Source: Patescibacteria group bacterium (GTDB taxonomy: Bacteria; Patescibacteriota; WWE3; 0-14-0-20-40-13). Taken from it: 64,000 bases of DNA. The position numbers and the translations under genes were made by a program. This document shows, one piece after another, positions 1-64,000 of the stretch (position 1 is the first letter of the stretch; the number at the start of each line of letters is the position of its first letter). Below the pieces are notes generated by a model. The model saw only the letters and a program-made list of their open reading frames with translations. It did no database searches and was not told the origin of the DNA. The stretch lies in contig JAHINB010000003.1 of the NCBI GenBank assembly GCA_018896215.1, positions 3,776 through 67,775 of the forward strand, read 5' to 3'.

Positions 1-368
1 CCAAAGAAGCACTAGACGAAAGTTTGGAGCGGGAGATAACAAAAAAACGCTCTTTAATCGGTCCGCACAGGGACGATTTTTTGTTTCTTAAAGATGGTTG
101 GGATTTGGGGCTTTATGGTAGCCGAGGAGAACAGCGAACAGCGGTATTTGCTCTAAAACTTTGCGAGCTGGCTTTTTTAGAAAGCAAGATTGAGGGGAGA
201 GTAACTTTACTCTTGGATGATATTTTTTCGGAGCTGGATAAGTTTTATCGAGAAAAAGTGCTGGATACCATAGAGGATAGACAGTCTTTTATTACAACCG
301 CAGAAGAAAACCTAATTCCTAAAAAACTTTTGGATAGGGCAAAACTTTTTAGACTAAATACCCAATGA
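1..368 (+). CDS. recF: DNA replication/repair protein RecF, C-terminal part (5' end lies upstream of the window)
   Basis: The frame is open from base 3 and translates to ...SLIGPHRDDF...SRGEQRTAVFALKLCELAF...LLLDDIFSELD. This matches the RecF signature GPHRDD plus the ABC-like signature and Walker B region. It ends TGA at 366-368, overlapping the next ATG. Confidence 0.85.
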   Translation, partial: KEALDESLEREITKKRSLIGPHRDDFLFLKDGWDLGLYGSRGEQRTAVFALKLCELAFLESKIEGRVTLLLDDIFSELDKFYREKVLDTIEDRQSFITTAEENLIPKKLLDRAKLFRLNTQ

Positions 369-2461
369 TAGTTTTATATCTTATTTTAATTGGGACAATA
401 GTTGCCTACCTTTTAACAAAAACTCTTTTGGCGATAAGCTTTTTGGGGCTTTTGCCGATTGTATTTTTGGTTTTTCGCGCCTCAAAAACTTTTAAATTCA
501 GAATTGTCGTTACCCTCAAAAAGGCAACAGTGGCAACACTTATGGTATTTTTAATTCTTTCTAACTTCTGGGCGTTCATATTCTCTATTGGTAACAAGAT
601 ACCCTTTAATCCAGTTGGTTTTAACGAATCTCTTTTGGTTGCTTTGATCATCGGAGTTTTGATTACAGGGGGGATGTATTTAGTGGCGTTTCTGCTGGGA
701 ACAATGGTTAAAGGTGTTGGTTTAATTGAGAAAACAGTCGTGGGATTTTGCTTTTTGTCTTTACTGTTTTTAGTTCTTGCTTCCTTTAAAATCTTTTATA
801 TTCCTTTAATCACCCTTATTTTTATTATTCCAATAATTTTACAAAGGAAACTACTTCATCAATTAGTAATAAATATCAAAAGTACACTCTCTCACCAATG
901 GGTTTTTTCTGGAAACAATGCAATCTATTTTATAATTTTAGTTTTGTTTGGAGGAATACTTCTTACCCAATCATTAAAAGGTTTTGTGGAAGGACCAGAT
1001 GGTTTGCGGGCATATTTAAATTTAACTAAATTTATCGCCCAAAATTTCCGAGTTCCCAGTCCTGGGGCGTTTGTGGGAATTCCTTTTCCCTTCGAACTTC
1101 TATCTGCGTTACCCTTTAAATTGGGTGGAATTCCTGTAGCCAAATTCTTTGCTAATTCTTTTTATCTAGTTTTGTTACTAGAGCTTATTGCCTGCGTAAA
1201 ACTGCTTGGTATTAGGAAAAACGCTTTTCCAATTATCTTTGCTTTAGCTTGCCATCCCATTTTGTACTATTTCTTATCGGTGGAATTTAAGACCGACATC
1301 TTTGTTCTAGTTGTAATGCTTGGAGCGCTTCTTTCGTTTTTCCGCAAGTCGCCAGGGACATTGTTTTTGCTGGTTTTTGCGGTTGTGGCTAAGTTCTCGG
1401 CGATTTTTTTTGCTTTGCCTTTGGGGCTATTTTATCTTGCCACAATATTTAAAACTCATCCGCGCAAAAAATTAATCACCAGTTTGGCTTTTTCCACAAT
1501 CCCGCTGTTGTTTTGGTTGGTGTTTTATCGCGCTTCTTACCCCTTTGTTGGACAATTTGGTTTGTACGGCAGTAACTATTCTTATGATACAAGCCTAACT
1601 GATACCTGTCACAGGGAGATTGAGGCGTACGAGACCACAAAATTCTACGAGGCAAAAAAGGGGTTTTTGGGGATAGTAACTCTCCCCTTTGCCAAACTTT
1701 TTGTGGTCAGCGGTAGGGGCGCGATAACCTCTCTAAACGATCCGGGGGTGTTGTATTTTTTGCTTTTATTACCTTTAATCTACCTCTATGTTAAGAACCG
1801 TCCTAAAGTCCCACCTGTGATTAAATGGGATAACCCTGTCACTGCAATATTTTTAAGCACTTTTATCTCTTTTATTCTTTGGGCAAGTGTTAGATCTGAT
1901 GCCATTTGGTATAACCTTGCGGGGTTTATCTTATTAATTTTATTTTTATATAAAGGTGTAGAAAGAGTAGCAACAGAGAAGCAATTTAATGTCATTGTAA
2001 AATTTGTTGGGTTTATTTCTGTATTACATCTTTTAACCTATATTTTTGTTGATCCCTTTGCAACTTATATTCCAACTAATGTAAACGCCCAAACTCTATA
2101 TGGCGGAGCAATTTTGAAGGAAGCTCGGCAACGCTCGTATGACGATATTTATCAAATAGAAAAGGCCACTAATTTGGATCGCAGAAAGATTTTGTTTTCT
2201 AGTGGAATAGCCTTTGTGCGCTTAAATTACTTTGTGGATAATTCGGCAGAAAGAGTTGTCTATTTTGATGGATTAGACACTGGTAAACTCAAAATTGAGG
2301 ATTTTGGTTGGGGGGTCTATTTTAAATACCCCGATTCATTAAAAATCCCCTGCGTCACAGCAACACAACAGAAAGCCAAGAAGTTGTTTGAATCGGCTGG
2401 AGCTGTGATTGTGGATAACCCTTCCGCCACAGTTTATCGTTTTATAGGGTTTCAACCCTGA
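365..2461 (+). CDS. Large polytopic membrane protein (about 15 predicted TM helices plus a C-terminal soluble domain); possibly a GT-C-type glycosyltransferase, function uncertain
   Basis: 698-aa ORF with many long hydrophobic segments and no recognisable catalytic motif. Its ATG overlaps the recF stop. Confidence 0.45.
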   Translation: MIVLYLILIGTIVAYLLTKTLLAISFLGLLPIVFLVFRASKTFKFRIVVTLKKATVATLMVFLILSNFWAFIFSIGNKIPFNPVGFNESLLVALIIGVLITGGMYLVAFLLGTMVKGVGLIEKTVVGFCFLSLLFLVLASFKIFYIPLITLIFIIPIILQRKLLHQLVINIKSTLSHQWVFSGNNAIYFIILVLFGGILLTQSLKGFVEGPDGLRAYLNLTKFIAQNFRVPSPGAFVGIPFPFELLSALPFKLGGIPVAKFFANSFYLVLLLELIACVKLLGIRKNAFPIIFALACHPILYYFLSVEFKTDIFVLVVMLGALLSFFRKSPGTLFLLVFAVVAKFSAIFFALPLGLFYLATIFKTHPRKKLITSLAFSTIPLLFWLVFYRASYPFVGQFGLYGSNYSYDTSLTDTCHREIEAYETTKFYEAKKGFLGIVTLPFAKLFVVSGRGAITSLNDPGVLYFLLLLPLIYLYVKNRPKVPPVIKWDNPVTAIFLSTFISFILWASVRSDAIWYNLAGFILLILFLYKGVERVATEKQFNVIVKFVGFISVLHLLTYIFVDPFATYIPTNVNAQTLYGGAILKEARQRSYDDIYQIEKATNLDRRKILFSSGIAFVRLNYFVDNSAERVVYFDGLDTGKLKIEDFGWGVYFKYPDSLKIPCVTATQQKAKKLFESAGAVIVDNPSATVYRFIGFQP

Positions 2462-2542
2462 GCTTGTCGAAGGGTCAGACCCTAAAATAATTGGGAATTT
2501 AACCCCCCCATTCCAGTATTTTTCTTGTGATAAAATAATATT

Positions 2543-3088
2543 ATGAAAGCATACAGATTTAGTCCGATAAAGAGCAAAGAAGAATTGTTTGAGGCTATTA
2601 ACCACATACATTTTGAATGTAATAAACTTTGTAAACAATCATTTGGAAAGTATCTTCCCAATGCCGGTAATATGGGTATATTTTGCCATTATGATAATGA
2701 GTATGAATTCTTAATTAATATTAGAAAGGATTTAACAGAACCTTCAAACAGTCCAAACCAAAAATACTTTACACTTTATGAACCTGTTGTCATTCCAGCA
2801 AAAAATGATGTACCAGAAACAACTTATAAATACTTGTATATTAGAAAACCTGATCCATATCGCCACCATGTAGGAGATCTGGATTTTTATTTAGAACCAG
2901 AAAAATACAAAGAACTAAAACAATCTATGATTGGTGGAAGGATGATTAAAGGGGCAAGGGTATTTGATCGTCAAGATCTCGATATGATCGAGTTGTACGA
3001 TCCAGATGTTGATGTTTTAGGTTATGTGAGTACAGAAATCATGTCTACAGCGGTTAGAATCAAGCTTTCCGACGCAACAAAGTTATAA
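2543..3088 (+). CDS. Hypothetical protein
   Basis: 181-aa ORF in a locally AT-rich stretch with no recognisable motif. Confidence 0.45.
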   Translation: MKAYRFSPIKSKEELFEAINHIHFECNKLCKQSFGKYLPNAGNMGIFCHYDNEYEFLINIRKDLTEPSNSPNQKYFTLYEPVVIPAKNDVPETTYKYLYIRKPDPYRHHVGDLDFYLEPEKYKELKQSMIGGRMIKGARVFDRQDLDMIELYDPDVDVLGYVSTEIMSTAVRIKLSDATKL

Positions 3089-3139
3089 AGCTGTGTTTGA
3101 CAAAACACATGAATTTGGTATAATCTGAATGTTTAAACA

Positions 3140-4291
3140 TTGGAACTTAGGATAATCTATATGGCGATAATAGCACGAGATATATCAAAGATAGTAGAGA
3201 AATACCTCTTTAAGGGGAAGATAATTATTGTTTATGGGGCTCGCCAAGTAGGCAAAACAACCCTTGTAAGAAACATCCTTAATTCCAGCGATAGCTCCAA
3301 TGGCTATTTTAATTGTGAATTGCTAAGTGTAAAAAGGCAATTGGAGTCTTTAGAGCCTTACAAAACAAAGGAGTTTTTGGGTGATAGCAAAATAATAATT
3401 CTTGATGAAGCTCAGAAAGTAGAAAATATTGGTTTGGCGTTAAAGCAATTAATTGATACCTTTCCAGATATTCAGATAGTAGCTACTGGGTCGTCAAGTT
3501 TTGATCTGTCAAACAAGATTAACGAGCCTTTAACTGGTCGTGCTTTTGAATTTAAGTTATACCCTTTATCTATTCAGGAACTCGTTAAATACTCCGATAA
3601 AAAAATAGTTTTGGAATCATTGGACAAAATACTAACTTATGGTTTATATCCCGAGGTATATTTGTCTGGTAGGAACTTAGCCCAAAAGCTTATAGAGACT
3701 ATATCCAGTCAGTACTTGTATAAAGATGTTTTAGAAATTGAGCAAATAAAAAAGCCACAAACAATTATTCGTTTGTTAGAGTTACTGGCTATGCAATTGG
3801 GAAGTGAAGTGTCGATCACCGAATTAGCCACAACCTTGCAAATTAACTACGATACTGTAGAGCGATACCTGGATTTGCTGGAAAAGTCCTTTGTAATCTT
3901 TAGACTAAGGTCTTTTAGTCGCAACTTAAGAAAAGAAATAACCAAAAAACATAAAGTGTACTTTTATGATGTTGGAATAAGAAATGCCATTTTAAATAGG
4001 TATAACGCATTGTCTTTAAGGGAAGATATTGGTGGGTTGTGGGAGAATTTTCTTATCGCCGAAAGAATTAAATACTTGGATGGTAAAGAAATACCGTTTA
4101 ATAATTACTTCTGGCGAACCCACGATCAAAAAGAAGTTGATTATATAGAAGAAATAAATGGCAAGATACATGCCTACGAATTTAAATGGAAAGAAGAGGG
4201 AGCTAAAATCCCCGTGGAGTTTTTAAACACCTATAAAAACGCTTCGTTTAAGGTAATAAATAAAGACAACTTTTTGTCTTTTCTTGTTTAA
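3140..4291 (+). CDS. AAA+ ATPase, AAA_14/DUF4143 family (paralog 1 of 3)
   Basis: Walker A GARQVGKTTL and Walker B IIILDEAQ. The C-terminal region is typical of DUF4143 ATPases. Confidence 0.8.
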   Translation: MELRIIYMAIIARDISKIVEKYLFKGKIIIVYGARQVGKTTLVRNILNSSDSSNGYFNCELLSVKRQLESLEPYKTKEFLGDSKIIILDEAQKVENIGLALKQLIDTFPDIQIVATGSSSFDLSNKINEPLTGRAFEFKLYPLSIQELVKYSDKKIVLESLDKILTYGLYPEVYLSGRNLAQKLIETISSQYLYKDVLEIEQIKKPQTIIRLLELLAMQLGSEVSITELATTLQINYDTVERYLDLLEKSFVIFRLRSFSRNLRKEITKKHKVYFYDVGIRNAILNRYNALSLREDIGGLWENFLIAERIKYLDGKEIPFNNYFWRTHDQKEVDYIEEINGKIHAYEFKWKEEGAKIPVEFLNTYKNASFKVINKDNFLSFLV

Positions 4292-4307
4292 ATCTACCAC
4301 CGTTTAA

Positions 4308-4339
4308 TAGGGTTGAACCCCATTTAGGGTTCAACCCTA
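4308..4339. repeat. Perfect 13-bp-arm palindrome TAGGGTTGAACCC-CATTTA-GGGTTCAACCCTA (REP-like, GGGT-N4-ACCC pattern)
   Basis: Read directly from the sequence. It lies between the AAA ATPase and the methyltransferase, with no flanking T-run. Confidence 0.5.
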
Positions 4340-4384
4340 AAACAAGTAATATACCCAGTTTATTCTAAAGGAGATTTAGTCACT

Positions 4385-5002
4385 ATGAATCCAGCAGATA
4401 AAGAAAAACAGACGATAGATTTTTATGATAGAAAAGCCGAAGAGTGGGCAAACGCTCATTCTGGCTACGAAAAGATTTCTTGGTGGATAGAAGAAATGCA
4501 GATATTTCATAACCTTCTGCCTACTGGTAAAATCCTGGAAATTGGGGCTGGAACAGGGAGAGACGCTTCAAATCTAGTAGATTTAGGTTACGACTACACA
4601 GGAACAGACGCTTCGTTTGGTCTTCTGGAAATTGCGAAAAAAAGAAACCCGCAAGTAAACTTTAAATTGGTAGGGGTATGCGAATTGGACTTTCCGAAAC
4701 ACGAATTTGATGGGTTTTAGACTGTAGCAACCCTTTTGCATATACCTAAAAACACTATCGATAAGGCGTTGCAGATTATCAGAACCCAAATTAAGCCTAA
4801 TGGGATAGGTTTTATATCATTGAAGGCTGGAGCAGATGAAAGGGAGGATTCGGAAACAGGAAGGTGGTTTTCTTATTACTCACTAAAGGAGTTTAAAAAA
4901 CTACTCGAAAAAAACGGATTTGAGGTGATAAAGCAAAAGACACGCAAGGGGGAAAGAGATTGGTGGCTGTGTTATTGGGTTAAGACAAAAGCCAATGTTT
5001 AG
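4385..5002 (+). pseudogene. Class I SAM-dependent methyltransferase interrupted by an in-frame TAG at 4718-4720
   Basis: The N-part carries motif I (LEIGAGTGRD). The C-part (...TVATLLHIPKN...) continues in the same frame right after the TAG, and both halves align as one methyltransferase fold. Confidence 0.6.
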
Positions 5003-5030
5003 CTTAATTTGAGTGTGATAGAATAATGTC

Positions 5031-5606
5031 ATGGTTGCATTTTCTGCATTTTTGGAATCTCCAAAAAATGTTAGTTTTGAATCTCAAGAAAAGGGGGAAT
5101 TGATTATCTTTTTGCTAAGAAGGCATTGGATTACTAATGTTCCTTGGATACTCTTTTCTTTTGTGTTACTCTCCTTTCCACTTTTGTATCGGGTAATTTT
5201 ATCTAATGACAGCTTTTTTTCTTTGCTACCTTCCAAGTACGCTCTAGTTGCTGGACTAATTTGGTATTTGTTTACCTTTTTATTTATTTTAGAAAACTAT
5301 TTAATTTGGTATTTTAATGTTTACATTTTGACGGATAAACGGGTCATCGACATGGACTTTTACGGCATAATCCACAAAAAAGTTTCCGAAACACCACTTC
5401 GCAACATAGAAGATTCTACCTACTTTGTAAGTGGTATATTCCCAACACTTTTTGATTTTGGAAATATTAAAATTCAGACTGCAGCCGAATCCCCCGAGTT
5501 TGAATTTGAACAGGTTCCAAACCCTGCCCAAGTTCACGATAGAATAAACGATTTAATAACAGATATTCATAAAACAAGAGGGAGGACAAAAAGTGGAAGC
5601 AAATAA
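5031..5606 (+). CDS. Membrane protein with a bacterial PH (bPH_2, YdbS/YdbT-like) domain
   Basis: Two N-terminal TM helices followed by ...YILTDKRVIDMDFYGIIHKKVSETPLRNIEDS...FGNIKIQTA..., typical of bPH_2. Confidence 0.6.
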   Translation: MVAFSAFLESPKNVSFESQEKGELIIFLLRRHWITNVPWILFSFVLLSFPLLYRVILSNDSFFSLLPSKYALVAGLIWYLFTFLFILENYLIWYFNVYILTDKRVIDMDFYGIIHKKVSETPLRNIEDSTYFVSGIFPTLFDFGNIKIQTAAESPEFEFEQVPNPAQVHDRINDLITDIHKTRGRTKSGSK

Positions 5607-5862
5607 CCCCTTGGATCTTTCAATCCAAATACCTTTTCCTAATATCAATATCTCTGTGAGTGTGTGGTATGTAATTGAGCTCCTTCTAATTTTGGCATTT
5701 ATAATTTACATTAGCTTTGCGGCATTGGTGGTAAAACAGGTGTATATTATGGACGAGGCGTTGTCTACCGGTGGGGTATCATCTTACCTAAAAACTTTTG
5801 CTTGGTTACACTTTGTGGCGTCAATAATGGTTTTTGTATTTGTACTGTTTTATTTATTGTAA
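5593..5862 (+). CDS. Small membrane protein, hypothetical
   Basis: 89-aa ORF with two hydrophobic helices, overlapping the upstream gene by 14 nt. Confidence 0.35.
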   Translation: MEANNPLDLSIQIPFPNINISVSVWYVIELLLILAFIIYISFAALVVKQVYIMDEALSTGGVSSYLKTFAWLHFVASIMVFVFVLFYLL

Positions 5863-7509
5863 ATGGAATCAACATTTTCGGTTCGGACACAACAAATTAT
5901 TGGATCGCCTAACCCTCTGCGCGGAGGATTGTGTCGTATTTTAGATATAACTCCGGACTCCTCCGAAGTCTTCGAATCTCGAGGTCGCATGTTTGTACTT
6001 TTGGAACTTTATGATGCTTCGGCTTCTTGTGATCTTACCCTTACCATGTCGCTGATTGCCGACGCTTTGCAAGAATCTTACTTTAGTGTTTTGGATGGAA
6101 CGCCAATTACAGCTTTAGAAAAGGCTGTTTTAGATGTCAAACAAAAGCTTGCGGCGTTGCAACAAAGTTCGGCAAACCCCGCATCATCGCTTTATATTGG
6201 ACTTTCAGTCGTGGTGGTTTGGGGCAAGGTGGTTTATATTTCCCAACTTGGGGATAACAGCATCACGCTTTTGCGCAAAGGAGAACAGAAAGTTATTGCC
6301 GAAAAAGCTGGGGGCGATGTGAATGTTTCTTCGGGAATTTTGGAGGAGGGGGATGTTTTAATCTGCGCTACCGATAATTTTGTTAAAAGATTTCCTTATG
6401 ACTTTATTGTTAAAAACAGTTCTCGTATAGAGCAGGAGGTAGGCTCGTTTGAAGACTCACAAAGGCTTGGTTGCCTTATTGTTTCGGTTGCGACTAAGAA
6501 TATTCTTGCCAAAAGCAGTTTGGTAAATATTATTACCCCCAAAAGAAGTAAGCCAAAAAAGATTTCCAAAAAAGCTGTTTCTGCGGTAGTAGCAGTTGCT
6601 ACAGCAATGTCTTTAATTGGAGTTATCTTTTCGAGACCAATTTCAATTAAAAAGGACGAGAATAACATAGCACAACAAACAGAAAGTACGGTGTCGATTT
6701 CTCAAGTAGAAACAAGTCAAGATGTAATACCTACACCTCTCGTTGACTTTAAAAGGAGACTTGCTAAAGACATAAATCTTTTGAGCTTTGTAGTTTTAGG
6801 TAAAACCGTATCGGCAGTTGTGCAGGACAGTGGGGAGGGATACATAGTGGATTTAGAGTCAGATGAAACAGATGGGATAAAAGAACTAGAAATCTCGCAA
6901 AGCAAAGTGTACGGGCTTTCTTATTTAGAGGGCAAGTACTATATCTTAACCGAGGGTGGCGTTTACGCAGGAGGGGATTTGTCAACCATGGTTTTGCAGA
7001 AAGTTAATGGAGACCTTCCAAAAGATATTACAGGCTTTGCAGTTTACAACGGCAATATTTACATTTTATCCCCCGCCGAAAACCAAATTTATAAGCTTGC
7101 GGCAACAGCGGATGGGTATGCTGTTAGCTCTTGGATTACGGGAGAGGTGGCAATTGCTTCTGCCAAAAGTATTGCGGTTGATTACTATGCTTTCGTGCTT
7201 TTGCGAGACGGAACGGTGCTACAACTTTTAAAGGGTGAGAAAACTAATTGGAGTTTAACCAATGCTCCAGCAACTACCGTCGATGCTATCAGCTTATTTG
7301 CTCCTTCCGAAACAACCTATCTTTATCTGCTTTACAGTAATGGGGAGGTGGCACAGTTTAGTAAAGAGGGCGTTTTTGTAAAAACATTTAAATCGGGCAA
7401 GTCTTTAGAAAAAGCGGAAATAAAAAGCTTTTTTGTTGACGAAAGCAATGCCGAATCTCCACAAATTTATCTTTTAAACTCTAATCAGGTATTTAAGCTT
7501 GAGGACTAG
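5863..7509 (+). CDS. Hypothetical membrane-anchored protein; the N-terminal domain may be PPM/SpoIIE-like, the C-terminal region has beta-propeller-like repeats
   Basis: 548 aa with a single TM near residues 235-255. Five C-terminal repeats of the form hydrophobic-Y-[IL]-L-x-x-G (GKYYILTEGG, GNIYILSP, YAFVLLRDG, TYLYLLYSNG, PQIYLLNSN). Confidence 0.45.
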   Translation: MESTFSVRTQQIIGSPNPLRGGLCRILDITPDSSEVFESRGRMFVLLELYDASASCDLTLTMSLIADALQESYFSVLDGTPITALEKAVLDVKQKLAALQQSSANPASSLYIGLSVVVVWGKVVYISQLGDNSITLLRKGEQKVIAEKAGGDVNVSSGILEEGDVLICATDNFVKRFPYDFIVKNSSRIEQEVGSFEDSQRLGCLIVSVATKNILAKSSLVNIITPKRSKPKKISKKAVSAVVAVATAMSLIGVIFSRPISIKKDENNIAQQTESTVSISQVETSQDVIPTPLVDFKRRLAKDINLLSFVVLGKTVSAVVQDSGEGYIVDLESDETDGIKELEISQSKVYGLSYLEGKYYILTEGGVYAGGDLSTMVLQKVNGDLPKDITGFAVYNGNIYILSPAENQIYKLAATADGYAVSSWITGEVAIASAKSIAVDYYAFVLLRDGTVLQLLKGEKTNWSLTNAPATTVDAISLFAPSETTYLYLLYSNGEVAQFSKEGVFVKTFKSGKSLEKAEIKSFFVDESNAESPQIYLLNSNQVFKLED

Positions 7510-7532
7510 CGATTTTTTTGGTATAATAACCT

Positions 7533-7988
7533 TTGCCGATGCCTGTAATTGCTGAAAACAAAAAGGCCTACTTTGAATATTTTATCGAAAAGGAATTTGA
7601 AGCGGGTTTAAAGCTGTTAGGGCACGAGGTTAAAGCTTGCAGATTGCAAGGAGCGTCCCTTGTGGGATCGTTCGTTCGGGTGGTAAAAAATGAAGCGTTT
7701 GTAATAAATGTTCTAATTCCAGTGTATAAAAAGGCTGGTGGGTCAGTAGTAGGATTGTACGACCCAAAAAGATCTCGCAAGCTCCTTTTGCATAAAGGAG
7801 AAATAAATGCCATAATTGGCGCACAAAGTCGCAAGGGATATGCGATTGTACCTTTAAAACTTTATACGGAAGGTGATTTGATAAAAATTAAGATTGGGAT
7901 TGGGCGGGGCAAAAAGTTGTATGATAAGAGGGAAGAGTTAAAGAAAAGACAGATTCAAAGAGAGATGATGAGAGAAGCTAAAGAATAG
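7533..7988 (+). CDS. smpB: SsrA-binding protein SmpB
   Basis: AENKKAYFEY...KLLGHEVK...PKRSRKLLLHK...; this is canonical SmpB, and it sits next to the tmRNA. Confidence 0.9.
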   Translation: MPMPVIAENKKAYFEYFIEKEFEAGLKLLGHEVKACRLQGASLVGSFVRVVKNEAFVINVLIPVYKKAGGSVVGLYDPKRSRKLLLHKGEINAIIGAQSRKGYAIVPLKLYTEGDLIKIKIGIGRGKKLYDKREELKKRQIQREMMREAKE

Positions 7989-8018
7989 CGAGATTATAAT
8001 TAGCCCATCCTTCGTTCC

Positions 8019-8041
8019 GACATGTGGTCGGAACTTCGGAG
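8019..8041 (+). terminator. Hairpin GTTCCGAC-ATGTG-GTCGGAAC after smpB (no strong T-run)
   Basis: Inverted repeat read directly from the sequence. Confidence 0.3.
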
Positions 8042-8088
8042 GGCATTGTAAATTCTAAGTTCGCTGTTGCTCTCTAAGACTTTACAAT

Positions 8089-8486
8089 GGGGATGATGGG
8101 AATCGATTGGTAAACAAGGCGTAAAAATCAAGCCGAAAATGTTGGGTATTTTCGTTAAGATCCCAACAAAACACAAATGCTGAAGAAGCAAGTTTCGTTC
8201 CTGTAGAAGAGTACGCTTTGGCGTACGCCTAAACAGGTGTTTGGCGCCGTTTTCTTTTAGCGGACGCGCCAGGCACAACCAGAGCTAAAAGAGGTTAGAA
8301 TAGTTATGCAGGTTATCTATATTTTAATCTGATTGGGTTTCCAATCGAACTTATAACCCGGTGAGGGGGTTTTTCTTGTTCTTTTACCCCCAAAATCGCG
8401 ACTTCATTAAAAGAATAAACAAGCTTGTAAAAATTTTTGCGATATTGTTTGTCAACACGGGGGTTCAACTCCCCCCATCTCCACCA
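8089..8486 (+). ncRNA. ssrA: tmRNA (ssrA)
   Basis: The 5' GGGGATG pairs with the 3' CATCTCC-ACCA. The 3' tRNA-like T-arm is GGGGGTTCAACTCCCCC followed by ...CCACCA. An internal tag-like frame ends ...EEYALAYA-TAA, resembling the canonical ...ENYALAA. The gene sits immediately downstream of smpB. Confidence 0.8.
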
Positions 8487-8624
8487 TGCTTCACTAAAGT
8501 TTCGCATGGCGCAGCCACATATAAGGAATTTTCCAAATCGGCGAAGCCATGAGAAAATTTAGGCTGAAGCATGAGTGCCCTTCGTAGCTCCGAACTAAGC
8601 GAGGAGCGTAGTAGGGCTATTGTT

Positions 8625-8900
8625 ATGTCCATGTACTATGTATATATAATTCAGAGTGTATCCAACCCAAATAAAACTTATGTTGGATATACAGAGGATC
8701 TCAAAAAGAGAATCTTTGAACATAATATTGGAGCGAACAAATCTACAGAAAATTTTAAACCGTGGAAGCTTCTTTCCTACATAGCCCTTACAGATAAATA
8801 TCAAGCGTTACAATTAGAGAAGTATCTAAAACAAGGATCTGGAAAAGCTTTTATGAACAAGCATCTAATAACTATAAGCTCCCCCCATGAACAACTATAA
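8625..8900 (+). CDS. GIY-YIG nuclease family protein (small stand-alone)
   Basis: MYYVYIIQS...YVGYTEDLKKRIFEHN is a GIY-YIG motif. The ORF-track start at 8571 is probably too far upstream; the likely start is MSMYYVY. Confidence 0.65.
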   Translation: MSMYYVYIIQSVSNPNKTYVGYTEDLKKRIFEHNIGANKSTENFKPWKLLSYIALTDKYQALQLEKYLKQGSGKAFMNKHLITISSPHEQL

Positions 8901-9657
8901 GATACCACATCACAAACACCCTTATATAAAGCGGATATTTGGCATTGTTAATAAGTGGTTAACAGTCATATACAACTGGATTTTGGACTTTGTTTTTCCT
9001 AAAAAATGCGTCGGTTGCAAAATCGACGGTTCGTTTTTATGTTCCGCTTGCGAAGGAAAAATCGAGTATCTAACAACCCAAGTTTGTCTTGTTTGTCAAA
9101 AGCCCTCCGTTAAAGGTTTTACTCATCCAAATTGCGCCACAATTTACACCCCTGAACGCCTTTACAGCCCTTTTGTTTATAAGGGAGTTATCAGAAATGC
9201 TATTTTGGAAACTAAGTACTCCGGGGCTTTTGCGGTTTTGGATCCGCTTTTAAATATCTTTGTTGAGGCAGTTTTGGAATCAGCGCTTGAAATTGGGGAT
9301 AAAGCAATAGTCATCCCCATTCCGTTGCATAGATCCCGTTATACCAAGAGGGGTTTTAATCAGGCAACATATATTGCGAGCAGAATTGCTGACGCCTTTA
9401 ATGTTTCCTGCCATACCAATATTTTACAAAGAATTGTTAATACTAAATCGCAAGTTGGTTTGGATAAAGAAGCAAGACGGGAGAATGTTAAAAATGCCTT
9501 TGGTATCAACCCCAAAACTTCCTCGATTCTCAAAGATTCTGATATTGTTTTGGTGGATGATGTGGGAACCTCGGGAGCAACCATGCTTTCCGCCTCAAAA
9601 GCTCTAAAACGAGCCGGTTGCAGGTATATTTATTGCCTTTGCCTGGCTAAAGATTAG
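8887..9657 (+). CDS. comFC: ComF family protein (phosphoribosyltransferase domain, competence protein ComFC-like)
   Basis: N-terminal Cys-rich zinc ribbon (CVGCK...CSACEG...CLVCQ...HPNC) and the PRTase motif VLVDDVGTSGATM. Confidence 0.8.
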   Translation: MNNYKIPHHKHPYIKRIFGIVNKWLTVIYNWILDFVFPKKCVGCKIDGSFLCSACEGKIEYLTTQVCLVCQKPSVKGFTHPNCATIYTPERLYSPFVYKGVIRNAILETKYSGAFAVLDPLLNIFVEAVLESALEIGDKAIVIPIPLHRSRYTKRGFNQATYIASRIADAFNVSCHTNILQRIVNTKSQVGLDKEARRENVKNAFGINPKTSSILKDSDIVLVDDVGTSGATMLSASKALKRAGCRYIYCLCLAKD

Positions 9658-9659
9658 CT

Positions 9660-10589
9660 CTAATCCTTTTTAGCAACCTTCTTTGTTCCCCTAAAAAAGA
9701 GTACTTTAACAATAAGGACAATAGGAAGCCACATTAAAGCAAATGCGGCAACCCAGATAAAGGCAACTGCCACAAAGTACAGCACATCTAGGATTTTATT
9801 TCCAGCTTCTTTGAGCGTTTCCAAAAGATCCGGTCTTTGTGGTGTTTGACTCGGATTAAAGTACTTTTCGGAATTTGCCACTACCAGGCTTAGTGTGGCA
9901 TAACTTGTTTTGGTTTCTACTGTGTTTACTTGAGATGTGGCGGAAGCAATTTGAGATTCCAGTCTTTGTATTTCGTATTCAATTTGTTTCTTTTCGATAT
10001 CGGTTCTGGCTGCCAAGAGCTCTAACTCCTTTTTGGTCTTTTCCTCGTTAAGTCTGGTTAACTCATCGCTAGCCTGTTTTAGGGCTCCTGTTTCGTCAAG
10101 GGAGTTTATGTTTTCATAATAGGTTTTTTTGATGTCCGTCTTAACCCGCATGTTGGCCTCGTCAAATTTTTCCACAGGAACTTTTACGGTTAGCGAAGCC
10201 ACAATTGTTTTATCGGAAGTATTAAGATTGGAAGATAATATCCTTCCGCCAATGCTCAAAAAATAGCTGGTTAGGTTGGAGGTGTACTTTTCCACACTAT
10301 CAACCACAACGCTAAAGCTAGAATATTTTTCGTAGACTCGGTTAACTACATCTAACGCGGCATCAGGAGTTATGTATGGGGGCATAATGGAGGTGGTGGG
10401 TCTTTCGATCATCATTTTAGCCCCACTCTCTTGCGAATATCCCGTTGAACCACTATTTACAGCTTGGATTAATGAAGGCGCTCCTTTAATGGCCACCACA
10501 GCAGTGTTCTTTACAGTAACAAAAATAAAAGCCGGAATGGCGGTAATAACAGCAAGTATTAGAACAATAACGAGAGTTTTTTTATTCAT
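9660..10589 (-). CDS. Membrane protein with an N-terminal TM, an extracellular coiled coil and C-terminal TM helices (DUF4349-like), hypothetical
   Basis: Hydrophobic N- and C-termini and a heptad-rich middle region (LNEEKTKKELELLAARTDIEKKQIEYEIQRLESQI). It converges on comF. Confidence 0.5.
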   Translation of the reverse strand: MNKKTLVIVLILAVITAIPAFIFVTVKNTAVVAIKGAPSLIQAVNSGSTGYSQESGAKMMIERPTTSIMPPYITPDAALDVVNRVYEKYSSFSVVVDSVEKYTSNLTSYFLSIGGRILSSNLNTSDKTIVASLTVKVPVEKFDEANMRVKTDIKKTYYENINSLDETGALKQASDELTRLNEEKTKKELELLAARTDIEKKQIEYEIQRLESQIASATSQVNTVETKTSYATLSLVVANSEKYFNPSQTPQRPDLLETLKEAGNKILDVLYFVAVAFIWVAAFALMWLPIVLIVKVLFFRGTKKVAKKD

Positions 10590-10719
10590 ATGTTTTTTAA
10601 CTTCTAGTAATATGTTAAATATATTATCTTAGGGTTTTAAAGTCAAATTTTGCCTTCTTTGCTTATAGAAGGTTTTGCACCAAGTTGTTCGAGCATCTGT
10701 TTAGTATTATCCATGTCTA

Positions 10720-11481
10720 TTAAGAGAATTTCTTTTTTATGTAGTCGGTAATATAGATAAATAATTTAGCAAGATTTTCTCTCTCATTTATTCTAATAAA
10801 GGGTTTTAAGTCCTGAATAAATTCCTTTTCGTTAAAGGCTGTAAGTCTCTCAATAAACTCCTTTTTATTGAATTTCTCTCTATAGTAGGCAAGCTTTTTG
10901 TCAATTAGGTTAAAATCAATTTTTCCACCTAGTTCTATTAAAACCCATAAATCATAAAGATCCCGCATTTTTTTGCGAGTTAAGATTGCCCTAACCTTCT
11001 CAGCAATAATTTCATTAATGCTTAACGAGTTAATGTAATTTTTAACGATTATGGGATAGACAGTTTCCATAATTCTATTTTGTGGCTCGATTACGCTTTC
11101 TCTAAAGGAAAAATCCAGTTTTACATATACTGGTGTTTTAAATCCCAAGATAGTTGTGGTCAAAAGATATGACTTACCAACCAAAGCTTTTTTGGCTTTG
11201 CATTTAATGGGGTATTTACTCTCTACATCAGAAAAAACTTTTAAAATCTCGCTTTCAAAAACGGGGAGATCTAAATTTGCAGTAAAATCTAAATCTTCCG
11301 AGAAACGACTTCCTCCATATAACAACCTAATTGCAGTACCACCTTTAAAATAGATATCTCTAGAAAATTTATATGAGTAAAGTTCGTTTAAGAAAAGTAT
11401 TTGAATAAACTCCCGAGCAATAACACTTTCGTCAATTTTGTTTTTACTTGCCAACTCTTTTATTTGATCTAGAGAAATCAT
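10720..11481 (-). CDS. Nucleotidyltransferase AbiEii/AbiGii toxin family (type IV TA toxin, DUF1814)
   Basis: FKGGTAIRLLYGGSRFSEDLDFT is the hallmark NTase motif of AbiEii. Confidence 0.8.
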   Translation of the reverse strand: MISLDQIKELASKNKIDESVIAREFIQILFLNELYSYKFSRDIYFKGGTAIRLLYGGSRFSEDLDFTANLDLPVFESEILKVFSDVESKYPIKCKAKKALVGKSYLLTTTILGFKTPVYVKLDFSFRESVIEPQNRIMETVYPIIVKNYINSLSINEIIAEKVRAILTRKKMRDLYDLWVLIELGGKIDFNLIDKKLAYYREKFNKKEFIERLTAFNEKEFIQDLKPFIRINERENLAKLFIYITDYIKKKFS

Positions 11482-12068
11482 AAATATTTATCAATTAACA
11501 CCGCGATTCCACTTTTGCTATTAGCAGAGACTAAAGGTAAATACAATCTGATCTTTTCTTTTGATAATTGCGATAAGTCCATCTCACTAAGGTAATTTTC
11601 TGTCCTAAAAGACTTGGTAACGAAGTAAAAATAGTCAAATAAAGCTTTTTCGGGGTAGGCAATTAAGAAGTTGTTTTTTGATTCGTAACCAGTTAAAAGC
11701 TCCTTTTTTATTTGTGAATAACTAAATATTTTATCGTTAATGTTTTTAACACAAGTTTTCTTTGTTGTGATAGCAGTAATTTCAAAAGGGAATTGGCTTA
11801 AGATTCCGTAGTAATTTAAAGCCGATTCCAAGGAAATATAGGATGGATTATACAAGTAGCTACTAGTAGCAAAATCCGAGGGGGCGTTTTGTTTTAAATA
11901 ATATTTTCCTCTTTCTAATTGGACAAACAGACCAGAGCCGATAAGACTACTGATAGTATTCTCCAGAGATCTCGCATTCTCAATTTTAAGAATAACAGCA
12001 ATATCTCTAGTATTAAAAAAGGTTTTTTTTGTTTCCAAGAGTTTATCGATCTGCAAGTACGCTTCCAT
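11478..12068 (-). CDS. AbiEi-like antitoxin/transcriptional regulator (type IV TA)
   Basis: Lies upstream of the AbiEii gene with a 4-nt ATGA overlap. An N-terminal wHTH-like region is typical of AbiEi. Confidence 0.55.
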   Translation of the reverse strand: MEAYLQIDKLLETKKTFFNTRDIAVILKIENARSLENTISSLIGSGLFVQLERGKYYLKQNAPSDFATSSYLYNPSYISLESALNYYGILSQFPFEITAITTKKTCVKNINDKIFSYSQIKKELLTGYESKNNFLIAYPEKALFDYFYFVTKSFRTENYLSEMDLSQLSKEKIRLYLPLVSANSKSGIAVLIDKYL

Positions 12069-12174
12069 ATACCACCAATATTAGGTGGTTTATGGAAGCG
12101 TGTCAAGCTGCGAGATTCTTCGAAGATACAAACATGGTAAAATCTACCAGACCATCACATAACACCAAATGTAG

Positions 12175-12264
12175 AGGAGGGGTGCGGGAGCGGTTTAACC
12201 GGCTGGTTTCGAAAACCATGCGGGGCGAAAGTCTCACGAGAGTTCAAATCTCTCCCCCTCCGCC
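12175..12264 (+). tRNA. tRNA-Ser (anticodon CGA), type II with a long variable arm
   Basis: GGAGGGG acceptor, anticodon loop TT-CGA-AA, long variable arm, T-arm GAGAG-TTCAAAT-CTCTC, acceptor CCCCTCC-G-CCA. Confidence 0.8.
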
Positions 12265-12319
12265 AGCTTCTAATGGCTGTGCCACGTTAAATTTTTGTGT
12301 TATCACAAAAATTTGTACA

Positions 12320-12395
12320 TGGTGCCCCCAAGAGGACTCGAACCTCTAACCTTTGCGTCCGCAACGCAATGCTCTATCCATTAAGCTATGGGGGC
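12320..12395 (-). tRNA. tRNA-Arg (anticodon GCG)
   Basis: The reverse complement gives GCCCCCA-TA-GCTT...TTGCG-TTGCGGA-CGCAA...TTCGAGT...TGGGGGC-A-CCA. The anticodon loop is T-T-GCG-G-A, with G37 as expected for CGN decoders. Confidence 0.7.
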
Positions 12396-12399
12396 AAGT

Positions 12400-13326
12400 T
12401 TAAGATTTATTTAATTCCTCGAGAATCTTTTTTTGATTATAGGAGATCCGGCTGGGGACAACAAGCGCTACCTGGACAAAATGGTCGCCACGATGACTAC
12501 CCCTTACATTGGGAAAACCTTGTCCTCTAATTCTAAAGGTGGTTCCGTGTTGCGTTCCCGCGGGAATTTTAAGTTTAATTTTTTTGGTGCCAGATGGGGA
12601 ATTTGGGTCAATTGATTCAATCTCGATATTGTCTCCCAAAACAGCTTGGGGGTAGGAAATTTGGGCAAGAGAATAAGCGTTAGATGACTCATCTCGCTGA
12701 ATGCTTGTGTGAGTCTGTACTTTAATGACGATAAACAAATCACCAGGGATTCCTCCTTGAGGGGCGGGTTCTCCTTCTCCAGAGTATTTAATTTGCGAAC
12801 CGCTTGCCACCCCCGCGGGAATTTTTATCTTTAGGGGTTTTCCGCGAATGACAATTTGTTTTTGACAACCATGAATTGCTTCGGCAAATGAGATTGCCAG
12901 TTCATATTGCAGGCTTTTGCCCTTTTTTTCTCTTCTGGTGCCAAAGCCTCGGGATCCAAAAACTTGCTCAAAAACATCAAAAGGGTCAAAATCGCCACCA
13001 AAATCAAAGCCGTTGTTTGATCCTTGAGAGGAATAAGTATAAGTAAACGGTCCCCAGGATCCGCCGTAAGCGCCCCCTCCCCGTGCTGAGCCCGCCTGTT
13101 GAGCCGTCGAAGCATGACCAAATTGGTCGTACGATCGGTGTTTTTCGGGATTAGATAATATCTGGTAAGCTTCGTTAATCTCTTTAAACTTTTCCTCGGC
13201 GAGTTTTTTATCTTTGGCTACATCGGGGTGATATTCTTTGGCAAGTTTTTTATAAGCTCGTTTGATTTCGTCATCGCTGGCGTTTTTAGAGATCCCAAGT
13301 ATTTCATAATAGTCCCGTTTGCTCAT
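12400..13326 (-). CDS. J-domain co-chaperone (DnaJ/CbpA class, no zinc-finger repeats)
   Basis: DYYEILGISKNASDDEIKRAYKKLAKEYHPD is a J domain with HPD, followed by a G/F-rich region. The start overlaps the dnaK stop. Confidence 0.8.
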   Translation of the reverse strand: MSKRDYYEILGISKNASDDEIKRAYKKLAKEYHPDVAKDKKLAEEKFKEINEAYQILSNPEKHRSYDQFGHASTAQQAGSARGGGAYGGSWGPFTYTYSSQGSNNGFDFGGDFDPFDVFEQVFGSRGFGTRREKKGKSLQYELAISFAEAIHGCQKQIVIRGKPLKIKIPAGVASGSQIKYSGEGEPAPQGGIPGDLFIVIKVQTHTSIQRDESSNAYSLAQISYPQAVLGDNIEIESIDPNSPSGTKKIKLKIPAGTQHGTTFRIRGQGFPNVRGSHRGDHFVQVALVVPSRISYNQKKILEELNKS

Positions 13327-15230
13327 TACTCAACAACCTCTCCCTCCTTCGGCTCGTCTGGTTTTGATTCACCGTCTTCCGGTTTGTTGTCTGTGGGATT
13401 ATCTTCTTGCGGACCACCTTCGGGGGTTTTTTGCTCACCTTGCCCATAGATAGATTGTCCGATTTTTTGCAATTCAAGCGACAATTCCTGGGTTTTGTTT
13501 TTGATTTCATCAAGAGTTCCAGTCGCCACAATGTCTTTGAGAATCTTGGCTTTTTCTTCAACCGATTTTTTAACATCTTCTGGTACTTTATCTCCCGCAT
13601 CTCTTAAAGACTTTTCGGCGGTGTAAACCATATTGTCTGCAATATTTCGGGCTTCGGCTACCTCTTTCTTTTTTTGATCCTCTTCTTTATTCTTTTCGGC
13701 ATCAACAACCATTTTTTCGATATCTTCTTTGGATAAACCCGTTCCCGATTGGACGGTGATTTTTTGCTCTTTGCCCGATGCCTTGTCTTTTGCCGAAACG
13801 GCCACAATGCCATTGGCGTCAATGTCAAATTTGACCTCTACTTGGGGAACGCCCCGAGGCGCTGGCGGAATGCCATCTAAAATAAATCGACCCAAAGATT
13901 TGTTGTCCCCCGCCATCTCTCTTTCTCCTTGCAAGACATTTATCTCCACCGAAGTTTGGCTGTCGGCGGCGGTGCTAAAGACTTGAGAAGCCGAGGTGGG
14001 TATGGTGGTGTTCCTTTTAATTAAAGGCGTTGCCACCCCACCCAGTGTCTCTATTCCCAATGTTAAAGGAGTTACATCGAGCAACAAGACATCTTTGACA
14101 TCTCCGGTTAAGACGCCCCCTTGAATTGCCGCCCCTACCGCCACCACCTCGTCGGGATTGACTCCTTTGTGGGGCTCTTTGCCAAAAAGGGTTTTTACGG
14201 TTTCGACGACCTTAGGCATTCTAGTCATACCGCCAACAAGGACAACTTCATCAATATCGCCAATTTTGAATTTGGCGTCTTTTAGCGCCGACTCGCAAGG
14301 AGGGACACTCTTTTTAATGAGATCGTCTGTCAACTGTTCCAGCTTGGCACGAGACAGCATTACTGTTAAGTGCTTTGGTCCTGATTGGTCAGCTGTAATA
14401 TAGGGAACGCTAACCTGGGTTTCTTGCGTGCTGGAAAGCTCTATTTTGGCTTTTTCTGCCGCGTCCTTTAAGCGTTGCATGGCTTGACGGTCATTGGAGA
14501 TGTCCACCCCGTTTTCTTTTTTAAACTCCGCAAGCAACCACTCAATAATTTTATTGTCAAAATCGTCTCCGCCGAGGTAAGTGTCCCCATTGGTGCTTTT
14601 AACCTCAAAAACGCCATCACCTATCTCTAGAATGGAGATGTCAAAAGTGCCCCCGCCTAAATCGTAAATCGCTATTTGCTCGTTTTTCTTTTTATCTAGC
14701 CCATAAGCAAGGGAAGCGGCGGTGGGTTCGTTAATAATCCTTTTTACATCAAAGCCAGCAATAAGGCCTGCCTCTTTGGTGGCTTGTCTTTGACTATCGT
14801 CAAAGTAGGCGGGAACAGTAATAACCGCTTCGGTGATAGGTTGTCCAATGTATGCCTCGGCATCAGCCTTTAGTTTGGCAAGAATTGATGCGGAAATTTG
14901 CTGGGGAGTAAACTCCTTGCCTTCAATTTCTAAGACCGCCAGACCGTTTTTATCAGCTTTTACTGTGTAGGGAAGGCTTTTAATGGCTTTTTGCACAGCC
15001 GGATCATTAAATCTGCGACCCATTAAACGCTTTACGGAGTAGACAGTATTTTTGGGATTTACCACCTGCTGTCTTTTTGCCGAAACGCCGACCAAATTGC
15101 GAATAGGATCCACTATTGATGGGGTGGTTCTGCCACCCTCACTATTGGGAATTACTTTAGGGGTGCCACTTTCCATAATTGCCATGCAAGAATTGGTGGT
15201 ACCAAGATCGATACCTAGTATTTTAGACAT
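13326..15230 (-). CDS. dnaK: Molecular chaperone DnaK (Hsp70)
   Basis: [18 protein letters not shown]..., [12 protein letters not shown] and other Hsp70 signatures along the full length. Confidence 0.97.
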
Positions 15231-15233
15231 AAA

Positions 15234-15704
15234 TTAATTAGAGTTTGTTTCTTGCGGATTGTTTACAGAATCAGAAGAAGCAAACTTTTTTCCAACTATA
15301 ACTTTTGCCGGTCGTAGGATCCGGCTTCGGAGTTTATAACCAGTTTCTAATACTTTTAAAATTTTATTTTCCTCACCTTTTGCCAGCTCTACCGCCTCGT
15401 GGTGTCTGGGGTCAAAATTGTCTCCCTCCGCCTCAATTGTTTCTACCCCTTCTTGCTTTAATAATTCTTTAAAATTGGTAATTACCAGTTGCAATCCCTC
15501 GTCTTTTAAATGCTCCTGCGCTTTTTCTAAATTATCTAGTATAGGTAAAAGCTCTCTTAAAAAATTAGAAAGGGCGTATTTGGCAAATTCTGTTTTTTCT
15601 TCTGTCACCCGCTTTTCTAAATTTTTGTAATCCGCCAAAGCCCTTCTCCAATTTGTCTCCATTTCGGAGACCTCACTCTTTTCCATTTCTTCGTGTGTTT
15701 TCAT
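15234..15704 (-). CDS. grpE: Nucleotide exchange factor GrpE
   Basis: Its size, position between hrcA and dnaK, and coiled-coil N-terminus with a C-terminal beta region (ILRPAKVIVGK) fit GrpE. Confidence 0.85.
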   Translation of the reverse strand: MKTHEEMEKSEVSEMETNWRRALADYKNLEKRVTEEKTEFAKYALSNFLRELLPILDNLEKAQEHLKDEGLQLVITNFKELLKQEGVETIEAEGDNFDPRHHEAVELAKGEENKILKVLETGYKLRSRILRPAKVIVGKKFASSDSVNNPQETNSN

Positions 15705-15705
15705 C

Positions 15706-16446
15706 TTACCAATTGCCTCCCAACTCGCAGATTAAATTTTTTAAATATCTTACCTCGGGAATAATTTTGGCGTAAGGCATTCTGTAAGGACCTACAACGC
15801 TTAACCTTCCCTGCGTTCTTCCGCAACTATAGCGAGCAGTTACCATTCCAGCCAGATCCAAATGGGGAATTTCCATTTCGGGTCCAATAATTACGGTAAT
15901 GTCTTGCCCGTGGCGCATTTTGGAAAATACGCTTTGGTATGCTTCGAAGTCATCTAAAATTCCAAAAATAGATTTTGCCGCGTCAATATCTAAAAATTCT
16001 GGATGCTCCAAGATATTTACTGTCCCAGCGCTGTACATTCTGCCATCATCGGTATCAACAATAGAAAGCAGTCCCGAAGCTTCGGCAAGAGATAAAGCCA
16101 CTTGGCGTAAAAATTTGTCTTGCTCATAGCGTTCCTGCCAAACCCGTTGTTTTATGGCAACTTCTTGCAAAACCGGAACTTCTTTTTCGTCCACCAGATT
16201 TTGAATGTAATATCTTATGCCCAAAGGCGTTGGTGTTCTTCCTGCCGAAGTGTGGGGAACCTCTAGATAACCCTTGCGCATCAATTCTGCCATTTCGTTG
16301 CGAACCGTGGCAGGGCTAATTTTTAGATTGTGTTTGGAAACTAAATCTTCAGAACCAACAGGCTTCGCCGAATCAATATGATCATCAATAATTGCTTTTA
16401 GAATAACAATTTGTCTCGGTGTTAGATTTTCCATAATAGATGTCAA
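15706..16446 (-). CDS. hrcA: Heat-inducible transcription repressor HrcA (the likely true start is the ATG at 16434, MENLTPRQ...)
   Basis: N-terminal wHTH (LTPRQIVILKAIIDDHIDSAKPVGSEDL...ATVRNEMAELMRKGYL) and its position first in the hrcA-grpE-dnaK-dnaJ operon. Confidence 0.9.
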   Translation of the reverse strand: MTSIMENLTPRQIVILKAIIDDHIDSAKPVGSEDLVSKHNLKISPATVRNEMAELMRKGYLEVPHTSAGRTPTPLGIRYYIQNLVDEKEVPVLQEVAIKQRVWQERYEQDKFLRQVALSLAEASGLLSIVDTDDGRMYSAGTVNILEHPEFLDIDAAKSIFGILDDFEAYQSVFSKMRHGQDITVIIGPEMEIPHLDLAGMVTARYSCGRTQGRLSVVGPYRMPYAKIIPEVRYLKNLICELGGNW

Positions 16447-16447
16447 C

Positions 16448-16483
16448 TGGCACTAATATAGTACGAGTGATAATTATTGTCAA
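16448..16483 (-). promoter_or_regulatory. Sigma70-type promoter TTGACA-N17-TATATT for hrcA, overlapping a degenerate CIRCE-like inverted repeat
   Basis: On the minus strand, TTGACA is at 16483-16478 and TATATT at 16460-16455 with a 17-nt spacer. On the plus strand 16448-16474 reads CTGGCACTA-N9-GAGTGATAA against the CIRCE consensus TTAGCACTC-N9-GAGTGCTAA (6/9 and 8/9). Confidence 0.45.
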
Positions 16484-16509
16484 CAGGAATTTTAGGGTAC
16501 AATTGCGAT

Positions 16510-17301
16510 ATGTTCTTAGAGCCAAAAAAGTCCCTGGGGCAAAATTTTTTAAAGTCGCCAAAAGTCTTAAATGACTTTATTCAGGCGTGTGATTTATCGA
16601 AAAACGATGTGGTACTGGAAGTTGGAGCAGGAACTGGGGCAGTGACTAGAGAGCTTGCCGAGGTTGCAGGCAAGGTAATTGCTGTTGAGTTTGATCGAGA
16701 TCTTGTGGAAGCACTTAAGGAATCATTAAAAGATTATTCTAATGTGGAGATCGTTAACGATGATATTTTACAAATTTTCCCTACTTCGCTCGCCGTTGGT
16801 GAGCTACACAGGGCAGGCAATTTAAAGATAGTGGGGTCGATTCCATATAGTATTACTTCGCCATTGATTGGCAAAATTTATGAACTTAAACAAAAGCCAA
16901 CCTTAATCTGTTTAATTGTGCAGTGGGAAGTGGCAAAAAAGATTTGCGCTAAACCGCCCAACGCCAGTTATTTGTCCAATCTTGTGGCAACATTTGGAGA
17001 AGCAAAAATTATAAGAAAAATCCCACCGGGAGCGTTTTGCCCAGCACCACGAGTTGACTCCGCGATTCTACGAATCGTCACGCATAATAAATATCCTGAT
17101 ATCAGGACAAAAGAATTCTCTCAGTTTCTCCATAAGGGGTTTAAACATCCTCGGAAAAAAATCAAGCAGGTTTTCACGCTAGAAGAACTGTTAAAGGTTG
17201 GGATAGATCCAAGCCTCCGCCCCGAAAATCTTTCTTTGCTGAACTGGCTAAACCTTTTTAATTTGGGAGTATCCCATTTGGGATACTCCCATATGAGATA
17301 A
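16510..17301 (+). CDS. rsmA: 16S rRNA (adenine1518/1519-N6)-dimethyltransferase RsmA/KsgA
   Basis: SLGQNFL and VLEVGAGTGAVT motifs. An ATG at 16510 is preferred over the TTG at 16477. Confidence 0.9.
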   Translation: MFLEPKKSLGQNFLKSPKVLNDFIQACDLSKNDVVLEVGAGTGAVTRELAEVAGKVIAVEFDRDLVEALKESLKDYSNVEIVNDDILQIFPTSLAVGELHRAGNLKIVGSIPYSITSPLIGKIYELKQKPTLICLIVQWEVAKKICAKPPNASYLSNLVATFGEAKIIRKIPPGAFCPAPRVDSAILRIVTHNKYPDIRTKEFSQFLHKGFKHPRKKIKQVFTLEELLKVGIDPSLRPENLSLLNWLNLFNLGVSHLGYSHMR

Positions 17302-17364
17302 GGAAATATGAGGGGATCATGCGCGTTTCGTATTTGGTACAATGAATCTAGGAATCAAAAAACT

Positions 17365-18318
17365 ATGAATTTAGAAAATTTACCAGAACATTTGGTGCAG
17401 TCCCCAATTTGGGGAAAATTTAAGACCCAAATGGGAACGCCAGCGTACACCGCGGGCGGTGTGCAATTTACCCTCCACAAATTACCTCTTTTGCCTTACT
17501 ACTTGGCATATGCTCCCAAGATCAATCTCAAGAATATTAACTATGAGGAAGTGGGTAAAGTTGCCGAATCAAAAAATGCGGTAGCCGTGCGTTTTGATGC
17601 ACCTAATGTTGTTTTGGCTGATGATACAGCAAAAAGTCGGGTACTACCCGATTCGGGTAGTACCCGATATAATGTTGTACCTGCGCCAAAAGATACTTTT
17701 GCTAAGTACAATATTCTTTTAGATTTAACTCCAAACGAAGAAACGCTTTTTAAAAATCTTAAATCCAAAACCCGTTACAACATCAGACTTGCCCAAAAAA
17801 ATGGCGTTGTAGTCAAGAAATCGAACGACATAAATACATTTTTAGAGCTCAATCGCAAAACCGCAAAAAGGCAGGGTTTTTTTGTCCACGCAGATTCTTA
17901 TTACAAAACTATGTTCGAGATCTTGCAAAAGGAAGGTTTGGCCTATCTATTTATTGCTTATTTAAATAACGAGCCACTTGTTGCTTGGATTCTAATCTGC
18001 TATCAAGGGGTTTTGTATTATCCTTACGGAGCTTCTTCCGAAAAACACAAAGAGGTTATGGCGTCCAACCTAATGATGTGGGAGGCAATAAAATTTGGAA
18101 AAGAAAAAGGTTGTAAACTGTTTGATATGTGGGGGGCAACTAACGATGAAAAAGACCCCTGGTGGGGGTTTACGAGATTTAAGTTGGGATATGGGGGAGA
18201 GTTGGTTAAATACATGGACTCCTTCGATCTCGTTATTAATAAACCGATATATAGACTATTTAATGGGGTGTATAGATTATTTTGGTTTTTTCTCAATTTA
18301 AAAAAGCTATGGATCTAA
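17365..18318 (+). CDS. FemAB-family aminoacyltransferase (peptidoglycan interpeptide bridge formation), copy 1
   Basis: FemAB-like layout: ...SKTRYNIRLAQKNGV..., acceptor-type fold. It contains the 31-nt REP-like palindrome at 17637-17667 within the reading frame. Confidence 0.7.
   Translation: MNLENLPEHLVQSPIWGKFKTQMGTPAYTAGGVQFTLHKLPLLPYYLAYAPKINLKNINYEEVGKVAESKNAVAVRFDAPNVVLADDTAKSRVLPDSGSTRYNVVPAPKDTFAKYNILLDLTPNEETLFKNLKSKTRYNIRLAQKNGVVVKKSNDINTFLELNRKTAKRQGFFVHADSYYKTMFEILQKEGLAYLFIAYLNNEPLVAWILICYQGVLYYPYGASSEKHKEVMASNLMMWEAIKFGKEKGCKLFDMWGATNDEKDPWWGFTRFKLGYGGELVKYMDSFDLVINKPIYRLFNGVYRLFWFFLNLKKLWI
17637..17667. repeat. 31-nt perfect palindrome TCGGGTACTACCCGA-T-TCGGGTAGTACCCGA inside the FemAB CDS (REP-like)
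   Basis: Read directly from the sequence. A copy identical over 30 of 31 nt occurs at 46435-46465 in an intergenic region. Confidence 0.6.
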
Positions 18319-19208
18319 GGCAAACAAAACACTGGGGAGAGTATTTAAAAGCTTTAGGCTGGGACTCTTTAGAAACAAAAGGCAATAATTTGAGGATAAA
18401 AAAGCTAGGAGTATTGGGGAGTATTATAAAAATCCAAAGACCGCGGGAGCTAAACGAAAAAATTCTCCAACAAATTGCCACAATTGCCCAAAAAGAAAGG
18501 GCAATTATTGTTAAACTAGAGCCTAATTTGGGGTTTAATGACGAAAGATTGCTTGCAAAGTATGGTTATAAAAAAGATACCTGGCCCACAGTTCCTGCCC
18601 ACACTATCATTTTAGACTTGAGTGACAACATTCCCAACACTTACACAAAAGACGCCCGATATTCTATTAGAAAAGCCGAAAAAGCGGGCATTCTCACCAA
18701 GTTTTTTAAAACCACAAACCCCCAAGCTCAAAAAGAATTTTATAAACTCTATAAAGAATCCGCCAAGGGAAAGTTTTTTGTGTCCTCATTTGAAAAGGAT
18801 TTTATTCCCAAATGCCAGGCGCTGGATAAGAGCTCATTTATAGCGTTAGCCTCGTGTGACAACAAGAATAAGGGATTATCCCAAATTTGGGATAATCCCT
18901 ATTCAGGGGCGTTTGTTTGTGTGGTTGGTGATACGGCACACTATCTGCACGCAGGTACCACTCAAGAGGGTAAGGACACAGGCGCCCCTTACAAGTTAAT
19001 CTTGGAGATTTGTCAAAAACTAAAAAAAGATAAAGTTAAGTATTTGGACTTGGAAGGAATTTATGATCCCAGATATCCTAAATTTACCAAAGGTTGGCAG
19101 GGGTTTACCCATTTTAAAAGCCAATTCGGTGGGCGCATCATGGAATTTCCGCCGTCATATACAAAGTACCGTGGCTTGCTTAAACTTCTTGCTAGTTTTA
19201 GCTATTAA
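18309..19208 (+). CDS. FemAB-family aminoacyltransferase, copy 2
   Basis: Paralogous to the upstream gene (...DARYSIRKAEKAG...). Its ATG overlaps the upstream stop. Confidence 0.65.
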   Translation: MDLRQTKHWGEYLKALGWDSLETKGNNLRIKKLGVLGSIIKIQRPRELNEKILQQIATIAQKERAIIVKLEPNLGFNDERLLAKYGYKKDTWPTVPAHTIILDLSDNIPNTYTKDARYSIRKAEKAGILTKFFKTTNPQAQKEFYKLYKESAKGKFFVSSFEKDFIPKCQALDKSSFIALASCDNKNKGLSQIWDNPYSGAFVCVVGDTAHYLHAGTTQEGKDTGAPYKLILEICQKLKKDKVKYLDLEGIYDPRYPKFTKGWQGFTHFKSQFGGRIMEFPPSYTKYRGLLKLLASFSY

Positions 19209-19223
19209 TTGTAGACTTTATGT

Positions 19224-19523
19224 ATGTTCTTTAATAACGCCCTAGCTTATACAATTTCTAACCCCACGCAGTACGGCGATATTGGATCTATTGTCACGAC
19301 CCTTATTCCCAACATCTATATGGTTGCGGGACTGATTTTCTTTTTCCTATTGGTAATGGGAGGGATTAATTATATGATGGCAGGGGGCGATGACAAGGCT
19401 ATTAACAAAGCCAAAAACACCCTCACCGCCGCGGTGATTGGTTTTGCTATAGTATTTGGAAGTTTGTTTGTGATTAAAATTTTAGAAATTGTTTTGGGGA
19501 TTAAATTGTTTTCCATAGGATAA
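19224..19523 (+). CDS. Pilin-like small membrane protein (VirB2/TrbC-like, T4SS-pilin-like), array member 1
   Basis: Hydrophobic helix - GGINYMMAGGDDKAINKAKNTLT - second hydrophobic helix. Shares the core motif with the eight downstream paralogs. Confidence 0.6.
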   Translation: MFFNNALAYTISNPTQYGDIGSIVTTLIPNIYMVAGLIFFFLLVMGGINYMMAGGDDKAINKAKNTLTAAVIGFAIVFGSLFVIKILEIVLGIKLFSIG

Positions 19524-20147
19524 ATGTCTACAAATAATTATTCTGCTAGGTTGATTGCGGTTCTCCTTGGAGTCTTTTTGGGTTTAATTTTTGTGTCCCG
19601 AAGCGTTCTGGCCTATTGCGAGGATAGTACTGGTCAAAGATATGATGTTTTGTGCAATACAGATAGTCAATGTCAACAGGATACAGTTGTTATTGGCGGA
19701 GTCGGGGAGAGAATCTGTATGGTAGGAATTATTTGTCAGCTAAATGTTGCTGCTCCTGTCGGTGCCAGGATGGCTCCAGGTTTTAACAATGCTCTTCCTG
19801 CCTCCGAAAAGGGAGTCTGTGTGTCTTCGTTGGGGTATATAAACATTGCTCGAAACAAAATTGTTGGCGGATACAGTTTAACGGGAACTGGTTTGCGGGA
19901 TCTGATTAACAATGTTACCTTGGCGGTGGGTGTTGTTGTGGGGCTAATATTTTTTGTGATGCTGATTTTGGGTGGAATTGCGTACATGATGAGTAGTGGA
20001 GACGAAAAACAGCTAACTAAAGCTAAGCAACAAATAACCGCAGGACTCATTGGGCTGGTGATTGTTTTTATGGCGTGGTGGGTGGTAAAAATAATTAGTG
20101 TAATTTTTGGAATTAATATTTTACAACCGTCATTTACAGGTCCTTGA
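19524..20147 (+). CDS. Pilin-like protein, array member 2, with an N-terminal Cys-rich extension
   Basis: Signal peptide, a roughly 90-aa region with 7 Cys, then the core ...GGIAYMMSSGDEKQLTKAKQQITAGLIG..., ending PSFTGP-TGA. Confidence 0.6.
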   Translation: MSTNNYSARLIAVLLGVFLGLIFVSRSVLAYCEDSTGQRYDVLCNTDSQCQQDTVVIGGVGERICMVGIICQLNVAAPVGARMAPGFNNALPASEKGVCVSSLGYINIARNKIVGGYSLTGTGLRDLINNVTLAVGVVVGLIFFVMLILGGIAYMMSSGDEKQLTKAKQQITAGLIGLVIVFMAWWVVKIISVIFGINILQPSFTGP

Positions 20148-20150
20148 TAT

Positions 20151-20528
20151 ATGAATATTTTACTTGCAAGAACATTTGATCTTTTTGATAAAACTAAACC
20201 CGCTGATGGTATTTTCGGAGTGATCCCAGGCTCTCAAAAAGATGCCGCCCTTGGAGGTAGTGCGAATTTGTTTGTTGAGACAATAAGTTATGTGGTTATT
20301 GCTGCGGGAGTTGTTGCGGGGCTGATACTATTGGGAATGTTGATAATGGGAGCAATAACTTACATGACGAGTGCGGGAGACGAAAAGGTTTTAACTAGAG
20401 CCAAACAACAGATGACTAACGCCGTTATTGGGTTTGTTATTATAGCTATGTCTTATTGGATTGTTAGAATTATTGGTACAATTTTTGGATTACCGAATAT
20501 TTTAAAACCAACATTTATAGGTCCATAA
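20151..20528 (+). CDS. Pilin-like protein, array member 3
   Basis: Core ...GAITYMTSAGDEKVLTRAKQQMTNAVIG..., ending PTFIGP-TAA. Confidence 0.6.
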   Translation: MNILLARTFDLFDKTKPADGIFGVIPGSQKDAALGGSANLFVETISYVVIAAGVVAGLILLGMLIMGAITYMTSAGDEKVLTRAKQQMTNAVIGFVIIAMSYWIVRIIGTIFGLPNILKPTFIGP

Positions 20529-20531
20529 AAT

Positions 20532-20891
20532 ATGACAAAAAACTTATTGGCGATAACAGAATTTAAACCGGATAAATATATTGGTGGGGTGCTTCCTAGC
20601 CAGAGTTCCGGCGCTACCCAGCCCGCCGAGTCAATTTTTGGTCAAACGGTGCAGTATATAATTTCTGCTGCATTTGTCATCTCGGGACTTGCCTTTCTGG
20701 TGACTTTTATTATGGGGGCGTTTACTTACCTATCCAGCGCTGGGGATGAGAAGCAGTTGGATAAGGCCAAAAAGACTATGACTAATGGCGTGATAGGCTT
20801 TGTAATTATGGCAGTAACATTTTTGATCGTTAACCTATTAGAGAATATCTTTGGGATAGCGCTTACTACTTTTACATTTGAAGGACTTTAA
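20532..20891 (+). CDS. Pilin-like protein, array member 4
   Basis: Core ...GAFTYLSSAGDEKQLDKAKKTMTNGVIG... Confidence 0.6.
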   Translation: MTKNLLAITEFKPDKYIGGVLPSQSSGATQPAESIFGQTVQYIISAAFVISGLAFLVTFIMGAFTYLSSAGDEKQLDKAKKTMTNGVIGFVIMAVTFLIVNLLENIFGIALTTFTFEGL

Positions 20892-20897
20892 AATATT

Positions 20898-21512
20898 ATG
20901 ACTACTAATTATGGGAATTTAAATCCAGTTGGGTACTTTGGTAGCGCCATAAAAACTGGGCAATTTGTTTCGGTGATTATTACGGTAATAACTGTTGTTG
21001 CTGGGCTGTACTTTTTAGTTAACCTTGCCATGGGGGGTTTAAGCTACGCCACAAGTGCGGGGGACGAAAAGGAGCTTGCCAAGGCTAGAAAAACACTTAG
21101 CAACGCGCTATTGGGGTTTCTTCTTGTGGTATCTTCATATTTTATTTCTGGTTATGTGGCTTTAAGACTTGGAATGCAAGATATTCTAAAACCTGCCATT
21201 AATACCGCAAGCAATACCTCCCTTGTATGTGTAAATATTACTATGACTCCAGCGAACCCGTCTACCACAGTTGCCTCTTATGATATATATCTGCACTCTG
21301 CTGGTGTAGACTTTTACAAATCACACTGGACAAAGACGGTTGGTGAGGATGTCATATCTTTAAGTTTTTCTAAATCTGCATTTCCAGTTGTAGCAGTGAC
21401 AGCACTTGTGGTACCTATTATTCCAGGTGCTGGAGCCCAGCCTCCGAAAATAGGAATGTTGGGCGCGTATGATGCGAATGGATGCTACTTTACAGAATTT
21501 GATAATTTGTAA
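20898..21512 (+). CDS. Pilin-like protein, array member 5, with a roughly 90-aa C-terminal extension
   Basis: Core ...GGLSYATSAGDEKELAKARKTLSNALLG..., followed by an extra domain (LVCVNITMTPANPST...). Confidence 0.6.
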   Translation: MTTNYGNLNPVGYFGSAIKTGQFVSVIITVITVVAGLYFLVNLAMGGLSYATSAGDEKELAKARKTLSNALLGFLLVVSSYFISGYVALRLGMQDILKPAINTASNTSLVCVNITMTPANPSTTVASYDIYLHSAGVDFYKSHWTKTVGEDVISLSFSKSAFPVVAVTALVVPIIPGAGAQPPKIGMLGAYDANGCYFTEFDNL

Positions 21513-21518
21513 TCAATT

Positions 21519-21869
21519 ATGGAGAAAAAATTTCTAACATTTAGCCTAGGGGATGTAAAAAACAACGCTATACCTAACGCAGTTCCGCAAACTGGTAGTA
21601 ATACATATACTGGGAACATAGAGTCTATCATCAGTGTTATTATTGGAACGATAACAATTATTGCTGGTGTTGCCTTGTTGCTCTACTTGGCGATGGGGGC
21701 GTTTACCTATATGACAGCAGGGGGGGACGAAAAGGCGGCGACCAAAGCTAAAGGCATGATCACGGATGCGGTGATTGGACTGATTATAGTTGTTGCCAGC
21801 ATGACCATTGCGACAATTTTATTAAAGATTTTTGGATTAGATATTAAAGCCCTGCCCTGGTATTCCTAA
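21519..21869 (+). CDS. Pilin-like protein, array member 6
   Basis: Core ...GAFTYMTAGGDEKAATKAKGMITDAVIG... Confidence 0.6.
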   Translation: MEKKFLTFSLGDVKNNAIPNAVPQTGSNTYTGNIESIISVIIGTITIIAGVALLLYLAMGAFTYMTAGGDEKAATKAKGMITDAVIGLIIVVASMTIATILLKIFGLDIKALPWYS

Positions 21870-21871
21870 TT

Positions 21872-22219
21872 ATGAAATTAGCTGTTATTACAAACCCCGC
21901 TCTTCCCTCCGGATCGTCGGTGCAAACCGCCTCGGGTTTTGCTAACTATGTTTCGATTGCTCTGCGCACCATGTACATTATCGGTGGTGTTGCCATGACC
22001 GTAATTTTAGTTTATGGGGGACTCATGTACATTACCAGCGTCGGCGACGATAAAGCGCTTTCTAAAGCTAAAAAAATTATGACCGACGCTATTATTGGCA
22101 TTATAATTTTGGCTTCTACCATTCCCATCGCTAAAATTTTAGAAAGTATTTTTGGCTTAAATATCTTTAATATTAGTTTTCCGGCTTTTTCTGATTTTAT
22201 TGGAGTTGGAGGAACTTAA
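21872..22219 (+). CDS. Pilin-like protein, array member 7
   Basis: Core ...GGLMYITSVGDDKALSKAKKIMTDAIIG... Confidence 0.6.
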   Translation: MKLAVITNPALPSGSSVQTASGFANYVSIALRTMYIIGGVAMTVILVYGGLMYITSVGDDKALSKAKKIMTDAIIGIIILASTIPIAKILESIFGLNIFNISFPAFSDFIGVGGT

Positions 22220-22220
22220 G

Positions 22221-22922
22221 ATGCTTGATTTAACTCAATTGATCGCCCCAGTTTACGCCGCCGTTTCTGGCGGGACAGTAGATACCAGCTCCTGGCAACC
22301 GGAAAACTTTAAAGGGCTGATAGAAATCGCCATTCGGACGCTTTTTGTGGTTGGGGGCGTAGCCTTTGTGATTTTGTTTTTAGTTGGCGCAATACGATAT
22401 ATCACTAGCGGGGGAGATGTTAAAGCGGTGGATGGGGCAAAGAAAAATATTACCGCGGCAATTGTGGGGGTTTTGATTTTAGCTTCGGTTTACACTGTGG
22501 CGTGGTTTTTAAATAGGACCCTGGGCGCGCCGACTTTTGGTGGAGTTGTTAGTTGGACAGGGAGTGGGGGTGGGTACACCAGTCCCCCTGGAGTTGGCGC
22601 AATCCCAAGTGGTTGCGCACCAGATAATTGTCCATTTGATGGTAGAACTGGCAATAACCGTTGTTTTGGAGGCTGGACTTTTGGTTGCGATTTAGTTTCT
22701 GATCCCAAACAAAAATCTAAGTGCTTTAGATTAAGCAATGCTTCTGGTGGATGGGATTCGGGAAGTCACAACAAATGGATCTTAAATGCTTGTCAAGTTC
22801 CGGGAGAAACAGATCCAGCAAAAACTCTTGTCGATTTTCCGGTTGGTGATTGGGGTGATGTCTGTGTTCCTCATGATCAAGGCGTGAGTTCTAAATCTTG
22901 TGATTGTGGACAATGCTTGTAG
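22221..22922 (+). CDS. Pilin-like protein, array member 8, with a C-terminal Cys/Gly/Trp-rich domain
   Basis: ATG at 22221 preceded by a GGAGGAA SD. Core ...GAIRYITSGGDVKAVDGAKKNITAAIVG..., then a roughly 120-aa tail with 10 Cys (GCAPDNCPFDG...CDCGQCL). Confidence 0.6.
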   Translation: MLDLTQLIAPVYAAVSGGTVDTSSWQPENFKGLIEIAIRTLFVVGGVAFVILFLVGAIRYITSGGDVKAVDGAKKNITAAIVGVLILASVYTVAWFLNRTLGAPTFGGVVSWTGSGGGYTSPPGVGAIPSGCAPDNCPFDGRTGNNRCFGGWTFGCDLVSDPKQKSKCFRLSNASGGWDSGSHNKWILNACQVPGETDPAKTLVDFPVGDWGDVCVPHDQGVSSKSCDCGQCL

Positions 22923-22996
22923 TTCCGAATGCTTGCAAAGAGATTAGTTGTTAGTTACAATGATTAAAGTTTAACTTGGGAGGTGAGTAAATTACT

Positions 22997-23410
22997 ATGA
23001 ACTTCAAAAAAATACTCGGATCGGTGTCGCTTGCCACAGCAACCGCCTTGTCTTTGGTCAAAGGTGTGTTTGCGGCTGGTGTGGATTTGTCCATACAAAC
23101 AGGAACTTTTCCAACTGGTTCGCAAAGGTCGTTTGGAAGCTTTTTTAGCTTTGCCATCAGAATACTGTTTGCCTTGGGCGGAATCCTGATGCTGGTCTTT
23201 TTGATTATGGGTGGGATTCGCTACATTACCAGCGGAGGCGACAAATTGCAGGCGCAAGGCGCCAGAGACATGATTACCAACGCTTTAATTGGAATCATTA
23301 TTATTGCCGCATCTTACGCTATAGCAACTTTGCTGAATAGCTTGTTTGGAATTGATATCTTTAATGCTACAATCAGTATTCCAATGACCAATCCTGTTGT
23401 TTCACCATAA
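22997..23410 (+). CDS. Pilin-like protein, array member 9
   Basis: Strong GGGAGGTGA SD, a clear signal peptide (MNFKKILGSVSLATATALSLVKGVFA), and core ...GGIRYITSGGDKLQAQGARDMITNALIG... Confidence 0.6.
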   Translation: MNFKKILGSVSLATATALSLVKGVFAAGVDLSIQTGTFPTGSQRSFGSFFSFAIRILFALGGILMLVFLIMGGIRYITSGGDKLQAQGARDMITNALIGIIIIAASYAIATLLNSLFGIDIFNATISIPMTNPVVSP

Positions 23411-23411
23411 A

Positions 23412-23465
23412 CTCAAATCGCGCGATTTGAGACGCAAAAGCCGCGGTTTTTACCGCGGTTTTTGG
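23412..23465. terminator. Bidirectional terminator region between the pilin array (+) and the serine hydrolase gene (-)
   Basis: Perfect 20-nt palindrome CTCAAATCGCGCGATTTGAG at 23412-23431, then CCGCGG-TTTTTA-CCGCGG-TTTTT at 23441-23463. T/A runs flank it on both strands. Confidence 0.6.
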
Positions 23466-24367
23466 TTGTAGTCAAAAACTCCCTTAGAAATTAAAGCGAT
23501 TCTTTCCATGGCATCTGGCGGGGAGTCGCTTTGCGACATTACCACTAGAATATAATTTCCGTTATCCGTAAAAACTATTCCAGCATCATGCTTAAAAGAG
23601 TCAATCTCTCCTGTTTTATGGGCAACTTTTACTGTGGGGGGTAAATATTTTGGCAACCCATTATTTAATTGCTGGTTTGCCAAAAGATTAAGCATTTCTT
23701 GAGTGTTTTGCTGATTGGCAAGTTCGCTTTGATAGAGTTTTTTAAAAAAGAGAGCCGTATCGTAGGGTGTGGTTGTAGGGGGAGTGTTGTATGATCCCAA
23801 ATTTGATTTGGTAAGACCATTTTCTTTTAAAAATGTGGCAACAGCGGATAAACCCACTTTTTCGGTTAAAAGTAGCGCCGTGTAATTGTCCGAAACGGTA
23901 ATCATTTGGGTTAAGGCATCAGCGACTGTAAAGGTAACTTCCCCTTCGGTTTGTTCGGCAGAATTTGCATCAATATTAAATTCTTGATTTAGTACAGTCG
24001 CATCCTGACTTAAAACCTGGTTTTCTTGTAACTGTCCATTTTTAATTTGCTGGTAAGCTGTTGCCATAACCCAGAGTTTATACAAGCTTCCAGCGTCAAA
24101 AACAATCTGTTCGTTAGAATAGTAAGTTTCGCCGGTTTTAAGATTCTGGATAACTATCCCATATGTTCCAGTTGCTCCTTCCAAGGCGGTATTAACAATA
24201 TCTTTTAAAGGGGTCGTTTGATTAAGATTCGTCTCTTCTTTCGTTAGGACGAACCTATTGCCACTAATTTTAACGGCAGGACTTAAGAGCAAAAAAACAC
24301 CAAGCACTCCTACAAGTAACAATGGTAAAAGTTTAACAACTCGTTTTTTCTTGTTTTTCATGACCAA
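23450..24367 (-). CDS. Secreted serine hydrolase with a class A beta-lactamase-like fold
   Basis: Signal peptide, S-x-x-K (SLYK), SDN (VSDNYTA) and KTG (HKTGEI) motifs in the canonical order. Confidence 0.75.
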   Translation of the reverse strand: MVMKNKKKRVVKLLPLLLVGVLGVFLLLSPAVKISGNRFVLTKEETNLNQTTPLKDIVNTALEGATGTYGIVIQNLKTGETYYSNEQIVFDAGSLYKLWVMATAYQQIKNGQLQENQVLSQDATVLNQEFNIDANSAEQTEGEVTFTVADALTQMITVSDNYTALLLTEKVGLSAVATFLKENGLTKSNLGSYNTPPTTTPYDTALFFKKLYQSELANQQNTQEMLNLLANQQLNNGLPKYLPPTVKVAHKTGEIDSFKHDAGIVFTDNGNYILVVMSQSDSPPDAMERIALISKGVFDYNQKPR

Positions 24368-24377
24368 ATTGTATCAT

Positions 24378-24659
24378 TTAAAGCGTACCCTCTATTTTTA
24401 TGGCTTTTCCTTGAATAATTGCCTGGGCAATCTTTTTACTGGCACTGCCTAATAGTCTAGCAAAGGTTGGCTGGGAGATTTTCATTTTTTCCGAAGCTTT
24501 CATCTGCTCTAATCCGTCAATCTCATGTAGTTTTAAGGCCTCTAACTCATCAGGCAACAAAACTACTTCCTCAAGAACCCGTAAAGGAATCCCTTGAGGT
24601 TTAAAGTAGTAAACGGTTGGTTTAAACCGCAAACAGCGGGGTTTTTTTGGTCTGGACAT
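24378..24659 (-). CDS. DUF134 (UPF0251) family putative DNA-binding protein
   Basis: MSRPKKPRCL...FKP.G.P...LE.VLL..DE.EA.RL.D..GL.QE.AA..M.VS..T..R is the characteristic DUF134 pattern. Confidence 0.6.
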   Translation of the reverse strand: MSRPKKPRCLRFKPTVYYFKPQGIPLRVLEEVVLLPDELEALKLHEIDGLEQMKASEKMKISQPTFARLLGSASKKIAQAIIQGKAIKIEGTL

Positions 24660-24663
24660 ATTG

Positions 24664-24888
24664 TTAATCCTGCTTTTGCAAATTAGCAAGTTCTTTTTCG
24701 GTTTCTTCTATTTCTTCTTGCAGGGCTTTACGGTATGCTTTAATATCCTCAACCTTCTCCTCTTTTGTTTGAGGAACATTCCATCCAAAGTATCTACCTA
24801 ACCCTCTGCCGTATCCACGGCATCTGCCAAATCTCATTCCGGTCATTGGACCTTGTCCTTGCGGACCTGTTTTATCTAATGCTGGCAT
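24664..24888 (-). CDS. DUF5320-like small protein (Gly/Arg-rich N-terminus, coiled-coil C-terminus)
   Basis: MPALDKTGPQGQGPMTGMRFGRCRGYGRG... then an acidic coiled coil. This family commonly partners with DUF134. Confidence 0.5.
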   Translation of the reverse strand: MPALDKTGPQGQGPMTGMRFGRCRGYGRGLGRYFGWNVPQTKEEKVEDIKAYRKALQEEIEETEKELANLQKQD

Positions 24889-25177
24889 ATTTTTATATCA
24901 CCCCTTTCAAATTTGTAATGAATATGTATTCATATTATCAAGGGAGTTGTTCTTTGTCAAACCAAAAAAATATTTCTTCCACTTCAGAGGTGGGGGATCC
25001 TAGTTGATAATTATATATTATTAGTAAATGAAGAAATAGTTCGTATTAAAGGGCTAAAAATACTATGCGCCTTGTGGCTTGTTCCGACCCAGGGTCGTGG
25101 AGAAGAATGGGTGCAGTCTCCATATATTCCGTCAATATGGAGTTTCCAACTCCATAAACGCTTGACATTGTGGTTCG

Positions 25178-26359
25178 GTGGGTTACACTGTACCTAACAT
25201 GATAAAAAGACAAATAATCTTGCCTCAAAATACAAGCTTTTTTCTTTTCGGACCACGCGGTACTGGAAAATCTTATCTTATAAAGGAGCGTTATCCTAAA
25301 TCTGTGTACATAGACTTACTAGAATCCGATACATACCGACAGCTACTAGCAAAACCAGAGAGATTAAGGGAATACGCAACATTAAACAAGAATCTTCCTG
25401 TAGTTATTGACGAAATACAAAGAGTTCCAAATCTATTAAACGAAGTTCACCGCCTAATCGAAAACGAAAAGATAAACTTTGTACTTACTGGATCGAGTGC
25501 TAGAAAACTTAAAGAAACGCAAGCCAATTTACTTGCAGGTAGGGCATTAAAATACAATCTATTTCCACTAACTCTTTCGGAGATAGGGAAAGATGTATCT
25601 TTAGATAGGATTTTAAAAGACGGTCTATTGCCAACTATTTACGACCCTAATAAAAATATCGATCCAGCTAAGTATCTGGAGAGCTATGTACAGATTTACC
25701 TAGAGGAAGAAGTTTTACAGGAGGGTTTAACTAGAAACTTAGCCAATTTTTCGCGTTTCCTAGAAATTGCAAGTTTTTCTCAAGGGCAACAACTAAATGT
25801 GTCAGAAGTAGCAAGAGAATCATCTATAAACAGAAAGGTTGCTGAATCCTACTTTAGAATTTTGTATGATTTACTAATTGCTTACGAACTTCCAGTTTTT
25901 AAAAAAAGAGTAAAAAGAAAACTGGTATCTCAAAGCAAGTTTTATTACTTTGATGTCGGAGTTTATTCCACAATAAAGCCAAAGGGGTTTTTGGATAGGA
26001 GAGAAAATGGAGAAGGCATACTTTACGAAAGCCTTGTTCTCCAGGAAATTGTGGCTACCAACTCTTATCTAGGCTCAAAATACGAAATTAGTTACTGGAG
26101 AACAAAAAGTGGTGTCGAGGTAGATTTTGTGCTTTACGGGGAAGACAAATTAATTGCAATAGAGGTTAAAAGAAAAGATAATATTTTAAAAAGTGATATT
26201 ACTGGGTTGTTAACATTTAAAACCGATTATCCTATGGTAAAGTCGTTTGTCTTTTACGGAGGAGATAAGATATTAAATATAAATGGTGTTATAGCTATAC
26301 CAATAAAAGAGGCTCTTTTGAACTTAACGGAGATATTCCAAGGAAGCTATCCAGGTTAG
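25178..26359 (+). CDS. AAA+ ATPase, AAA_14/DUF4143 family (paralog 2)
   Basis: Walker A GPRGTGKSYL and Walker B VVIDEIQ, with a DUF4143-like C-terminus. Confidence 0.8.
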   Translation: MGYTVPNMIKRQIILPQNTSFFLFGPRGTGKSYLIKERYPKSVYIDLLESDTYRQLLAKPERLREYATLNKNLPVVIDEIQRVPNLLNEVHRLIENEKINFVLTGSSARKLKETQANLLAGRALKYNLFPLTLSEIGKDVSLDRILKDGLLPTIYDPNKNIDPAKYLESYVQIYLEEEVLQEGLTRNLANFSRFLEIASFSQGQQLNVSEVARESSINRKVAESYFRILYDLLIAYELPVFKKRVKRKLVSQSKFYYFDVGVYSTIKPKGFLDRRENGEGILYESLVLQEIVATNSYLGSKYEISYWRTKSGVEVDFVLYGEDKLIAIEVKRKDNILKSDITGLLTFKTDYPMVKSFVFYGGDKILNINGVIAIPIKEALLNLTEIFQGSYPG

Positions 26360-26402
26360 ATTATAAAAGACAAATTTTCTGCAATCTAGCTCCACATACA
26401 GT

Positions 26403-26615
26403 TTATTTCTTTCTCATCGCAATAATCAAACCTTCATGATGCCCGTACTTTCCGCCTTTCCACCGATTAGTTTCCACCTTTACTATGTCAAAATATTTTC
26501 CATATTGTTTTTTAACATCTTCAATGCTGCGGCAACCTAGGTTATTATAGTTTGGATCTTTAGCGATGTTTGCTTTGTATCCCGGATGGTTTTTACTGAA
26601 CCCAAAATACATCAA
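26403..26615 (-). CDS. Hypothetical small protein
   Basis: 70-aa ORF between two DUF4143 ATPase genes with no recognisable motif. Confidence 0.3.
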   Translation of the reverse strand: MMYFGFSKNHPGYKANIAKDPNYNNLGCRSIEDVKKQYGKYFDIVKVETNRWKGGKYGHHEGLIIAMRKK

Positions 26616-26785
26616 GTACCCCTTGGGTTTAAGTACACGTATGCAATTGCCGAAGGTTTAGTGTTAAACCAAGGTTTTTTGGGAACAAAGATTTCGGTAA
26701 GCTTCTGATAAAGAATATTCATTATAAGGAGGACGAACGATGTTGGAACCCCTTTCTAAAGACCTAATAACAAGAAACTGCCTTA

Positions 26786-27967
26786 CTAAAGAACAACTGG
26801 TGATAAAAACCCTGGTTTTTCCAGAAATCTTTTTGAGACGACATAATTTTGAGATATTCCAAGTTCTAAAGATAAAGTGGAGAGTTTGGAAAAATCCCGC
26901 ACTGTTCCAGTAAGTTTTATCTCGAAAGCAATATGTTTATCTAAAATAGCGTCAATCTCGGCGGTATTGCGTTTATTATAGAAACTGATTTTATTGTAGC
27001 CCGAAAGTTGGTTTATAACAGCATTCTCAAATACCTGTGCTTCGCTCACTTTTCCAATCACATTCAAAAGTCCAGTGTCCGTAAAGAAGACCTTTTTACC
27101 TCCTGCTACGGCTCTATCAATACTATTGCTAAATCTTGGCAAAAGCCGAATAAAAAATGTCCCCTGCAAAAATTCAAGAAAACGATATATCTTTACTCTA
27201 TCAATAGAGAGCTCACTGGATAAACGGGTTACATCAAGCATTGACCCAACTCGGGGAACCAGAAGTAAAATCATATCTCGAAGTTCTCGAATATCTGTGT
27301 AGTCTGATAATATTTTAATATTTTTTTCAAAAAACGATGCGAAGATATTTTTGAGAACCATCACCTTCATATTTTTATCCTCTGTTGTTACCACTTCAGG
27401 AAAGCCACCGTATGTGAGAAAATCATCATATTCTGCAACACGCGCTTTATGAGTAAAAATACTATTTTTACTTGGCGCATCTTGTAAAGTAAGATTTAGA
27501 ATTTCCTTTAGAGAAACAACATCTCTAAAGTAGAGATATTCTTGGAAGCTTAATGGAGGAAGTTCGTACAAGAATTTACGACCAGATAAAGACTCGGGAA
27601 ATAGGGTTTTTAAGTAATAGTTGGAAGAACCTGTTAGATAGAATTTAACACTATAATGGTCGATTAGATACTTAATAACTTTAGTTATCTCAGGGAAATT
27701 TTGAATTTCGTCAATAAACACAGATAAATTACTAGCCTTTTTTCCCATGTCAGTAAGTCTTTTATAGATTACTCTGTAATCTTCGTCTTCAAATATTTTC
27801 TGATCGAGTGGGTTACCAAAATCAAACCACAATTTTGGCTCTTTTACTTCTTCGTATATCTGGCGCATTAGAGTTGTCTTTCCGACTTGTCGCATACCAG
27901 TAATAAGAAGTGCGTTTTTATGATTGAGATGTTTTATTAATTCGTAATACAGAAGTCTCTTTTTCAT
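26786..27967 (-). CDS. AAA+ ATPase, AAA_14/DUF4143 family (paralog 3)
   Basis: Walker A GMRQVGKTTL and Walker B VFIDEIQ. Confidence 0.8.
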   Translation of the reverse strand: MKKRLLYYELIKHLNHKNALLITGMRQVGKTTLMRQIYEEVKEPKLWFDFGNPLDQKIFEDEDYRVIYKRLTDMGKKASNLSVFIDEIQNFPEITKVIKYLIDHYSVKFYLTGSSNYYLKTLFPESLSGRKFLYELPPLSFQEYLYFRDVVSLKEILNLTLQDAPSKNSIFTHKARVAEYDDFLTYGGFPEVVTTEDKNMKVMVLKNIFASFFEKNIKILSDYTDIRELRDMILLLVPRVGSMLDVTRLSSELSIDRVKIYRFLEFLQGTFFIRLLPRFSNSIDRAVAGGKKVFFTDTGLLNVIGKVSEAQVFENAVINQLSGYNKISFYNKRNTAEIDAILDKHIAFEIKLTGTVRDFSKLSTLSLELGISQNYVVSKRFLEKPGFLSPVVL

Positions 27968-28047
27968 GGTGTAAATATATTGTTACAAATCTGCGTTAAT
28001 TTGTAAAGAGTTGTTTTTTATGTGCTTTGGTTATATTAAGTACCAAC

Positions 28048-28122
28048 TGGCTCCGCGGCCTGGATTTGAACCAGGAACCATCTCGTTAACAGCGAGCCGC
28101 GCTACCGTTGCGCCACCGCGGA
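28048..28122 (-). tRNA. tRNA-Asn (anticodon GTT)
   Basis: The reverse complement gives TCCGCGG-TG-GCGC...GCTCG-CTGTTAA-CGAGA...CCTGG-TTCAAAT-CCAGG-CCGCGGA-G-CCA. Confidence 0.85.
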
Positions 28123-28134
28123 ATACATTATATC

Positions 28135-28836
28135 TTATACCACAAAACTATCAAAAATCCCAGCCATCCACCCATTTAATAACCTTTTTACTTTAGCGTT
28201 GCCAACTCTAATAGAAAAGACTCCGTAACTGTGTATATTTTTTCTTATCTTATTACTATTGTTTTTAGGTTTTACCTTGTAGGTTTTGTGAAATCTTTCT
28301 ACTGGTATCCCAGATATTTTCGACCAAAATTCCTTAGCTTTATTTTCGTCTAAATTATCGTGAATCCATATAGCCCCCTTTAGTTTTTTATCATCCATAT
28401 CACAAAACTCTCTAAACCACCCTGCCATAAAGCTAATTACTTTGGGATCAGTGTTTGCAAATCCTATGGACTTATCACCTTTGGTACCTTCTGCACAATA
28501 AAGTGCTACCCCAATTACAAACCGATCTCTTTTTGTAAGTTTTCCTACTTGATTCTTTCCAATTTGGCGCAAATCCTCGATTTGCTTTATTCTTCTTGCC
28601 TGTTGCCTTTTTGCACCGATTATTCTACCTCTTTCTGCTCCTAATAATTTCTTTTTTGACAATCGTAAAGCTTGCTCTTCGGTTAAAGCTATATCCCTAC
28701 ACCACACGCTAAGAGTACCTTTAGAAACTACAATCTTCTCTCTAATTTCTCTGTAGGAATATCCCGAAGCCCTCATTTTTTGTGCCAGTAATTTTCTTTC
28801 GAGATCTTTGTAACCACCCATTTCTAAATGGAGCAT
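28135..28836 (-). CDS. HTH-domain protein with a possible LAGLIDADG-type homing-endonuclease motif, function uncertain
   Basis: N-terminal HTH (SYREIREKIVVSKGTLSVW), then VIGVALYCAEGTKGDKSIGF, which resembles a single LAGLIDADG/LYxAEGS motif. It lies immediately next to tRNA-Asn. Confidence 0.4.
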   Translation of the reverse strand: MLHLEMGGYKDLERKLLAQKMRASGYSYREIREKIVVSKGTLSVWCRDIALTEEQALRLSKKKLLGAERGRIIGAKRQQARRIKQIEDLRQIGKNQVGKLTKRDRFVIGVALYCAEGTKGDKSIGFANTDPKVISFMAGWFREFCDMDDKKLKGAIWIHDNLDENKAKEFWSKISGIPVERFHKTYKVKPKNNSNKIRKNIHSYGVFSIRVGNAKVKRLLNGWMAGIFDSFVV

Positions 28837-28871
28837 TGGCGTTTTTGTATATTGTATTAATCGCCTGTATT

Positions 28872-29111
28872 ATGAATTTTGGGTCAAAAAGCATGTCTCG
28901 ACCCAATTCCTTTGTTGCTCCAATTGCTTTTATTTCTCTTTTTACATTGTCAACCGCTGTTATGGGTTATTTGTTTGGTTACTTGCCCGCAACACTCTAT
29001 TTTGACGGTAAAAAGAAACAGGCCGTCAATATGTTTTTACAAACAGTCGCCGTCTTTGCGGGGCTTACGGTTGTAACTTTTGCAATTCTTTTTTCTGGTG
29101 TTATATCTTAG
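28872..29111 (+). CDS. Small membrane protein, hypothetical
   Basis: 79 aa from ATG 28872, with two hydrophobic helices. Confidence 0.35.
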   Translation: MNFGSKSMSRPNSFVAPIAFISLFTLSTAVMGYLFGYLPATLYFDGKKKQAVNMFLQTVAVFAGLTVVTFAILFSGVIS

Positions 29112-29241
29112 GACTTGATCGATAAGGAAATTTGCGTAAGAGAATTTTTTATAAATTCGTTATCAACTTTAAAACCCTCCATCATATAGTCTAGAAACTG
29201 TAATGCATACAGCGCTGTGGCTCTTTGATTGTTCTTTAGGG

Positions 29242-29985
29242 TTAGATTTGCGTTTTAGAAAACAACCAGCTTCCAACCGTTAGAAAAAGCGCGCAAAGCA
29301 AAGAAAGAACTGCAAAATCTGGCAAAATCCCAAAATGAGAGGTTCCAGTAAGGGCCGCGCGTAACCCATCTACCCCGTAAGTTAGCGGGTTTATTCGAGT
29401 TATCACATCTACCGCTTTTGGAAGATTGTTTAAAGGAAACAAAGCTCCCGACAGGAAAAACATTGGCATAACAAGAAAATTCATAATAAGTTGGAATCCC
29501 TGCATATCCTCTAATTTAGAAGCAATAGCGGTCCCAAGTGCTGTAAAAGTTAGAGCTATGAGAAAAATAAAAACCAGAGCCAACGGTAACATAAGCCAAT
29601 TTGATACCTTAAAACCAATCAATAAGGCTATTATAAATACCAAAAGACCCTGAAATGTGGCGACGGTTGCCCCTCCCAAGGTTCTGCCAATAATAATTTC
29701 TAAACGGGAAACTGGAGCAACCAGCGTTTCTTTTAAAAAGCCAAACTGCTTGTCCCAAATAACCTCAATTCCGCTAAAAAGCGAAGTAAAAAGCACCGAT
29801 TGGGAAATAACTCCCGGGACCAAAAATTGCAGATAATTTCCCGCTCCAGCTTTGGCAAAAACTGGACCAAATCCAAACCCCAAAGCTACCATAAAAAGTG
29901 CCGGCTGTCCCAAAGCCCCGATAATTCTTGATCGAGAACGGGCGTATCTTTTTATTTGGCGCAACCATAATGTATAAATTACCAT
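29242..29985 (-). CDS. ABC-2 type transporter permease
   Basis: Six hydrophobic helices, and its position directly downstream of an ABC ATPase. Confidence 0.8.
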   Translation of the reverse strand: MVIYTLWLRQIKRYARSRSRIIGALGQPALFMVALGFGFGPVFAKAGAGNYLQFLVPGVISQSVLFTSLFSGIEVIWDKQFGFLKETLVAPVSRLEIIIGRTLGGATVATFQGLLVFIIALLIGFKVSNWLMLPLALVFIFLIALTFTALGTAIASKLEDMQGFQLIMNFLVMPMFFLSGALFPLNNLPKAVDVITRINPLTYGVDGLRAALTGTSHFGILPDFAVLSLLCALFLTVGSWLFSKTQI

Positions 29986-29990
29986 AGTAT

Positions 29991-30800
29991 TTAACGATGA
30001 AACAGCCTTCTGCGGTTTCTTAAATGATCTAGATGATTAGCCTCTTCCTCTCGAATAACATTTCCTGTTAGCTTAAGAAACGCCTCTTCCAAACTTGTTG
30101 CTTGAGTTTCTTTTTTTAATTTCTCCAAAGATCCGTGTCCCACAATTTTTCCGTGGTCAATTATAGCTATTTCCTTGGCCATTTTTTCGGCTTCTTCCAT
30201 ATAGTGAGTGGTAAAAAATACGGTGATTCCCTCGGACACATTTAAGTTTTTTATATAATTCCAAATTTGGTTTCGGGTTTGCGGATCAAGTCCCAGCGTT
30301 GGTTCATCTAAAATAAATATTTTAGGGCGATGAAGCAATCCCCTGGCTATTTCTAGCCTTCTTTTCATGCCACCGGAAAAGGTTTTAACAAGGTTGTCTT
30401 TTCGTACCCAAAGCTCCACAATAGTAAGAAGCTCTTTAATTCTTTGTTGTCTTAAATCCTTGGGTACTTTGTATAAAGCGCCATGAAAGTCCATGTTCTC
30501 GTAGGCGGTTAGCTCATCATCTAAACTGGGGTCCTGAAAGACTATTCCAAAAGATTTTCTTGTCTCGTCGGGGTTTTGGGTTGGATCAAACCCATTTAGA
30601 AGCATCTTTCCCGAAGTCGGTGAAAGTAGTGTAGTAAGCATTTTTATTGTGGTGGACTTTCCCGCTCCATTAGGTCCTAAAAAGGCAAATATCTCTCCCT
30701 TTTCTACTGTAAAAGAGATATCGTCAACGGCGGTAAAATTTCCGTATTTTTTGACTAAATTTTTGACCTCGATAATGTTTTTCATATTATAAAACAACAA
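29991..30800 (-). CDS. ABC transporter ATP-binding protein
   Basis: Walker A GPNGAGKST, signature LSGGMKRRL and Walker B IFILDEPT. Confidence 0.9.
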   Translation of the reverse strand: MLFYNMKNIIEVKNLVKKYGNFTAVDDISFTVEKGEIFAFLGPNGAGKSTTIKMLTTLLSPTSGKMLLNGFDPTQNPDETRKSFGIVFQDPSLDDELTAYENMDFHGALYKVPKDLRQQRIKELLTIVELWVRKDNLVKTFSGGMKRRLEIARGLLHRPKIFILDEPTLGLDPQTRNQIWNYIKNLNVSEGITVFFTTHYMEEAEKMAKEIAIIDHGKIVGHGSLEKLKKETQATSLEEAFLKLTGNVIREEEANHLDHLRNRRRLFHR

Positions 30801-31194
30801 GCACCGCTCCTATTGCCATTAATGCGCCACCTAAAGCAATTGTTAGGGTGACTTTTTCTTTTAAAATAAAGGTTGCAAGTAAAATAGTAAATATAAGGCT
30901 TAGTTTATCTATTGGCGCAACTTGAGAGGCTTTTCCTAGTTGTAAGGCTCTAAAGTAAAAAATCCAAGATAATCCTGTGGCAATTGCCGAAAGAACTAAA
31001 AACGCCAAAGAGAAGCGGGATAAAGACGACATCTGTTTATAAGTGCCTTGTCAGAACACAATACCCCAAGCAAAAAACAAAATTACCACCGTTCTTATGG
31101 CGGTGGCAAGGTTGGAATCAACTCCTTTAACCCCAATTTTGGCAAATATTGTGGTAAATGCGGCAAAAACAGCAGAAAGCAAAGCATAAATTAA
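30787..31194 (-). pseudogene. Small EamA/DMT-family transporter interrupted by an in-frame TGA (plus strand 31042-31044)
   Basis: The N-part MTWLIYALLSAVFAAFTTIFAKIGVKGVDSNLATAIRTVVILFFAWGIVF stops at TGA. The same frame continues QGTYKQMSSLSRFSLAFLVLSAIATGLSWIFYFRALQLGKASQVAPIDKLS..., so together they make a typical roughly 135-aa 4-TM EamA protein. Confidence 0.55.
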
Positions 31195-31269
31195 CCAAGT
31201 CATTAAATAATTGTACTCTACATCGGGAATCTATTGTAGTTTTTAGATATTTACCCTAAACTTTTCCCA

Positions 31270-31824
31270 ATGGATTATTTTGACAGAAACAAACTCGTTT
31301 ATTACCCGCTAGACCTGCTCGGAATAAAAAGAGAACTTCCTCTTGTTGCTATTTCTCCAAAATTAAAAATCGCCTCCGTAAACCTTCTTGGAGATGTGGA
31401 GTTGGTAAATGTTTCGGCAAAAGAAATTGCCAAAAAAATTAAAAACTTAGATTATGACATGTTGGTTGGCCCCGAAGTTAAGGTTGTCCCGCTGATTCAT
31501 CAGTTGGCTACAATTACAAAATCTAAAAACTACATTATCTTTAGAAAGAATATTATGGGCTATATGGTAAAACCAGTTATGTCCTTTGGTAAGGATAAAT
31601 TGGTTCTGGATGGGCGAGATGCCGAATTGTTAAAAGGTAAAAAGGTTATTATTGTAGATGATGTGGTCTCAAGTGGTAAAACCACCCATGCCATAATTGC
31701 CCTTTTAAAAACCCTCAATACCAAAGTTGTTTGTGTAGTCTCAATATTTAAACAAGGCGATGATGAGATGTTAGATATTCCAAACTTTATTTATTTAGCA
31801 AAACTTCCCCTTTTAAAATCTTAA
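31270..31824 (+). CDS. Type I phosphoribosyltransferase (APRT/purine PRT-like)
   Basis: PRPP-binding motif KVIIVDDVVSSGKTT. Confidence 0.65.
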   Translation: MDYFDRNKLVYYPLDLLGIKRELPLVAISPKLKIASVNLLGDVELVNVSAKEIAKKIKNLDYDMLVGPEVKVVPLIHQLATITKSKNYIIFRKNIMGYMVKPVMSFGKDKLVLDGRDAELLKGKKVIIVDDVVSSGKTTHAIIALLKTLNTKVVCVVSIFKQGDDEMLDIPNFIYLAKLPLLKS

Positions 31825-32198
31825 ATAAGTTTGTAACGCTTTCGCTTCGCGAAACATTTTAGTATTTTTTCTCTAATCTTGTTATAGAAACTAGTTGACT
31901 TGGCTAGTTTAATAATTTAATGTAAGGTTGTTAGGATTACATTACAATATCCCTCGCCGAGGGAAAAAGCAGATGCTTAACTATAAATTGGCAAAATTAA
32001 TGACCACCTGTTTTTGGGTTTTTACCGAGGGTGGTTTTTTAGTCTCTAGCACTTTAAAAACTGAATATCTCATTAATTAAGCGGTAGCAAAATGCTCATC
32101 TCTTTTGAGTTGGCTATTTTGCTATCGCTTAAGCGTGGCTCCACAATTACTTTGTGGAAAGACAATTCCACTTTCAGTTCAGTTTTAGGAGGTTTTCC

Positions 32199-33287
32199 AT
32201 GTCTCGCTCAAAGATCGCTGTGTTGTTCGGCTTATCCCTTCTCGTGCTCATGAGTTCGTGCGCGAGTCCTGCCACCCCACAAGTGGTGGAAAAGATCGTT
32301 GAGAAGGTGGTCGTGGTCACTGCACAACCAGTTCCTGTAATCAAGCTCGTGCATCTCAATGTCCCGCTAGGGTGGGTAAACAATGACGAGTTCGTGGCGC
32401 TACAGGTGGCTCAAGCCAAGGGGTTCTATGCCGAGGCAGGCCTCGATGTCAACTTGATCTCTGGCGGTGGCTCCACCGGGTTCGATCCTCTGGTTGCCAT
32501 CATGGGTTTCGATGACAGTATTCGGATCGGTGTGCCGGCGGCAATGAGCTTGGTCGTCAAGGCCAAGTCGGAGGGTATTGATGTGGTAGCAGTGGCTGCC
32601 CTGACTCAAGAAGAGCCGGGCGGTTTCATTGCTCTTACCAAGTACGCCCCCCAGGCCACCGGGCTCTGTGACTTTAAGGGCAAGGTCGTCTCCATGCAAA
32701 CGGAGGCGACATGGTATGTAGATGCACTCGGAAAGCAATGCGTCACCGGTGCCCTAGTTGCTGGCGAGGACTTTACCGTCGTGCCGGCTGGTTGGACACC
32801 TGATTGCCTTCTGGCCACCGGCGCCAACCGTTGCGATTTTTATTGTGGTTGGGCGACCAACCAGGTGTTCGGTCTCGAGCAACAGGGGTTGAAGCTCGGA
32901 GTGGACTTCCAGTTCTTTCTGGCGAGCAAGTATCTGCCGTTTCACTATGCTGATGTCATCGTGGTGAACGGCGCCTGGGCCAGGAAAAACCCGGAGATCG
33001 TTCGTGGCTTCGTTCAAGCCTCGATGAAAGGGTTGCAATATACCCTCGATCATCCTGACGAAGCGGTACAGATTTCTGGTGCGGTACCGGGGATGGATCT
33101 GGCTCACGCCACCTGGCGTATCCCGATTCAGAACAGACTCGTTACCAACGAAGACACCGCCAAATTCGGTGTTGGGTACATCGATGTGGGCAAGGTTCAG
33201 GATATGATCAACCTTCTCGCCGAGAAGGACCAGATCAAGACCGAGTTCGATGCCAGCACCGTCGTCGACAGCTCGTATCTGAAGTAG
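32199..33287 (+). CDS. ABC transporter substrate-binding lipoprotein, NMT1/THI5-like (NitT/TauT family); part of the GC-rich island
   Basis: Lipobox LLVLMSSC and an NMT1-like periplasmic binding fold. Its GC-rich codon usage is unlike the flanking genes. Confidence 0.7.
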   Translation: MSRSKIAVLFGLSLLVLMSSCASPATPQVVEKIVEKVVVVTAQPVPVIKLVHLNVPLGWVNNDEFVALQVAQAKGFYAEAGLDVNLISGGGSTGFDPLVAIMGFDDSIRIGVPAAMSLVVKAKSEGIDVVAVAALTQEEPGGFIALTKYAPQATGLCDFKGKVVSMQTEATWYVDALGKQCVTGALVAGEDFTVVPAGWTPDCLLATGANRCDFYCGWATNQVFGLEQQGLKLGVDFQFFLASKYLPFHYADVIVVNGAWARKNPEIVRGFVQASMKGLQYTLDHPDEAVQISGAVPGMDLAHATWRIPIQNRLVTNEDTAKFGVGYIDVGKVQDMINLLAEKDQIKTEFDASTVVDSSYLK

Positions 33288-33320
33288 TTCTATGTTCTAC
33301 TATGAAATATGGAGGGTGAA

Positions 33321-34094
33321 ATGAACGCACTCGGGATTCAAGATCTGACCGTACGGTTCGGTAATCTAATTGCTCTTTCGCAAGTATCGTTGACAGTGCA
33401 AGAGCATGAGATCGTCGCCCTTATCGGTCCATCTGGATGCGGAAAGTCCACCCTCTTGCGTGCAACAGTCGGCATTGTGCCTGGCATGGTGCCGACTGCT
33501 CACTTAGAAGGCGGGATTGACCTCTTTGGAAAATCGCCGATCGAACGCCACAACGGCGAGGTCGATATGGTTTTCCAAGAGTCTTGTCTCCTGCCCTGGA
33601 GAACAACCCAAGCCAATATCAGGTTGGGTTTGGAAATTCTTGGCAGGAATGCAAATAACGGCACTTTACCGACCATCCTGGAAGCCATTGGGCTGACAGA
33701 CTTTGCCAATTGTAAACCCCGCGCGCTATCAGGTGGTATGCGCCAACGCGCCAGCTTGGCCACATCACTTGTGACTCACCCAAAACTCTTACTCATGGAT
33801 GAGCCTTTTGCCAACCTCGACTCCTTAACCAGAGAACAGATGTGGCAACTCGTAGAGCATCTACATTTGGATGATAAAATCCAAGCCGCATTGTTGGTAA
33901 CCCACTCCATTGAAGAGGCTGTTGCTTTGGCTGATCGGGTACTGGTAATGAGTGAGCGACCCGGTCAAATCATCGGTGAAGTGGTTGTAAGACTTCCTCG
34001 TCCTCGGATCACTCCAGAGGGGTTGTTGGTCGAAGGCTTTGGGGCGGTAGCCAACCAAGTCCGTCGTTTCATCCGCCACGGAGGTGAAGTATGA
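33321..34094 (+). CDS. ABC transporter ATP-binding protein (NitT/TauT family); GC-rich island
   Basis: GPSGCGKSTLLR, LSGGMRQRASLA and LLLMDEPFANLD motifs. SD GGAGGG precedes the ATG at 33321. Confidence 0.85.
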   Translation: MNALGIQDLTVRFGNLIALSQVSLTVQEHEIVALIGPSGCGKSTLLRATVGIVPGMVPTAHLEGGIDLFGKSPIERHNGEVDMVFQESCLLPWRTTQANIRLGLEILGRNANNGTLPTILEAIGLTDFANCKPRALSGGMRQRASLATSLVTHPKLLLMDEPFANLDSLTREQMWQLVEHLHLDDKIQAALLVTHSIEEAVALADRVLVMSERPGQIIGEVVVRLPRPRITPEGLLVEGFGAVANQVRRFIRHGGEV

Positions 34095-34834
34095 AAAGGT
34101 CACAATGGCTGGTACCGCTGGTGACCCTCACCTTCCTGCTTGTGGCCTGCGAAGTGTCACTGACGCTGGCGCGAGTATCAACCTTCATTTTCCCCAAGCC
34201 AACGCTGATCGTCAAAGCGTTGGTTGAAAACTGGGGTTGGATCGTTGCCAACTTGCAAGTCACAGCCATGGAAGCAGTTGTCGGTTTCGCCCTTAGTATT
34301 GTGCTTGGGATAACACTGTCGACGGTTTGTCTGTTTGTCCCGCAAGCCGAGAACCTCGTCGTGCCTTTCGCCATCGCCATTCGCAATGTGCCGTTTGTTG
34401 CTTTGGCGCCGATTCTCTTCATGACGATGGGATATGGTCCCTGGCCCAAGATCATCATCGTTATGATCGTTAGTTTCTTTCCAATCATGACCAATCTTAC
34501 GGCTGGATTTGCAAGCGCAGAAGTCGCTCAAAAGGAAAGATTCTTTGTATGGCGAGCGACCCGTTGGCAGATGTTTGTCAAGCTTCAACTGCCTTCGGCT
34601 ATCCCGTATTTTGTGGCAGGGTTGGAAATCGCGGTTAGTAACATCATCATTGCCGCGATCGTTGGCGAATTGATGGGAACGACCAAGGGCTTAGGATTGG
34701 TCATTATTATGGCCGTGTCCCAGTACCGGTTTCCTTTGCTGATGGCAACCGTAGTGGTTACGACAGCACTGTCAATTGTGACTACATGGTTGCTACGCCA
34801 GGCAATGCGAATTGCCTTTTCACCTTGGAATTAA
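34091..34834 (+). CDS. ABC transporter permease (BPD_transp_1, NitT/TauT family); GC-rich island
   Basis: Six TM helices and an EAA-like loop region. Its start overlaps the ATPase stop. Confidence 0.8.
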   Translation: MKRSQWLVPLVTLTFLLVACEVSLTLARVSTFIFPKPTLIVKALVENWGWIVANLQVTAMEAVVGFALSIVLGITLSTVCLFVPQAENLVVPFAIAIRNVPFVALAPILFMTMGYGPWPKIIIVMIVSFFPIMTNLTAGFASAEVAQKERFFVWRATRWQMFVKLQLPSAIPYFVAGLEIAVSNIIIAAIVGELMGTTKGLGLVIIMAVSQYRFPLLMATVVVTTALSIVTTWLLRQAMRIAFSPWN

Positions 34835-34846
34835 GGAGAGTACACC

Positions 34847-35764
34847 GTGGACTACCAATCAATCCTGGATGTTTGTAGAAGTCAGTTTGAGGCTGATGCG
34901 GCGCGAACCGCATCTGTCGGAGGTTCCGGTACCCTTGCACTGGACAAGCGTGGAGGCATCGGTTTTCCCGAGGCCCTCACTTGTGTTTGCAACGATCGGA
35001 TTCTTCGATTCGAAGAGGTGTCAACGCCATTTGGGGATGTTCCGATGGTCAAACTCTTCGCAGTCAACGGCCAACCGGTCGTGCGGATTCCGATGCACGG
35101 TTGGCGATTGCCAGTGGCGACGCTCGAACACACTCAAGCAACCTTTTGGCTACTGGATCAGCTTGGCGTTCATCAAGTGCTCGTTGACGCTAGCGTTGGT
35201 GGGATCGGAGCCAAACCCATGGATGTCGTCATCCCCGATGATGTCTACAACCACGAGCCTGCCAAGATCGCTATGGCAAAGTTGGCCTTTGAATTGGGAA
35301 GAGACCCCTGGGTTCGGATGTATCAACCCTTCTGTCCCCGCTTAAGAAGCAAGTTGGTTACCTCAGTTCGTCAGGTTAAGACGGAAGGTCATGAACTTGG
35401 CGATCTCGTCGACGGCGGGGTCTACTGGACCACGCCTCTTGGTCCGTTTGAAACGGCTTTCGAGATAGCCACCTTCAAGACTCTTGGGGCTACCATCGTT
35501 GGCCAATCATCGGGGCAGGAAGCCCTAGCCGCTCGTATTCTTGGAATGTGTTTGGCTGTGGCCAACCCGGTTGTTAACTTTGCCGAAGGGCTCAACAACG
35601 CAGGCTGGTCTGGGGACAAAGGCATGGATTCCATGTACGAAGCCATCTCTATGCCCATGGCCCTCATGGTTTACTACACTCTTGAGCGAATCGTCAGCCA
35701 GACCCGCACCTGCGACTGCCAAACCATTGCTCACAGCCCTGATTTAGCTGGGCTGACATCGTAA
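34847..35764 (+). CDS. PNP/MTAP-family nucleoside phosphorylase-like protein; GC-rich island
   Basis: The C-terminal ...GATIVGQSSGQEALAARILGMCLAVANPVVNFAEG... parallels the MTAP/PNP family-1 active-site region (G..VG.T.VPE..LA.E.G.C...A.V.N.A). GTG start with an AAGGAG SD. Confidence 0.5.
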   Translation: MDYQSILDVCRSQFEADAARTASVGGSGTLALDKRGGIGFPEALTCVCNDRILRFEEVSTPFGDVPMVKLFAVNGQPVVRIPMHGWRLPVATLEHTQATFWLLDQLGVHQVLVDASVGGIGAKPMDVVIPDDVYNHEPAKIAMAKLAFELGRDPWVRMYQPFCPRLRSKLVTSVRQVKTEGHELGDLVDGGVYWTTPLGPFETAFEIATFKTLGATIVGQSSGQEALAARILGMCLAVANPVVNFAEGLNNAGWSGDKGMDSMYEAISMPMALMVYYTLERIVSQTRTCDCQTIAHSPDLAGLTS

Positions 35765-35783
35765 TTAGGATTAGGAGGAACCT

Positions 35784-36314
35784 GTGTCCAACATTCAAGT
35801 CCTAGCTACCGAGAGGCAAATCAGGCAAGCCGTGAGAAGGATTGCTCGAGAAGTCTCTCGGCGGTACCAGGAGGAGTCGATTCTTCTGGTTGGAGTTCTC
35901 ACCGGCGCTTTCGTTTTCATGGCGGATCTGGCGAGGGAGCTCTACCGTATGGGGATGACAGATGTCGAAATCGAGTTCATCGACATATCTTCGTATAGTG
36001 GTACGGAGTCTGGGCAGATCCGTTTCGATCGTGACCTGACCGTTCCCATCAGCGGTCGGCATGTGGTGATTGTGGAGGATATCATCGATACCGGGGCAAC
36101 GCTGGCGTTCCTGTTGAAGCTCCTCGAAGTCAGGGAACCAGCCAGTTTGATTGTAGTTGCCCTGTTCAACAAGGTCACCCGGCGGGTTGAAACCCTCCCG
36201 TCAGAACGGATCATAACGGGAATTGACCTGCCTAACAAGTTCGTGGTCGGCTACGGTCTTGACCGTAACGGAAAGTTTCGGCATCTCCCTTTTGTGGGGA
36301 TTGTCGCAAGTTGA
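35784..36314 (+). CDS. hpt: Hypoxanthine(-guanine) phosphoribosyltransferase; GC-rich island
   Basis: VVIVEDIIDTGATLAFLL PRPP motif and an HPRT-like length. GTG start with an AGGAGGAA SD. Confidence 0.85.
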   Translation: MSNIQVLATERQIRQAVRRIAREVSRRYQEESILLVGVLTGAFVFMADLARELYRMGMTDVEIEFIDISSYSGTESGQIRFDRDLTVPISGRHVVIVEDIIDTGATLAFLLKLLEVREPASLIVVALFNKVTRRVETLPSERIITGIDLPNKFVVGYGLDRNGKFRHLPFVGIVAS

Positions 36315-36325
36315 GGAGAGAGACC

Positions 36326-36378
36326 AACGACCAGTTGCTTGTGGATGCTTTCACAGACAACTGGTCGTTATTTTTTTA
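36326..36378 (+). terminator. Rho-independent terminator ending the GC-rich island operon
   Basis: AACGACCAGTTG - 20-nt loop - CAACTGGTCGTT, followed by ATTTTTTTAT. Confidence 0.75.
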
Positions 36379-36396
36379 TCAAGTTGCAAATTACCC

Positions 36397-36426
36397 TTGA
36401 CAAGAAATTTTTTGTGAATGTATAGT
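36397..36426 (+). promoter_or_regulatory. Sigma70-like promoter TTGACA-N18-TATAGT
   Basis: TTGACA at 36397-36402 and TATAGT at 36421-36426, upstream of the 36438 ORF. Confidence 0.45.
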
Positions 36427-36437
36427 TAAATCCCAGA

Positions 36438-37871
36438 GTGCCTAATTACAAAAAACGAAAATTAAAATCGCAAAAGTTTCTGGAGCCAAAAAGGCTCCTT
36501 TTTTTTGTCCCAAAGATATTAAAATACGGTTTTGTTTATAAAGTCTCCGCGGGTTTGCAAATTGATTTAAACACGGTTATTAAAAAGACTCCCAAAGGCT
36601 TTGTTGAACAACACTTATGCGATCACAATTGCAGTTTAGACTGCGGTAACTACCAATGCCCCGCCGCGTTTACAGAAAACAAAGGGGCAGATCCAAAAAG
36701 TTTAATGAGTTTAGAGGAAGTCCAAAAATCTCTTAAGGTTGCATTAGAAGGGCTAAAGCTGGCTAACAAACTGTTTTTGGAAAAAGAATTTAGCAAGTAC
36801 TGTGCCGACTTTAAAATACCAGGACAGGTTCAAGACGAAATCAGGGAAACGCTAAAAAACGGTGGTTACGAGCTTAACCTTTTTGGAGGAAACCCCGAAC
36901 TCCACCCAAACTTTTTGGAAATCGTAAAAAACGCCAAAGAAATGGGTTGGGTCGTTACGGCCACAACGACAGGTAAAAAGTTCATCTACAATGACAACTT
37001 TGTTCGAGGGTTTTTGCGGAACCCACCCGATCTTTTAGCTATGTCGGCGGACGATTACGAAGACATTAACGAGCTGAACGAACTTCTTAAGATGAATGCC
37101 GAGGATCTTAAAAAATATTGGCAGAAGGCTAATCCGCTTTACGGTCAAAGAAAAAAGGCTTTCGAATCTTTATATGTAGCTAAAATTTCTAAATCGCTCA
37201 AGAGCTTTCCTAAAATACTTTTTAATATCGTAATCCATCCCGGAAACCTGCCCCACATTTTCAAATTTATCAGCGCCTTAAGGCAACGCTTTCCCAATAT
37301 CATCATAAACCCCTATCCGGCGCAATCCAGCTTTTGTTACGAAAGTCCTGTTTGGAAAACAAGGCACCTCTTACCTTTAGAAAAGGTAGTCGATTACATG
37401 ATCCAAAACCAGACAAATTCCAGGGAGAAAAATTTTGTTTCCAGGCTTCATTATTGGCTTGTTTTAAAAAGCGTGTTTCTTACCAAAATGAGCAACAAAG
37501 ACAGAACAAAACTTCTTAGTGGATGGGGAATCTGGAGTTGTTATAAAAATAGCGGGGCGGGGAGATACCTTCAAGCGGGATCTTCAAACATCATAAAAAA
37601 AGAAGTTTTCAGAGTGGGTGGTCATCCGGGATGTTTTTGGAATCGCCAGACTGTAACAGAAGCATCGAAACAACTCTGGACTATGGACAAAAAACAAGTG
37701 GTTCGTTATTTAATTAATTCTAAAATTACGCTCCCAAAAACCGCGCCAAAACCCTGCCCGGGGTGTATTATGCCCCGCCTGATGTTTGATGGCATTTCCA
37801 CGGAATTAGGGCTTTCCTCTAAATTGATTCCGGCTTATTTAAAGTTACGAAAGGAACATTATGGTTTTTAA
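36438..37871 (+). CDS. Hypothetical protein with an N-terminal Cys cluster (C-x3-C-x3-C-x4-C), possibly a non-canonical Fe-S/radical-SAM-like enzyme
   Basis: HLCDHNCSLDCGNYQCP and later NLFGGNPELHP (GGEP-like). The start codon is uncertain (GTG at 36438 or a later site). Confidence 0.4.
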   Translation: MPNYKKRKLKSQKFLEPKRLLFFVPKILKYGFVYKVSAGLQIDLNTVIKKTPKGFVEQHLCDHNCSLDCGNYQCPAAFTENKGADPKSLMSLEEVQKSLKVALEGLKLANKLFLEKEFSKYCADFKIPGQVQDEIRETLKNGGYELNLFGGNPELHPNFLEIVKNAKEMGWVVTATTTGKKFIYNDNFVRGFLRNPPDLLAMSADDYEDINELNELLKMNAEDLKKYWQKANPLYGQRKKAFESLYVAKISKSLKSFPKILFNIVIHPGNLPHIFKFISALRQRFPNIIINPYPAQSSFCYESPVWKTRHLLPLEKVVDYMIQNQTNSREKNFVSRLHYWLVLKSVFLTKMSNKDRTKLLSGWGIWSCYKNSGAGRYLQAGSSNIIKKEVFRVGGHPGCFWNRQTVTEASKQLWTMDKKQVVRYLINSKITLPKTAPKPCPGCIMPRLMFDGISTELGLSSKLIPAYLKLRKEHYGF

Positions 37872-38487
37872 AGTCGACCACCCTTTTATTACAGATTCCT
37901 TAACGCATTTAAGAGACCAGCAAACGGAACTGGCAAAATTTAGAAGGTATTCTAACAAGCTCTGTCAGTTATTGTTTGCCGAAGCAATAAGAGGTTTAGA
38001 TTTTAATGAGGTTGATATTACCACACCGTTGGAAATAACTATCAAATCAAAAAAACTTAAAGATGAGGTGATTATAATTCCCGTTTTGCGATCCGGTCTC
38101 GCCATGCTTTTTGGAGCGCTTGATTTATTGCCCAAATCAAAAATTGGTTTTATGGGGTTAGAAAGGGATGAAAAAACCGCTGTAGCAAAGGAATATTACT
38201 GCAAACTACCTAAAATAAGAGAAAATTCTGTGGTTATTATTACCGATCCGATGTTGGCAACTGGGGGGTCAATTTTGCAGGTGCTAAGAAAGTTACGGGG
38301 CTTTAAACCCAAAGACATAAGAATTGTAAGCGTGGTTTCGGCTCCCGAGGGAATAGCGTTAATTCAAAAAGAGTTTCCCAAGGTGGCTATTTTTACTTCT
38401 GCCGTGGATGACCATCTTAACAATAATAAATATATAGTTCCTGGCATTGGCGATTACGGCGATCGCTATTTTGGAACAAGCGTCTAA
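37861..38487 (+). CDS. upp: Uracil phosphoribosyltransferase
   Basis: IIIPVLRSGLAM, ITDPMLATGGS and YIVPGIGDYGDRYFGT are canonical UPRTase motifs. Confidence 0.9.
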   Translation: MVFKVDHPFITDSLTHLRDQQTELAKFRRYSNKLCQLLFAEAIRGLDFNEVDITTPLEITIKSKKLKDEVIIIPVLRSGLAMLFGALDLLPKSKIGFMGLERDEKTAVAKEYYCKLPKIRENSVVIITDPMLATGGSILQVLRKLRGFKPKDIRIVSVVSAPEGIALIQKEFPKVAIFTSAVDDHLNNNKYIVPGIGDYGDRYFGTSV

Positions 38488-39100
38488 CATTTTGTTTCCA
38501 AATACCACCTTCCACAATTTTGCTATACTAGATAGTAGAGTGAAAAATCATCGAAAAAGAAAATATAAAAATATTGTTATTGTTGTAATAAGCTTGGTTT
38601 TTGCGTTTGTTCTTTCTCGCGTAGACGCCTTTCATTCTTTGCTATTAAGCCTGGGGGGGTTGGGGTATATTGGCGCCTTTATTGCCGGTATTCTTTTTGT
38701 TTCTACTTTTACCGTAGCCACGGGATCTTTAATCCTTTTAATACTTGCCGAAACTTTATCTCCCATAGAACTAGGGTTAATTGCTGGACTTGGGGCTGTT
38801 GTTGGGGATTTACTTATTTTTAGATTTATAAAAGACGGTTTGGCAGAAGAAATCGAGTTGGTTTATAACAAAATTGACGGTGGTCCCCACCTTAAAAAAC
38901 TTTTGCATTCCAAATACTTTAATTGGATGCTACCCGTGATGGGGGCAATAATTATTGCTTCACCACTACCCGATGAATTAGGCGTGAACCTTATGGGTCT
39001 TTCCAAAATAAGCACTTCTCGATTTATTCTTCTTTCTTACTTTTTGAATTCCCTGGGAATATTTTTAGTTGTTTCGGCATCGGTGTTTATTAAACCCTAG
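38447..39100 (+). CDS. Membrane protein (4-5 TM), hypothetical
   Basis: Hydrophobic ORF overlapping the upp 3' end. The start is likely an alternative codon. Confidence 0.4.
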   Translation: MAITAIAILEQASNILFPNTTFHNFAILDSRVKNHRKRKYKNIVIVVISLVFAFVLSRVDAFHSLLLSLGGLGYIGAFIAGILFVSTFTVATGSLILLILAETLSPIELGLIAGLGAVVGDLLIFRFIKDGLAEEIELVYNKIDGGPHLKKLLHSKYFNWMLPVMGAIIIASPLPDELGVNLMGLSKISTSRFILLSYFLNSLGIFLVVSASVFIKP

Positions 39101-39107
39101 AAAAATT

Positions 39108-41543
39108 ATGCTACTAAGTGACCAAGGATTGTCTAGCAAAGAGGTTGCAAAAAGACAGCACAAATATGGTTTAAATGTTTTACCCGAAAAACCACCCTTG
39201 GGAAATTTTTTTCTTCTCCTGCGACAACTTAAAAACCCATTAATTTATGTTCTACTCTTGGCGGGAGCAGTGACTTTAATTATTGGGCATTTTCCTGACG
39301 CTACAATTATTTTACTTGCCGTAGCTGTTAATACTGTTTTAGGATTTATTCAAGAAAAAAAGGCTTCTAATGCCCTGCGAGCCCTAAAAAACTATGTTAC
39401 TAGTTGGGTAATTGTGATTCGAGATGGAAAGCGCAAATCGATAAAAACTGGGGAAGTTGTTCCAGGGGATATTGTAATCCTCAGCCAAGGGGTAAAGGTA
39501 CCGGCTGATGGCAGGATTGTTTCCGCCAACCGTTTTTATTTAGATGAATCCGTACTTACCGGAGAAAGCGTGTCTGTAAAAAAATCCCCAAACGAGCCTG
39601 TTTTTATGGGAACAACAGTTTCTTCTGGGCAGGCCACAATGCTGGTTAAAGGTATTGGGGCGAGTACTAAGATGGGGGCAATTGCCTTGCAAATTCAAGA
39701 AACGGAGGGAGACACTCCCCTTCAAAGACAGCTTAAAAGGTTTAGTCAACAATTAGTTTTGGTGGTAGGTGTGTTGATTACTCTTGTGTTTGCGATTGGC
39801 ATTCTTTATCGGTTCAGCGTTATGGATATGTTTATTACCTCGGTAGCTTTGGCAGTGTCGAGTATTCCAGAAGGTCTAGCCGTTTCGTTAACAGTGGTGT
39901 TGACTATTGGAATGCAAAAAATTCTCAAGCGGCGAGGTCTGGTAAAAAAACTTGCCACGGCCGAAACTTTGGGAGGAGTGACGGTTATCTGTGTTGATAA
40001 AACAGGAACCCTAACCCACGGAAAAATGAAAGTCGTGGATGTAATTGGAAATAAAAGAGATCTAGCGGAGCAAGTATTATTGGCAAACGATTTAGACGAT
40101 CCAATTGTTATTTCGGCGTTCGAGTGGGGGCGAACAATAATTAGCGATTTTGTTTCTGAACATCCGCGACTTGATAGCTTACCCTTTTCTTCTAAAGAGA
40201 AATTCTTTGCTAGTTTAAACAAATGGTCGAATAATAAAAACAAACTTTATGTAAACGGAGCACCCGATCTCCTGCTTAAGTGGACAACCCTATCGGAAAA
40301 AGAAAGGAATGAGGTTTACTCTGTCATAGATAACCTTACAAAACAGGGTAAGCGGGTTATCGGGTTTGCCCAAAAAGATGTTTCTGGCAACAAACGCGAT
40401 TTAGAAAACTATAACATCAAGGAGGATCTTGTGTGGGTTGGGATGCTGGCTTTTTCTGATCCTGTTCGTGCTGGAGTCAAAGATGCCTTGGAACAGGCAA
40501 CAATGGCTGGTGTTCGTACGATAGTTGTTACAGGAGATTACTCTAAGACTTCGGAGTTTGTTATGCTGGACTTGGGAATTCCTCTTAAAAGCTATGAAAT
40601 TATTACCGGAGATGAACTAAAAACTCTTTCTGCTGGTGAGCTTGCTAATAAAGTTAAAACGGTGCGCTTGTTTGCCAGAACCACGCCAGATCAAAAATTG
40701 GCAATTGTAGAGGCGTTAAAGAAAAACGGTGAGATAGTGGCAATGATGGGAGATGGAGTAAATGATGCCCCAGCGTTACATGTTGCCGATATTGGAATAG
40801 CCGTAGGCGAAGCTACCGATGTTGCTAAAGAATCTGCGGATTTAGTACTTCTGGATTCTAACTTTTCTACAATAGTCGGGGCAATAGAGGAGGGGAGAGC
40901 GATGTTCGAAAATATTAGAAAAATTATTCTCTATCTAATGTGCGACGCTTTTTCGGAAATCGTAGTTGTCTTGGGAGGTATTGTCTTGGGCCTACCTTTG
41001 CCAATAACTGCCGTACAAATTTTATGGGTCAATCTTATTTCGGACGGGTTTCCCGATCTTGCGCTAACAATTGATCCAAAAAGGGCAACCATTATGAAGG
41101 AAAAACCCCGTTTTTCTGGGGAGCATTTGGTAAACAAATGGATGGCTACTCTTATTGGATTTGTAAGTTTAGTGGCTGGGGTAATCACCTTAGGCGCTTT
41201 TATAATCGTATATAGCGTGTCTCAAGATATTAATACAGCTCGTTCCATGGCTTTTATAGTGTTAGGTTTAAATTCCCTTGCTTATGTCTTTTCGGTCAGA
41301 GCGCTTATGACACCTTTTTGGAAGAATCATCTTTTTGAAAACCGTTGGTTAATTGTCGCGGTTGTTGCTGGATTCGGATTACAAGTGTTGCCGTTCTCGT
41401 CCCCTAGTTTAAGACAGTTTTTTGGATTGCATAGTCTTAATTTAATATATTGGGTAGTGGCAATAACTCTTTCGGTTTTGATGTTTTTTGTAATAGAAGT
41501 ATTTAAGTTTGTTTATCAACATAGAAGACGGTTGTACTACTAA
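39108..41543 (+). CDS. Cation-transporting P-type ATPase (type II, Ca2+/Mg2+-like)
   Basis: TGES, DKTGTLT and GDGVNDAPAL motifs and 10 TM helices. The N-terminus ...LSSKEVAKRQHKYGLNVL is typical. Confidence 0.9.
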   Translation: MLLSDQGLSSKEVAKRQHKYGLNVLPEKPPLGNFFLLLRQLKNPLIYVLLLAGAVTLIIGHFPDATIILLAVAVNTVLGFIQEKKASNALRALKNYVTSWVIVIRDGKRKSIKTGEVVPGDIVILSQGVKVPADGRIVSANRFYLDESVLTGESVSVKKSPNEPVFMGTTVSSGQATMLVKGIGASTKMGAIALQIQETEGDTPLQRQLKRFSQQLVLVVGVLITLVFAIGILYRFSVMDMFITSVALAVSSIPEGLAVSLTVVLTIGMQKILKRRGLVKKLATAETLGGVTVICVDKTGTLTHGKMKVVDVIGNKRDLAEQVLLANDLDDPIVISAFEWGRTIISDFVSEHPRLDSLPFSSKEKFFASLNKWSNNKNKLYVNGAPDLLLKWTTLSEKERNEVYSVIDNLTKQGKRVIGFAQKDVSGNKRDLENYNIKEDLVWVGMLAFSDPVRAGVKDALEQATMAGVRTIVVTGDYSKTSEFVMLDLGIPLKSYEIITGDELKTLSAGELANKVKTVRLFARTTPDQKLAIVEALKKNGEIVAMMGDGVNDAPALHVADIGIAVGEATDVAKESADLVLLDSNFSTIVGAIEEGRAMFENIRKIILYLMCDAFSEIVVVLGGIVLGLPLPITAVQILWVNLISDGFPDLALTIDPKRATIMKEKPRFSGEHLVNKWMATLIGFVSLVAGVITLGAFIIVYSVSQDINTARSMAFIVLGLNSLAYVFSVRALMTPFWKNHLFENRWLIVAVVAGFGLQVLPFSSPSLRQFFGLHSLNLIYWVVAITLSVLMFFVIEVFKFVYQHRRRLYY

Positions 41544-41560
41544 AAGGAGGTGATATTTTT

Positions 41561-42175
41561 ATGAAAAAGCTAATTTTTGTACTTTATGTATTTTTGGTCT
41601 TTGGTTTTGTTTCTTTAGTTAACGCTAAAAATGAGGATGCTGGAAACCAAAATCAAATTAAGACTCAAAATGCGGGTGAGGATTCCAACATTAAAACTAG
41701 CAATCAAGAGCAAGAAAATACAGGAATGCCAAAGGGGGCATCGCCACGAAGTGAAACTGCCAAAGAAAACATGGGCGCGGTTTCTTTAAAGGTTGAGGAG
41801 TTACTCACCACCAAAGTTACACAAGGAGGTATTGGTGAACAAGTAAGACTGGTGGCTCAAGAGCAAAAACAAGCTCAAGATAGGATCAGTGCCGGGCTGG
41901 AAAAAATCGACAGCAGGGGCGGTCTGCTTAAATCTTTAATTGGTCCCAACTATTTGGCTCTAAAGAATATGCAGGAGCAGATGGAGCAAAACAGGTTGCG
42001 GATTATGCAACTTGAGAAACTTGAGATCCAACTTGTGAATTTGGGCGATGCGGCTCTTGTGCAAGAGACAATTCAGACACTAACCGAGCAAAACACAGCA
42101 CTTATAGATAAGGTGGCTTTGGAGGAGCAATCTAGCAGTTTGCTGGGGTGGTTATTTAAGATTCTGGCTAAGTAG
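41561..42175 (+). CDS. Secreted coiled-coil protein, hypothetical
   Basis: Strong SD AAGGAGGTGA, a signal peptide (MKKLIFVLYVFLVFGFVSLVNA) and a Q/E-rich coiled coil. Confidence 0.55.
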   Translation: MKKLIFVLYVFLVFGFVSLVNAKNEDAGNQNQIKTQNAGEDSNIKTSNQEQENTGMPKGASPRSETAKENMGAVSLKVEELLTTKVTQGGIGEQVRLVAQEQKQAQDRISAGLEKIDSRGGLLKSLIGPNYLALKNMQEQMEQNRLRIMQLEKLEIQLVNLGDAALVQETIQTLTEQNTALIDKVALEEQSSSLLGWLFKILAK

Positions 42176-42484
42176 ATGCACTATATCTATCTGGTGCGTT
42201 GTGTGGATAATTCCTTGTACTGTGGGCAAACCACGGATTTGTCTCGTCGTGTCAATGAGCATAATTTTGATGGTAAAAAATCTGCCAAGTACACCAAAGG
42301 CAGAAGACCAGTAATTCTCGTCTATTCTGAAGAATTTGCCACATTCTCTGAAGCCTTAAAACGGGAATTAAAAATTAAACGCCTTCCAAAAGCAAAAAAG
42401 GAGGTCTTGGTTAATTCGGGATACTCCCATGAAAAACGCAATTATTTTATTGGAATTGTCCCAAATGGGACAGACCCGATTTAG
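42176..42484 (+). CDS. GIY-YIG nuclease family protein (second small stand-alone copy)
   Basis: IYLVRCVDNSLYCGQTTDLSRRVNEHN is a GIY-YIG motif. Confidence 0.65.
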   Translation: MHYIYLVRCVDNSLYCGQTTDLSRRVNEHNFDGKKSAKYTKGRRPVILVYSEEFATFSEALKRELKIKRLPKAKKEVLVNSGYSHEKRNYFIGIVPNGTDPI

Positions 42485-43109
42485 ACAACCAGTTCTTTTT
42501 AGTAAGTATCGTGGGAACTATCAAAACTGTAGTTAGAGACCAGAGACCGACCAAGTATCCGGCTAAGACATCAGTTGGGTAATGGACGCCTAAATAAACT
42601 CGGCTAAATCCGATTAGTGTAACCCAAATACAGACACCCATTACGGAATATAATTTAATCGATCTGCTTTTACCGTAACGGGAAATGTAATAAACAATCA
42701 TTCCATAAAGAAAAATATTGTTCATAGCATGACCCGAGGGGTAGGAAAAATCGTGTAGTACCGTCAAAGCGGAAACATTTGGGCGCGGTATCATAAAAAT
42801 TAATTTTAGTGCGTGGTTTGCTATTTCCACAATTATTAGCGACAGGGAAAAAATCACTGCATCTCTTTGGTGTTTTTTAATAACTAAAAATAAAACTACC
42901 AAAAGTGATATCACTATCCCAGCGTATATGTCACCGAGGAAAGAAATCACAGACATCACAGTCGTCAAAAGTGATGTTCGTAAAGAATAAACAAAAAATG
43001 AGAACGATTGATCAAAGCTGTGTGTTTTTCCTGTTAAAACAGCAAGCGTTAGCAGAACGAATAATGAGAGGAGAGTTAGATTTAGAAGAATCTTTTTTGA
43101 GTAAGTCAT
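42447..43109 (-). CDS. PAP2-family phosphatase (undecaprenyl-diphosphatase/phosphatidate phosphatase-like)
   Basis: KxxxxxxRP (KLIFMIPRP), PSGH (SYPSGHAM) and SRxxxxxHxxxD (SRVYLGVHYPTD) motifs. Confidence 0.8.
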   Translation of the reverse strand: MTYSKKILLNLTLLSLFVLLTLAVLTGKTHSFDQSFSFFVYSLRTSLLTTVMSVISFLGDIYAGIVISLLVVLFLVIKKHQRDAVIFSLSLIIVEIANHALKLIFMIPRPNVSALTVLHDFSYPSGHAMNNIFLYGMIVYYISRYGKSRSIKLYSVMGVCIWVTLIGFSRVYLGVHYPTDVLAGYLVGLWSLTTVLIVPTILTKKNWLSKSGLSHLGQFQ

Positions 43110-43720
43110 GAGAAAACGGTTTGAGACTTTTTAAGAAAGAATCGTTTTATTTTCTCCCAATCGTAGTCTTTTAACATTGTAACCTTATCTTGAGCGTCAT
43201 CAAAATAAGTTAAACTTTTAGCCAAATGGATAAAGTTATAATTTTTTTTGGCAACCTTTTCTCTAAACATTTCTAATAACCCATCAAGTGGAATAACTTC
43301 TTGGGTTATAAAATAAAGGTCCACAAAATCTTTTTTAAGTCCTCGACCCGAAATAGCATCCAATTTCATACACCCAACATCTACTGGGTTTGCAATGCTA
43401 ATACCTAAAAAATCATCTGTGGGTTTTAGAAGAGGCAACTCGTAATAAAAAAAGCTTAATTTTGTCCCATTAAAATTGCCCAAGAATGTTTTTGTGGTTT
43501 GCACATCTACAGTTAAAGTTCCAAGGGAAGAAAGGGAATTAACAATTTGGAACAGATCAAAATTTTTGTTGGAGAAAAAGTCCAAATCCTCCGAAATTCG
43601 ATGACCTAGGTTTAACGCCAGAGAGCTACCTCCCGCAAGGTAAAAATCTTTGGCAAGACCCGATTTGCCTAATAAGGCCAGATTTTTTCTAGTTGTTTCG
43701 TTAAGGGCTTTTGGAAACAT
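43106..43720 (-). CDS. Nucleotidyltransferase AbiEii/AbiGii toxin family (second copy)
   Basis: LAGGSSLALNLGHRISEDLDFF NTase motif. Confidence 0.75.
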   Translation of the reverse strand: MFPKALNETTRKNLALLGKSGLAKDFYLAGGSSLALNLGHRISEDLDFFSNKNFDLFQIVNSLSSLGTLTVDVQTTKTFLGNFNGTKLSFFYYELPLLKPTDDFLGISIANPVDVGCMKLDAISGRGLKKDFVDLYFITQEVIPLDGLLEMFREKVAKKNYNFIHLAKSLTYFDDAQDKVTMLKDYDWEKIKRFFLKKSQTVFS

Positions 43721-43968
43721 TTTGTTTGGTCCTTTGGGATACCAAAATAATATGTCCAGTAATTGGCGCTTTTTTTTGATATTTCCCTTGAGTTTATTAG
43801 CGTTTCAACGATTAAGTTTTTGTCAAAATTGGCAAAAAGCCATTCAACAGCTTTTGTATCTCCTAAGTCCAGAACTCTTGAGATAAGATGGGGATAAAAT
43901 TCTTTTTGTGCGGGGTTATCTAATTTTGCTTCCCAAAAGTACTTTTGGATGTAATTTGGTATTTCCAT
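43669..43968 (-). CDS. Putative cognate antitoxin of the adjacent NTase (small AbiEi-like partner), hypothetical
   Basis: 99-aa ORF immediately upstream of the NTase gene and overlapping it. The call rests on position only. Confidence 0.35.
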   Translation of the reverse strand: MEIPNYIQKYFWEAKLDNPAQKEFYPHLISRVLDLGDTKAVEWLFANFDKNLIVETLINSREISKKSANYWTYYFGIPKDQTKCFQKPLTKQLEKIWPY

Positions 43969-44020
43969 AATGGTAACTATATTTTACCACGATATTAGTT
44001 ACACATGATATACTTTTTAC

Positions 44021-45082
44021 ATGCAAAACATTGTTATCTGTGGGGGACACCACAATTCTGCCTTACCACTAGCCAAAAAATTTAAAGAAAATGGTTACCA
44101 GGTAATTTTCGTGGGGCACAAAACCACGCAAAAAAATAATCGCGAATTGAGTAGTGAGTATAAAGAAGTTACTGGATACGGTTTTTCGTTTGTAAATCTT
44201 ATTGCACCCAAATTCTATAGAAACAAAAATCCCCTAAAATATTTTCTATTGATATTTTCTCTGGTCAATGCTCTTGCGATTTTAATTAAATATCATCCTA
44301 AACTGGTTTTAAGTTACGGGGGGTATTTGGCGGTTCCAGTATGTTTAGTTGCAAAAGTATTGCAAGTTAAGATTGCTACTCACGAGCAAACAGTAACTAT
44401 TGGAATGGCGAATAAACTAATTGCTAAAGTTGCAGATAAAGTTTTTCTCTCATGGTCCACGACCATTTCCCTTGGTGAGAAATATCACTTCGTTGGTTTA
44501 CCGTTACGGGAAGAAATACTTTCTATCCTACCCCGCAAAAAATACGGTGAGTTTAGGACATTATTTATTACTGGTGGAAAACAGGCAAGCCATATTTTTA
44601 ATGAGTTTGTATTTGCCAATATTGATAACTTGGTATCTCAATTTAGAATTATCCATCAAACAGCTAAGAATTCCCAAAACAACGACTATAGCCTAGCGCA
44701 AATCTTGATGGAAAAATACGGTAAAAATAAATATTTGGCGTTTGATTATTGTTACGGGGAAGACTACAGCAAAGTGCTACAAGAATCCGATTTTTTGCTC
44801 TCGCGATCGGGGGCTCACATTACTTACGAAATGGCTCATCTTAAAATTCCAGCAATTTTAGTTCCTATTCCTTGGGTTTCGCAAAACGAGCAAATGTTAA
44901 ATGCCCAAACGGCAAAAAACTATTTTCCTAGTGTAATTTTGGAGGAGAAAGATTTAAATTGGGAAAATTTCATCGATTCCGCTACAAAGTTAAAAGAAAT
45001 TACACATCAAGATAAACATTACAAGACTGTACCAACAGATGCTGGGGAGAAAATGTTTGAGATTTTGTCATCTAATTTATGA
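44021..45082 (+). CDS. murG: MurG-like glycosyltransferase (GT28; undecaprenyl-PP-MurNAc-pentapeptide GlcNAc transferase)
   Basis: ...GGYLAVPVCLVAKVLQVKIATHEQTVTIGMANKLIAKVADKV... parallels the MurG motif G.Y.S.P...A.....P...HEQN...G..N..L...A..V. Confidence 0.7.
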   Translation: MQNIVICGGHHNSALPLAKKFKENGYQVIFVGHKTTQKNNRELSSEYKEVTGYGFSFVNLIAPKFYRNKNPLKYFLLIFSLVNALAILIKYHPKLVLSYGGYLAVPVCLVAKVLQVKIATHEQTVTIGMANKLIAKVADKVFLSWSTTISLGEKYHFVGLPLREEILSILPRKKYGEFRTLFITGGKQASHIFNEFVFANIDNLVSQFRIIHQTAKNSQNNDYSLAQILMEKYGKNKYLAFDYCYGEDYSKVLQESDFLLSRSGAHITYEMAHLKIPAILVPIPWVSQNEQMLNAQTAKNYFPSVILEEKDLNWENFIDSATKLKEITHQDKHYKTVPTDAGEKMFEILSSNL

Positions 45083-45750
45083 TACCTTTGCGTGATCACA
45101 ACTACCACATCACCACTCCCATAATCACCAACATTATAATTGGTCTTAATGTGGTGGTTTTTTTGTTCACACTGCTTGCTCCCCACGGTTTGGGGGATTA
45201 TATTGCTTACTCGTACTCAATTATCCCCGCTCGTTTAGATTTAATTACCCTTATAACCTCGCAATTTTTGCACGCCAGCTTTGGGCATATTATTGGCAAC
45301 ATGTTGTTTTTACATATCTTTGGCCATAGTTTAGAAGACTATTTCGGGCATGTTAAGTTTTTACTTTTTTACCTTTTTTGTGGGGTTGTGGCCGGTCTTG
45401 GTCAAGTTGCGGTTTCTCCAGGGTCGCTAGTTCCAATTCTTGGGGCAAGTGGAGCAATTGCTGGTCTTATGGGGGCTTATTTGGTGCTGTTTCCCTATTC
45501 GGAGGTTGATGTGTTTATTCCCTTTGGTTTGTTTTCGCAAACTGCCACGGTTTCGGCAAAGTTTATGCTTTTATATTGGGTTGGAGCGCAATTTTTGTAT
45601 GGAATTGGATCAATTGGTATTGGCGGGGGTGGAATTGCTTATACAGCGCATATTGTAGGTTTTGGAATAGGTTGGCTTATAGCGAAAAAACTGCCACCCA
45701 AGCCCGAAATTATCCCCCCCAGTAGCAACTATTGGCAATCAAGATTTTGA
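45079..45750 (+). CDS. Rhomboid-family intramembrane serine protease
   Basis: LHASFGHIIGNMLFL, the GASGAIAGLMGAY catalytic Ser motif, and AHIVGFGIGW (His). Confidence 0.85.
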   Translation: MIPLRDHNYHITTPIITNIIIGLNVVVFLFTLLAPHGLGDYIAYSYSIIPARLDLITLITSQFLHASFGHIIGNMLFLHIFGHSLEDYFGHVKFLLFYLFCGVVAGLGQVAVSPGSLVPILGASGAIAGLMGAYLVLFPYSEVDVFIPFGLFSQTATVSAKFMLLYWVGAQFLYGIGSIGIGGGGIAYTAHIVGFGIGWLIAKKLPPKPEIIPPSSNYWQSRF

Positions 45751-45766
45751 TGTGAAAATATAAAAT

Positions 45767-46309
45767 ATGAAAGTGCTTATAATCAATGGTTCACATAGAA
45801 AAGGAAATACGGATATTATTACTAACAAAGTAAAAGAAGAGCTCGTAATCAACCAAATAGAAACAATGGAACTTGTTCTAAGAGATATAGAAATAAAACT
45901 TCCCGATGGTTGTGAGCAGTGTGCGAATGGAGGGGTTTGTCCAAATGTAAAAGACGAATTTTCGGAAAATATTGAACCTGCAATAAGAGATTACGATATT
46001 TATATTATTGCAACTCCAACTTGGAGTGATAATGTCACACCCCTAACGAAAATATTTTGGGACAGAATTGTTTCTTGGTGTAGCGAAGATAAAATGTATT
46101 TAAAGAATAAAAAACTAGCGGTGATAACTCACGGAATGGCAAATGATAAATCCTGGGACAATGTTATAAACTGGGTTAAAAGCATTTGTGTTTGGGAACA
46201 ATGCAAATTTGGTAGTAGTTTAACTGCAAAATCCGGAGGAAAAGTTGGCGATATTGAACTGAAAGAAGGTAAAGTAAAGAGCTTTGTTTTGGAATTAATA
46301 AAGCAATAA
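45767..46309 (+). CDS. Flavodoxin-like NAD(P)H-dependent FMN reductase / iron-sulfur flavoprotein-like
   Basis: MKVLIINGSHRKGNT... flavodoxin-like fold plus a Cys cluster CEQCANGGVCP. Confidence 0.6.
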   Translation: MKVLIINGSHRKGNTDIITNKVKEELVINQIETMELVLRDIEIKLPDGCEQCANGGVCPNVKDEFSENIEPAIRDYDIYIIATPTWSDNVTPLTKIFWDRIVSWCSEDKMYLKNKKLAVITHGMANDKSWDNVINWVKSICVWEQCKFGSSLTAKSGGKVGDIELKEGKVKSFVLELIKQ

Positions 46310-46334
46310 AACCTTTCTAGGTAAAGATACTATT

Positions 46335-46367
46335 TAGGCTCGGAGCCAAATTGAGCCTATTTTTTTT
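46335..46367 (+). terminator. Rho-independent terminator after the flavoprotein gene
   Basis: TAGGCTC-GGAGCCAAATT-GAGCCTA followed by T8. Confidence 0.65.
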
Positions 46368-46434
46368 GCTACAACTACAACATTAAAACCGCACTTCAAA
46401 TAATGCTTTAATGGCAAGATATTATCGGGTACTA

Positions 46435-46465
46435 CCCGATTCGGGTAGTACCCGCATTCCGACAA
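46435..46465. repeat. REP-like palindrome TCGGGTACTACCCGA-T-TCGGGTAGTACCCG(C); second copy of the element at 17637
   Basis: 30/31 identical to 17637-17667. It lies in the intergenic leader of the NTase-deaminase operon. Confidence 0.6.
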
Positions 46466-46501
46466 TGAAAAATCTCCTTTTGCACATTCAGTTATCTATG
46501 C

Positions 46502-46526
46502 AGTCGTCGACAATTTGTCGACGACT
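46502..46526. promoter_or_regulatory. 25-nt perfect palindrome AGTCGTCGACAA-T-TTGTCGACGACT (candidate operator)
   Basis: Read directly from the sequence. It is unique in the window and lies 23 nt upstream of the NTase start. Confidence 0.4.
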
Positions 46527-46548
46527 TAATTCGTGGTAAAATTCAACC

Positions 46549-46845
46549 ATGATATCAAGACAAAAGATAGAAAAAATTAGAGAAATTTGTCAGTCACAAC
46601 CAATTGAATTTTTGGGTCTTTTTGGTTCCATGGCAAGGCAGGAACAAACCAAAACCAGCGATGTAGACTTACTTATAAGGTATCAAAATACCAGCCATCC
46701 AAGTATTTCCGACCATGTAAGAATAGAAGATCAGTTAGAAAATGCTTTAAAAAGAAATGTTGATTTGGTAACCGAAAAATCTTTAAACGAGAGGTTAAAA
46801 CCCTATGTTTACAAAGACCTTATAACCATATATGGAAAAAGATGA
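46549..46845 (+). CDS. Minimal nucleotidyltransferase (MntA/pol-beta superfamily)
   Basis: FLGLFGSMARQEQTKTSDVDLLI fits the GS-x9-13-DxD NTase motif. The 98-aa size is typical of MNT-type antitoxin-like NTases. Confidence 0.7.
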   Translation: MISRQKIEKIREICQSQPIEFLGLFGSMARQEQTKTSDVDLLIRYQNTSHPSISDHVRIEDQLENALKRNVDLVTEKSLNERLKPYVYKDLITIYGKR

Positions 46846-47303
46846 CGCTGTATATTTGGATGATAAAGAATACCTTAAGCTTGCTATAGAAAACTCTAAA
46901 AAATCAACGGATGCAGGTAATTTTCCCGCCGGGGCATTGGTGGTAAAAAACGAAAAGATCCTATCTTCCACTGTTAGTTCTCCTTACCCTGGTCTATTTC
47001 ACGCCGACTCAAAAGCAATTACGGAAGCTTTTAGTAAAAACGGTTATTTAGAAGGGTCAACACTATACGTTGGTTTAGAATCTTGTTTAATGTGGTACTA
47101 GCATAGCCTACTGGGCAGGGATTGAAAGGATTGTTTATGCCGTTTCCAAATCTGAAGTGTCTGGTAATTATTACGAAATGTCAGAGAGCAATCGTCACTT
47201 GTTCGAGAGATTCAACAGAAAAATAAAGTTCGTACATATTAGGGGGTTGGAAAAGGAAGCCTTAAAGATTATTAGGCAATGGGAGATAAAGCAAAGCAAC
47301 TAA
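46832..47303 (+). pseudogene. Cytidine/deoxycytidylate (TadA-like) deaminase disrupted by a +1 frameshift near 47090
   Basis: The first frame reads ...PAGALVVKNEKIL...LFHADSKAI...TLYVGLESCLM then TAG. The +1 frame continues CGTSIAYWAGIERIVYAVSKSE..., matching the deaminase zinc motif region (HAE...PCxxC...AG...R.VYG). His-Ala-Asp replaces the usual His-Ala-Glu. Confidence 0.55.
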
Positions 47304-48721
47304 ATCAACATCTCTTTAGCAATTTCGATTCTTTTTAGGGTTTCAGATTTTCCGAGCACTTCTATTACTTCTCCAAGCGGAGGAGAGAAAGAACCGCCAC
47401 AAAGAGCAATTCGAATAGGCATAAAAAACTGGCGGGGAGGTGTCCCCGATTCTTTTTGGAACTTGTGAAGCTCTTCGTCAATCTCTTTGGCAATCCAATG
47501 AGCGGGCTTTAAGTTGCTTAAGTAAGTTAAGTTAGTTGCGGTTAAGGGAGCCGACAATTTTGATTCTGAAAGCATTAATTTTATCAGCTCCTCCTTAGGC
47601 GTTTTTGTCTCATTAAAAAAATACCCCGCCAAATCCCAAAATTCATTAAGTCGTTTTAGGCGGTCTTTAATAAGAGGTAACACTTTATCCAATATCATCC
47701 CATCAAGATTTTTAATTGTAGTATCGAATTGAATTAATTTGTTTTTTAATTCCTCAACAGAAAGGTTTCTAATATAAACGCCGTTTATCCAATCAAGTTT
47801 TACAATATCAAAAACAGGGGCAGCCATCCGAACATCCTCAAATTTAAATTCTTTAATCATGGTATCCAAATCAAAAATTTCTTTTTCTTTATCTCTGCCC
47901 CAAATAGTTAGTGCCAAAAAGTTAATTAAAGCCTCTGGAAGGTAACCCTGTTCCTTGTACCAAAAAACCGAAGTGTGACCTTTGCGTTTAGAAAGTTTAC
48001 TTTTATCCAAATTTCTAAATAATGGCAGATGAACCCAAATAGGCTCCTGCCATCCAAAATAGCGATATAAAAGAACATGTTTGGGAGCTGATGACAACCA
48101 CTCCTCGCCTCTTATCACATACGTTATTCCCATCAAATGATCATCCACTGTAGCAGCCAGATGGTAGGTTGGAAATCCATCGGATTTAATTAAAACCTGA
48201 TCGTCAACAGAGTCGGAATTAAAGTGCACATCGCCTCTTAGCAAATCTTTAATCACAAGATCTTCGTTATCAGGAATAATCATTCTAATTACAAAAGGTT
48301 CCCCATTTTCCACTCTCTTTTTGGCTTCTACAGGATTTATTTTGCGACAGGTTCTATCATACATTGGAGGAAGTCTGCTTTCTTGTTTTTCCTTTCGTAT
48401 TTGTTCCAGCCGTTCCTTAGAGCAAAAGCAATAATAAGCCCGACCCTTATCAATCAACTGTTTGGCGTGCTCTTGATAGATTGGTAGCCTTTCTGATTGT
48501 TTATAAGGACCTTCATCATACTTGAGACCCAGCCAGTCCAGGGCATCAAAGATTGCTTTTTCTCCTTCGGCAACATATCTAGTTTTGTCAGTATCCTCAA
48601 TCCTTAAAATAAACTTTCCGCCAGATTCCTTTCGTGAGTACACAAAATCAAAAATTGGTTGTGAGATATTACCCACATGCAAAATTCCCGTGGGGGATGG
48701 GGCAAATCTGGTTATTATCAT
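47300..48721 (-). CDS. gltX: Glutamate--tRNA ligase
   Basis: Class I HIGH-like PSPTGILHVGN and KLSKRKG (KMSKS), with full-length GluRS layout. Confidence 0.95.
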   Translation of the reverse strand: MIITRFAPSPTGILHVGNISQPIFDFVYSRKESGGKFILRIEDTDKTRYVAEGEKAIFDALDWLGLKYDEGPYKQSERLPIYQEHAKQLIDKGRAYYCFCSKERLEQIRKEKQESRLPPMYDRTCRKINPVEAKKRVENGEPFVIRMIIPDNEDLVIKDLLRGDVHFNSDSVDDQVLIKSDGFPTYHLAATVDDHLMGITYVIRGEEWLSSAPKHVLLYRYFGWQEPIWVHLPLFRNLDKSKLSKRKGHTSVFWYKEQGYLPEALINFLALTIWGRDKEKEIFDLDTMIKEFKFEDVRMAAPVFDIVKLDWINGVYIRNLSVEELKNKLIQFDTTIKNLDGMILDKVLPLIKDRLKRLNEFWDLAGYFFNETKTPKEELIKLMLSESKLSAPLTATNLTYLSNLKPAHWIAKEIDEELHKFQKESGTPPRQFFMPIRIALCGGSFSPPLGEVIEVLGKSETLKRIEIAKEMLI

Positions 48722-48749
48722 ATTTCAAATTGTATCATAGAATAGAAGT

Positions 48750-51464
48750 ATGCCCCCGCAAAGTTCTAGCGTACTCATTGCAAGAGGAAATAATTTAGTT
48801 GGTCGCAAGCTTACCGAAAGGCTGCTTAGTAGTGGCTTTAAAGTTAGTCTAACTGCTACCCCATCACCTTTAGAAGAAATAAAGCTAAAGCCTTTTTTAG
48901 ATAATCCCAATTTTAAACTTTTAGCTTTAGGCAATATCGAAAAGATTAAAAAGGAATGCAACGATACCAAAGTTATCTACTATTTTATTAATGAGGCACA
49001 GCTCGATCCTAAAGAAACCCAAGATTTTGACAATATCCTAAATTTTGCAGTAACAATCAAAGCTCGGGTTATTTTAGTGTCTGATTTGTCTGTCTATCAG
49101 GGTGTTGTTTCATCTGCCAGCTTAGATGAATATTTTGGTACCAGCGAAAACGACGAAAAAAGATTTTCTCAAGTAGAGCATAAAAGATATTTGGAGGCGG
49201 TGGCATGGAAAGTCTTTAAGAACAAACAATTAGACTTAGCTTTAGTTCGGCTATCTACTGTTTACGGTTCCCAAATGGAATTTACCCAGTATCCAATGGG
49301 TTCTATGGTTAAAGATGTGTTAGAAAACCGCCCAATTGTGGTAAAGGGTAATGGGCTTTCGAAGCACTACTTTATGCATGTTGATGATGCAACAGAAGCG
49401 TTAATTAAAGTTTCTAGTCTTAGCGACTTTTCGGGAAAAATTTTAGTTGCAATTGACAAAAATCTTGTTGCCGAAATAGAAATTGCCTATCTGTTAAAAG
49501 CACTATCCAAAAAGAAAATCGAAATTAAATTTACTCCTGCAACAGACGAAATTGTGTTTACCGAACCACCCGCCTTAGATTTTGTGGATCTAAAAACAGT
49601 AGGTTTTTCTCCCAAAATTTCTTTAAAAGAAGGGCTTATGGGGGTGCTAGAGTACTACGGTTTTTTTAATTCTCTTCCCATTGTGGAACAAGTCTTACCA
49701 CAGGCTAGCTCAAGTTCAAAAAGTTCCTTGGAAGGGGTAGAGGGGGATAAGAAAGAGCAGAAGGATAAGGTAGGGAAGGTTAGGTTTGCTTTAATTTCAA
49801 TTGTTCTTTTTGCTCTGCTTGCACACCCATTAGTTTATACAGCTAAAGCTTATTTCGGGATTTCCTATTTTTACAAGTCTCTTAATTTTTTAAATGAATT
49901 AGATGTCGAAAAAGCGCAGTACAATGCTGCAAGAGCTTATAGCTTGCTCAAGCAAACATCCAAACCTCCTGCCTATTTAAATTACTTGCAGTTATCTAGC
50001 TTTCTAAAGGTCCATCTTTATGCGGTAACAGCAGAGATTAATTATTTAAAAGCTTATGATGCTTTTCCTGCAAATTACGAGGAGTCCGTTGCTTATACAA
50101 CACTTGCTGACACCAATTTAAGTCTGGCGCAAACAGAAAGTAAAAAGGTTTCCCAAAATTTCTTAAAGTCAAAAATGAACCAGCTTTTAAATCTTAATAG
50201 CTTATCAGTTTTGACCTCTAACCTTCCAGATCTTGTTAAGTCTTTGTATCAAATTATGGGATACGATAAACCAAAGTCGTACATCTTGTTATTTACCGAT
50301 ACCGCAAAACTGCGACCTACGGGAGGTACAATTGTTTCTTATGCCAAAGTATCTTTGGATAAAGGAAAGGTTATAAGTGTAGATGTAGATGATGGGAAAG
50401 CTGTGGATGGTACGCTACAAGAAAAGGACCTTCAAACAAAATCCCCCGAGCCTCTAGAGGTCTTACAGAAAGAACCAAATTTTGTCTTTTCTGACATGTT
50501 ATGGGAACCCTTTTTTCCAAGCAACGCAGGTTTTATTTTAGATACATTTAACAATATGGATAGAAAGGAATATTCGGGGGTGGTATCTTTAAATTCTCAA
50601 ATATTTAGCGAGTTGCTAAATGTAACTGGTGAAATTTATGTTTCCGCCAACGATCGATTGGTAAACGCGAACAATGTTCAAGGGGTGCTTAAATCGTATT
50701 TGGAGCAAGAAGGCAACGGTGTTAGTTTTGGGAATAAGTCTTTTGTTTCCAATTTAGTTTACAATATTTTCCAAAAGCTTCTAGAAGGAGGTTACTCCCA
50801 AAAACACCTCCTTAGTATTTTGTACAAAAATTTAAGCCAAAAGCAAATTTTGGCTTACATTCCGCAGACCTCATTTTTTTCCAAAATGAATTGGGATGGA
50901 AACACTCAAGCGGCGTCCCGCGCCGACTATCTTTTTGTTGTAGATGCTAACCTGTCGGGGGCAAGAACTAACGATTTTATTAAAAGGGATATCTCTTATA
51001 TTGTTAACAAATCCGATGTTGGTGACGGTCTTTCGTCGACCCTTACAATAGGCTATGGGCATACGGGAAAATCCAATGCTTGGCCCGGCGGATCGTATGT
51101 AAATTACTTAAGGGTTCTTGTTCCTTATGGATCAAAAGTGGTAGGCGCTAAAATAATTGATGCTACCAGCCAAAAAAGTACAAATATTTTAAACGGGATT
51201 GCTACAAACAAAAAAGGGTTTCTGACCAGTTTTGAGACAAGCTTTGAAATTAAAGCTCAAGAAAAAATTAAAGTGCAATTAGTCTACGATTTACCACTTA
51301 CAGTTTTTGATTCATCCCGTATCGAAAAAGGTTATTCGTTGGTAGTTCAAAAACAATCGGGAACGGTAGCCGACCCTTTTAATTTTGTTTTTAATGCAGG
51401 TGCCGAATCGTTTAAGTCTCAAACGCTTTTAAGCGAGGACAGATATTTTGACATTAAACCTTAG
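48750..51464 (+). CDS. Large membrane-anchored protein: N-terminal NAD(P)-binding epimerase/dehydratase-like domain, one TM, and a roughly 550-aa extracytoplasmic domain (DUF4012-like)
   Basis: N-terminal Rossmann-like region (VLIARGNNLVGRKL...), a TM at about residues 345-370, and a long Ser/Asn-rich C-terminal domain. Confidence 0.45.
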   Translation: MPPQSSSVLIARGNNLVGRKLTERLLSSGFKVSLTATPSPLEEIKLKPFLDNPNFKLLALGNIEKIKKECNDTKVIYYFINEAQLDPKETQDFDNILNFAVTIKARVILVSDLSVYQGVVSSASLDEYFGTSENDEKRFSQVEHKRYLEAVAWKVFKNKQLDLALVRLSTVYGSQMEFTQYPMGSMVKDVLENRPIVVKGNGLSKHYFMHVDDATEALIKVSSLSDFSGKILVAIDKNLVAEIEIAYLLKALSKKKIEIKFTPATDEIVFTEPPALDFVDLKTVGFSPKISLKEGLMGVLEYYGFFNSLPIVEQVLPQASSSSKSSLEGVEGDKKEQKDKVGKVRFALISIVLFALLAHPLVYTAKAYFGISYFYKSLNFLNELDVEKAQYNAARAYSLLKQTSKPPAYLNYLQLSSFLKVHLYAVTAEINYLKAYDAFPANYEESVAYTTLADTNLSLAQTESKKVSQNFLKSKMNQLLNLNSLSVLTSNLPDLVKSLYQIMGYDKPKSYILLFTDTAKLRPTGGTIVSYAKVSLDKGKVISVDVDDGKAVDGTLQEKDLQTKSPEPLEVLQKEPNFVFSDMLWEPFFPSNAGFILDTFNNMDRKEYSGVVSLNSQIFSELLNVTGEIYVSANDRLVNANNVQGVLKSYLEQEGNGVSFGNKSFVSNLVYNIFQKLLEGGYSQKHLLSILYKNLSQKQILAYIPQTSFFSKMNWDGNTQAASRADYLFVVDANLSGARTNDFIKRDISYIVNKSDVGDGLSSTLTIGYGHTGKSNAWPGGSYVNYLRVLVPYGSKVVGAKIIDATSQKSTNILNGIATNKKGFLTSFETSFEIKAQEKIKVQLVYDLPLTVFDSSRIEKGYSLVVQKQSGTVADPFNFVFNAGAESFKSQTLLSEDRYFDIKP

Positions 51465-51476
51465 AATCTAAAAATA

Positions 51477-52787
51477 CTATTCCAACCTCTTATATTCTAG
51501 CGATTTTGTTTCAAAGTAGGTGGAGAAAATTTGTGGGATGCTGTTGCGAGATTGAATAGGGGAACAGGTCAAAATATCCACATGCAAAAGCATAAGTTCT
51601 GGCCAGGTGTGAATGGTCATATTGCTTTGACTAAGCACAAAATTAATTGTAATTCCGCCCCCAGGAAATTTTTTGTAGGAGCTGGTAACAGCGTTTAATT
51701 TAAGGTCCTTTAAAACTTTCTCTAGCCTTGCAATCAATTCCTTTTTATTTTCCAAAACCTTAATTGGAATCTCAAAGAGTCTTAGGGTGTGGTGCTCAAT
51801 ATAAGGAAATTTTGCAACGCTGGTATTTTGGTAGGTATAAATATCTTTCTCATTGTAATAAATAGAATCTGCCGTCGTGGTGTTAGTTGTTCTTAAAACA
51901 TAAATTGAGCTTGCGCTTCCAATGCTCTTTGCTCCAAAATAGTGGTTAAATTTGTCAATTTTATCTTCGATGACTAAATTAAAAGAATTGATAATCTCTT
52001 GAATTTTTAGAAACCTCTCGTTCGTCTTAAAGCTTGCTCCAAAACATAAAAAAATGTATTTTCCCTCACCTTTTTGTAAACCCTCAATAGCCCGCCTTAA
52101 AAAGAGGGTAATTCCCATGGGGGTATAGGGTGGGTCGGTAATTACAGTGTCAAAATTTCCTGCTGATCTTAAAGGTTTTCTTAAGTCTGCTTCGACTATT
52201 TTTATCTCCCAACCACGAGATTCCTTCTCATCATTGATAATTTTAATGATATCGGGATCAATTTCGTAAACTGTGGTAAGACTGGGCTTTCCAACTAAAT
52301 TTGCTGTAAGCGAGACCAAATCGTCGTCGCCCAGTATCAGTAGCCTTTTTTTGTCTAACGCCCCCTTGGTTTTCATGATCAGGGATTTGGCAACCGAAGT
52401 TTTGGGGGTGGCAAAAAACTGGTCGTATTCTCTTTTGGCAGTAAGTTTGTGTTTTTCTCTTACGATTTTAATCGACTCTTCAATCGCTACATCATCAAAG
52501 TTTACTAGACTCCAAATGTAGGGAGAAAAATCGTTATTGTTGATGAATTCTTTAGGAAGCCCGTTAATCTTGGTCAATAAGTTTTGGAGAGTCGCTTCGG
52601 GAACGCCAGTTTGTAGAATCAAATCGGAGAACTCTAATTTTCCAGCACTTTTAATTAAATTTAGAACACCTTCCACCTCGGCTTCTTTAAGCCCTGTTTG
52701 TTGTGCTAGTTGTCCGATTATTTTTTCCATGCCTCTGATTTTATCAGAAAGGACAGACTCTTGCGTTTTTGTTAGAAATATACTCAT
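51477..52787 (-). CDS. Fusion protein: DUF43/BpsA-like aminopropyltransferase domain plus a C-terminal AdoMetDC-like (SpeH-type) domain
   Basis: wHTH N-terminus, LILGDDDLVSLTA and DPPYT motifs (DUF43/BpsA-like), then ...GGGITINFVLSQSNMTIHTWPE...HVDILTCS resembling the prokaryotic AdoMetDC core (ES-H-ISIHTWPE...DVFTCG). Confidence 0.5.
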   Translation of the reverse strand: MSIFLTKTQESVLSDKIRGMEKIIGQLAQQTGLKEAEVEGVLNLIKSAGKLEFSDLILQTGVPEATLQNLLTKINGLPKEFINNNDFSPYIWSLVNFDDVAIEESIKIVREKHKLTAKREYDQFFATPKTSVAKSLIMKTKGALDKKRLLILGDDDLVSLTANLVGKPSLTTVYEIDPDIIKIINDEKESRGWEIKIVEADLRKPLRSAGNFDTVITDPPYTPMGITLFLRRAIEGLQKGEGKYIFLCFGASFKTNERFLKIQEIINSFNLVIEDKIDKFNHYFGAKSIGSASSIYVLRTTNTTTADSIYYNEKDIYTYQNTSVAKFPYIEHHTLRLFEIPIKVLENKKELIARLEKVLKDLKLNAVTSSYKKFPGGGITINFVLSQSNMTIHTWPELMLLHVDILTCSPIQSRNSIPQIFSTYFETKSLEYKRLE

Positions 52788-52843
52788 AATAGTTGGTAAC
52801 TCCCCCTTCTTTAAATTAGTAGGAAGATTTGTTAAATCTTGGT

Positions 52844-54193
52844 ATGAAAAAAATTTATGAGGTCATAATTGTTGGCGCTGGTCCCGCTGGTCTTTTTGCC
52901 GGATTAGAGCTTGCAAAACAGGGTGTAACAGATGTTTTAATTTTGGAAAAAGGAAATAGCATTAAAACCAGAACAAAGCAGGAAACCATGTGGGGAGTGG
53001 GTGGTTCGGGAACTTTTAGTGACGGCAAATTGCATTTTAGTTTAAATTTAAGCCAAGAAAGGCTTTTGGATTTTGTAGAAAGAGATGAGGCTCAAGAGCT
53101 TTTGGATTATGTAGAAAGCACGCTTTTGGATTTTGGGGTTACGGCTCCTGTTACCCCAACCAATCTGGAGGATGCTACTTGCTTTGTTAAAAACTGCCAA
53201 AGAAATAACATAAAACTTTATACCCGTAAGTGTCGTCATGTAGGAAGCGATGTTTTGCCTAGTATTATTGGCAATATTACAGATAGTCTTGCGAAATCGA
53301 GGATACAAATAAAACCCAACTGCGAAGTCACGGAGTTTAAAAAGGAGAAAAATATCTTTAATATTAAAACCAACCAGGGAGACTACCGTGCAAAAGTACT
53401 ACTTGTTGCTCCTGGACGAGGGGGAACCAAGTGGCTTCAAAATATTGCCAAAGATTTAAAAATTGGCTATGAATACCAAAAAGTTGAGATTGGCATCCGT
53501 CATGAATTCCCTGCTTCGGTTACCGAGGAACAATCAAAGGTAATGTACGAGGCAATTTATAGTGTACAAACCCCAACTTTTGATGATACCGTTCGGACAC
53601 TTTGCCCTTGTCCTAATGGTCTTGTAGCAGTTGAGGATTACGGGTCTTATATTTGTGTCAACGGGCATTCCAGTTCCAAAAACGAATCCCCCAATAGTAA
53701 TTTTGCTCTGGTGCAAGAGGTGGTTTTAACCGAGCCTGTGGAAAACACCACTGATTATGCAATTTCTATCGCAAAGTTGGCAACAACTCTTGGCGGGGGA
53801 AGACCTTTAATTCAGCGGTTGGCTGATTTGCAGAGTGGTAGAAGAAGCACGCAATCCAGAATTGCCAAAAGCAATATTACCCCAAGTTTAAAAGACGCTA
53901 CCCCCGGAGATATCTCCATGGCGCTACCATACAGAATCGTGAGAAACCTTTTGGAGACGCTGGAGATTTTGGATAAAGTTTTACCGGGAATTAACGCTGG
54001 TTCCAATTTTTTATACGCGCCAGAAATAAAACTGCGAGGCTCCAGAATTATAACCAATAAATTTTTGGAGACACAAATTAAAGGGTTGTTTGTGGCGGGA
54101 GATGGGGCGGGGGTTTCGGGTAACATTGTCGGCGCCGCCGCAACCGGTGTTATCGCCGCAAGGGGAATTAACTCTGTTTTTCTCAAAAAATAG
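52844..54193 (+). CDS. FAD-dependent oxidoreductase (COG2509-like uncharacterized FAD-dependent dehydrogenase)
   Basis: VIIVGAGPAGLFAGLELAKQG dinucleotide-binding motif and the C-terminal FVAGDGAGVSGNIVGAAATG. Confidence 0.75.
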   Translation: MKKIYEVIIVGAGPAGLFAGLELAKQGVTDVLILEKGNSIKTRTKQETMWGVGGSGTFSDGKLHFSLNLSQERLLDFVERDEAQELLDYVESTLLDFGVTAPVTPTNLEDATCFVKNCQRNNIKLYTRKCRHVGSDVLPSIIGNITDSLAKSRIQIKPNCEVTEFKKEKNIFNIKTNQGDYRAKVLLVAPGRGGTKWLQNIAKDLKIGYEYQKVEIGIRHEFPASVTEEQSKVMYEAIYSVQTPTFDDTVRTLCPCPNGLVAVEDYGSYICVNGHSSSKNESPNSNFALVQEVVLTEPVENTTDYAISIAKLATTLGGGRPLIQRLADLQSGRRSTQSRIAKSNITPSLKDATPGDISMALPYRIVRNLLETLEILDKVLPGINAGSNFLYAPEIKLRGSRIITNKFLETQIKGLFVAGDGAGVSGNIVGAAATGVIAARGINSVFLKK

Positions 54194-54300
54194 TTTGCTT
54201 TATGTAACTTATAGCCATTGTTGTTTATCTTGTGTAGATCGTATAAAATTTGGCAGTTCAAAACAACACTAGGTTGCATCACTCACACAAGGAGGAGGAA

Positions 54301-55386
54301 ATGAACACAGGTGCCGTATTGGTAGGGGACGCTTTTTGGGGCGACAGTGGCAAGGGTAAAGGTGCCGCCTGGCTTGCGCTGATGTATAGCGCACAGATAG
54401 TTCTTCGTGGGGGCGGGGGTCCCAACGCCGAACATGGGATCTTTGTGGGAGAGCACTATGTTCGAACCAACCAGCTTCCGCTTAGTTGGATTTTAGCAGG
54501 ATGTCCGATTGCGATTGGGTCTGGGACTGCAGTGGATCCAGTCAAGTTGCTTTCCGAGATGGAAAGATTTGGTCTTGGTTCTGATAGAGTCCACATAGAT
54601 CCCCGTTGCCCTATAGTGGAAAGCAGGCACATAGCACAAGAGGTAGCAGATGCGGATATGGAAGCCATTGGTTCGACAAAGAGTGGGACGGGAGCCACAC
54701 TGGTCGAATTTCTACGACGAGGAGAAGAGGTACGGCAAGCAAAAGATGTACCGCAACTTGCACCACTTATCCAAGATGTTGTGGTACTCTCCAACAAACT
54801 GGCAAGGGATGGGGTTGTGGTCGTTGAGGATGGCCAGGGATTTTGGCTGTCCTCGCGCTATGGAGAATATCCTAATGTGACCTCCAAGAACTGTACAACT
54901 GGGGCCATGATCGATGCCATAGGTCTGGGTTGGAGGTTAATCGGGGAAGTTTGGCTTATGGTGAAATCAAAACCCACGAGAGAGGGGAAGGGTGGTATGG
55001 GAAAATGCAGAGAGCTTACACTAAAAGAGATGAGACGGAGGGGGTTAGTGGAAGCCAGTTCGATTGGGGGTGTTCCCAGAAGGAAAGTTGATGGGATCGA
55101 CTTCGACCTGCTGAAATACGCAGTTATGGTCAATGCACCGACTCACATTGCGTTGACCTTCGCAGAGCACCACGACCCCGAAGTTTCTGGGGTTACGAGT
55201 GCCGATAAGCTTACGCCAAAGACGAGGGAACTCATCGCAAGAGTTGAGAGGGAAACGGGGGTGCCGGTGGGGATGGTCGACACGGGAAAGCAGTTCAACC
55301 ATGTTGTCAGTATCCCCCCGACGATGCCTATTCCCGAGCTGGACGAGAAAACGCTTGCCCGTTTGGCGTCGTATGTAGGGAGGTAG
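54301..55386 (+). CDS. purA: Adenylosuccinate synthetase-like protein, short (archaeal-type length, about 361 aa), in a GC-richer segment
   Basis: P-loop-like GDAFWGDSGKGKG (compare QWGDEGKGK), GGGGPNAEHG (compare GG.NAGHT) and GSTKSGTGAT (compare TT.RGIGPAY). SD AAGGAGGAGG precedes the ATG at 54301. GC is clearly above the flanks. Confidence 0.7.
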   Translation: MNTGAVLVGDAFWGDSGKGKGAAWLALMYSAQIVLRGGGGPNAEHGIFVGEHYVRTNQLPLSWILAGCPIAIGSGTAVDPVKLLSEMERFGLGSDRVHIDPRCPIVESRHIAQEVADADMEAIGSTKSGTGATLVEFLRRGEEVRQAKDVPQLAPLIQDVVVLSNKLARDGVVVVEDGQGFWLSSRYGEYPNVTSKNCTTGAMIDAIGLGWRLIGEVWLMVKSKPTREGKGGMGKCRELTLKEMRRRGLVEASSIGGVPRRKVDGIDFDLLKYAVMVNAPTHIALTFAEHHDPEVSGVTSADKLTPKTRELIARVERETGVPVGMVDTGKQFNHVVSIPPTMPIPELDEKTLARLASYVGR

Positions 55387-55405
55387 ATAGGTAGTAGTGG
55401 CCTTG

Positions 55406-55466
55406 GGGGACACAACGGATACAGCGCTAAGGTAGCGTTCCGTTGCTTGTCCCCTGTTGTTTTTGT
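55406..55466 (+). terminator. Terminator hairpin after the purA-like gene
   Basis: GGGGACA...ACGGA...TCCGT...TGTCCCC followed by TGTTGTTTTTGTGG. Confidence 0.5.
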
Positions 55467-55494
55467 GGTAAAATAGATGCGGAGGTGAGGATTT

Positions 55495-56079
55495 ATGATA
55501 TTTTTACTGCTCTTTGTTCCCTTAATCGCCATGGCTTTATATGCCATTGGCGTCTACAACTTTTTAGCTACGGCAAAAGTTAGAATCAAAGCTTCTATCC
55601 AAGAAATTGGCAACCAGTTAAAACGCCAAGCGGAGTTAATTCCAAATTTAGAGGAGTCTGTTAAAGGCTATCTTAAGCACGAGAAGGAAATATTTGCCCT
55701 TTTAACATCAGCTAGAAAGAGCGTAGCGTCTGCCATAGACTCCAATAATTTAGGAGAGATGGTAAAGGCTAGCGACTCTCTGGCAAAAATTTTGCCTTCT
55801 ATTCAAGCGACCTTCGAGAGTAATCCCGAAATAAAAGCTTCGGAGTTGGTCAAAAACCTAATGTCAAATCTGACTGATACTGCGGACAAAGTTTCCTACT
55901 CAAGAAGGCTTTTAATTGATTTGACAGCGGATTATAATGCCAAATTGGTGACTTTTCCCTCGAGCGTTGTTGCCAATTTGTTTGGGTTTAAAGCCGAGGC
56001 AGGTCTTACGACACCAGAAACGGGAAGCCATGTAGAAGTTTCGTCGACCGATGTAATTACTCCAAAGGTTAAACTTTAG
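55495..56079 (+). CDS. lemA: LemA family protein
   Basis: An N-terminal TM then ...YNFLATAKVRIKASIQEIGNQLKRQAELIPNL... is a typical LemA. It is paired with htpX. Confidence 0.85.
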   Translation: MIFLLLFVPLIAMALYAIGVYNFLATAKVRIKASIQEIGNQLKRQAELIPNLEESVKGYLKHEKEIFALLTSARKSVASAIDSNNLGEMVKASDSLAKILPSIQATFESNPEIKASELVKNLMSNLTDTADKVSYSRRLLIDLTADYNAKLVTFPSSVVANLFGFKAEAGLTTPETGSHVEVSSTDVITPKVKL

Positions 56080-56082
56080 GCT

Positions 56083-56988
56083 ATGTCTACGGTTGTAAAT
56101 TTTTACGAAAGGCAAGAGGAAAACACCCTAAAAACCCTGCTTTTGTTTGTGGGGTTTGTGGTGGTGCTGTGCCTTTTTGGTTATTTTATTGGTTACATTT
56201 ATAATGATTCCCAATATTTAGTGCCTTTAGCCTTTTTATTTTCGCTTACCACCTCTTTTTTTAGTTACTATTTTAGCGATTCGGTTATTTTGTCACTCTC
56301 CAAAGCAACAGTTGCCAATAAAAAGCAGTATTTTGACTACTACAGCGTGGTGGAAAATATTTGTTTGGGAACAGGGTTGCCAATGCCCCGATTGTATGTG
56401 ATTAATGATACCAGCCCCAACGCCTTTGCTACAGGAAGAGACAAAAATCACGCTACAATTGTTGCTACAACCGGGCTTTTGGACCAGCTTTCTCGACCAG
56501 AATTAGAGGGGGTTATGGCACACGAGCTTTCTCATGTTGGCAATAACGATATGTTGCTAATGACCGTAGTTGCGGTATTGGTAGGAACTGTGGTTATGGT
56601 AATGGACTGGTTTTGGAGGGTAAGAGTGAGAATCAATGATAATGACAACAAGCAAGCGGGGGCTATTTTTATGATACTGGCGTTGTTATTTGCAATTTTG
56701 ACTCCAATTATTGCTCAACTTATTAAATTTGCTATATCAAGACAACGAGAATTTATGGCTGATGCCACAGCTGTGCGCTATACCCGCAATCCTAATGGTT
56801 TAATATCTGCCCTCACCAAAGTTGCTTCCTCCAAAGAACCCTTGGAAGTTGCCAACAAGGCCACCGCCCATTTATATTTTGAAAATCCTTTGGATAATGT
56901 GGAAGGCGATGGGGTCGGTCGCTTTAAAAACCTCTTTTCCACCCACCCACCTGTTTCCGAAAGGATAAAAAGATTAAAAGCAATGTAG
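56083..56988 (+). CDS. htpX: Zinc metalloprotease HtpX (M48 family)
   Basis: HELSHVGNND (HExxH), four TM helices, and its position downstream of lemA. Confidence 0.85.
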   Translation: MSTVVNFYERQEENTLKTLLLFVGFVVVLCLFGYFIGYIYNDSQYLVPLAFLFSLTTSFFSYYFSDSVILSLSKATVANKKQYFDYYSVVENICLGTGLPMPRLYVINDTSPNAFATGRDKNHATIVATTGLLDQLSRPELEGVMAHELSHVGNNDMLLMTVVAVLVGTVVMVMDWFWRVRVRINDNDNKQAGAIFMILALLFAILTPIIAQLIKFAISRQREFMADATAVRYTRNPNGLISALTKVASSKEPLEVANKATAHLYFENPLDNVEGDGVGRFKNLFSTHPPVSERIKRLKAM

Positions 56989-56993
56989 CAATC

Positions 56994-58655
56994 TCACTCA
57001 ATTTTTAAATCTTTAATGGTTGTTTCGATTGCAGTTTTTCCATTAAAAGTGTTTTCGGAGATAGAGTAAGCAACTGATACATTTTGTCCCAGTGATAGCT
57101 TATCGTAGTGATTTTCCGCCCCATTAAAAACCTTGCCCACAATTTTAAAGTTTGAGTTTTCTCCGTCACACAAAACAATTTTTAGATGATTAGATGCTTT
57201 GCCAAATCTGGAGAATCCGCAAACCTTAACCTGCGTGGAGTAAAAAACTGGAGTGGGGTTGCCAAGACCAAACGGCTCCATTTGTTTAATTAGTGCCAAC
57301 AGATTAGCCTTTACTAAACCTAATGGAATTTCGGTATCTACCTCTACAAAAGGCAAAAGCAATTTGGGATCAATCTCTTTTTCCGCTAGATCTTGCGCCT
57401 GCTTGATAAATTTTTGCAGCTTATCCGATTTTAAAGAGAATCCGGCAGCGGCTTTATGACCGCCAACGCTCCCAAAAACACCCTTAATTTTACGGAGGAA
57501 ACTAGTAAGATCAAATCCAGGAACGGATCTTGCCGACGCTTTGCAGTTTTCTCCGTTTACGCTAATAACAATTGCGGGTAAAAAATACTTTTGAGTTAAT
57601 TTTTGTGCCACTAACCCAATGACTCCTTCATGAAACCCTTCACCATAACAAACAATAAGTTTCTTGCCTATTATCTTTTTGACCTCCTCATCGGCATTTA
57701 AAAATATCTCGTCGGTTGTGGCTTGCCTTTCTAAATTTATCTCGTTGAGACTTTTGGCAATTTCCTCACCCTGCTTGGCATTATTTGTACATAAAAGCCT
57801 TAAAGCGTCAATCCCATGAGAAATTCTTCCAGCGGCGTTTAATCTTGGTCCAATAATCCACCCGACTTCGTAGGGGGTGATAATTTTATTTTCTATTCCT
57901 GCTACTTTAATAAGTTCTTTTATACCAACTCTGTTGGATTTTGATAGATGTGGTAGTCCGTATTTTACAATACTGCGATTGATATCCAGTAATGGTTGTA
58001 GATCAGCAATAGTTGCCAGTGTTGCTAAATCTAAGGAATCTTCATCACTTTTGTTATGAATATACGATGAGAGCATGTAGGCAATTCCTCCAGAGCAAAG
58101 TTTTAGAGTGTGTAGAATGACTTTGGCATCAGGTAACTTTTTTGGAAGTTCGTGATGATCAATTATGGCAACGGTAAATCCTAATGATTTGGCGTATGCA
58201 ACTTCGTCAACTGCTGTAATTCCACAATCAATAGCAATCAATAATGGTTTAGCACCAACGCCAATTTTTTGAGCAATGGCGTCAATGGATTTTTTGGTTA
58301 GTCCATAGCCATGCTCAAACCTATTGGGAATAAAAGGCAAGCAATTCCTGTGTCCTAGACTTTTGTAAATCAGTTCCCACAAAATGGCTGTTGCCGTGAT
58401 TCCATCCACATCATAATCTCCGTGGACGATTACGAATGAGTTATCGTTAATGGCTTTTCTAATCAGCTTTTCTAATTTGGAAAGGCTTGGAGCGTATTTT
58501 CCAAAAATTTCTTTGGGTTTACCCAGATATGTATAAGGGTGTGGGGGATTAAGAAAGGCCTCAACATCTTCCCCTGCTCGGTTTTCCAATAGAATTTCTT
58601 CCACCTGTTTTAAATTTGTCGTGATCGCCTTACTATTTTTATTTCGTATCTCCAT
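56994..58655 (-). CDS. recJ: Single-stranded-DNA-specific exonuclease RecJ (DHH/DHHA1)
   Basis: VHGDYDVDGITA (DHH motif I), IAIDCG and IIDHH motifs. Confidence 0.85.
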   Translation of the reverse strand: MEIRNKNSKAITTNLKQVEEILLENRAGEDVEAFLNPPHPYTYLGKPKEIFGKYAPSLSKLEKLIRKAINDNSFVIVHGDYDVDGITATAILWELIYKSLGHRNCLPFIPNRFEHGYGLTKKSIDAIAQKIGVGAKPLLIAIDCGITAVDEVAYAKSLGFTVAIIDHHELPKKLPDAKVILHTLKLCSGGIAYMLSSYIHNKSDEDSLDLATLATIADLQPLLDINRSIVKYGLPHLSKSNRVGIKELIKVAGIENKIITPYEVGWIIGPRLNAAGRISHGIDALRLLCTNNAKQGEEIAKSLNEINLERQATTDEIFLNADEEVKKIIGKKLIVCYGEGFHEGVIGLVAQKLTQKYFLPAIVISVNGENCKASARSVPGFDLTSFLRKIKGVFGSVGGHKAAAGFSLKSDKLQKFIKQAQDLAEKEIDPKLLLPFVEVDTEIPLGLVKANLLALIKQMEPFGLGNPTPVFYSTQVKVCGFSRFGKASNHLKIVLCDGENSNFKIVGKVFNGAENHYDKLSLGQNVSVAYSISENTFNGKTAIETTIKDLKIE

Positions 58656-58658
58656 TTT

Positions 58659-58707
58659 ATTCGGGTTCGTCCCATTCGGGTTCGTCCCATTTGGGACGAA
58701 CCCGAAT
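58659..58707. repeat. REP element: direct repeat ATTCGGGTTCGTCCC x2 followed by the inverted partner TTTGGGACGAACCCGAAT (hairpin)
   Basis: Read directly from the sequence, immediately downstream of the RAYT gene. Confidence 0.7.
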
Positions 58708-58713
58708 TAGGAA

Positions 58714-59343
58714 CTAAATAAATATTCCTTGTTTTGGATTATATTCTATTTCTTTAGCGTAAGAATCTATCTTACTCCAGTTAGTAGATTGAACTAAAGT
58801 TGGATGTAGGTTTAACCAGGGTAAATCTCGGTTATTTATGTAATTTTGTAACGAAGAGTACTTATATTCAGACGACCCACCAACAATCCCCGACTTGTAT
58901 GGGTTTAAGTGAATATATCTTCCTACATGGATAAGTTGAGCTTCTGTAATTATTGGAACTGCTCTGTAACACCCTTGGATTAAAGGTCCCTCCCTTGAAT
59001 ATTTCTCATTAAAGAACCCCGCATACACGGAGAGAATTCTTTTGGAAAATTCTTTTATTCCATAGTCTACTAAATTCTTACATAAAATGTGAAAGTGGTT
59101 GGGCATTAGGCAATATGCATAGAGCTCAAGTTGTCCAAAAACGCTGTTGGCTGGAATTTCTACTTCTTTCTTAGCAATTATTCTGCTTTCTTTAAAATCT
59201 TTAGTTAGGTATTTCTTAAGAAGGTAGATAAAGAATATGTAATCTTCGTGATCCAAAAACATCTCACACCTGTTAATTCCACGACCGTAAATGTGGAAAG
59301 TAATATCTGGCTTGTGGGTTTTACAGCGATTTTTATATGGCAT
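58714..59343 (-). CDS. REP-associated tyrosine transposase (RAYT; IS200/IS605-like HUH Y1 transposase)
   Basis: HUH motif YCLMPNHFHIL and C-terminal RYIHLNPYKSGIV (compare Y..NP..AGLV of IS200/RAYT). REP hairpins flank it on both sides. Confidence 0.75.
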   Translation of the reverse strand: MPYKNRCKTHKPDITFHIYGRGINRCEMFLDHEDYIFFIYLLKKYLTKDFKESRIIAKKEVEIPANSVFGQLELYAYCLMPNHFHILCKNLVDYGIKEFSKRILSVYAGFFNEKYSREGPLIQGCYRAVPIITEAQLIHVGRYIHLNPYKSGIVGGSSEYKYSSLQNYINNRDLPWLNLHPTLVQSTNWSKIDSYAKEIEYNPKQGIFI

Positions 59344-59348
59344 TTTTC

Positions 59349-59380
59349 ATTCGGGTTCGTCCCATTTGGGACGAACCCGA
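59349..59380. repeat. REP element hairpin ATTCGGGTTCGTCCCA-TT-TGGGACGAACCCGA
   Basis: Read directly from the sequence, 5 nt upstream of the RAYT start codon. Confidence 0.7.
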
Positions 59381-59392
59381 TTTAGAAAAAGT

Positions 59393-59965
59393 TTACGATG
59401 GTTTAATTAAAAGTGCAAGAAATTCTGTATTTCCACCTTTTGATCCGACAATTGGTGATCTTACAATTTCTAAAATTTTTCCACCTTCTTGCTCAATATC
59501 TCTTTTAACTTTATTTAATACTACTTGAGTAAACTTGTCTTCTAATCTGCCTCGGGTAAGCATTCCCCTTTCTGCCTCGTAGTGAGGTTTTATCAAAGAG
59601 ACTATTTTTCCTTGGGGTTTTAAATTAGCCAGCGCATTGGGAATAATTTTACTTTGAGGAGTCCAGCCGACATCAACGGTAATAAAATCTACAGGTTCGG
59701 GGAGGTTTATAAAAATAGCGTTGGTTTTTTCTAGCACTTTTACCCTAGCGTCATTCCTCAACTTCCAATCTAATACCCCATACCCTGTGTCAACGGCATA
59801 AACTTTTGTAGCCCCGTGTTGTAGCATGCAGTCAGTAAAGCCTCCAGTTGAGCATCCAAAATCCGCGCAGATTTTATCCTTCAAGTCAATTTTAAATGTA
59901 TTAAGGGCGTGTTCTAACTTTTCCCCCGCTCGGGATACAAACATTTTATCTGTAGATGATTGCAT
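59393..59965 (-). CDS. tlyA: TlyA-family rRNA 2'-O-methyltransferase (FtsJ-like domain, no S4 domain)
   Basis: ...CADFGCSTGGFTDCMLQHGATKVYAVDTGYG... SAM-binding motif typical of TlyA/FtsJ. Confidence 0.7.
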   Translation of the reverse strand: MQSSTDKMFVSRAGEKLEHALNTFKIDLKDKICADFGCSTGGFTDCMLQHGATKVYAVDTGYGVLDWKLRNDARVKVLEKTNAIFINLPEPVDFITVDVGWTPQSKIIPNALANLKPQGKIVSLIKPHYEAERGMLTRGRLEDKFTQVVLNKVKRDIEQEGGKILEIVRSPIVGSKGGNTEFLALLIKPS

Positions 59966-59996
59966 TGGAAAATTTTAGCACAATACGATTAAATTA

Positions 59997-60052
59997 TTAG
60001 GGAGAGTCCCTAAAAACGGGATCAGAGGTATTTAAGGGACTCTCCCTAAAAA
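59997..60052. repeat. Inverted repeat TTAGGGAGAGTCCCTAAAAA ... TTTAAGGGACTCTCCCTAAAAA (long imperfect hairpin)
   Basis: Read directly from the sequence, in the intergenic region upstream of tlyA. No T-run follows the stem. Confidence 0.4.
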
Positions 60053-60136
60053 TCAATAAATACAATTTGTATAATTGGATAAATTAGAATAATTGGAAGT
60101 TGTGATGGTCGTGTGAGTCTAAAAACAGGGTTTTTT

Positions 60137-60847
60137 CTAGTTGGTAAATTTAAAGGTGGAGAGAATTTTATTGCCAATCTCAAATAACTCTTCCTTATTA
60201 GGGTTTCTGTAGTCAATTGACAACTCAATGTCGTATAATAGCCCGTTTTTCTCAAAACGAAGATCTACTCGAGATGCTTTACTCGAAGAATCAGAATAAA
60301 TCCATGTAAGCTTATAACCATTTGCTCCATCTGTTGTAGTCTCTTCTCCCTTTCCTTGATAGTTCTTTTCCCAAGAATCCAAAACATTTTTAGCCATTTG
60401 TAGGTTACTGTTTATTGATGTAGCTATTGTTGATATAGAAATCCTATCATTAAAAGGTGTTTTAGAATACTCCACTTTTGCAACGGAGTTCATTCCCATA
60501 TCAATACTTGGTCTATAATTCTCGTCATCTTCCTCGCTCCTAAGTAACCACCCCTCTGGGTACTTAATAGAATATTTTCCTTTGATACTAGTATATGTTT
60601 TCCAGCCGGCGGTGGGGTCGGGTGATGGGGCAACAGATACAGCTGTTGTGTCAGTTGGTTTTGTGGTTGGAGTTAATGCTTTTTTGTAAACTACAATTCC
60701 AGCAATGGTTAAGACGATAATTAGCAAAACGGCAATTAGTACTTTTGGAAGACTAGATTTTGCTTTTGGTTCTTCTTGTTGTGGGATTTGGATAGGTTGT
60801 TCAACTGGGGCTTGTTCTATTGGGGTTGGGTCGGTTTGGTTTTCCAT
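60137..60847 (-). CDS. Membrane-anchored extracytoplasmic protein, hypothetical
   Basis: Pro/Gln-rich N-terminus, a single TM (VLIAVLLIIVLTIAGIVVY), a Thr/Pro linker and a globular domain. Confidence 0.55.
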   Translation of the reverse strand: MENQTDPTPIEQAPVEQPIQIPQQEEPKAKSSLPKVLIAVLLIIVLTIAGIVVYKKALTPTTKPTDTTAVSVAPSPDPTAGWKTYTSIKGKYSIKYPEGWLLRSEEDDENYRPSIDMGMNSVAKVEYSKTPFNDRISISTIATSINSNLQMAKNVLDSWEKNYQGKGEETTTDGANGYKLTWIYSDSSSKASRVDLRFEKNGLLYDIELSIDYRNPNKEELFEIGNKILSTFKFTN

Positions 60848-60906
60848 ATTTTAAATACTACCACCGCTTTTTAGTCAATGCAATAATTGCAATTTGGATG
60901 ACTTTT

Positions 60907-60957
60907 TCGGGTGAGACCCCGATACAAAAAGCAAATACCCTTTGGGGTCTCACCCGA
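60907..60957. repeat. REP-like hairpin TCGGGTGAGACCCC - 23-nt loop - GGGGTCTCACCCGA
   Basis: 14-bp perfect arms that share the TCGGGT...ACCCGA ends with the other REP-like elements. It lies just downstream of secF. Confidence 0.5.
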
Positions 60958-60962
60958 TAGAA

Positions 60963-61832
60963 TCATTTCTTTTTGGCTAACTGTTTCCAGACAACCAGAA
61001 GTGGAGCGGCGGTGAAAGTGGAGGAGTAGGTTCCGGAAATTGTTCCCACCAAAAGCGCCAAAACAAACCATTTAATAGTCTCTCCTCCCAGCAAAAATAG
61101 AGCCAACAACATAAAAATTATGGTCATGGAGTTATTAAACGACCTAGTGATTGTTTCTGTTAACGCTTTATTGACTAAATTTTCAAATTTGGCGTTTGGC
61201 TGGTGCTTTAACGACTCTCTAATTCTATCATAAACTACAATCGTGTCATGAACACTAAAAGAAAGAATCGTCAAAACTGCGGTAACTATCAAAACATCAA
61301 TCTCTACCCCCTTAAAATGTCCCAAAAAGCTAAAAACGCCAAGCAAAATTATAGTGTCGTGAAACATAGCAATAATTGCCGAAATTCCAAACATCTTATC
61401 TTTAAATTGCCTTGCCACATGTAGCAAAATAAAAAACGAGGCAAGAATAACCGCAGCCACAGTCTTAAACACCAATTCTTTGCCAACTGAAGGTCCCACG
61501 CTTTCAAACGATATTTCCTGGAACTCACCGCCAGCCTCCTTAATTTTGCTTTGAAATGTAGAATATTGGCTTTGCGTAACCTCTTTGGATTTAATTAGGT
61601 AAATACCTTGTTGATTGGTAAAATTTGATATTTCTATACCAGATTCTTTGGCGAATGCTTTAACTTGCTCGTCTTGAAAATTGGAATTTGATAATTGGAA
61701 TTTTAAAGCCGTCCCGCCGGTAAACTCAACCGAGGGTTTTAAGCCCCACATGGCAAGCCCAAAAATAGAAGGAAGAACAAACGACAGCGAAAAGGCAAAA
61801 TAGTAATATTTAAAACGCATAAAATTGATCAT
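60963..61832 (-). CDS. secF: Protein translocase subunit SecF
   Basis: ...EFTGGTALKFQ... and six TM helices. Its start overlaps the secD stop. Confidence 0.9.
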   Translation of the reverse strand: MINFMRFKYYYFAFSLSFVLPSIFGLAMWGLKPSVEFTGGTALKFQLSNSNFQDEQVKAFAKESGIEISNFTNQQGIYLIKSKEVTQSQYSTFQSKIKEAGGEFQEISFESVGPSVGKELVFKTVAAVILASFFILLHVARQFKDKMFGISAIIAMFHDTIILLGVFSFLGHFKGVEIDVLIVTAVLTILSFSVHDTIVVYDRIRESLKHQPNAKFENLVNKALTETITRSFNNSMTIIFMLLALFLLGGETIKWFVLALLVGTISGTYSSTFTAAPLLVVWKQLAKKK

Positions 61833-63211
61833 TTTCGTATACGATAGAAAACTCTAATTAAATTGCGCGAGACCACAATTCCGGTAAAAAGAGAAATCAC
61901 AATTCCCAAAAACAGTGTCAGCGCAAAGCCTCTTATTGGTCCGGAAGTATGTAGAAATGACCAGTTAAAAGGATTAAACAAAATGAAAGCGGTAATAATG
62001 GTGGCAATATTGGAATCTCTTATCGAATCCCAGGCCCTGCCAAACCCCAGTTCCATAGCAATAGAAAGAGGCTTTCCCATTCTTATTTCTTCTTTAATTC
62101 GCTCAAAAATTAAAATATTAGCATCCACCGCCATCCCAATAGACAAAATAAATCCTGCAATTCCCGATAGGGTCAGGGTAACCGGTATCAGTTTATAAAT
62201 TGCTAAAGTAATTAGACCATAGATAATAAGAGCTATATCAGCAAGGATTCCTAATCTGCCGTAAAGCGCAACCATAAAGATCATAACAATTAAAAGTCCC
62301 ACAATTCCCGCAACCGCGCTTTTTTTAACCGATTCTAAACCAAGAGTTGGAGGGACATTCTCTTGGCTTAATATAGTAAGAGGTACTGGAAGTGATCCGG
62401 CATTAAGTAGTCGTACTACTTGATTAATCTCTGCAAGAGTGAACTCGCCAGTAATTTGTGCCTGACCACCACTTATCGTTTCTTTGACCATTGGTGATTG
62501 CAGAACCCTTTCGTCAAGCATAATCGGTAGCATTCTATCTACATTTTTAGCGGTAACCTCCTCGAACTTTTTCCCTCCCTCGGTGGTAAATTCCAACGAG
62601 ATGTAAGGTTTATTATTATTAGGATCAAAAGCAACACTGGCCCTTTTTAAATCTTTTCCCGAAAGTCCTGCGGGTTCAAAATCATCTATAGTTGTGGGTG
62701 TATCAATACCTTCTTTTAATTGTCTAAATTCCAAAAATGCCACCTGTGAAAGTTCGTTAATTGCCTGTTGCGGATCTGTTACTCCTGGAAGTTCCACGAC
62801 AATTCTGGAGTAGTCTTTACTTTTTAAAGTTAATATCGAGGGTTCCGAGACTCCCAAGGAATTAATTCTGCGCTCAATTATGGCTCTTGCCGATTCCAAA
62901 CTAGCAGTTTGATTCGCCGTTTCTACTTGAGACATATCGGCGTTTAGCGTAACCCTGACACCGCCTTTTATATCTAATCCTTGCTTAATTTGTAAATCTC
63001 TGACAAATCGTCCGCCAAAAAGGTTTAGGCTATAGCCGCCAATTTCGGTGTCAATTTTAAAGTTTTCGTAGGAAAATTTAAGAGGTATTTTGGGAAGATC
63101 GATTAACAGAGAAACACCAGATAACAAAATAACCGCCAGCAATGTAATTTTCGGAGTAATAGGCATCTTATTTGAGGGATTAAATCTTGCAGTACTTATC
63201 CTCTTCGCCAA
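61829..63211 (-). CDS. secD: Protein translocase subunit SecD
   Basis: An N-terminal TM, a large periplasmic domain and a C-terminal 5-TM bundle (...LDIKGGVRVTL...GLDLQGGV-like). Confidence 0.9.
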   Translation of the reverse strand: MAKRISTARFNPSNKMPITPKITLLAVILLSGVSLLIDLPKIPLKFSYENFKIDTEIGGYSLNLFGGRFVRDLQIKQGLDIKGGVRVTLNADMSQVETANQTASLESARAIIERRINSLGVSEPSILTLKSKDYSRIVVELPGVTDPQQAINELSQVAFLEFRQLKEGIDTPTTIDDFEPAGLSGKDLKRASVAFDPNNNKPYISLEFTTEGGKKFEEVTAKNVDRMLPIMLDERVLQSPMVKETISGGQAQITGEFTLAEINQVVRLLNAGSLPVPLTILSQENVPPTLGLESVKKSAVAGIVGLLIVMIFMVALYGRLGILADIALIIYGLITLAIYKLIPVTLTLSGIAGFILSIGMAVDANILIFERIKEEIRMGKPLSIAMELGFGRAWDSIRDSNIATIITAFILFNPFNWSFLHTSGPIRGFALTLFLGIVISLFTGIVVSRNLIRVFYRIRK

Positions 63212-63758
63212 TAAAAATAATTCTAGCTTGGGTTAGAACTTTTACAATAAAGGGGTCGAGGCGTTTTTTTCTAAAGTCAAATTCATCTTCTCCCATAACG
63301 CAGTAGTTTATTTCGCGCCCCAGCTTTTCTTGCTGTTTTTCAATAATTGCTTTTAATACTTTTACATCTATAGTGCCAACTAAAAGCAAATCAACATCTT
63401 CGGCCCCGCTTTTACGACCAGTAATAAATTCTTTGGATACGAGCGCAAATTTAACTTTTCCTAGCGATTTTTGCTCGTTTAAAATTTTAGATGCTAAACC
63501 TTGTTCTTTTTCCCAACAGGACAAAAGATCCCAGTAGTAGGGATATTCTTTTTTTATTCTGTAGTAAACTCGATTTCCTTGAGTTTCTCTTCTTATCAGA
63601 CCCGCTTTAAACAAATTGTCTAATTCACGCCTGATGGCATTAATTTCTGTTCCAACTCGCCTTGTTATTTCTCTTACATGAAGACCAGTATTATCTTGAG
63701 ACAAAAACAACGAGAGGATTTTAACCCTTACTTTAGAAGTAATCAAATCTTGTAGCAT
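63180..63758 (-). CDS. Winged-HTH transcriptional regulator with a C-terminal uncharacterized domain
   Basis: LHVREITRRVGTEINAIRRELDNLFKAGLIRR is a wHTH. Confidence 0.5.
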   Translation of the reverse strand: MLQDLITSKVRVKILSLFLSQDNTGLHVREITRRVGTEINAIRRELDNLFKAGLIRRETQGNRVYYRIKKEYPYYWDLLSCWEKEQGLASKILNEQKSLGKVKFALVSKEFITGRKSGAEDVDLLLVGTIDVKVLKAIIEKQQEKLGREINYCVMGEDEFDFRKKRLDPFIVKVLTQARIIFIGEEDKYCKI

Positions 63759-63760
63759 TT

Positions 63761-64000
63761 TTAAGTTGTCTGGTAAGAGACAGTATTACCAGATGGAACT
63801 ATTTCGATCCAAATTTGCCCGCGGTTTAATTCTACAGGAACTCCAGCAGAATCGAAATACTTTGTTCGTGATCTTGACGATTGCTTTGACCAAGTAGCCA
63901 CAATTCTTTGACCATCTCGATATATTTCGGCTTGTCCAGTACCTAGCGTTTGGTACATCAGGTGGTTCTTTTTGTCGCCAACGGAAGTCTCCTTCTCAAA
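63761..64000 (-). CDS. C-terminal fragment of a protein whose start lies beyond the window end (DUF3048-like C-terminus, hypothetical)
   Basis: The frame stays open to position 64000 on the minus strand. The tail ...IYRDGQRIVATWSK...GQIWIEIVP resembles DUF3048 C-termini. Confidence 0.4.
   Translation of the reverse strand, partial: FEKETSVGDKKNHLMYQTLGTGQAEIYRDGQRIVATWSKQSSRSRTKYFDSAGVPVELNRGQIWIEIVPSGNTVSYQTT

Follow-up and report, generated by a model that had tools for sequence, protein, structure and literature searches.

A perfect in-frame palindrome in a FemAB gene of a WWE3 bacterium is probably a REP-type element of a family found beside RAYT-like genes

The 31-nt perfect palindrome at positions 17637 to 17667 of the window (the whole 64-kb stretch of WWE3 DNA that was analyzed) is probably a copy of a REP-type element family of WWE3/Patescibacteria, whose members are G+C-rich hairpins of 30 to 55 nt with GGG-N5-CCC arms. 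The palindrome, TCGGGTACTACCCGA-T-TCGGGTAGTACCCGA (full sequence, TCGGGTACTACCCGATTCGGGTAGTACCCGA), is present in frame within a gene of the FemAB family (FemAB1), as the earlier note had claimed. Its arms, TCGGG-TACTA-CCCGA and TCGGG-TAGTA-CCCGA, are separated by a central T, and a weaker palindromic extension reaches from 17625 to 17679 (hairpins are given here without a strand). Folded as RNA, the element forms a hairpin with 15-bp arms and an energy of -34.8 kcal/mol (z score of -9.9). A twin that matches at 30 of 31 nucleotides was found at 46425 to 46455, 10 bases to the left of the coordinates first given for it (46435 to 46465). This copy is indeed intergenic, between an FMN-reductase open reading frame (ORF) (45767 to 46309) and a Polbeta nucleotidyltransferase ORF (46549 to 46845), and its stem is limited to 14 bp because the last base is a C.

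These two copies belong to a larger set of hairpins. A scan of the window for perfect stems of at least 13 bp with loops of at most 30 returned 10 hairpins, compared to a mean of 0.05 expected from 40 dinucleotide shuffles. All 10 share the architecture x-GGG-N5-CCC-y / loop / y'-GGG-N5'-CCC-x', with the 5-nt cores TACTA, AGTAT, ATTAT, TTCGT, TTGAA, AGAGT, and TGAGA. The sequence GGGNNNNNCCC was observed 27 times in the window (expected, 11.3 ± 3.3), and 20 of these sites lie within the hairpins. Predicted RNA folding energies ranged from -24 to -37 kcal/mol, with z scores of -4.6 to -9.9. A search of Rfam assigned no family to any of the hairpins, its matches being limited to a tmRNA and two tRNAs. 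The variable cores had been described as 4 nt long, but their actual length is 5 nt; a scan with the proposed GGGT-N4-ACCC arms gave two matches, which is not above chance. The true spacing is GGG-N5-CCC.

Several members named in the earlier note were recovered. The hairpin TAGGGTTGAACCC/CATTTA/GGGTTCAACCCTA (4308 to 4339) starts 17 nt past the stop codon of an AAA_14/DUF4143 ORF, and TCGGGTGAGACCCC/23-nt loop/GGGGTCTCACCCGA (60907 to 60957; 14-bp stem) lies between the SecF and PsbP-like genes. At 2472, an 11-nt mini-palindrome is present, but it is weak. In addition to the members named there, the hairpin TTAGGGAGAGTCCCT/23-nt loop/AGGGACTCTCCCTAA was located between the PsbP-like and FtsJ genes (59997 to 60049), and a compound copy that is degenerate, TTCGGGATACTCCCA ... 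TGTCCCAAATGGGACAGACCCGA, was located where GIY-YIG and PAP2 ORFs converge (42414 to 42480). Two further members, also absent from that note, lie less than 1.3 kb from the FemAB1 palindrome. One of them, TGGGAGTATCCCA-TT-TGGGATACTCCCA (17264 to 17291), overlaps the 3' end of the KsgA/RrnaAD ORF (16477 to 17301) and is part of a segment of ~90 bp that is missing from the contig of a FemAB1 orthologue with 79% protein identity (L001). The other, AGGGATTATCCCAAA/TTTGGGATAATCCCT (18871 to 18900), is a perfect 30-nt palindrome that lies in frame in a second FemAB gene and is translated as KGLSQIWDNPY.

A RAYT-like Y1/HUH transposase gene is encoded on the minus strand at 58714 to 59343, between FtsJ and RecJ; its product carries the motifs PNHFH and YIHLNP and matches Pfam Y1_Tnp with an E value of 6e-5. 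The palindromes previously noticed at 58659 and 59349 are real and flank this ORF. Directly 3' of the gene lies a three-arm REP at 58659 to 58707 (two copies of ATTCGGGTTCGTCCCA plus an inverted arm; also delimited as 58674 to 58707), and directly 5' of it, at the 3' side of FtsJ, lies a REP at 59351 to 59380. Both carry a TTCGT core, and identical palindromes are thus found 7 nt past the stop codon and 8 nt ahead of the start codon. The only NCBIfam model matched by the protein was NF047646 (REP-associated tyrosine transposase), with an E value of 1.6e-11, which is below the curated cutoff; RAYT matches to this model had E values of 1e-11 to 1e-14 and 44 to 53 bits, against a cutoff of 80. 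When the single RAYT protein was compared to the PDB by phmmer, spurious Arc matches only were returned, and a five-sequence profile was required. The sole PDB match of a profile built from five homologues was 4ER8, the E. coli TnpA-REP (E value of 0.005), with an alignment running from the HUH motif through the region of the tyrosine motif (YIYINP in the chain versus YIHLNP in the consensus of the profile); this profile matched none of the IS200/IS608 TnpA structures. PNH[FY]H and Y-I-H-x-N-P were invariant in all five homologues.

In total, 781 homologues of the RAYT protein were found; those with a source name are mostly from Patescibacteria or WWE3 and are annotated merely as "transposase." The gene order FtsJ-RAYT-RecJ is common to the window and a second contig (L066) whose RAYT protein is 55% identical, and such a conserved position is, as far as gene order can tell, the behavior of vertically inherited RAYTs. 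Palindromes with a TACTA core lie beside three other homologues, on contigs of Patescibacteria/WWE3, on both sides of the gene in L031 and on one side in L057 and L061, and copies with a TTCCA core occupy both sides of the gene in L053/L065. Copies of the TACTA, TTCGT, and TTCCA families thus flank RAYT genes, each core family with a RAYT of its own, as in the REPtron pattern. Two RAYT loci (L067 and L069) showed no perfect hairpin of at least 10 bp near the gene. Within the 64-kb window, just two TACTA copies and no RAYT cognate to them were seen.

The claim of a REP/REPIN-like family with variable cores was borne out by copies in other genomes and metagenomes. Among species-representative genomes, one WWE3 metagenome-assembled genome (PEYT01) contained 12 copies of GGGTA[CG]TACCC..GGGTA[CG]TACCC. 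Most of these lie in tiny gaps directly past stop codons, two flank the RAYT homologue of L031, and the RecR Toprim domain and the C-terminal tail of a NUDIX ORF each contain one. Matches outside WWE3 were single sites or tandem repeats, and those in other phyla were taken as chance. Metagenomes were scanned with the pattern TCGGG-N5-CCCGA-N-TCGGG-N5-CCCGA, which leaves the pairing of the cores unforced. The scan yielded 32 matches, distributed over 29 contigs; apart from L054, a G+C-rich tandem repeat, all were low in GC. A scan of viral contigs returned a G+C-rich tandem repeat only. In 29 of the 32 metagenome matches, the two cores were exact reverse complements, for which the chance is 1/1024 each. 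Five discrete core families (ATACT, TTCCA, TACTA, AGGAT, and TTTCA) can be distinguished, and they are common to unrelated loci. The ATACT core was found in YchF, cysteinyl-tRNA synthetase, a kinase, PMT-type proteins, and several intergenic sites, and the TACTA core was found in FemAB1, RecR, the NUDIX tail, and the RAYT flanks.

About 8 of the 19 independent metagenome loci (about 40%) are intragenic and lie within long intact ORFs. The hosts encode YchF, cysteinyl-tRNA synthetase, three PMT-type glycosyltransferases, a kinase, FemAB1, and FemAB2, and their Pfam domains are retained to either side of the insert. The copies occupy loops of unrelated genes in either orientation. All three reading phases are used, yielding RxxP[DE]SGxxR, IGILPNREYP, or SGYSRFGSIP, and three-arm copies shift the phase by one per 16-nt unit. 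Because all three phases are in use, nothing points to selection on the peptide, and a conserved motif RxxPDSGxxR was ruled out as the cause of the repeat.

FemAB1 (17365 to 18318, plus strand) matches Pfam FemAB with an E value of 4e-30 as well as Acetyltransf_6. The mechanical ORF extends from 17308 to 18318, and the probable start is the ATG at 17365, as in an identical NCBI protein (P0001). The 31-nt element, two of whose three frames are open, encodes here a stretch rich in Pro, Asp, Ser, and Gly, namely, SRVLPDSGSTR (in the context K-SRVLPDSGSTR-YN), corresponding to residues 91 to 101. In an AlphaFold2 model (mean pLDDT of 93.5), residues 78 to 102 are predicted as coil with the lowest confidence of the protein (72 to 81). 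The peptide falls within a disordered surface loop, in the segment between RFDxPN and PKxTF, which at 23 to 70 residues varies more in length than any other part of the FemAB family. A 35-residue insert at this loop in a FemAB orthologue (P0019) was considered as a further copy and was rejected, as it contains no palindrome and is unrelated.

FemAB1 was compared to its orthologues, as proposed in the earlier note. Orthologues with 79% protein identity (L001 to L003) carry the identical 31-mer at the same site, while those with 67% identity (L005/L044) carry GGGGTACTACCCC-GAT-GGGGTAGTACCCC in register. In L005/L044, the C:G pairs beside the GGG/CCC blocks are changed to G:C in both arms, so that the palindrome is kept; the copy is read in another frame (GYYPDGVVP versus SRVLPDSGSTR). 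The palindrome is absent from orthologues with 65% (L006), 58% (L034), and 59% (L036) identity. The loop is shorter by 15 residues in L034 and by 8 residues in L036, and that of the window is ~15 residues longer than those of outgroup orthologues. L006 retains an equal length of 17 codons with the outer bases TCGGTA...GACCAGA; this sequence may be a decayed remnant, with a similarity too weak to claim it as such. Orthologues without the palindrome have different, shorter loops, and the objection that the palindrome is simply a conserved peptide fails.

A recent, length-neutral insertion had also been proposed. The 31-mer is base-perfect in an orthologue with 76% DNA identity, and the loop is longer than in the outgroups; judged from these comparisons, the presumed insertion is neither recent nor length neutral. 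The simplest reading is that a TACTA-core element would have inserted once, in an ancestor common to the lineages of the window, L001, and L005 (the latter two with 79% and 67% protein identity), and would have persisted as a palindrome during changes of the protein and of the frame in which it is read. Alternatively, two subfamilies, both of which are dispersed in PEYT01, could conceivably have inserted independently into a FemAB1 hot spot. The proposal of an unusual constraint on the palindrome received modest support. Between the window and L001, the FemAB1 coding sequences are 76% identical (third codon positions, 56%). The longest identical run is a stretch of 33 nt that corresponds to the palindrome, whereas the next longest run is 17 nt. 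In this single informative orthologue pair, the 11 consecutive synonymous-identical codons gave a P value of 0.0017, and a run of at least 33 nt was obtained in 2.2% of codon-column shuffles. The contig pairs L005/L044, L039/L041/L052, L046/L050, L042/L049, and L053/L065 are uninformative on constraint because they are 98 to 100% identical.

At some other loops, the palindrome differs from one lineage to the next. FemAB2 (18282 to 19208, plus strand), a second FemAB-family paralogue, carries its palindrome in a hypervariable beta-hairpin loop. The core at this loop is ATTAT in the window, AGGAT in a three-arm version in L005, and TTTCA in L006, with different lengths and phases; the FemAB2 loops of L034 and L036 have no palindrome. 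Similarly, at residues 172 to 179 of PMT-type proteins with only 24 to 28% identity, ATACT or TTCCA copies are present in three phase arrangements. Different palindromes in the same loops require an insertion hot spot, a strict tolerance filter, or replacement in situ, as plain random insertion does not predict them. In two Xanthomonas species, recB has been described as carrying different REPs at approximately the same position (Di Nocera et al. 2013, PMC3733652). We tentatively consider, as a possibility with the odds against it, that the loop-coding sites of FemAB1, FemAB2, and the PMT-type proteins are long-lived "landing pads" at which hairpins would be kept perfect and replaced by the current core family of the resident RAYT. 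The hairpin would then be under selection at the DNA or RNA level (e.g., for RAYT binding or antisense termination), and the loop peptide would be a by-product that is free to change its frame.

For the REP-type family itself, we propose that the cognate RAYT mobilizes, or formerly mobilized, the copies in the form of single-stranded hairpins, a mechanism also proposed for IS200/IS605 elements and the REPs of E. coli. The stretch encoded by an intragenic copy would be tolerated by the enzyme, so that the gene stays functional, and the high coding density of these genomes, with little intergenic room, may account for the many intragenic copies. The palindrome would be kept perfect by a constraint at the DNA or RNA level (binding of RAYT or another protein, or a function of the hairpin) or by arm-to-arm or copy-to-copy correction rather than by selection on the peptide. 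We infer the mobilization by RAYT, the role of the hairpin, and the cause of its conservation from sequence patterns; no transposition event, no empty/filled polymorphism between close strains, and no target-site signature was observed.

Two other explanations appear unlikely to us. According to one, the palindromes are made and renewed locally at fragile loop-coding sites, by fold-back or template-switch synthesis and arm-to-arm gene conversion, and the variable cores reflect drift with the arms remaining complementary. The differing cores, lengths, and phases at the one FemAB2 loop and at the corresponding loop of distant PMT homologues would fit such an origin, as would the paired changes in FemAB1 of L005 and the three-arm versions, which suggest unit duplication. 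However, identical cores with identical outer bases are found both in intergenic gaps and in unrelated genes, and each core family has a RAYT gene beside it; a local process is unable to yield one 31-mer at many loci. According to the other explanation, to which we give a similarly low probability, the palindrome is a cis-acting hairpin or protein site (an antisense terminator, an mRNA stability or pausing element, or a dimer site for a GGG-N5-CCC-binding protein) that was spread by selection, and the link to RAYT is incidental. This possibility draws on the perfect conservation across 24% DNA divergence and on the position of most intergenic copies directly past stop codons. In addition, both FemAB palindromes match a simple hairpin-plus-T-run terminator pattern on the antisense strand, which we treat as a lead and not as evidence. 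On the sense strand, however, FemAB1 reads hairpin plus UAUAAUGUUG, with no T-run downstream, and does not fit the pattern of an intrinsic terminator. The presence of the element in loops of unrelated genes, in either orientation and any phase, and the lack of an Rfam match also argue against a cis-acting origin. A cis-acting function is partly complementary to the mobile-element explanation, which neither requires nor excludes it.

Coincidental palindromic coding, a conserved peptide R-x-x-P-D-S-G-x-x-R, and an assembly artifact are effectively refuted. Several intragenic copies do encode a similar RxxP[DE]SGxxR, but one DNA sequence read in three phases gives unrelated peptides, and all synonymous positions are identical. 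Chance would be expected to produce no match: the 31-mer was not found at up to three mismatches in any of 100 dinucleotide shuffles. An artifact is contradicted by the presence of the same palindrome in assemblies of independent origin (ENA, JGI, Logan, and NCBI).

This REP/RAYT system, with its frequent intragenic copies, appears to be new to the candidate phyla radiation (CPR); intragenic REPs and Rickettsia palindromic elements (RPEs) as such have already been described. It extends the REP/RAYT partnership to the CPR, where homologous "transposase" genes are common (the 781 matches) and annotated only generically. The large share of repeats within housekeeping genes of gene-dense genomes, as in Rickettsia, suggests that this is a general fate of selfish palindromes in reduced genomes, and the hairpins supply conserved enzymes with lineage-specific loop peptides. 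There are also practical consequences. Assemblies can break at such hairpins, with one public contig stopping 77 nt short of a perfect copy, and protein alignments may be anchored spuriously, since the repeat encodes the NR..P.SG..R columns that look "invariant" among PMT proteins of 25% identity. Finally, orthologous sites with differing cores and frames constitute a natural data set on the movement and maintenance of REPs, processes that are not known to have been observed directly.

Compared to known systems, the WWE3 system behaves as a REP/RAYT system and qualifies as one by most tests (PMC3733652). A nonexhaustive literature search returned no relevant paper on REP/RAYT in Patescibacteria or the CPR. 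The REPtrons of Proteobacteria (E. coli TnpA-REP, 4ER8; Pseudomonas REPINs; GTAG/CGTC-tagged REPs, PMC3733652) likewise comprise short, G+C-rich palindromes that are dispersed (for WWE3, within PEYT01) and lie mostly just 3' of genes. They also share several subfamilies, each beside a syntenic HUH/Y1 gene that matches RAYT models and is single copy (here, in the available sequence), as well as dimer and three-arm arrangements and some copies that overlap stop codons or fall inside ORFs. Intragenic REPs are documented (Di Nocera et al. 2013, PMC3733652), and E. coli REPs have been reported to influence termination and mRNA stability (PMC3733652). The systems differ in the host phylum, which is here Patescibacteria/WWE3, and in the palindromes, which in WWE3 are perfect, with a loop of 0 to 3 nt and a GGG-N5-CCC dyad of its own in each arm. 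In contrast to GTAG/CGTC-tagged REPs (PMC3733652), the WWE3 hairpins have no tag at the foot of the stem; the two tetranucleotides are present only within some cores, GTAG in TACTA (GGGTAGTACCC) and CGTC in TTCGT (GGGTTCGTCCC), and the ATACT and TTCCA families have neither. Whereas proteobacterial REPs are typically extragenic, the elements at 17637 to 17667 and 18871 to 18900 lie in frame inside genes, and the intragenic share is far higher among the sampled WWE3 copies (the ~8 of 19 independent loci given above). The WWE3 RAYT-like proteins, of ~210 amino acids, also differ from proteobacterial RAYTs in scoring below the NCBIfam cutoff.

RPEs (Ogata et al. 2000, via PMC10969869 and PMC3733652) are likewise selfish palindromic repeats in a small, gene-dense genome that lie in frame in unrelated housekeeping genes, at permissive sites compatible with the fold and function of the protein. 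Elements of the RPE-1 type measure about 100 to 150 bp and encode 30 to 50 residues (PMC10969869, PMC3733652), whereas the WWE3 core of 31 nt encodes 10 to 11 residues and, with its weak extension, reaches at most ~55 nt or perhaps ~18 residues. RPEs have no known dedicated transposase, whereas the WWE3 elements adjoin RAYT-like genes. The IS200/IS605 family shares with the WWE3 system an HUH/Y1 transposase and DNA hairpins that are likely recognition structures. However, IS200/IS605 elements have distinct left and right ends, while the WWE3 gene has identical palindromes on both sides, is single copy in the available sequence, and is syntenic across genomes; its profile matches TnpA-REP and no IS608/IS200 TnpA structure.

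The segment of approximately 90 bp that lies at the KsgA-FemAB1 junction of the window (17200-17365) and contains a palindrome (17264-17291) is missing in L001, a contig with a 79% identical FemAB1 orthologue, where the two genes are separated by 9 nt. The final codons of the window KsgA ORF come from this palindrome. In an alignment of PMT-type proteins encoded on four metagenome contigs (L046, L049, L042, and L055; 24 to 28% identical), the seemingly "invariant" N-R-x-x-P-x-S-G-x-x-R columns were found to be palindrome encoded. Peptides derived from repeats can distort protein alignments and conservation scores.

On the antisense (minus) strand, the palindromes within FemAB1 (17637-17667) and FemAB2 (18871-18900) are followed by T-rich tails (CTTTTTGCTG and TATTCTTGTT), and both fit a simple intrinsic-terminator pattern in this orientation. 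A public contig of a near-identical organism (L004; GCA_043827225.1, JBDRPI010000005.1) stops at the point equivalent to window position ~18794, 77 nt short of the perfect palindrome of 30 nt in FemAB2, and this end may represent an assembly break due to the palindrome. In two relatives (L006, 12004-16678; L034, 2361-7096), small T4SS_pilin-like (PF18895) genes form an array after the pair of FemAB genes; the window has a corresponding run of small ORFs (19224-23410).

Two further palindromic elements were located in the window. One (AGTCGTCGACAA-T-TTGTCGACGACT, 46502-46526) has a 12-bp stem, falls outside the GGG-N5-CCC family, and resembles an operator. A Polbeta-type nucleotidyltransferase ORF (46549-46845) lies 22 nt downstream of it, and a small cytidine-deaminase-like ORF (46832-47101) comes next. 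The other, a degenerate compound palindrome between convergent GIY-YIG and PAP2 ORFs (42414-42480), combines an ATACT-type arm with a TGTCCCA-AA-TGGGACA mini-hairpin. A G+C-rich island (32000-36300; G+C of 0.52 versus ~0.38), which may have been acquired horizontally, encodes an NMT1/THI5-like binding protein, an ABC ATPase, a permease, a PNP_UDP_1 phosphorylase, and a phosphoribosyltransferase. Rfam matches at gathering score identified one tmRNA and two tRNA genes (8089-8486, 12323-12395, and 28051-28122).

In another Patescibacteria genome (L068, 9936-10914; GCA_049322615.1), palindromes with AGGTT-N-AACCT arms surround a homologue of RAYT, the REP-associated tyrosine transposase; one palindrome of this type is situated within the homologue itself, and a second RAYT homologue is encoded ~6 kb from the first. 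These hairpins differ in design from the window family, whose arms are of the GGG-N5-CCC type. Taken together, the differently designed palindromes at a RAYT homologue and the second homologue nearby suggest a wide distribution of REP/RAYT pairs, each lineage with hairpins of its own, across Patescibacteria.

Follow-up and report, generated by a model that had tools for sequence, protein, structure and literature searches.

Arrays of VirB2-like pilin genes have been catalogued in the Patescibacteria, with 441 arrays of 2-11 pilin genes each in 383 assemblies (Quinonero-Coronel et al. 2025, PMC12102498), and pilins lie near virB4 in 1,135 of 1,948 assemblies (PMC12102498). In Southlakia epibionticum ML1, predicted pilin subunits are essential and are encoded inside a type IV secretion system (T4SS) cluster (Wang et al. 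2023, PMC10633639). These proteins were called pilins from structure-based annotation (PMC10633639), and a review counts the series as six VirB2-like pilins (PMC12857230). T4SSs of the Gram-positive type lack pili, and the machinery of the CPR is of that type (PMC12102498); a T4SS pilus has not been observed in Patescibacteria, and reviews regard it as a possibility (PMC12857230).

Here we describe an array of this kind in a 64-kb stretch of DNA (the window) from a Patescibacterium (CPR), an ultra-small bacterium of a lineage rich in episymbionts, which fits an earlier guess about the organism's lifestyle. Since pilin arrays are already published for the Patescibacteria, the nine-gene array is a good but ordinary example. 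The reading that we consider probable, taken as a whole, is that nine paralogs of the Patescibacteria 'T4SS_pilin' (VirB2-like) family, which diverged long ago, make up an operon on the chromosome, one instance of the arrays already catalogued in the phylum, and that their products would form a T4SS-polymerised pilus with gene 9 as the bulk subunit.

Nine tandem genes of one protein family

A preliminary description had reported nine tandem paralogs at 19224-23410, and their coordinates, + strand and sizes of 99-240 aa were borne out, as was a shared helix-turn-helix core; the nine loop strings that it quoted are all exact. From gene 1 to gene 9, the intergenic gaps are 0, 3, 3, 6, 6, 2, -20 and 74 nt. 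The value of -20 applies if gene 8 starts at TTG 22200 (240 aa) and becomes +1 with the ATG at 22221 (233 aa), the form taken by public gene calls. The features are as follows.

19224..19523, + strand: pilin-like gene 1, the minimal copy, 99 aa, with short N-tail, TM1, Y-x4-G-D turn and TM2 (ORF; PF18895 E 5.1e-7, 30.1 bits, GA 26.6)
19524..20147, + strand: pilin-like gene 2, 207 aa, classical signal peptide, then a domain of ~100 aa with 6 Cys, then the pilin core (PF18895 E 1.7e-11, 44.5 bits)
20151..20528, + strand: pilin-like gene 3, 125 aa (PF18895 E 3.8e-8; AlphaFold2 hairpin)
20532..20891, + strand: pilin-like gene 4, 119 aa (PF18895 E 2.2e-8; NF045849 E 3.7e-8)
20898..21512, + strand: pilin-like gene 5, 204 aa, pilin core and C-terminal beta-rich domain of ~105 aa (PF18895 E 1.3e-5, 25.6 bits)
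21519..21869, + strand: pilin-like gene 6, 116 aa (PF18895 E 6e-8; TrbC PF04956 E 0.061)
21872..22219, + strand: pilin-like gene 7, 115 aa (PF18895 E 7.5e-6, 26.4 bits)
22221..22922, + strand: pilin-like gene 8, 233 aa (240 if TTG 22200), pilin core and C-terminal domain of ~125 aa, 10 Cys (PF18895 E 7.7e-5, 23.1 bits)
22923..22996, + strand: 74-nt spacer with promoter-like site and strong Shine-Dalgarno, 5' of gene 9 (sequence elements)
22997..23410, + strand: pilin-like gene 9, 137 aa, classical signal peptide (PF18895 E 1.1e-5, 25.8 bits)
23412..23463, no strand: two GC-rich hairpins with A and T runs at the flanks, candidate two-way terminator (folding dG, shuffles)

The search against PF18895 T4SS_pilin, a family of ~94,500 clusters at 50% identity, had been proposed at the outset, and all nine proteins matched it (E 1.7e-11 to 7.7e-5, with >50% of the profile covered in each). 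Because all nine match one Pfam family, the similarity within the array is not a matter of chance. Five of the nine exceeded the gathering score of 26.6, and the other four fell at most 3.5 bits short. No holin or other two-TM family, which had been named as a possible better match, competed in the profile search. The suggested kinship with TrbC/VirB2 proper (PF04956) could not be shown, gene 6 giving the single, weak match at E 0.061; profile-profile comparison (hhalign) with real VirB2 returned a probability of 1.8%, and fold searches were non-specific. Between paralogs, protein identity is 28-57% in local alignments. At the DNA level, the 43-nt segment coding for the loop occurs nine times in the array at 60-74% identity; no repeat in the array exceeds 74%, and the repeat search found no invertible or switchable element there.

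Hairpin core, termini and appended domains

Each protein has a core of ~70 aa in which a tight S/A-G-D turn separates two long hydrophobic helices. In the AlphaFold2 model of the gene 3 product, helices 36-73 and 78-112 are joined by the turn S74-A-G-D77 (core pLDDT 81-92), and the N-tail is disordered. The model agrees with the two helices of the layout first described but not with its basic loop: the G-D lies in the four-residue turn, and the basic residues are carried by the first turns of helix 2 rather than by a long loop. This turn region contains 2-4 K/R and has a net charge of 0 to +2. The original motif, Y-x-[TS]-[SA]-G-D-[ED]-K...KAK, was right about Y and G-D but one residue off in spacing (Y-x-x-x-x-G-D); copies 8 and 9 do not have [ED]-K, and KAK is variable. 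Across the nine copies, the only invariant turn residues are Y, G-D and the A of xA[KR].

Signal-peptide-like N-termini, previously ascribed to every copy, occur in two only: classical signal peptides are present in protein 2 (MSTNNYSARLIAVLLGVFLGLIFVSRSVLA, followed by Y) and protein 9 (MNFKKILGSVSLATATALSLVKGVFA, followed by A). In the remaining seven proteins, the N-tail is short (25-46 aa) and non-hydrophobic. Three of the nine copies (genes 2, 5 and 8) carry appended domains on the N- or C-terminal side of the core, and the Cys-rich extensions, with 6, 2 and 10 Cys, are confined to these sides. In gene 2, the classical signal peptide occurs where an N-domain of 100 aa needs export; the product has a hydrophobic N-terminal segment at 10-28 ahead of its Cys-containing N-tail, and the same architecture recurs in four other proteins (P0032, P0033, P0037 and P0040). 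Two conserved Cys bracket the C-terminal domain of gene 5, which is hypervariable among orthologs with a conserved core and gave no homolog when used as the sole query; AlphaFold2 places five strands in it at a pLDDT of only 40-57, so that its fold is not assignable. Likewise, gene 8 orthologs (n=7) combine a near-invariant core with a strongly variable Cys-rich tail. The three copies appear to bear rapidly diverging, putatively extracytoplasmic domains.

Conservation, expression signals and genomic setting

The nine copies are colinear and one-to-one orthologous with the array of a WWE3 species (locus L007), with diagonal identities of 40-83% and clear margins. Gene 1 is 65% identical to its ortholog at position 1, gene 2 is 49% identical over 191 aa, and gene 7 is the most conserved copy, at 83%. 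No position-by-position orthology to Saccharibacteria arrays could be resolved. Between strains that are 98% identical, genes 1-8 are 100% identical and gene 9 has 29 nucleotide changes, of which the outcome is only 3 amino-acid changes, indicating that gene 9 is under purifying selection. Across strains, blocks of 100% and of ~93% identity form a mosaic along the array. The array shows no recent gene conversion; this, its one-to-one colinearity with the WWE3 species and the purifying selection on gene 9 point to specialised subunits that form a fixed set. Strict orthology with another species weakens the diversified subunit repertoire proposed earlier.

The spacer 5' of gene 9 contains a promoter-like site, TTGCAA-17-TACAAT, at 22933-22961, and a strong Shine-Dalgarno, GGGAGGTGAG, precedes the gene. 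Such a full, strong element is found in the array at gene 9 alone; a looser 4-mer screen also flags genes 2 and 5. The L007 counterpart reads TTGACC-17-TATAAT with an identical Shine-Dalgarno, both the -35/-10 and the Shine-Dalgarno elements being conserved, and most of the arrays examined likewise have a spacer of 60-80 nt towards their end, as a rule ahead of the last gene and in a few arrays ahead of the last two. We infer that gene 9 is a candidate for a separately expressed major subunit; major and minor roles would be assigned purely by inference. Downstream, two hairpins at 23412-23431 and 23441-23458, flanked by an A-run and a T-run, separate the array from a convergent beta-lactamase-family gene. 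The region folds with a dG of -31 kcal/mol (z = -5.0; matched by 0 of 200 shuffles), which makes the bidirectional terminator earlier said to close the array plausible.

The neighbourhood consists of housekeeping genes (hrcA-grpE-dnaK, ksgA and two femAB genes), and the two FemAB peptidoglycan genes lie immediately upstream, 15 nt from the array, and are possibly transcribed together with it. As initially noted for VirB4 and VirB6, no T4SS gene is present across the 64 kb of the window or the 4.9 kb between it and the contig end; nor is there one in ~10 kb past the window's other end, read only on a different metagenome contig that has an identical copy of its terminal gene. In relatives, a six-gene array of Nanosynbacter (L030) adjoins a TrbL/VirB6-like gene of 937 aa, and a three-gene array (L023) has a VirB4-like ATPase (P-loop_TraG/AAA_10, E 6e-28) at a distance of 2 kb; these arrangements support the link of the family to T4SSs.

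A proposed pilus model, its rivals and known systems

According to the pilus model, the hairpins would be inserted in the cytoplasmic membrane, their basic turn on the cytoplasmic side and both termini outside; short N-tails would cross without need of a signal peptide, and in one of the two signal-peptide copies a large Cys-rich N-terminal domain would have to be exported. The genes for a VirB4-type T4SS would lie elsewhere in the genome, and this machinery would pull the subunits out of the membrane and polymerise them into a short pilus or conduit touching the host bacterium. Tightly coupled genes 1-8 would supply specialised minor subunits, of which three would decorate the outside with fast-evolving Cys-rich or beta-rich domains and bind the host surface, and the bulk subunit would come from gene 9, which has a promoter-like site of its own and a strong ribosome-binding site. 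Several points speak against this model: in seven of the nine copies there is no cleavable leader of the kind usual in VirB2-type propilins, no T4SS gene is within reach of the array, and monoderm T4SSs normally lack a pilus.

The missing leaders, the absence of pili from Gram-positive-type T4SSs, to which the CPR machinery belongs (PMC12102498), the lack of any observed CPR pilus (PMC12857230), and a homology to canonical VirB2 that sequence, profile and fold comparison could not demonstrate would all suit an unlikely alternative, in which the array proteins do belong to this family but are membrane-resident two-helix accessory or channel-lining parts of a monoderm T4SS, or a host-contact scaffold, and form no extracellular pilus. 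Family members are also found as single chains of 2-17 tandem hairpins (6 in P0051, 17 in P0057), and these many covalent fusions are at least as compatible with a membrane-embedded role as with a filament. However, the linkers of fused hairpins would face the same way as the termini, leaving a filament geometrically possible; 9-11 paralogs, some with large exported variable domains, seem excessive for a channel accessory, and structure-based annotation by others calls such proteins pilins (PMC10633639).

Distinctly improbable, in our view, is that the copies are interchangeable major subunits, used singly or mixed, to evade host defences or match host strains. Such variation has been suggested for Bartonella/Anaplasma VirB2 paralogs and tentatively for CPR (PMC12102498); the low identity between paralogs, the fast evolution of the exposed domains and a strain mosaic compatible with recombination agree with it. 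Against this, every paralog has a clear same-order ortholog in a different species, genes 1-8 do not differ between the 98% strains and are packed at 0-6 nt gaps like co-translated stoichiometric partners, and neither long identical DNA tracts for gene conversion nor a switchable element was found in the array. We give very little credence to small two-TM envelope proteins (holin-like, bacteriocin/immunity or cell-wall) unrelated to type IV secretion, with a loose Pfam match and maybe functionally tied to FemAB. Pfam scores are modest (23-44 bits), the array directly follows the FemAB genes, perhaps on one transcript, and in Nanosynbacter a FemAB gene lies <=5 kb from a solitary pilin gene; but no other family scores better, relatives' arrays adjoin VirB6-like and VirB4-like genes or lie within the essential T4SS cluster of S. 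epibionticum (PMC10633639), and a further, independent similarity, to a conjugation protein of Mycoplasma ICEs, also speaks for a T4SS connection.

That similarity, sub-threshold in all nine proteins, is to NCBIfam NF045849 ('pilin-like conjugal transfer protein'; the Mbov_0395 family), a two-helix protein of a monoderm T4SS, as in the array. Our proteins span nearly the whole 80-residue model (E 3.7e-8 to 6.5e-3) but score 16-33 bits, all under the equivalog cut-off of 40, and the model derives, going by its NCBIfam name, from mobile-element (ICE) genes, whereas the array is chromosomal. Canonical VirB2/TrbC/TraA (PF04956; MPF_T and MPF_F of diderms) resemble the array proteins in small size, two hydrophobic helices and a short polar or basic turn; the predicted N-out/C-out topology is shared as well, and hhalign aligns TM1, turn and TM2 in register with real VirB2. 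There is nevertheless no significant sequence or profile similarity, the array turn region is 7 residues longer in that alignment and has its own Y-x4-G-D signature, virB1 and virB3 do not flank the array as they do canonical virB2, the array host is monoderm, and the long cleaved leader of conjugative pilins is absent in seven of nine copies.

The closest counterparts are the published Patescibacteria arrays (PMC12102498), the S. epibionticum series (PMC10633639) and the 'Sec secreted array' of Nanosynbacter lyticus TM7x, all of which share PF18895 membership, tandem same-strand order, a chromosomal location and a Patescibacteria host with the locus described here. Nine genes fall inside the published range, local paralog identities of 28-57% compare with a published mean of 25% and maximum of 54%, and ~40% of published arrays, as here, are not next to virB4/virB6 (PMC12102498). 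Our locus differs in its housekeeping context and its three copies with appended domains, and most of its copies lack the hydrophobic N-terminal leader seen in the Saccharibacteria arrays examined. Multiple diverged tandem pilin genes in a host-dependent bacterium are likewise found in the effector-translocating T4SSs of Bartonella and Anaplasma; those copies, however, are bona fide PF04956 VirB2 of diderm pathogens thought to serve antigenic variation, whereas the paralogs here form a stable, colinear, species-conserved set.

Family membership, layout and predicted fold of the array proteins

All nine proteins of the array matched the Pfam T4SS_pilin profile (PF18895), with E-values from 1.7e-11 to 7.7e-5, and the preliminary description of these proteins as pilin-like is supported at the family level. 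Scores for copies 1 to 9, numbered 5' to 3', were 30.1, 44.5, 33.7, 34.5, 25.6, 33.1, 26.4, 23.1 and 25.8 bits; five of the nine reach the gathering cut-off of 26.6 bits, a whole-protein HMM score, and the other four fall short by 0.2-3.5 bits (E 7.5e-6 to 7.7e-5), with PF18895 as their sole credible match. The aligned segments range from positions 16-63 to 3-71 of the 71-position profile (68-97% coverage). All copies also align over nearly the full model of NF045849 (Mbov_0395 family pilin-like conjugal transfer protein), with E-values from 3.7e-8 to 6.5e-3, significant to marginal, and a best score of 32.9 bits for copy 4. None reaches the equivalog cut-off of 40 bits, and the copies are related, but not equivalent, to this model, which derives from Mycoplasma ICEs. 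The PF18895-type family is very large and common: when 1.84 billion cluster representatives were searched exhaustively with the profile, 94,512 members were recovered at E ≤1e-3 (29,427 at E ≤1e-10). According to a recent preprint, PF18895 is, owing to Patescibacteria, the dominant domain among protein clusters specific to freshwater.

The ORF listing agreed exactly with the preliminary description in placing nine consecutive genes on the + strand at 19224-23410, encoding proteins of 99, 207, 125, 119, 204, 116, 115, 240 and 137 aa. From gene 1 to gene 9 the intergenic spacings are 0, 3, 3, 6, 6, 2, -20 and 74 nt, the overlap between genes 7 and 8 becoming +1 if gene 8 starts at the ATG at 22221, as in public gene calls. 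The loop sequences quoted for the nine proteins were likewise exact (9/9), but the motif drawn from them has to be amended: the tyrosine and the Gly-Asp pair hold, the true spacing is Y-x4-G-D, one residue longer than proposed, and a multiple alignment of the nine copies shows variation in the [ED]-K and K-A-K elements that had been called invariant. The residues invariant in this alignment are, in copy-1 numbering, G36, G46, Y50, G55, D56, A63, G73 and G92. At the DNA level, 43 nt of loop-coding sequence occur nine times at 60-74% identity and no longer or more similar repeat is present, indicating that the copies are old duplicates without recent gene conversion.

Features at the array end, both flanked by A and T runs
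23412-23431: GC-rich hairpin
23441-23458: second GC-rich hairpin

The two hairpins (dG -31 kcal/mol, z -5.0) lie just before the stop codon of the convergent gene, so that a two-way terminator, as originally proposed, is a reasonable reading. Rfam matches comprised only the tmRNA and tRNAs, all elsewhere, and we rejected rRNA or other RNA genes beneath the array.

An AlphaFold2 model of copy 3, built from a 34-sequence alignment, consists of a disordered N-terminal tail, a helix at residues 36-73, a four-residue turn (S-A-G-D) and a second helix at residues 78-112, with a core pLDDT of 81-92. The invariant Gly-Asp pair therefore forms the hairpin turn, and Lys/Arg residues occupy the first turns of helix 2. 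An N-out/C-out hairpin is the known topology of VirB2-type pilins and of ATP synthase subunit c. Cys-rich domains on both termini of array members, together with the Lys/Arg residues at the turn, fit such a hairpin with a cytoplasmic turn, and by analogy with a VirB2-like filament the termini would face outward. The signal-peptide-like N-terminus previously attributed to every copy was found only in copies 2 and 9, as judged by hydropathy and reading, and the other seven copies carry non-hydrophobic N-terminal tails of 25-46 aa.

We also considered other families of small membrane proteins. Holins and other small two-TM lysis proteins were rejected: no copy matched a holin family at E-values up to 1, and the gene context is housekeeping and contains no endolysin or phage genes. 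Type IV pilus pilins were rejected as well: none of the N-termini carries a class III signal peptide (G|F/M-x-x-x-E), each copy has two TM helices in place of a single N-terminal hydrophobic helix with a globular domain behind it, and no type IV pilus Pfam matches were obtained.

Paralog order, the terminal gene and the appended domains

Using a family HMM, we found arrays of 3-10 genes in 46 fetched loci, nearly all from Saccharibacteria, plus that of a WWE3 relative (L007). The nine genes recur at the L007 locus in unchanged order and with matching sizes, the best matches falling on the diagonal by wide margins at 40-83% identity, and L007 also has a tenth copy on the other strand. For the Saccharibacteria arrays, best-hit margins of only a few bits did not resolve position-specific orthology. 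The preliminary description had viewed the array as a diversified repertoire, a reading that the divergence among copies might suggest but that is disfavoured by the colinear one-to-one orthologs in L007, the lack of conversion tracts and the tight coupling of genes 1-8. The same observations favour specialised subunits that form a fixed set over a repertoire of interchangeable variants.

Comparison of closely related strains (18282-23410 against loci L001, L002 and L005) revealed a mosaic across the array. In two contigs that are ~98% identical, genes 1-8 (3.7 kb) are 100% identical in nucleotides, and gene 9, its spacer and the femAB genes are 93%, 90.5% and 95-97% identical, respectively; in a third contig, identity changes from 100% to 93.8% within gene 4. 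Either co-occurring strains have recombined or the metagenome assemblies are chimeric. Between gene 9 and its allele in the 98% strain there are 29 nucleotide differences but only 3 amino-acid differences, which indicates purifying selection.

Spacer before the terminal gene
22923-22996, + strand: 74-nt spacer before gene 9, with promoter-like TTGCAA-17-TACAAT and Shine-Dalgarno GGGAGGTGAG

This Shine-Dalgarno sequence is the only full, strong one in the array, a loose 4-mer screen also flagging genes 2 and 5. The corresponding spacer in L007 (3596-3658) conserves both a promoter-like element (TTGACC-17-TATAAT) and a Shine-Dalgarno sequence, and the sites in the two genomes are promoter-like, of a sigma-70-like type. 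Late in most of the arrays examined (L008-L046), a spacer of 60-80 nt separates a tightly packed block from what follows, usually the last gene and, in a few arrays, the final two. Together, the late spacer, the conserved promoter-like site and the strong Shine-Dalgarno sequence suggest that the terminal pilin is expressed separately, and probably highly, and a division of labour among the array subunits would be consistent with this arrangement.

Domains appended to the pilin core, all encoded on the + strand
19611-19883: copy 2, N-terminal domain of ~100 aa with 6 Cys, behind the signal peptide
21183-21509: copy 5, C-terminal, beta-rich domain of ~105 aa, between two conserved Cys
22530-22919: copy 8, C-terminal domain of ~125 aa with 10 Cys

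Between orthologs, the pilin cores are conserved, whereas the domains appended to copies 2, 5 and 8, which are predicted to be extracytoplasmic, diverge much faster. None of the three matched Pfam. A word-based homolog search with the copy 5 domain alone returned nothing and also missed the query itself, and a search with full-length copy 5 recovered only 3 relatives; the AlphaFold2 model of this domain is of low confidence (pLDDT 40-57). Other family members also carry comparable extensions at the N- or C-terminus.

Genomic setting of the array

In GCA_022012835.1 ('Candidatus Parcubacteria bacterium') the array proteins have identical counterparts annotated as 'hypothetical proteins' (L6255_04010-04040), and the window begins near position 4,929 of contig JAKLRK010000020.1 (102,994 bp). 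Several metagenome assemblies and GCA_018817985.1 ('Patescibacteria group bacterium') likewise contain the array, and the nearest species representative is the candidate division WWE3 bacterium carrying L007. The context of the array in the window is housekeeping: upstream lie smpB and the tmRNA gene, a comF-like gene, dnaJ-dnaK-grpE-hrcA, ksgA and two FemAB genes, and downstream a beta-lactamase-family gene, a DUF134 gene, AAA_14/DUF4143 ATPase genes, transporters and tRNA synthetases. In agreement with the preliminary description, which had seen no VirB4 or VirB6 genes nearby, we detected neither in the 64-kb window, nor VirB3, VirD4 or relaxase genes. The search was equally negative in the 4.9 kb from the window start to the contig end and in ~10 kb past the other end, the latter on a separate metagenome contig in which the gene at that end of the window recurs as an identical copy.

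The two FemAB-family genes (17308-19208) lie on the same strand and end 15 nt before the array, possibly in one transcript from ksgA (16477). In Nanosynbacter, a FemAB gene (4293-5219 in locus L030) and a comF-like gene are likewise found within a few kb of pilin genes, although the linkage of FemAB and pilin genes may be coincidental.

Several other features of the window were recorded. A GC-rich island at 32154-36314 (52% against ~37-40% around it) carries genes for an ABC transporter of the NMT1/THI5 type (binding protein, ATPase and permease), for a phosphoribosyltransferase and for a PNP_UDP_1 nucleoside phosphorylase, and resembles a cassette for nucleobase or nucleoside salvage gained by horizontal transfer. 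Defence- or addiction-type genes are numerous for a small genome; the window holds a toxin-antitoxin pair of the AbiEii/AbiEi type (10720-12068) and, at 43106-43720, an apparently solitary AbiEii-type toxin gene, as well as three paralogous AAA_14 + DUF4143 ATPase genes (3140-4291, 25178-26359 and 26786-27967). Two large proteins without a Pfam match, of 698 aa and 548 aa, are encoded at 365-2461 and 5863-7509, and neither matched TrbL/VirB6. The gene for the former, a polytopic membrane protein, lies directly 3' of an SMC_N/AAA_23 ATPase gene, as seen in L053, and the gene for the latter follows a DUF5657 gene. The tmRNA gene (tag AEEASFVPVEEYALAYA) adjoins smpB, and one of two small GIY-YIG-domain ORFs directly follows it.

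tmRNA gene and GIY-YIG ORFs
8089-8486: tmRNA gene
8571-8900: GIY-YIG-domain ORF directly after the tmRNA gene
42176-42484: second GIY-YIG-domain ORF

Relation to VirB2/TrbC and to published pilin arrays

Patescibacteria account for a large share of bacterial diversity and live mostly attached to other microbes. The best available reading of the array, unproven for any member of the phylum, is that a T4SS would assemble its products into a heteromeric pilus or conduit that contacts the host. In support of a T4SS connection, the six-gene array of Nanosynbacter TM7-008 adjoins a 937-aa TrbL/VirB6-like gene, and a gene for a VirB4-like ATPase (P-loop_TraG, DUF87, AAA_10) and an array of three genes are 2 kb apart in locus L023, independently tying the family to T4SS in relatives. 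Homology to proven VirB2/TrbC proteins is not demonstrable. The TrbC profile (PF04956), named alongside PF18895 in the preliminary description, found a match in copy 6 alone, with E 0.061 and a score of 14 bits where the cut-off is 27.9. Alignment of the family with a VirB2/TrbC profile, made from seven annotated genes of MPF_T plasmids that each lie between virB1 and virB3, was in register but had an hhalign probability of 1.8% (E 0.028). A tblastn search with copy 4 against 72,556 plasmids gave no match. No solved pilin was found by PDB sequence search; the profile search returned only de novo designed helical repeat proteins, rejected as chance matches whose 'GDP/GDE-K' loops mimic the motif, and Foldseek of the copy 3 model against the PDB gave nothing significant (best E 1.7). 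The view that these proteins work like VirB2 pilins thus rests on topology, the gene neighbourhood of relatives and published structure-based annotation, and not on demonstrated common ancestry.

Tandem-hairpin polypeptides
Proteins P0041, P0051, P0052, P0057 and P0059, from the homolog searches
Locus L026, 9050-10432

The top matches of the exhaustive family search were single polypeptides with 2-17 tandem pilin hairpins (for example, 552 aa with 6 and 1775 aa with 17), and their linkers lack internal start codons, which marks them as true fusions rather than mis-called arrays. A simple one-subunit pilin model is difficult to square with such chains, and they keep a membrane-embedded role open. 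On another reading, which we regard as improbable, the 'T4SS pilins' of Patescibacteria would not be VirB2 homologs at all but a separate, lineage-specific two-helix family building a fixed heteromeric surface or membrane structure. It would comprise eight translationally coupled specialised subunits, three of them with fast-evolving host-binding domains, completed by one separately promoted bulk subunit; the genes would be physically uncoupled from T4SS genes in lineages such as that of the array, and other lineages would have fused the subunits into poly-hairpin chains of up to 17 units. If true, it would amount to a new kind of cell-surface assembly, not a conjugative pilus.

For the T4SS-assembled pilus or conduit, the relevance lies in how Patescibacteria stay attached to their hosts and obtain material from them, a picture that this locus leaves unchanged. 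The kind of array described here is already published, and the locus is a further instance of a catalogued feature. What it adds is incremental: a conserved colinear paralog set, a separately promoted terminal gene, fast-evolving appended domains and a near-absence of leaders in this lineage. The comparative value of the ordered paralog set, the gene set apart and the fast-evolving domains is modest, but together the three allow testable predictions that distinguish structural subunits from those in contact with the host.

Canonical VirB2/TrbC pilins carry a long N-terminal leader that is removed by signal peptidase, unlike seven of the nine copies here, and VirB2 lies within a virB1-virB2-virB3-virB4 operon, whereas the array is flanked by femAB and a beta-lactamase-family gene. 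Among Patescibacteria, the role of the T4SS has been called 'completely unknown' (PMC11665869). In S. epibionticum, the one genetically tractable species, the T4SS and pilin array are essential (Wang et al., PMC10633639). A 2025 review (PMC12857230) puts the number of its VirB2-like pilins at six, conserved in structure but divergent in sequence, and describes a pilus as 'an intriguing possibility'. PF18895 was among the profiles with which Quinonero-Coronel et al. (Microb Genom 2025, PMC12102498) screened 3,035 genomes of Patescibacteria. They found VirB2-like pilins in 1,948 assemblies that contain VirB4, and in 1,135 of these the pilins lie near virB4; our assembly and contig accessions do not occur in the text supplementary files of that study. 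An array was defined there by pilin HMM hits at i-E <0.001 with >50% profile coverage and by a tandem of at least two pilin genes, with at most one non-pilin gene in between, and our locus presents nine tandem genes, all at E ≤7.7e-5, in a Patescibacteria host. Published arrays contain 2-11 pilin genes with a within-array identity of 25% on average and 54% at most. With nine genes and 28-57% local identity between paralogs, the present array fits that description in every respect, and like ~40% of the published cases it is unlinked to virB4.

Follow-up and report, generated by a model that had tools for sequence, protein, structure and literature searches.

At 19224 to 23410 of the window (the whole 64-kb stretch of DNA that was analysed), an ultra-small Patescibacteria bacterium was found to encode nine tandem VirB2-like paralogs of the T4SS_pilin family (PF18895), and three of the nine (members 2, 5 and 8) carried extra segments. 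We lean towards the view that these segments are hypervariable, disulfide-stapled modules for partner recognition, exposed outward by a VirB2-like pilus or a membrane anchor. The block encoding them recombines between strains. The locus is a variant of the known Patescibacterial pilin arrays and is new in carrying variable surface modules. Alignment of the long members with the six short paralogs was limited to about 85 aa, a core that comprises two hydrophobic helices. The features of the array were as follows.

17308-19208, plus strand: two FemAB-family genes (Pfam FemAB matches), directly upstream of the array
19224-19523, plus strand: member 1, short T4SS_pilin paralog, 99 aa, no Cys; PF18895 30.1 bits, above the 26.6-bit cutoff
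19524-20147, plus strand: member 2, extended pilin, 207 aa; PF18895 44.5 bits, aa 122-191
19524-19613, plus strand: member 2 signal peptide, aa 1-30
19614-19871, plus strand: member 2 N-terminal module with 6 Cys, aa 31-116
19872-20147, plus strand: member 2 pilin core, aa 117-207
20151-20528, plus strand: member 3, short pilin paralog, 125 aa; PF18895 33.7 bits
20532-20891, plus strand: member 4, short pilin paralog, 119 aa; PF18895 34.5 bits
20898-21512, plus strand: member 5, extended pilin, 204 aa; PF18895 25.6 bits, slightly below the cutoff
20898-21173, plus strand: member 5 core, aa 1-92
21174-21509, plus strand: member 5 C-terminal module, aa 93-204, beta-rich by low-confidence prediction, with Cys 111 and Cys 196
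21519-21869, plus strand: member 6, short pilin paralog, 116 aa; PF18895 33.1 bits, weak TrbC/VirB2 (PF04956) match
21872-22219, plus strand: member 7, short pilin paralog, 115 aa; PF18895 26.4 bits, marginally below the cutoff
22221-22922, plus strand: member 8, extended pilin, 233 aa; PF18895 23.1 bits, sub-threshold
22221-22562, plus strand: member 8 core, aa 1-114, ending with the conserved junction PTFGG(V/I)(V/I)SWxG
22563-22919, plus strand: member 8 Gly-rich linker and C-terminal module with 10 Cys, aa 115-233
22997-23410, plus strand: member 9, pilin paralog with signal peptide, 137 aa; PF18895 25.8 bits

The three extended ORFs named in a preliminary description of this DNA were all present at the coordinates given there, and the extra segments are true in-frame fusions on paralogous proteins of the pilin family. 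Gene calls in ENA, NCBI and Logan assemblies of different runs included the exact 207-aa protein along with genes for 204 and 233 aa where members 5 and 8 lie, and the extended genes recurred exactly in at least five runs. The DNA of L009, L010, L011 and L023 was 100% identical to the window. Missed stop codons or frameshifts, which the preliminary description had named as the finding that would speak against the fusions, do not account for the extended ORFs, since independent assemblies contain exactly these ORFs. In three further lineages, fused ORFs of comparable length occupied the same places in the array, and all four lineages conserved the nine-gene layout in which members 2, 5 and 8 are the extended ones. 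The lengths of members 1 to 9 (aa) were:

Window lineage: 99/207/125/119/204/116/115/233/137
Second lineage: 97/196/122/119/198/115/107/223/137
Third lineage: 100/194/118/118/212/109/107/230/131
Fourth lineage: 98/186/120/114/203/104/108/220/132

The synteny of the FemAB genes with the array was also kept in four of four lineages (called genes in L012, L020 and L021).

In the Pfam HMM search PF18895 was matched by all nine members (E 1.7e-11 to 7.7e-5). Members 1, 2, 3, 4 and 6 scored above the gathering score of 26.6 bits, and members 5, 7, 8 and 9, at 23.1-26.4 bits, lay within 3.5 bits below it. All nine paralogs were mutually alignable, with a mean column identity of 25%. A helix-loop-helix with a GD-x-K...KAK loop was kept in all nine and in the four lineages; the hairpin loops carried 3-4 Lys/Arg, as read from hydropathy and loop charge, and the two hydrophobic helices of member 1 were separated by a charged short loop. 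The helical hairpin was modelled confidently by AF2 for members 5 and 8 (pLDDT 82-90). The top-probability match in Foldseek, which was not significant, was the archaeal conjugation pilin 8dfu, with a TM-score of 0.70 (normalised to the target). Weak matches to NF045849, the Mycoplasma ICE pilin-like family (Mbov_0395/MMCAP2_0565), were obtained for nine of nine cores (16-33 bits, E 4e-8 to 7e-3), which aligned over almost the entire 80-position model. None of the nine reached the 40-bit curated cutoff (best 32.9 bits), so that they are not members and the resemblance is one of homology only. Unlike the window array, NF045849 proteins occur as single copies and carry no add-on modules; their monoderm conjugation context fits the MPF-FATA origin that PMC12102498 proposes for the Patescibacterial T4SS.

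Assignment to the type IV pilins was considered and rejected, as there were no type IV pilin Pfam matches and no G|FxxxE prepilin motif; a regex search for G|F/M-x-x-x-E in the first 45 aa was negative for all 36 proteins of the four lineages (0/36).

A Pfam scan that covered almost every non-overlapping ORF of 100 aa or more revealed no VirB4, VirB6, VirD4 or other T4SS gene in the 64-kb window, so that a link to a T4SS machine is putative at this locus. No virB4, virB6 or virB3 was found in the examined parts of L018 and L020 either. The hairpin could then be a membrane anchor only, the array encoding nine small surface or envelope proteins that form no pilus and the modules being membrane-held surface domains. 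The four members below the Pfam cutoff would suit this explanation, as would the statement in PMC12857230 that an extracellular pilus has been demonstrated for no PF18895 member. We nevertheless consider it unlikely, given the retention of the helix-loop-helix across paralogs and lineages, the family-level similarity toward conjugative pilin-like proteins and the arrays that, according to PMC12102498, adjoin virB4 in many Patescibacteria.

The cysteines of the nine proteins were all located in the three modules, with 18 in 317 module residues versus 0 in the other 1038 residues (Fisher p = 3e-12), and this clustering is therefore not due to chance. The Cys frequency in the long ORFs of the window was 0.8%. 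Across the four lineages all Cys again belonged to the three modules (members 2, 5 and 8), except for two single residues, one in the member-2 signal peptide of lineage B and one in the member-5 helix of lineage D. The Cys counts of the window modules were all even (6, 2 and 10 for members 2, 5 and 8) and the modules were predicted to sit outside the cytoplasm. Disulfide formation in them is presumed; no disulfide-forming enzyme was seen in the window.

In member 2 the Cys-rich segment lay between signal peptide and core, as the preliminary description had it, but contained six cysteines (aa 32, 44, 50, 65, 71 and 99) instead of seven; all six were invariant in the four lineages and the loops between them varied in length and sequence. 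The C-terminal addition to member 5 was likewise located correctly after the core, but measured about 110 aa and not about 90, and it also held a Cys pair (aa 111 and 196) that was kept in all four lineages, with a module interior that was unalignable. AF2 modelled the core hairpin of member 5 with a pLDDT of about 90 and its module as 7 beta strands with a pLDDT of 45-61. The addition of about 120 aa with 10 Cys to member 8 was found as described; the Cys pattern given for it, C-x4-C-x9-C-x6-C, was incorrect, the first spacing being C-x4-C-x10-C-x7-C. All 10 Cys were conserved in the lineage-D ortholog P0008, and the C-terminal module at position 8 had 10 or 12 Cys across the lineages. For the modules no Pfam match was obtained at E <= 10 and no PDB sequence match by profile search. 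An exhaustive HMMER search with the member 8 module returned only P0008 and one spurious match; among 1.84 billion representatives the module had one real relative. As AF2 confidence for the modules was low, too low to read disulfide connectivity, the earlier suggestion of knottin-like domains gained no support from either the searches or the models.

Because a signal peptide and the Cys-rich module precede helix 1 in member 2, the proteins would be oriented N-out, loop-in and C-out, with the short Lys-rich loop toward the cytoplasm (the lumen if a pilus is formed) and both termini outward. The nine genes would constitute an operon of PF18895 pilins sharing the helix-loop-helix membrane hairpin, in which three fixed positions put a globular add-on on the outward face. 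At position 2 this would be an N-terminal six-Cys module delivered by a genuine Sec signal peptide, at position 5 a C-terminal, probably beta-rich module, about 110 aa long, that a single Cys pair closes, and at position 8 a C-terminal module with its 10 or 12 Cys. The modules might be displayed on minority subunits of a mosaic VirB2-type pilus consisting for the most part of the six short paralogs, or at the cell surface by hairpin anchoring. If every subunit bore a module of about 100 aa, steric hindrance might rule out a tight helical filament of the VirB2 type. Their likeliest role would be variable partner recognition, i.e., adhesion to a host cell or surface, although binding is purely our inference because the modules have no recognisable fold or family and low AF2 confidence.

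The variability of the array was evaluated using two haplotypes of one population, A (the window) and B (L012/L013). Between them dS was 0 for hrcA, rsmA, femAB-1, member 9 (100% identical) and a beta-lactamase-like gene. For the pilin cores dS was about 0.7-1.5 (lowest 0.73) and dN/dS was 0.05-0.22, values that indicate purifying selection on the cores. All three modules were unalignable, with 23-27% identity when alignment was forced, and the outward tails of the short members were less conserved than the hairpin. The divergent segments were:

19007-22926: block divergent between A and B and recombining, comprising the femAB-2 3' end and members 1-8 (blastn segments, per-gene dN/dS, left-border site patterns)
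19505-19863: sub-segment unalignable by blastn
21160-21514: sub-segment unalignable by blastn
22563-22926: sub-segment unalignable by blastn

From 18887 to 22926 the window was identical to L007/L008, whose flanks differ. Array A was found with flank v1 in the window, L023 and L025 and with flank v2 in L007 and L008, and array B with flank v1 in L013 and L024, each of the three combinations being present in at least two independent assemblies. The block of members 1-8 thus occurs with different flank backgrounds and therefore recombines as a cassette. Purifying selection maintains the hairpin, junction motifs and Cys framework, the module sequences turn over extremely fast, and strains trade the block of about 3.9 kb through homologous recombination within the conserved borders.

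Module type and core were also incongruent in member 8. Its core identity was 92% between A and B and only 67% between A and D, whereas the module of A matched that of D (blastp E = 6e-25), the module of B matched that of C (E = 1e-6) and no similarity between the A and B modules was detectable by blastp. This disagreement with the core tree indicates module shuffling. Shuffled types behind the sharply conserved PTFGG(V/I)(V/I)SWxG, followed by a variable Cys-rich C-terminus, would also be expected if the modules were cargo, such as small Cys-rich toxins, bacteriocins or signals (knottin-like) freed by cleavage at the junction in polymorphic-toxin style. Such a function is very unlikely, as the next gene downstream is another pilin and not immunity-like, no toxin or knottin family was matched, and the module of member 2 is N-terminal, unlike the C-terminal toxin scheme.

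Sample ERZ928008 contained both haplotypes, A and B, as did one MAG bin (GCA_018817985.1). Two deeply diverged haplotypes in one sample are predicted by negative frequency-dependent selection, and the same hypervariability and strain-level polymorphism would result if the modules varied to escape pilus-specific phages or predators, serving as shields or decoys on an exposed filament. We hold this to be improbable as the main explanation; it leaves unexplained why the Cys framework and the fixed positions are kept and the modules are not lost, and it is compatible with a binding role instead of excluding one. For partner recognition, the reading we prefer, fixed positions and extreme turnover are as expected of binding subunits, and the specialised subunits of the preliminary description are upheld to that extent. 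Its type IV terms 'minor pilin' and 'tip adhesin' are not directly transferable, because these pilins are VirB2-like and lack the prepilin motif.

All of the sequence is metagenomic, and strain chimeras may occur though each junction was replicated. Metagenome assembly, with contigs that end at the array borders in several assemblies, could in principle have produced the whole pattern through missed stops or frameshifts or through chimeric mosaics, or it could reflect diversity-generating retroelement variation. This is hardly credible in view of the exact recurrence in independent assemblies (207-aa product exact, L008 DNA-identical to the window across members 1-8, at least five runs), the fused ORFs kept in four lineages despite near-total sequence turnover, and the observation of every flank/array combination at least twice. 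A diversity-generating retroelement was rejected separately: the A/B differences were wholesale and not adenine-restricted, the three module DNAs gave self matches only in blastn against the whole window and thus no template repeat, and no reverse transcriptase domain was found among the window ORFs scanned with Pfam.

Type IV pili, for instance those of Pseudomonas and Neisseria, have minor pilins and tip adhesins, a hypervariable disulfide-bonded C-terminal region in the major pilin, and divergent alleles that replace one another at a conserved locus. The array follows the same logic in that the scaffold for polymerisation is conserved, the exposed, disulfide-stapled part varies and alleles move between strains, but family and machinery are different, a two-helix hairpin replaces the single N-terminal helix with globular head, and there is no class III prepilin signal. 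Modular receptor-binding proteins and polymorphic toxins are alike in having a sharp junction followed by unrelated or shuffled modules whose type is incongruent with the core phylogeny; the window array has no toxin/immunity signatures or phage context, and the analogy is one of evolutionary mode only. To our knowledge, the amplified VirB2 (and VirB5) paralogs in the host-adapted T4SSs of Bartonella and Anaplasma are short pilins to which no domain is fused. The systems concerned are of the diderm MPF-T type, in which the VirB5 tip protein is separate. The Bartonella Trw genes (TrwL/TrwJ) and the Anaplasma phagocytophilum VirB2 copies likewise form tandem sets of pilin variants, for which a broadening of surface interactions or antigenic variation has been proposed (cited in PMC12102498).

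VirB2-like arrays of 2-11 genes are common in Patescibacteria and one is essential for epibiotic growth, namely the array of six pilins within the Southlakia epibionticum ML1 T4SS cluster; Microgenomatia-type lineages are enriched in such arrays, for which a role in host-strain adaptation has been proposed (PMC12102498, PMC10633639 and PMC12857230). Quinonero-Coronel et al. (2025) catalogued 441 PF18895 arrays of 2-11 genes. The window array shares with these the Pfam family and the tandem divergent paralogs, and its mean column identity matches the reported average, but it has no virB4 neighbour within 64 kb. According to PMC12102498, pilin genes lie away from virB4 in about 40% of the VirB4-containing assemblies that have them. 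The window array differs further from the catalogued ones in its three fixed members with globular Cys-stapled modules and in forming a block of strain-level recombining polymorphism; neither feature was found in the relevant passages of PMC12102498, PMC10633639 and PMC12857230 or in keyword-matched titles.

The VirB2-like arrays of Patescibacteria were essential in the single species tested. In this genome region the three modules, on otherwise conserved pilins, are the parts that evolve fastest and discriminate strains, and they are exchanged as a cassette; the locus thereby offers the testable hypothesis that the modules determine specificity. More tentatively, these might be the first T4SS-type (VirB2-family) pilins with globular domains, a nine-gene 'display rack' with three fixed slots that is swapped between co-occurring strains, much like phage receptor-binding cassettes, and determines the host or partner specificity of the episymbiont. 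If the modules are specificity determinants, host range would be predictable from module type, and the known repertoire of T4SS pilins would grow to include domain-bearing subunits. Contigs of several assemblies broke at the borders of the array, which flags a spot where metagenome assemblies systematically break and bins mix strains.

Within the array, GGAGGAAC was located before the member 8 ATG at 22221. Member 9, which lies outside the recombining block, was preceded by a 74-nt spacer and had its own Shine-Dalgarno sequence. Two further elements were identified around it:

22933-22961: promoter-like site ahead of member 9 (promoter scan)
23441-23458, plus strand: GC-rich hairpin CCGCGG-TTTTTA-CCGCGG followed by TTTTT (sequence reading and terminator scan)

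The hairpin is likely the terminator of the pilin operon, common to the convergent beta-lactamase-like gene.

Nine pilin genes are closely packed on the + strand at 19224-23410 of the window, separated by 0-6 nt among members 1-8 and by 74 nt ahead of member 9, which has its own Shine-Dalgarno sequence and promoter-like site and lies outside the cassette described below. In Pfam searches all nine products matched PF18895 (T4SS_pilin), five above the gathering score and four no more than 3.5 bits under it, and all nine were similar at sub-threshold level to NCBIfam NF045849 (pilin-like conjugal transfer protein of Mycoplasma ICEs). Mutual alignment was limited to a core of ~85 aa consisting of two hydrophobic helices with a conserved loop, Y-x-T-S-x-GD-x-K...KAK, between them. 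Type IV pilin identity was rejected, since no prepilin motif was found in the array pilins by motif scan. The PF18895 matches, the core structure and the absence of this motif thus identify the products as VirB2-like T4SS pilins and not type IV pilins. A PDB profile search with the nine-paralog alignment gave nothing meaningful. For Patescibacteria, 441 arrays of 2-11 VirB2-like pilin genes have been documented, whose identity averages ~25% and which are most frequent in Microgenomatia (PMC12102498), and in Southlakia epibionticum one such array is essential (PMC10633639; PMC12857230); the array itself is therefore already known.

Three members are extended, and domain-boundary mapping by paralog alignment showed that they share only the ~85-aa core with the others:

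19524-20147, + strand: member 2, 207 aa, with an N-terminal segment of ~86 aa and 6 Cys that follows a canonical signal peptide (aa 1-30) and precedes the core
20898-21512, + strand: member 5, 204 aa, with a C-terminal segment of ~110 aa and 2 Cys (aa 111 and 196)
22221-22922, + strand: member 8, 233 aa, with a C-terminal segment of ~120 aa and 10 Cys

The preliminary description had placed a Cys-rich insert between signal peptide and core of member 2 and an addition at the C-terminus of member 5, both of which stand, but its count of 7 Cys in the former has to be lowered to 6 and its length of ~90 aa for the latter raised to ~110 aa. The ~120-aa addition with 10 Cys described for member 8 agrees with the sequence, whereas the pattern proposed for it, C-x4-C-x9-C-x6-C, does not, the first spacing being C-x4-C-x10-C-x7-C. 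Cysteine was restricted to the three extra segments, hereafter modules, with 18 in 317 module residues compared to none in the remaining 1038 (p = 3e-12); the background Cys frequency of the window was 0.8%. Missed stop codons or frameshifts could have produced such ORFs artificially, but the extended ORFs recur in independent assemblies and are not artefacts of this kind. Gene calls of ENA, NCBI and Logan assemblies from different runs include the exact 207-aa protein as well as 204- and 233-aa genes at the positions of members 5 and 8, and several contigs with the exact 207-aa protein were 100% identical to the window in DNA sequence. The source is a Patescibacterium; in NCBI the identical proteins are listed under 'Patescibacteria group bacterium' or 'Candidatus Parcubacteria bacterium'.

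Using exact-protein look-ups and one metagenome scan, we found syntenic arrays of three further lineages: haplotype B (L012-L015, L024), from the same population as the window version (haplotype A), and the related lineages C (L017, L018) and D (L020, L021). All four lineages had nine pilins extended at positions 2, 5 and 8 and alike in length, and two FemAB-family (peptidoglycan bridge aminoacyl-transferase-like) genes directly upstream of the array, located as follows:

Window, 17308-19208: two FemAB-family genes
L018, 518-2319: two FemAB-family genes
L020, 3122-5112: two FemAB-family genes

A genome contig scan with the upstream FemAB protein brought up only distant relatives, 30-37% identical, with no pilin array nearby (L001-L006); the nearest come from MAGs of Woesebacteria and Gottesmanbacteria.

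In all lineages Cys occurred only in members 2, 5 and 8 and nearly always inside the modules, the two exceptions being one Cys in the member-2 signal peptide of B and one in the member-5 helix of D. The six Cys of the member-2 module and its C-terminal junction (S/E)(S/P)LG...GGY were invariant in all four lineages, and the inter-Cys loops varied in both length and sequence (blastp E = 5e-9 for A-C and 0.007 for B-C). In the member-5 module conservation extended just to its first Cys, its last Cys and its total length, and no pair of the four versions had similarity detectable by blastp. The member-8 module was of an alpha type in A and D (44-50% identity, 10 of 10 Cys conserved) and of a beta type in B and C (12 Cys, E = 1e-6), with no similarity detected between the two types. 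Since the member-8 cores shared 92% identity in the A-B pair and only 67% in the A-D pair, the module type is incongruent with the core tree, which implies either module exchange at the conserved junction PTFGG(V/I)(V/I)SWxG or a retained ancient polymorphism.

Two of the lineages, C and D, had a tenth PF18895 pilin, not present in the window, on the opposite strand right after the array:

L018, 6687-7085, - strand: tenth pilin of lineage C, with a single Cys in each tail (N and C)
L020, 9419-9799, - strand: tenth pilin of lineage D

The two Cys of the former could link its outward termini, a loose parallel to the way TrbC and VirB2 pilins are cyclised head to tail. An unrelated Patescibacterial contig, SDBS01050579.1 (L019), carries a five-gene pilin array in which one member of ~245 aa (339-1088) has an N-terminal extension of ~170 aa with few Cys, indicating that extended PF18895 pilins exist outside the clade of the window.

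Each module alone gave no matches in word-indexed protein searches, which also missed divergent orthologs known from synteny, and isolated modules had no Pfam match at E <= 10. Profiles of the four-lineage member-2 module and of the alpha-type member-8 module found no meaningful sequence match in PDB. Queried with the member-8 module, an exhaustive HMMER search of 1.84 billion representatives returned the lineage-D ortholog (P0008) and one linker-only match, nothing else. The latter, P0009 (1053 aa), was rejected as a spurious relative of the module because the match was confined to the Gly-rich linker of member 8. P0009 is a long repeat protein with four copies of a '(V/I)DVSWTGNTTPTGYGILIPSGSAV' unit and a divergent fifth copy; the unit resembles the core-module linker SWTG...GY...IPSG of member 8 (E = 5e-6), a resemblance that is probably compositional, though the motif recurs. 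AF2 modelled the hairpins confidently, left the member-8 module disordered (pLDDT below 50) and gave a seven-strand beta module for member 5 at low confidence, for which Foldseek found generic Ig/FN3/CBM sandwiches at non-significant E values of at least 0.05. Judged by these sequence searches, the modules are lineage-restricted orphans.

Comparison of haplotypes A and B showed identical flanks (hrcA, rsmA, femAB-1, member 9 and a beta-lactamase-like gene, dS = 0), a dS of 0.23 in femAB-2 and a dS of 0.73-1.5 in the cores of members 1-8 (dN/dS 0.05-0.22), and the modules (19505-19863, 21160-21514 and 22563-22926) were unalignable by blastn. The divergence extended from ~19007, in the 3' end of femAB-2, to 22926, just past the member 8 stop codon. 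In the short members A-B identity was 87% in the hairpin, 73% in the N-tails and 60% in the C-tails, the outward tails thus being less conserved than the hairpin. Two contigs (L007, L008) had a block of members 1-8 that was 100% identical to the window and different flanks (a patch at 18818-18886, in femAB-2, that includes a 12-nt indel; 29 differing nucleotides in member 9 and 46-64 in the downstream gene). The following combinations of haplotype and flank version were each replicated in independent assemblies:

Haplotype A with flank v1: window, L023, L025
Haplotype A with flank v2: L007, L008
Haplotype B with flank v1: L013, L024

Both haplotypes were present in sample ERZ928008 and as two separate short contigs of a single MAG bin, GCA_018817985.1. 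These combinations indicate that the block of members 1-8 (~3.9 kb) behaves as a recombining cassette within the population, with its left border inside the 3' end of femAB-2. No third haplotype was found by a search via conserved flank proteins, in which contigs of four other assemblies stopped at the left border of the array. Contigs L027-L030 end at borders of the pilin block, and L008, L013 and L024 end at window-equivalent 24038. At the pilin locus assemblies form a bubble, and strains become mixed within bins. DGR-driven module variation was rejected, since blastn of the module DNAs against the window gave self matches only; that the modules reflect an artefact or a DGR is extremely improbable. 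Pilins with globular Cys-stapled modules at conserved array positions appear to be undescribed, being unmentioned in the available portions of PMC12102498, PMC10633639 and PMC12857230 and in titles from keyword searching, and within the same literature strain-level cassette polymorphism of a pilin array appears undescribed as well.

Member 2 runs from the signal peptide through the Cys-rich module, helix 1 and the Lys-rich loop to helix 2, pointing to an N-out, loop-in, C-out topology. VirB2 and TraA pilins are established to have this topology too, and it would place all three additions on one and the same extracytoplasmic side, which in known conjugative pili forms the outside of the filament, as shown by F-pilus structures and by C-terminal epitope display on F-pilin. 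Disulfide stapling outside the cell would agree with the even numbers of Cys and with their invariant frameworks. Release of the modules as toxin or signal cargo is very doubtful. The locus unites a conserved scaffold and fixed slots with extreme turnover, shuffled modules and a cassette exchanged between co-occurring strains, which is the signature of a variable-partner interface, and that the modules serve partner or host recognition is the favoured reading, somewhat more likely than not. Evasion of an enemy, considered for the same variability, seems unlikely. In the recognition reading, the modules would sit either on a minority of subunits within a mosaic pilus or on the cell surface. Filamentous-phage display accepts large inserts in mosaic coats only, and the mosaic-pilus option is drawn from this analogy. 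Recognition by displayed modules has three main weaknesses: Pfam scans covering almost every non-overlapping ORF of 100 aa or more found no T4SS genes in the window, no pilus has been demonstrated experimentally for the PF18895 family (PMC12857230), and neither profile searches nor AF2 models yielded a fold for the modules. It is conceivable, though not likely, that the pilins are purely membrane anchors and form no pilus.

Other content of the window was as follows:

365-2461 (698 aa) and 5863-7509 (548 aa): two large ORFs with no Pfam match at E <= 0.01
3140-4291, 25178-26359 and 26786-27967: three paralogous AAA_14 + DUF4143 ATPase genes
10720-11481 (-), 43106-43720 (-), 8571-8900, 42176-42484 and 58714-59343 (-), listed jointly: two AbiEii-type toxin nucleotidyltransferase genes, two small GIY-YIG nuclease genes and one IS200-like Y1 transposase
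32000-36300: GC-rich island (52% G+C vs 35-42% around it) with genes for an NMT1-type binding protein, an ABC ATPase and permease, a PNP/UDP phosphorylase and a phosphoribosyltransferase
8089-8486 and 7533-7988: tmRNA gene (Rfam, 107 bits) and the adjoining smpB

The AbiEii, GIY-YIG and IS200-like genes suggest scattered mobile or defence-related content in the region, and the GC-rich island resembles a cluster for nucleoside or nutrient salvage gained by horizontal transfer. The tmRNA gene and smpB are ordinary housekeeping genes.
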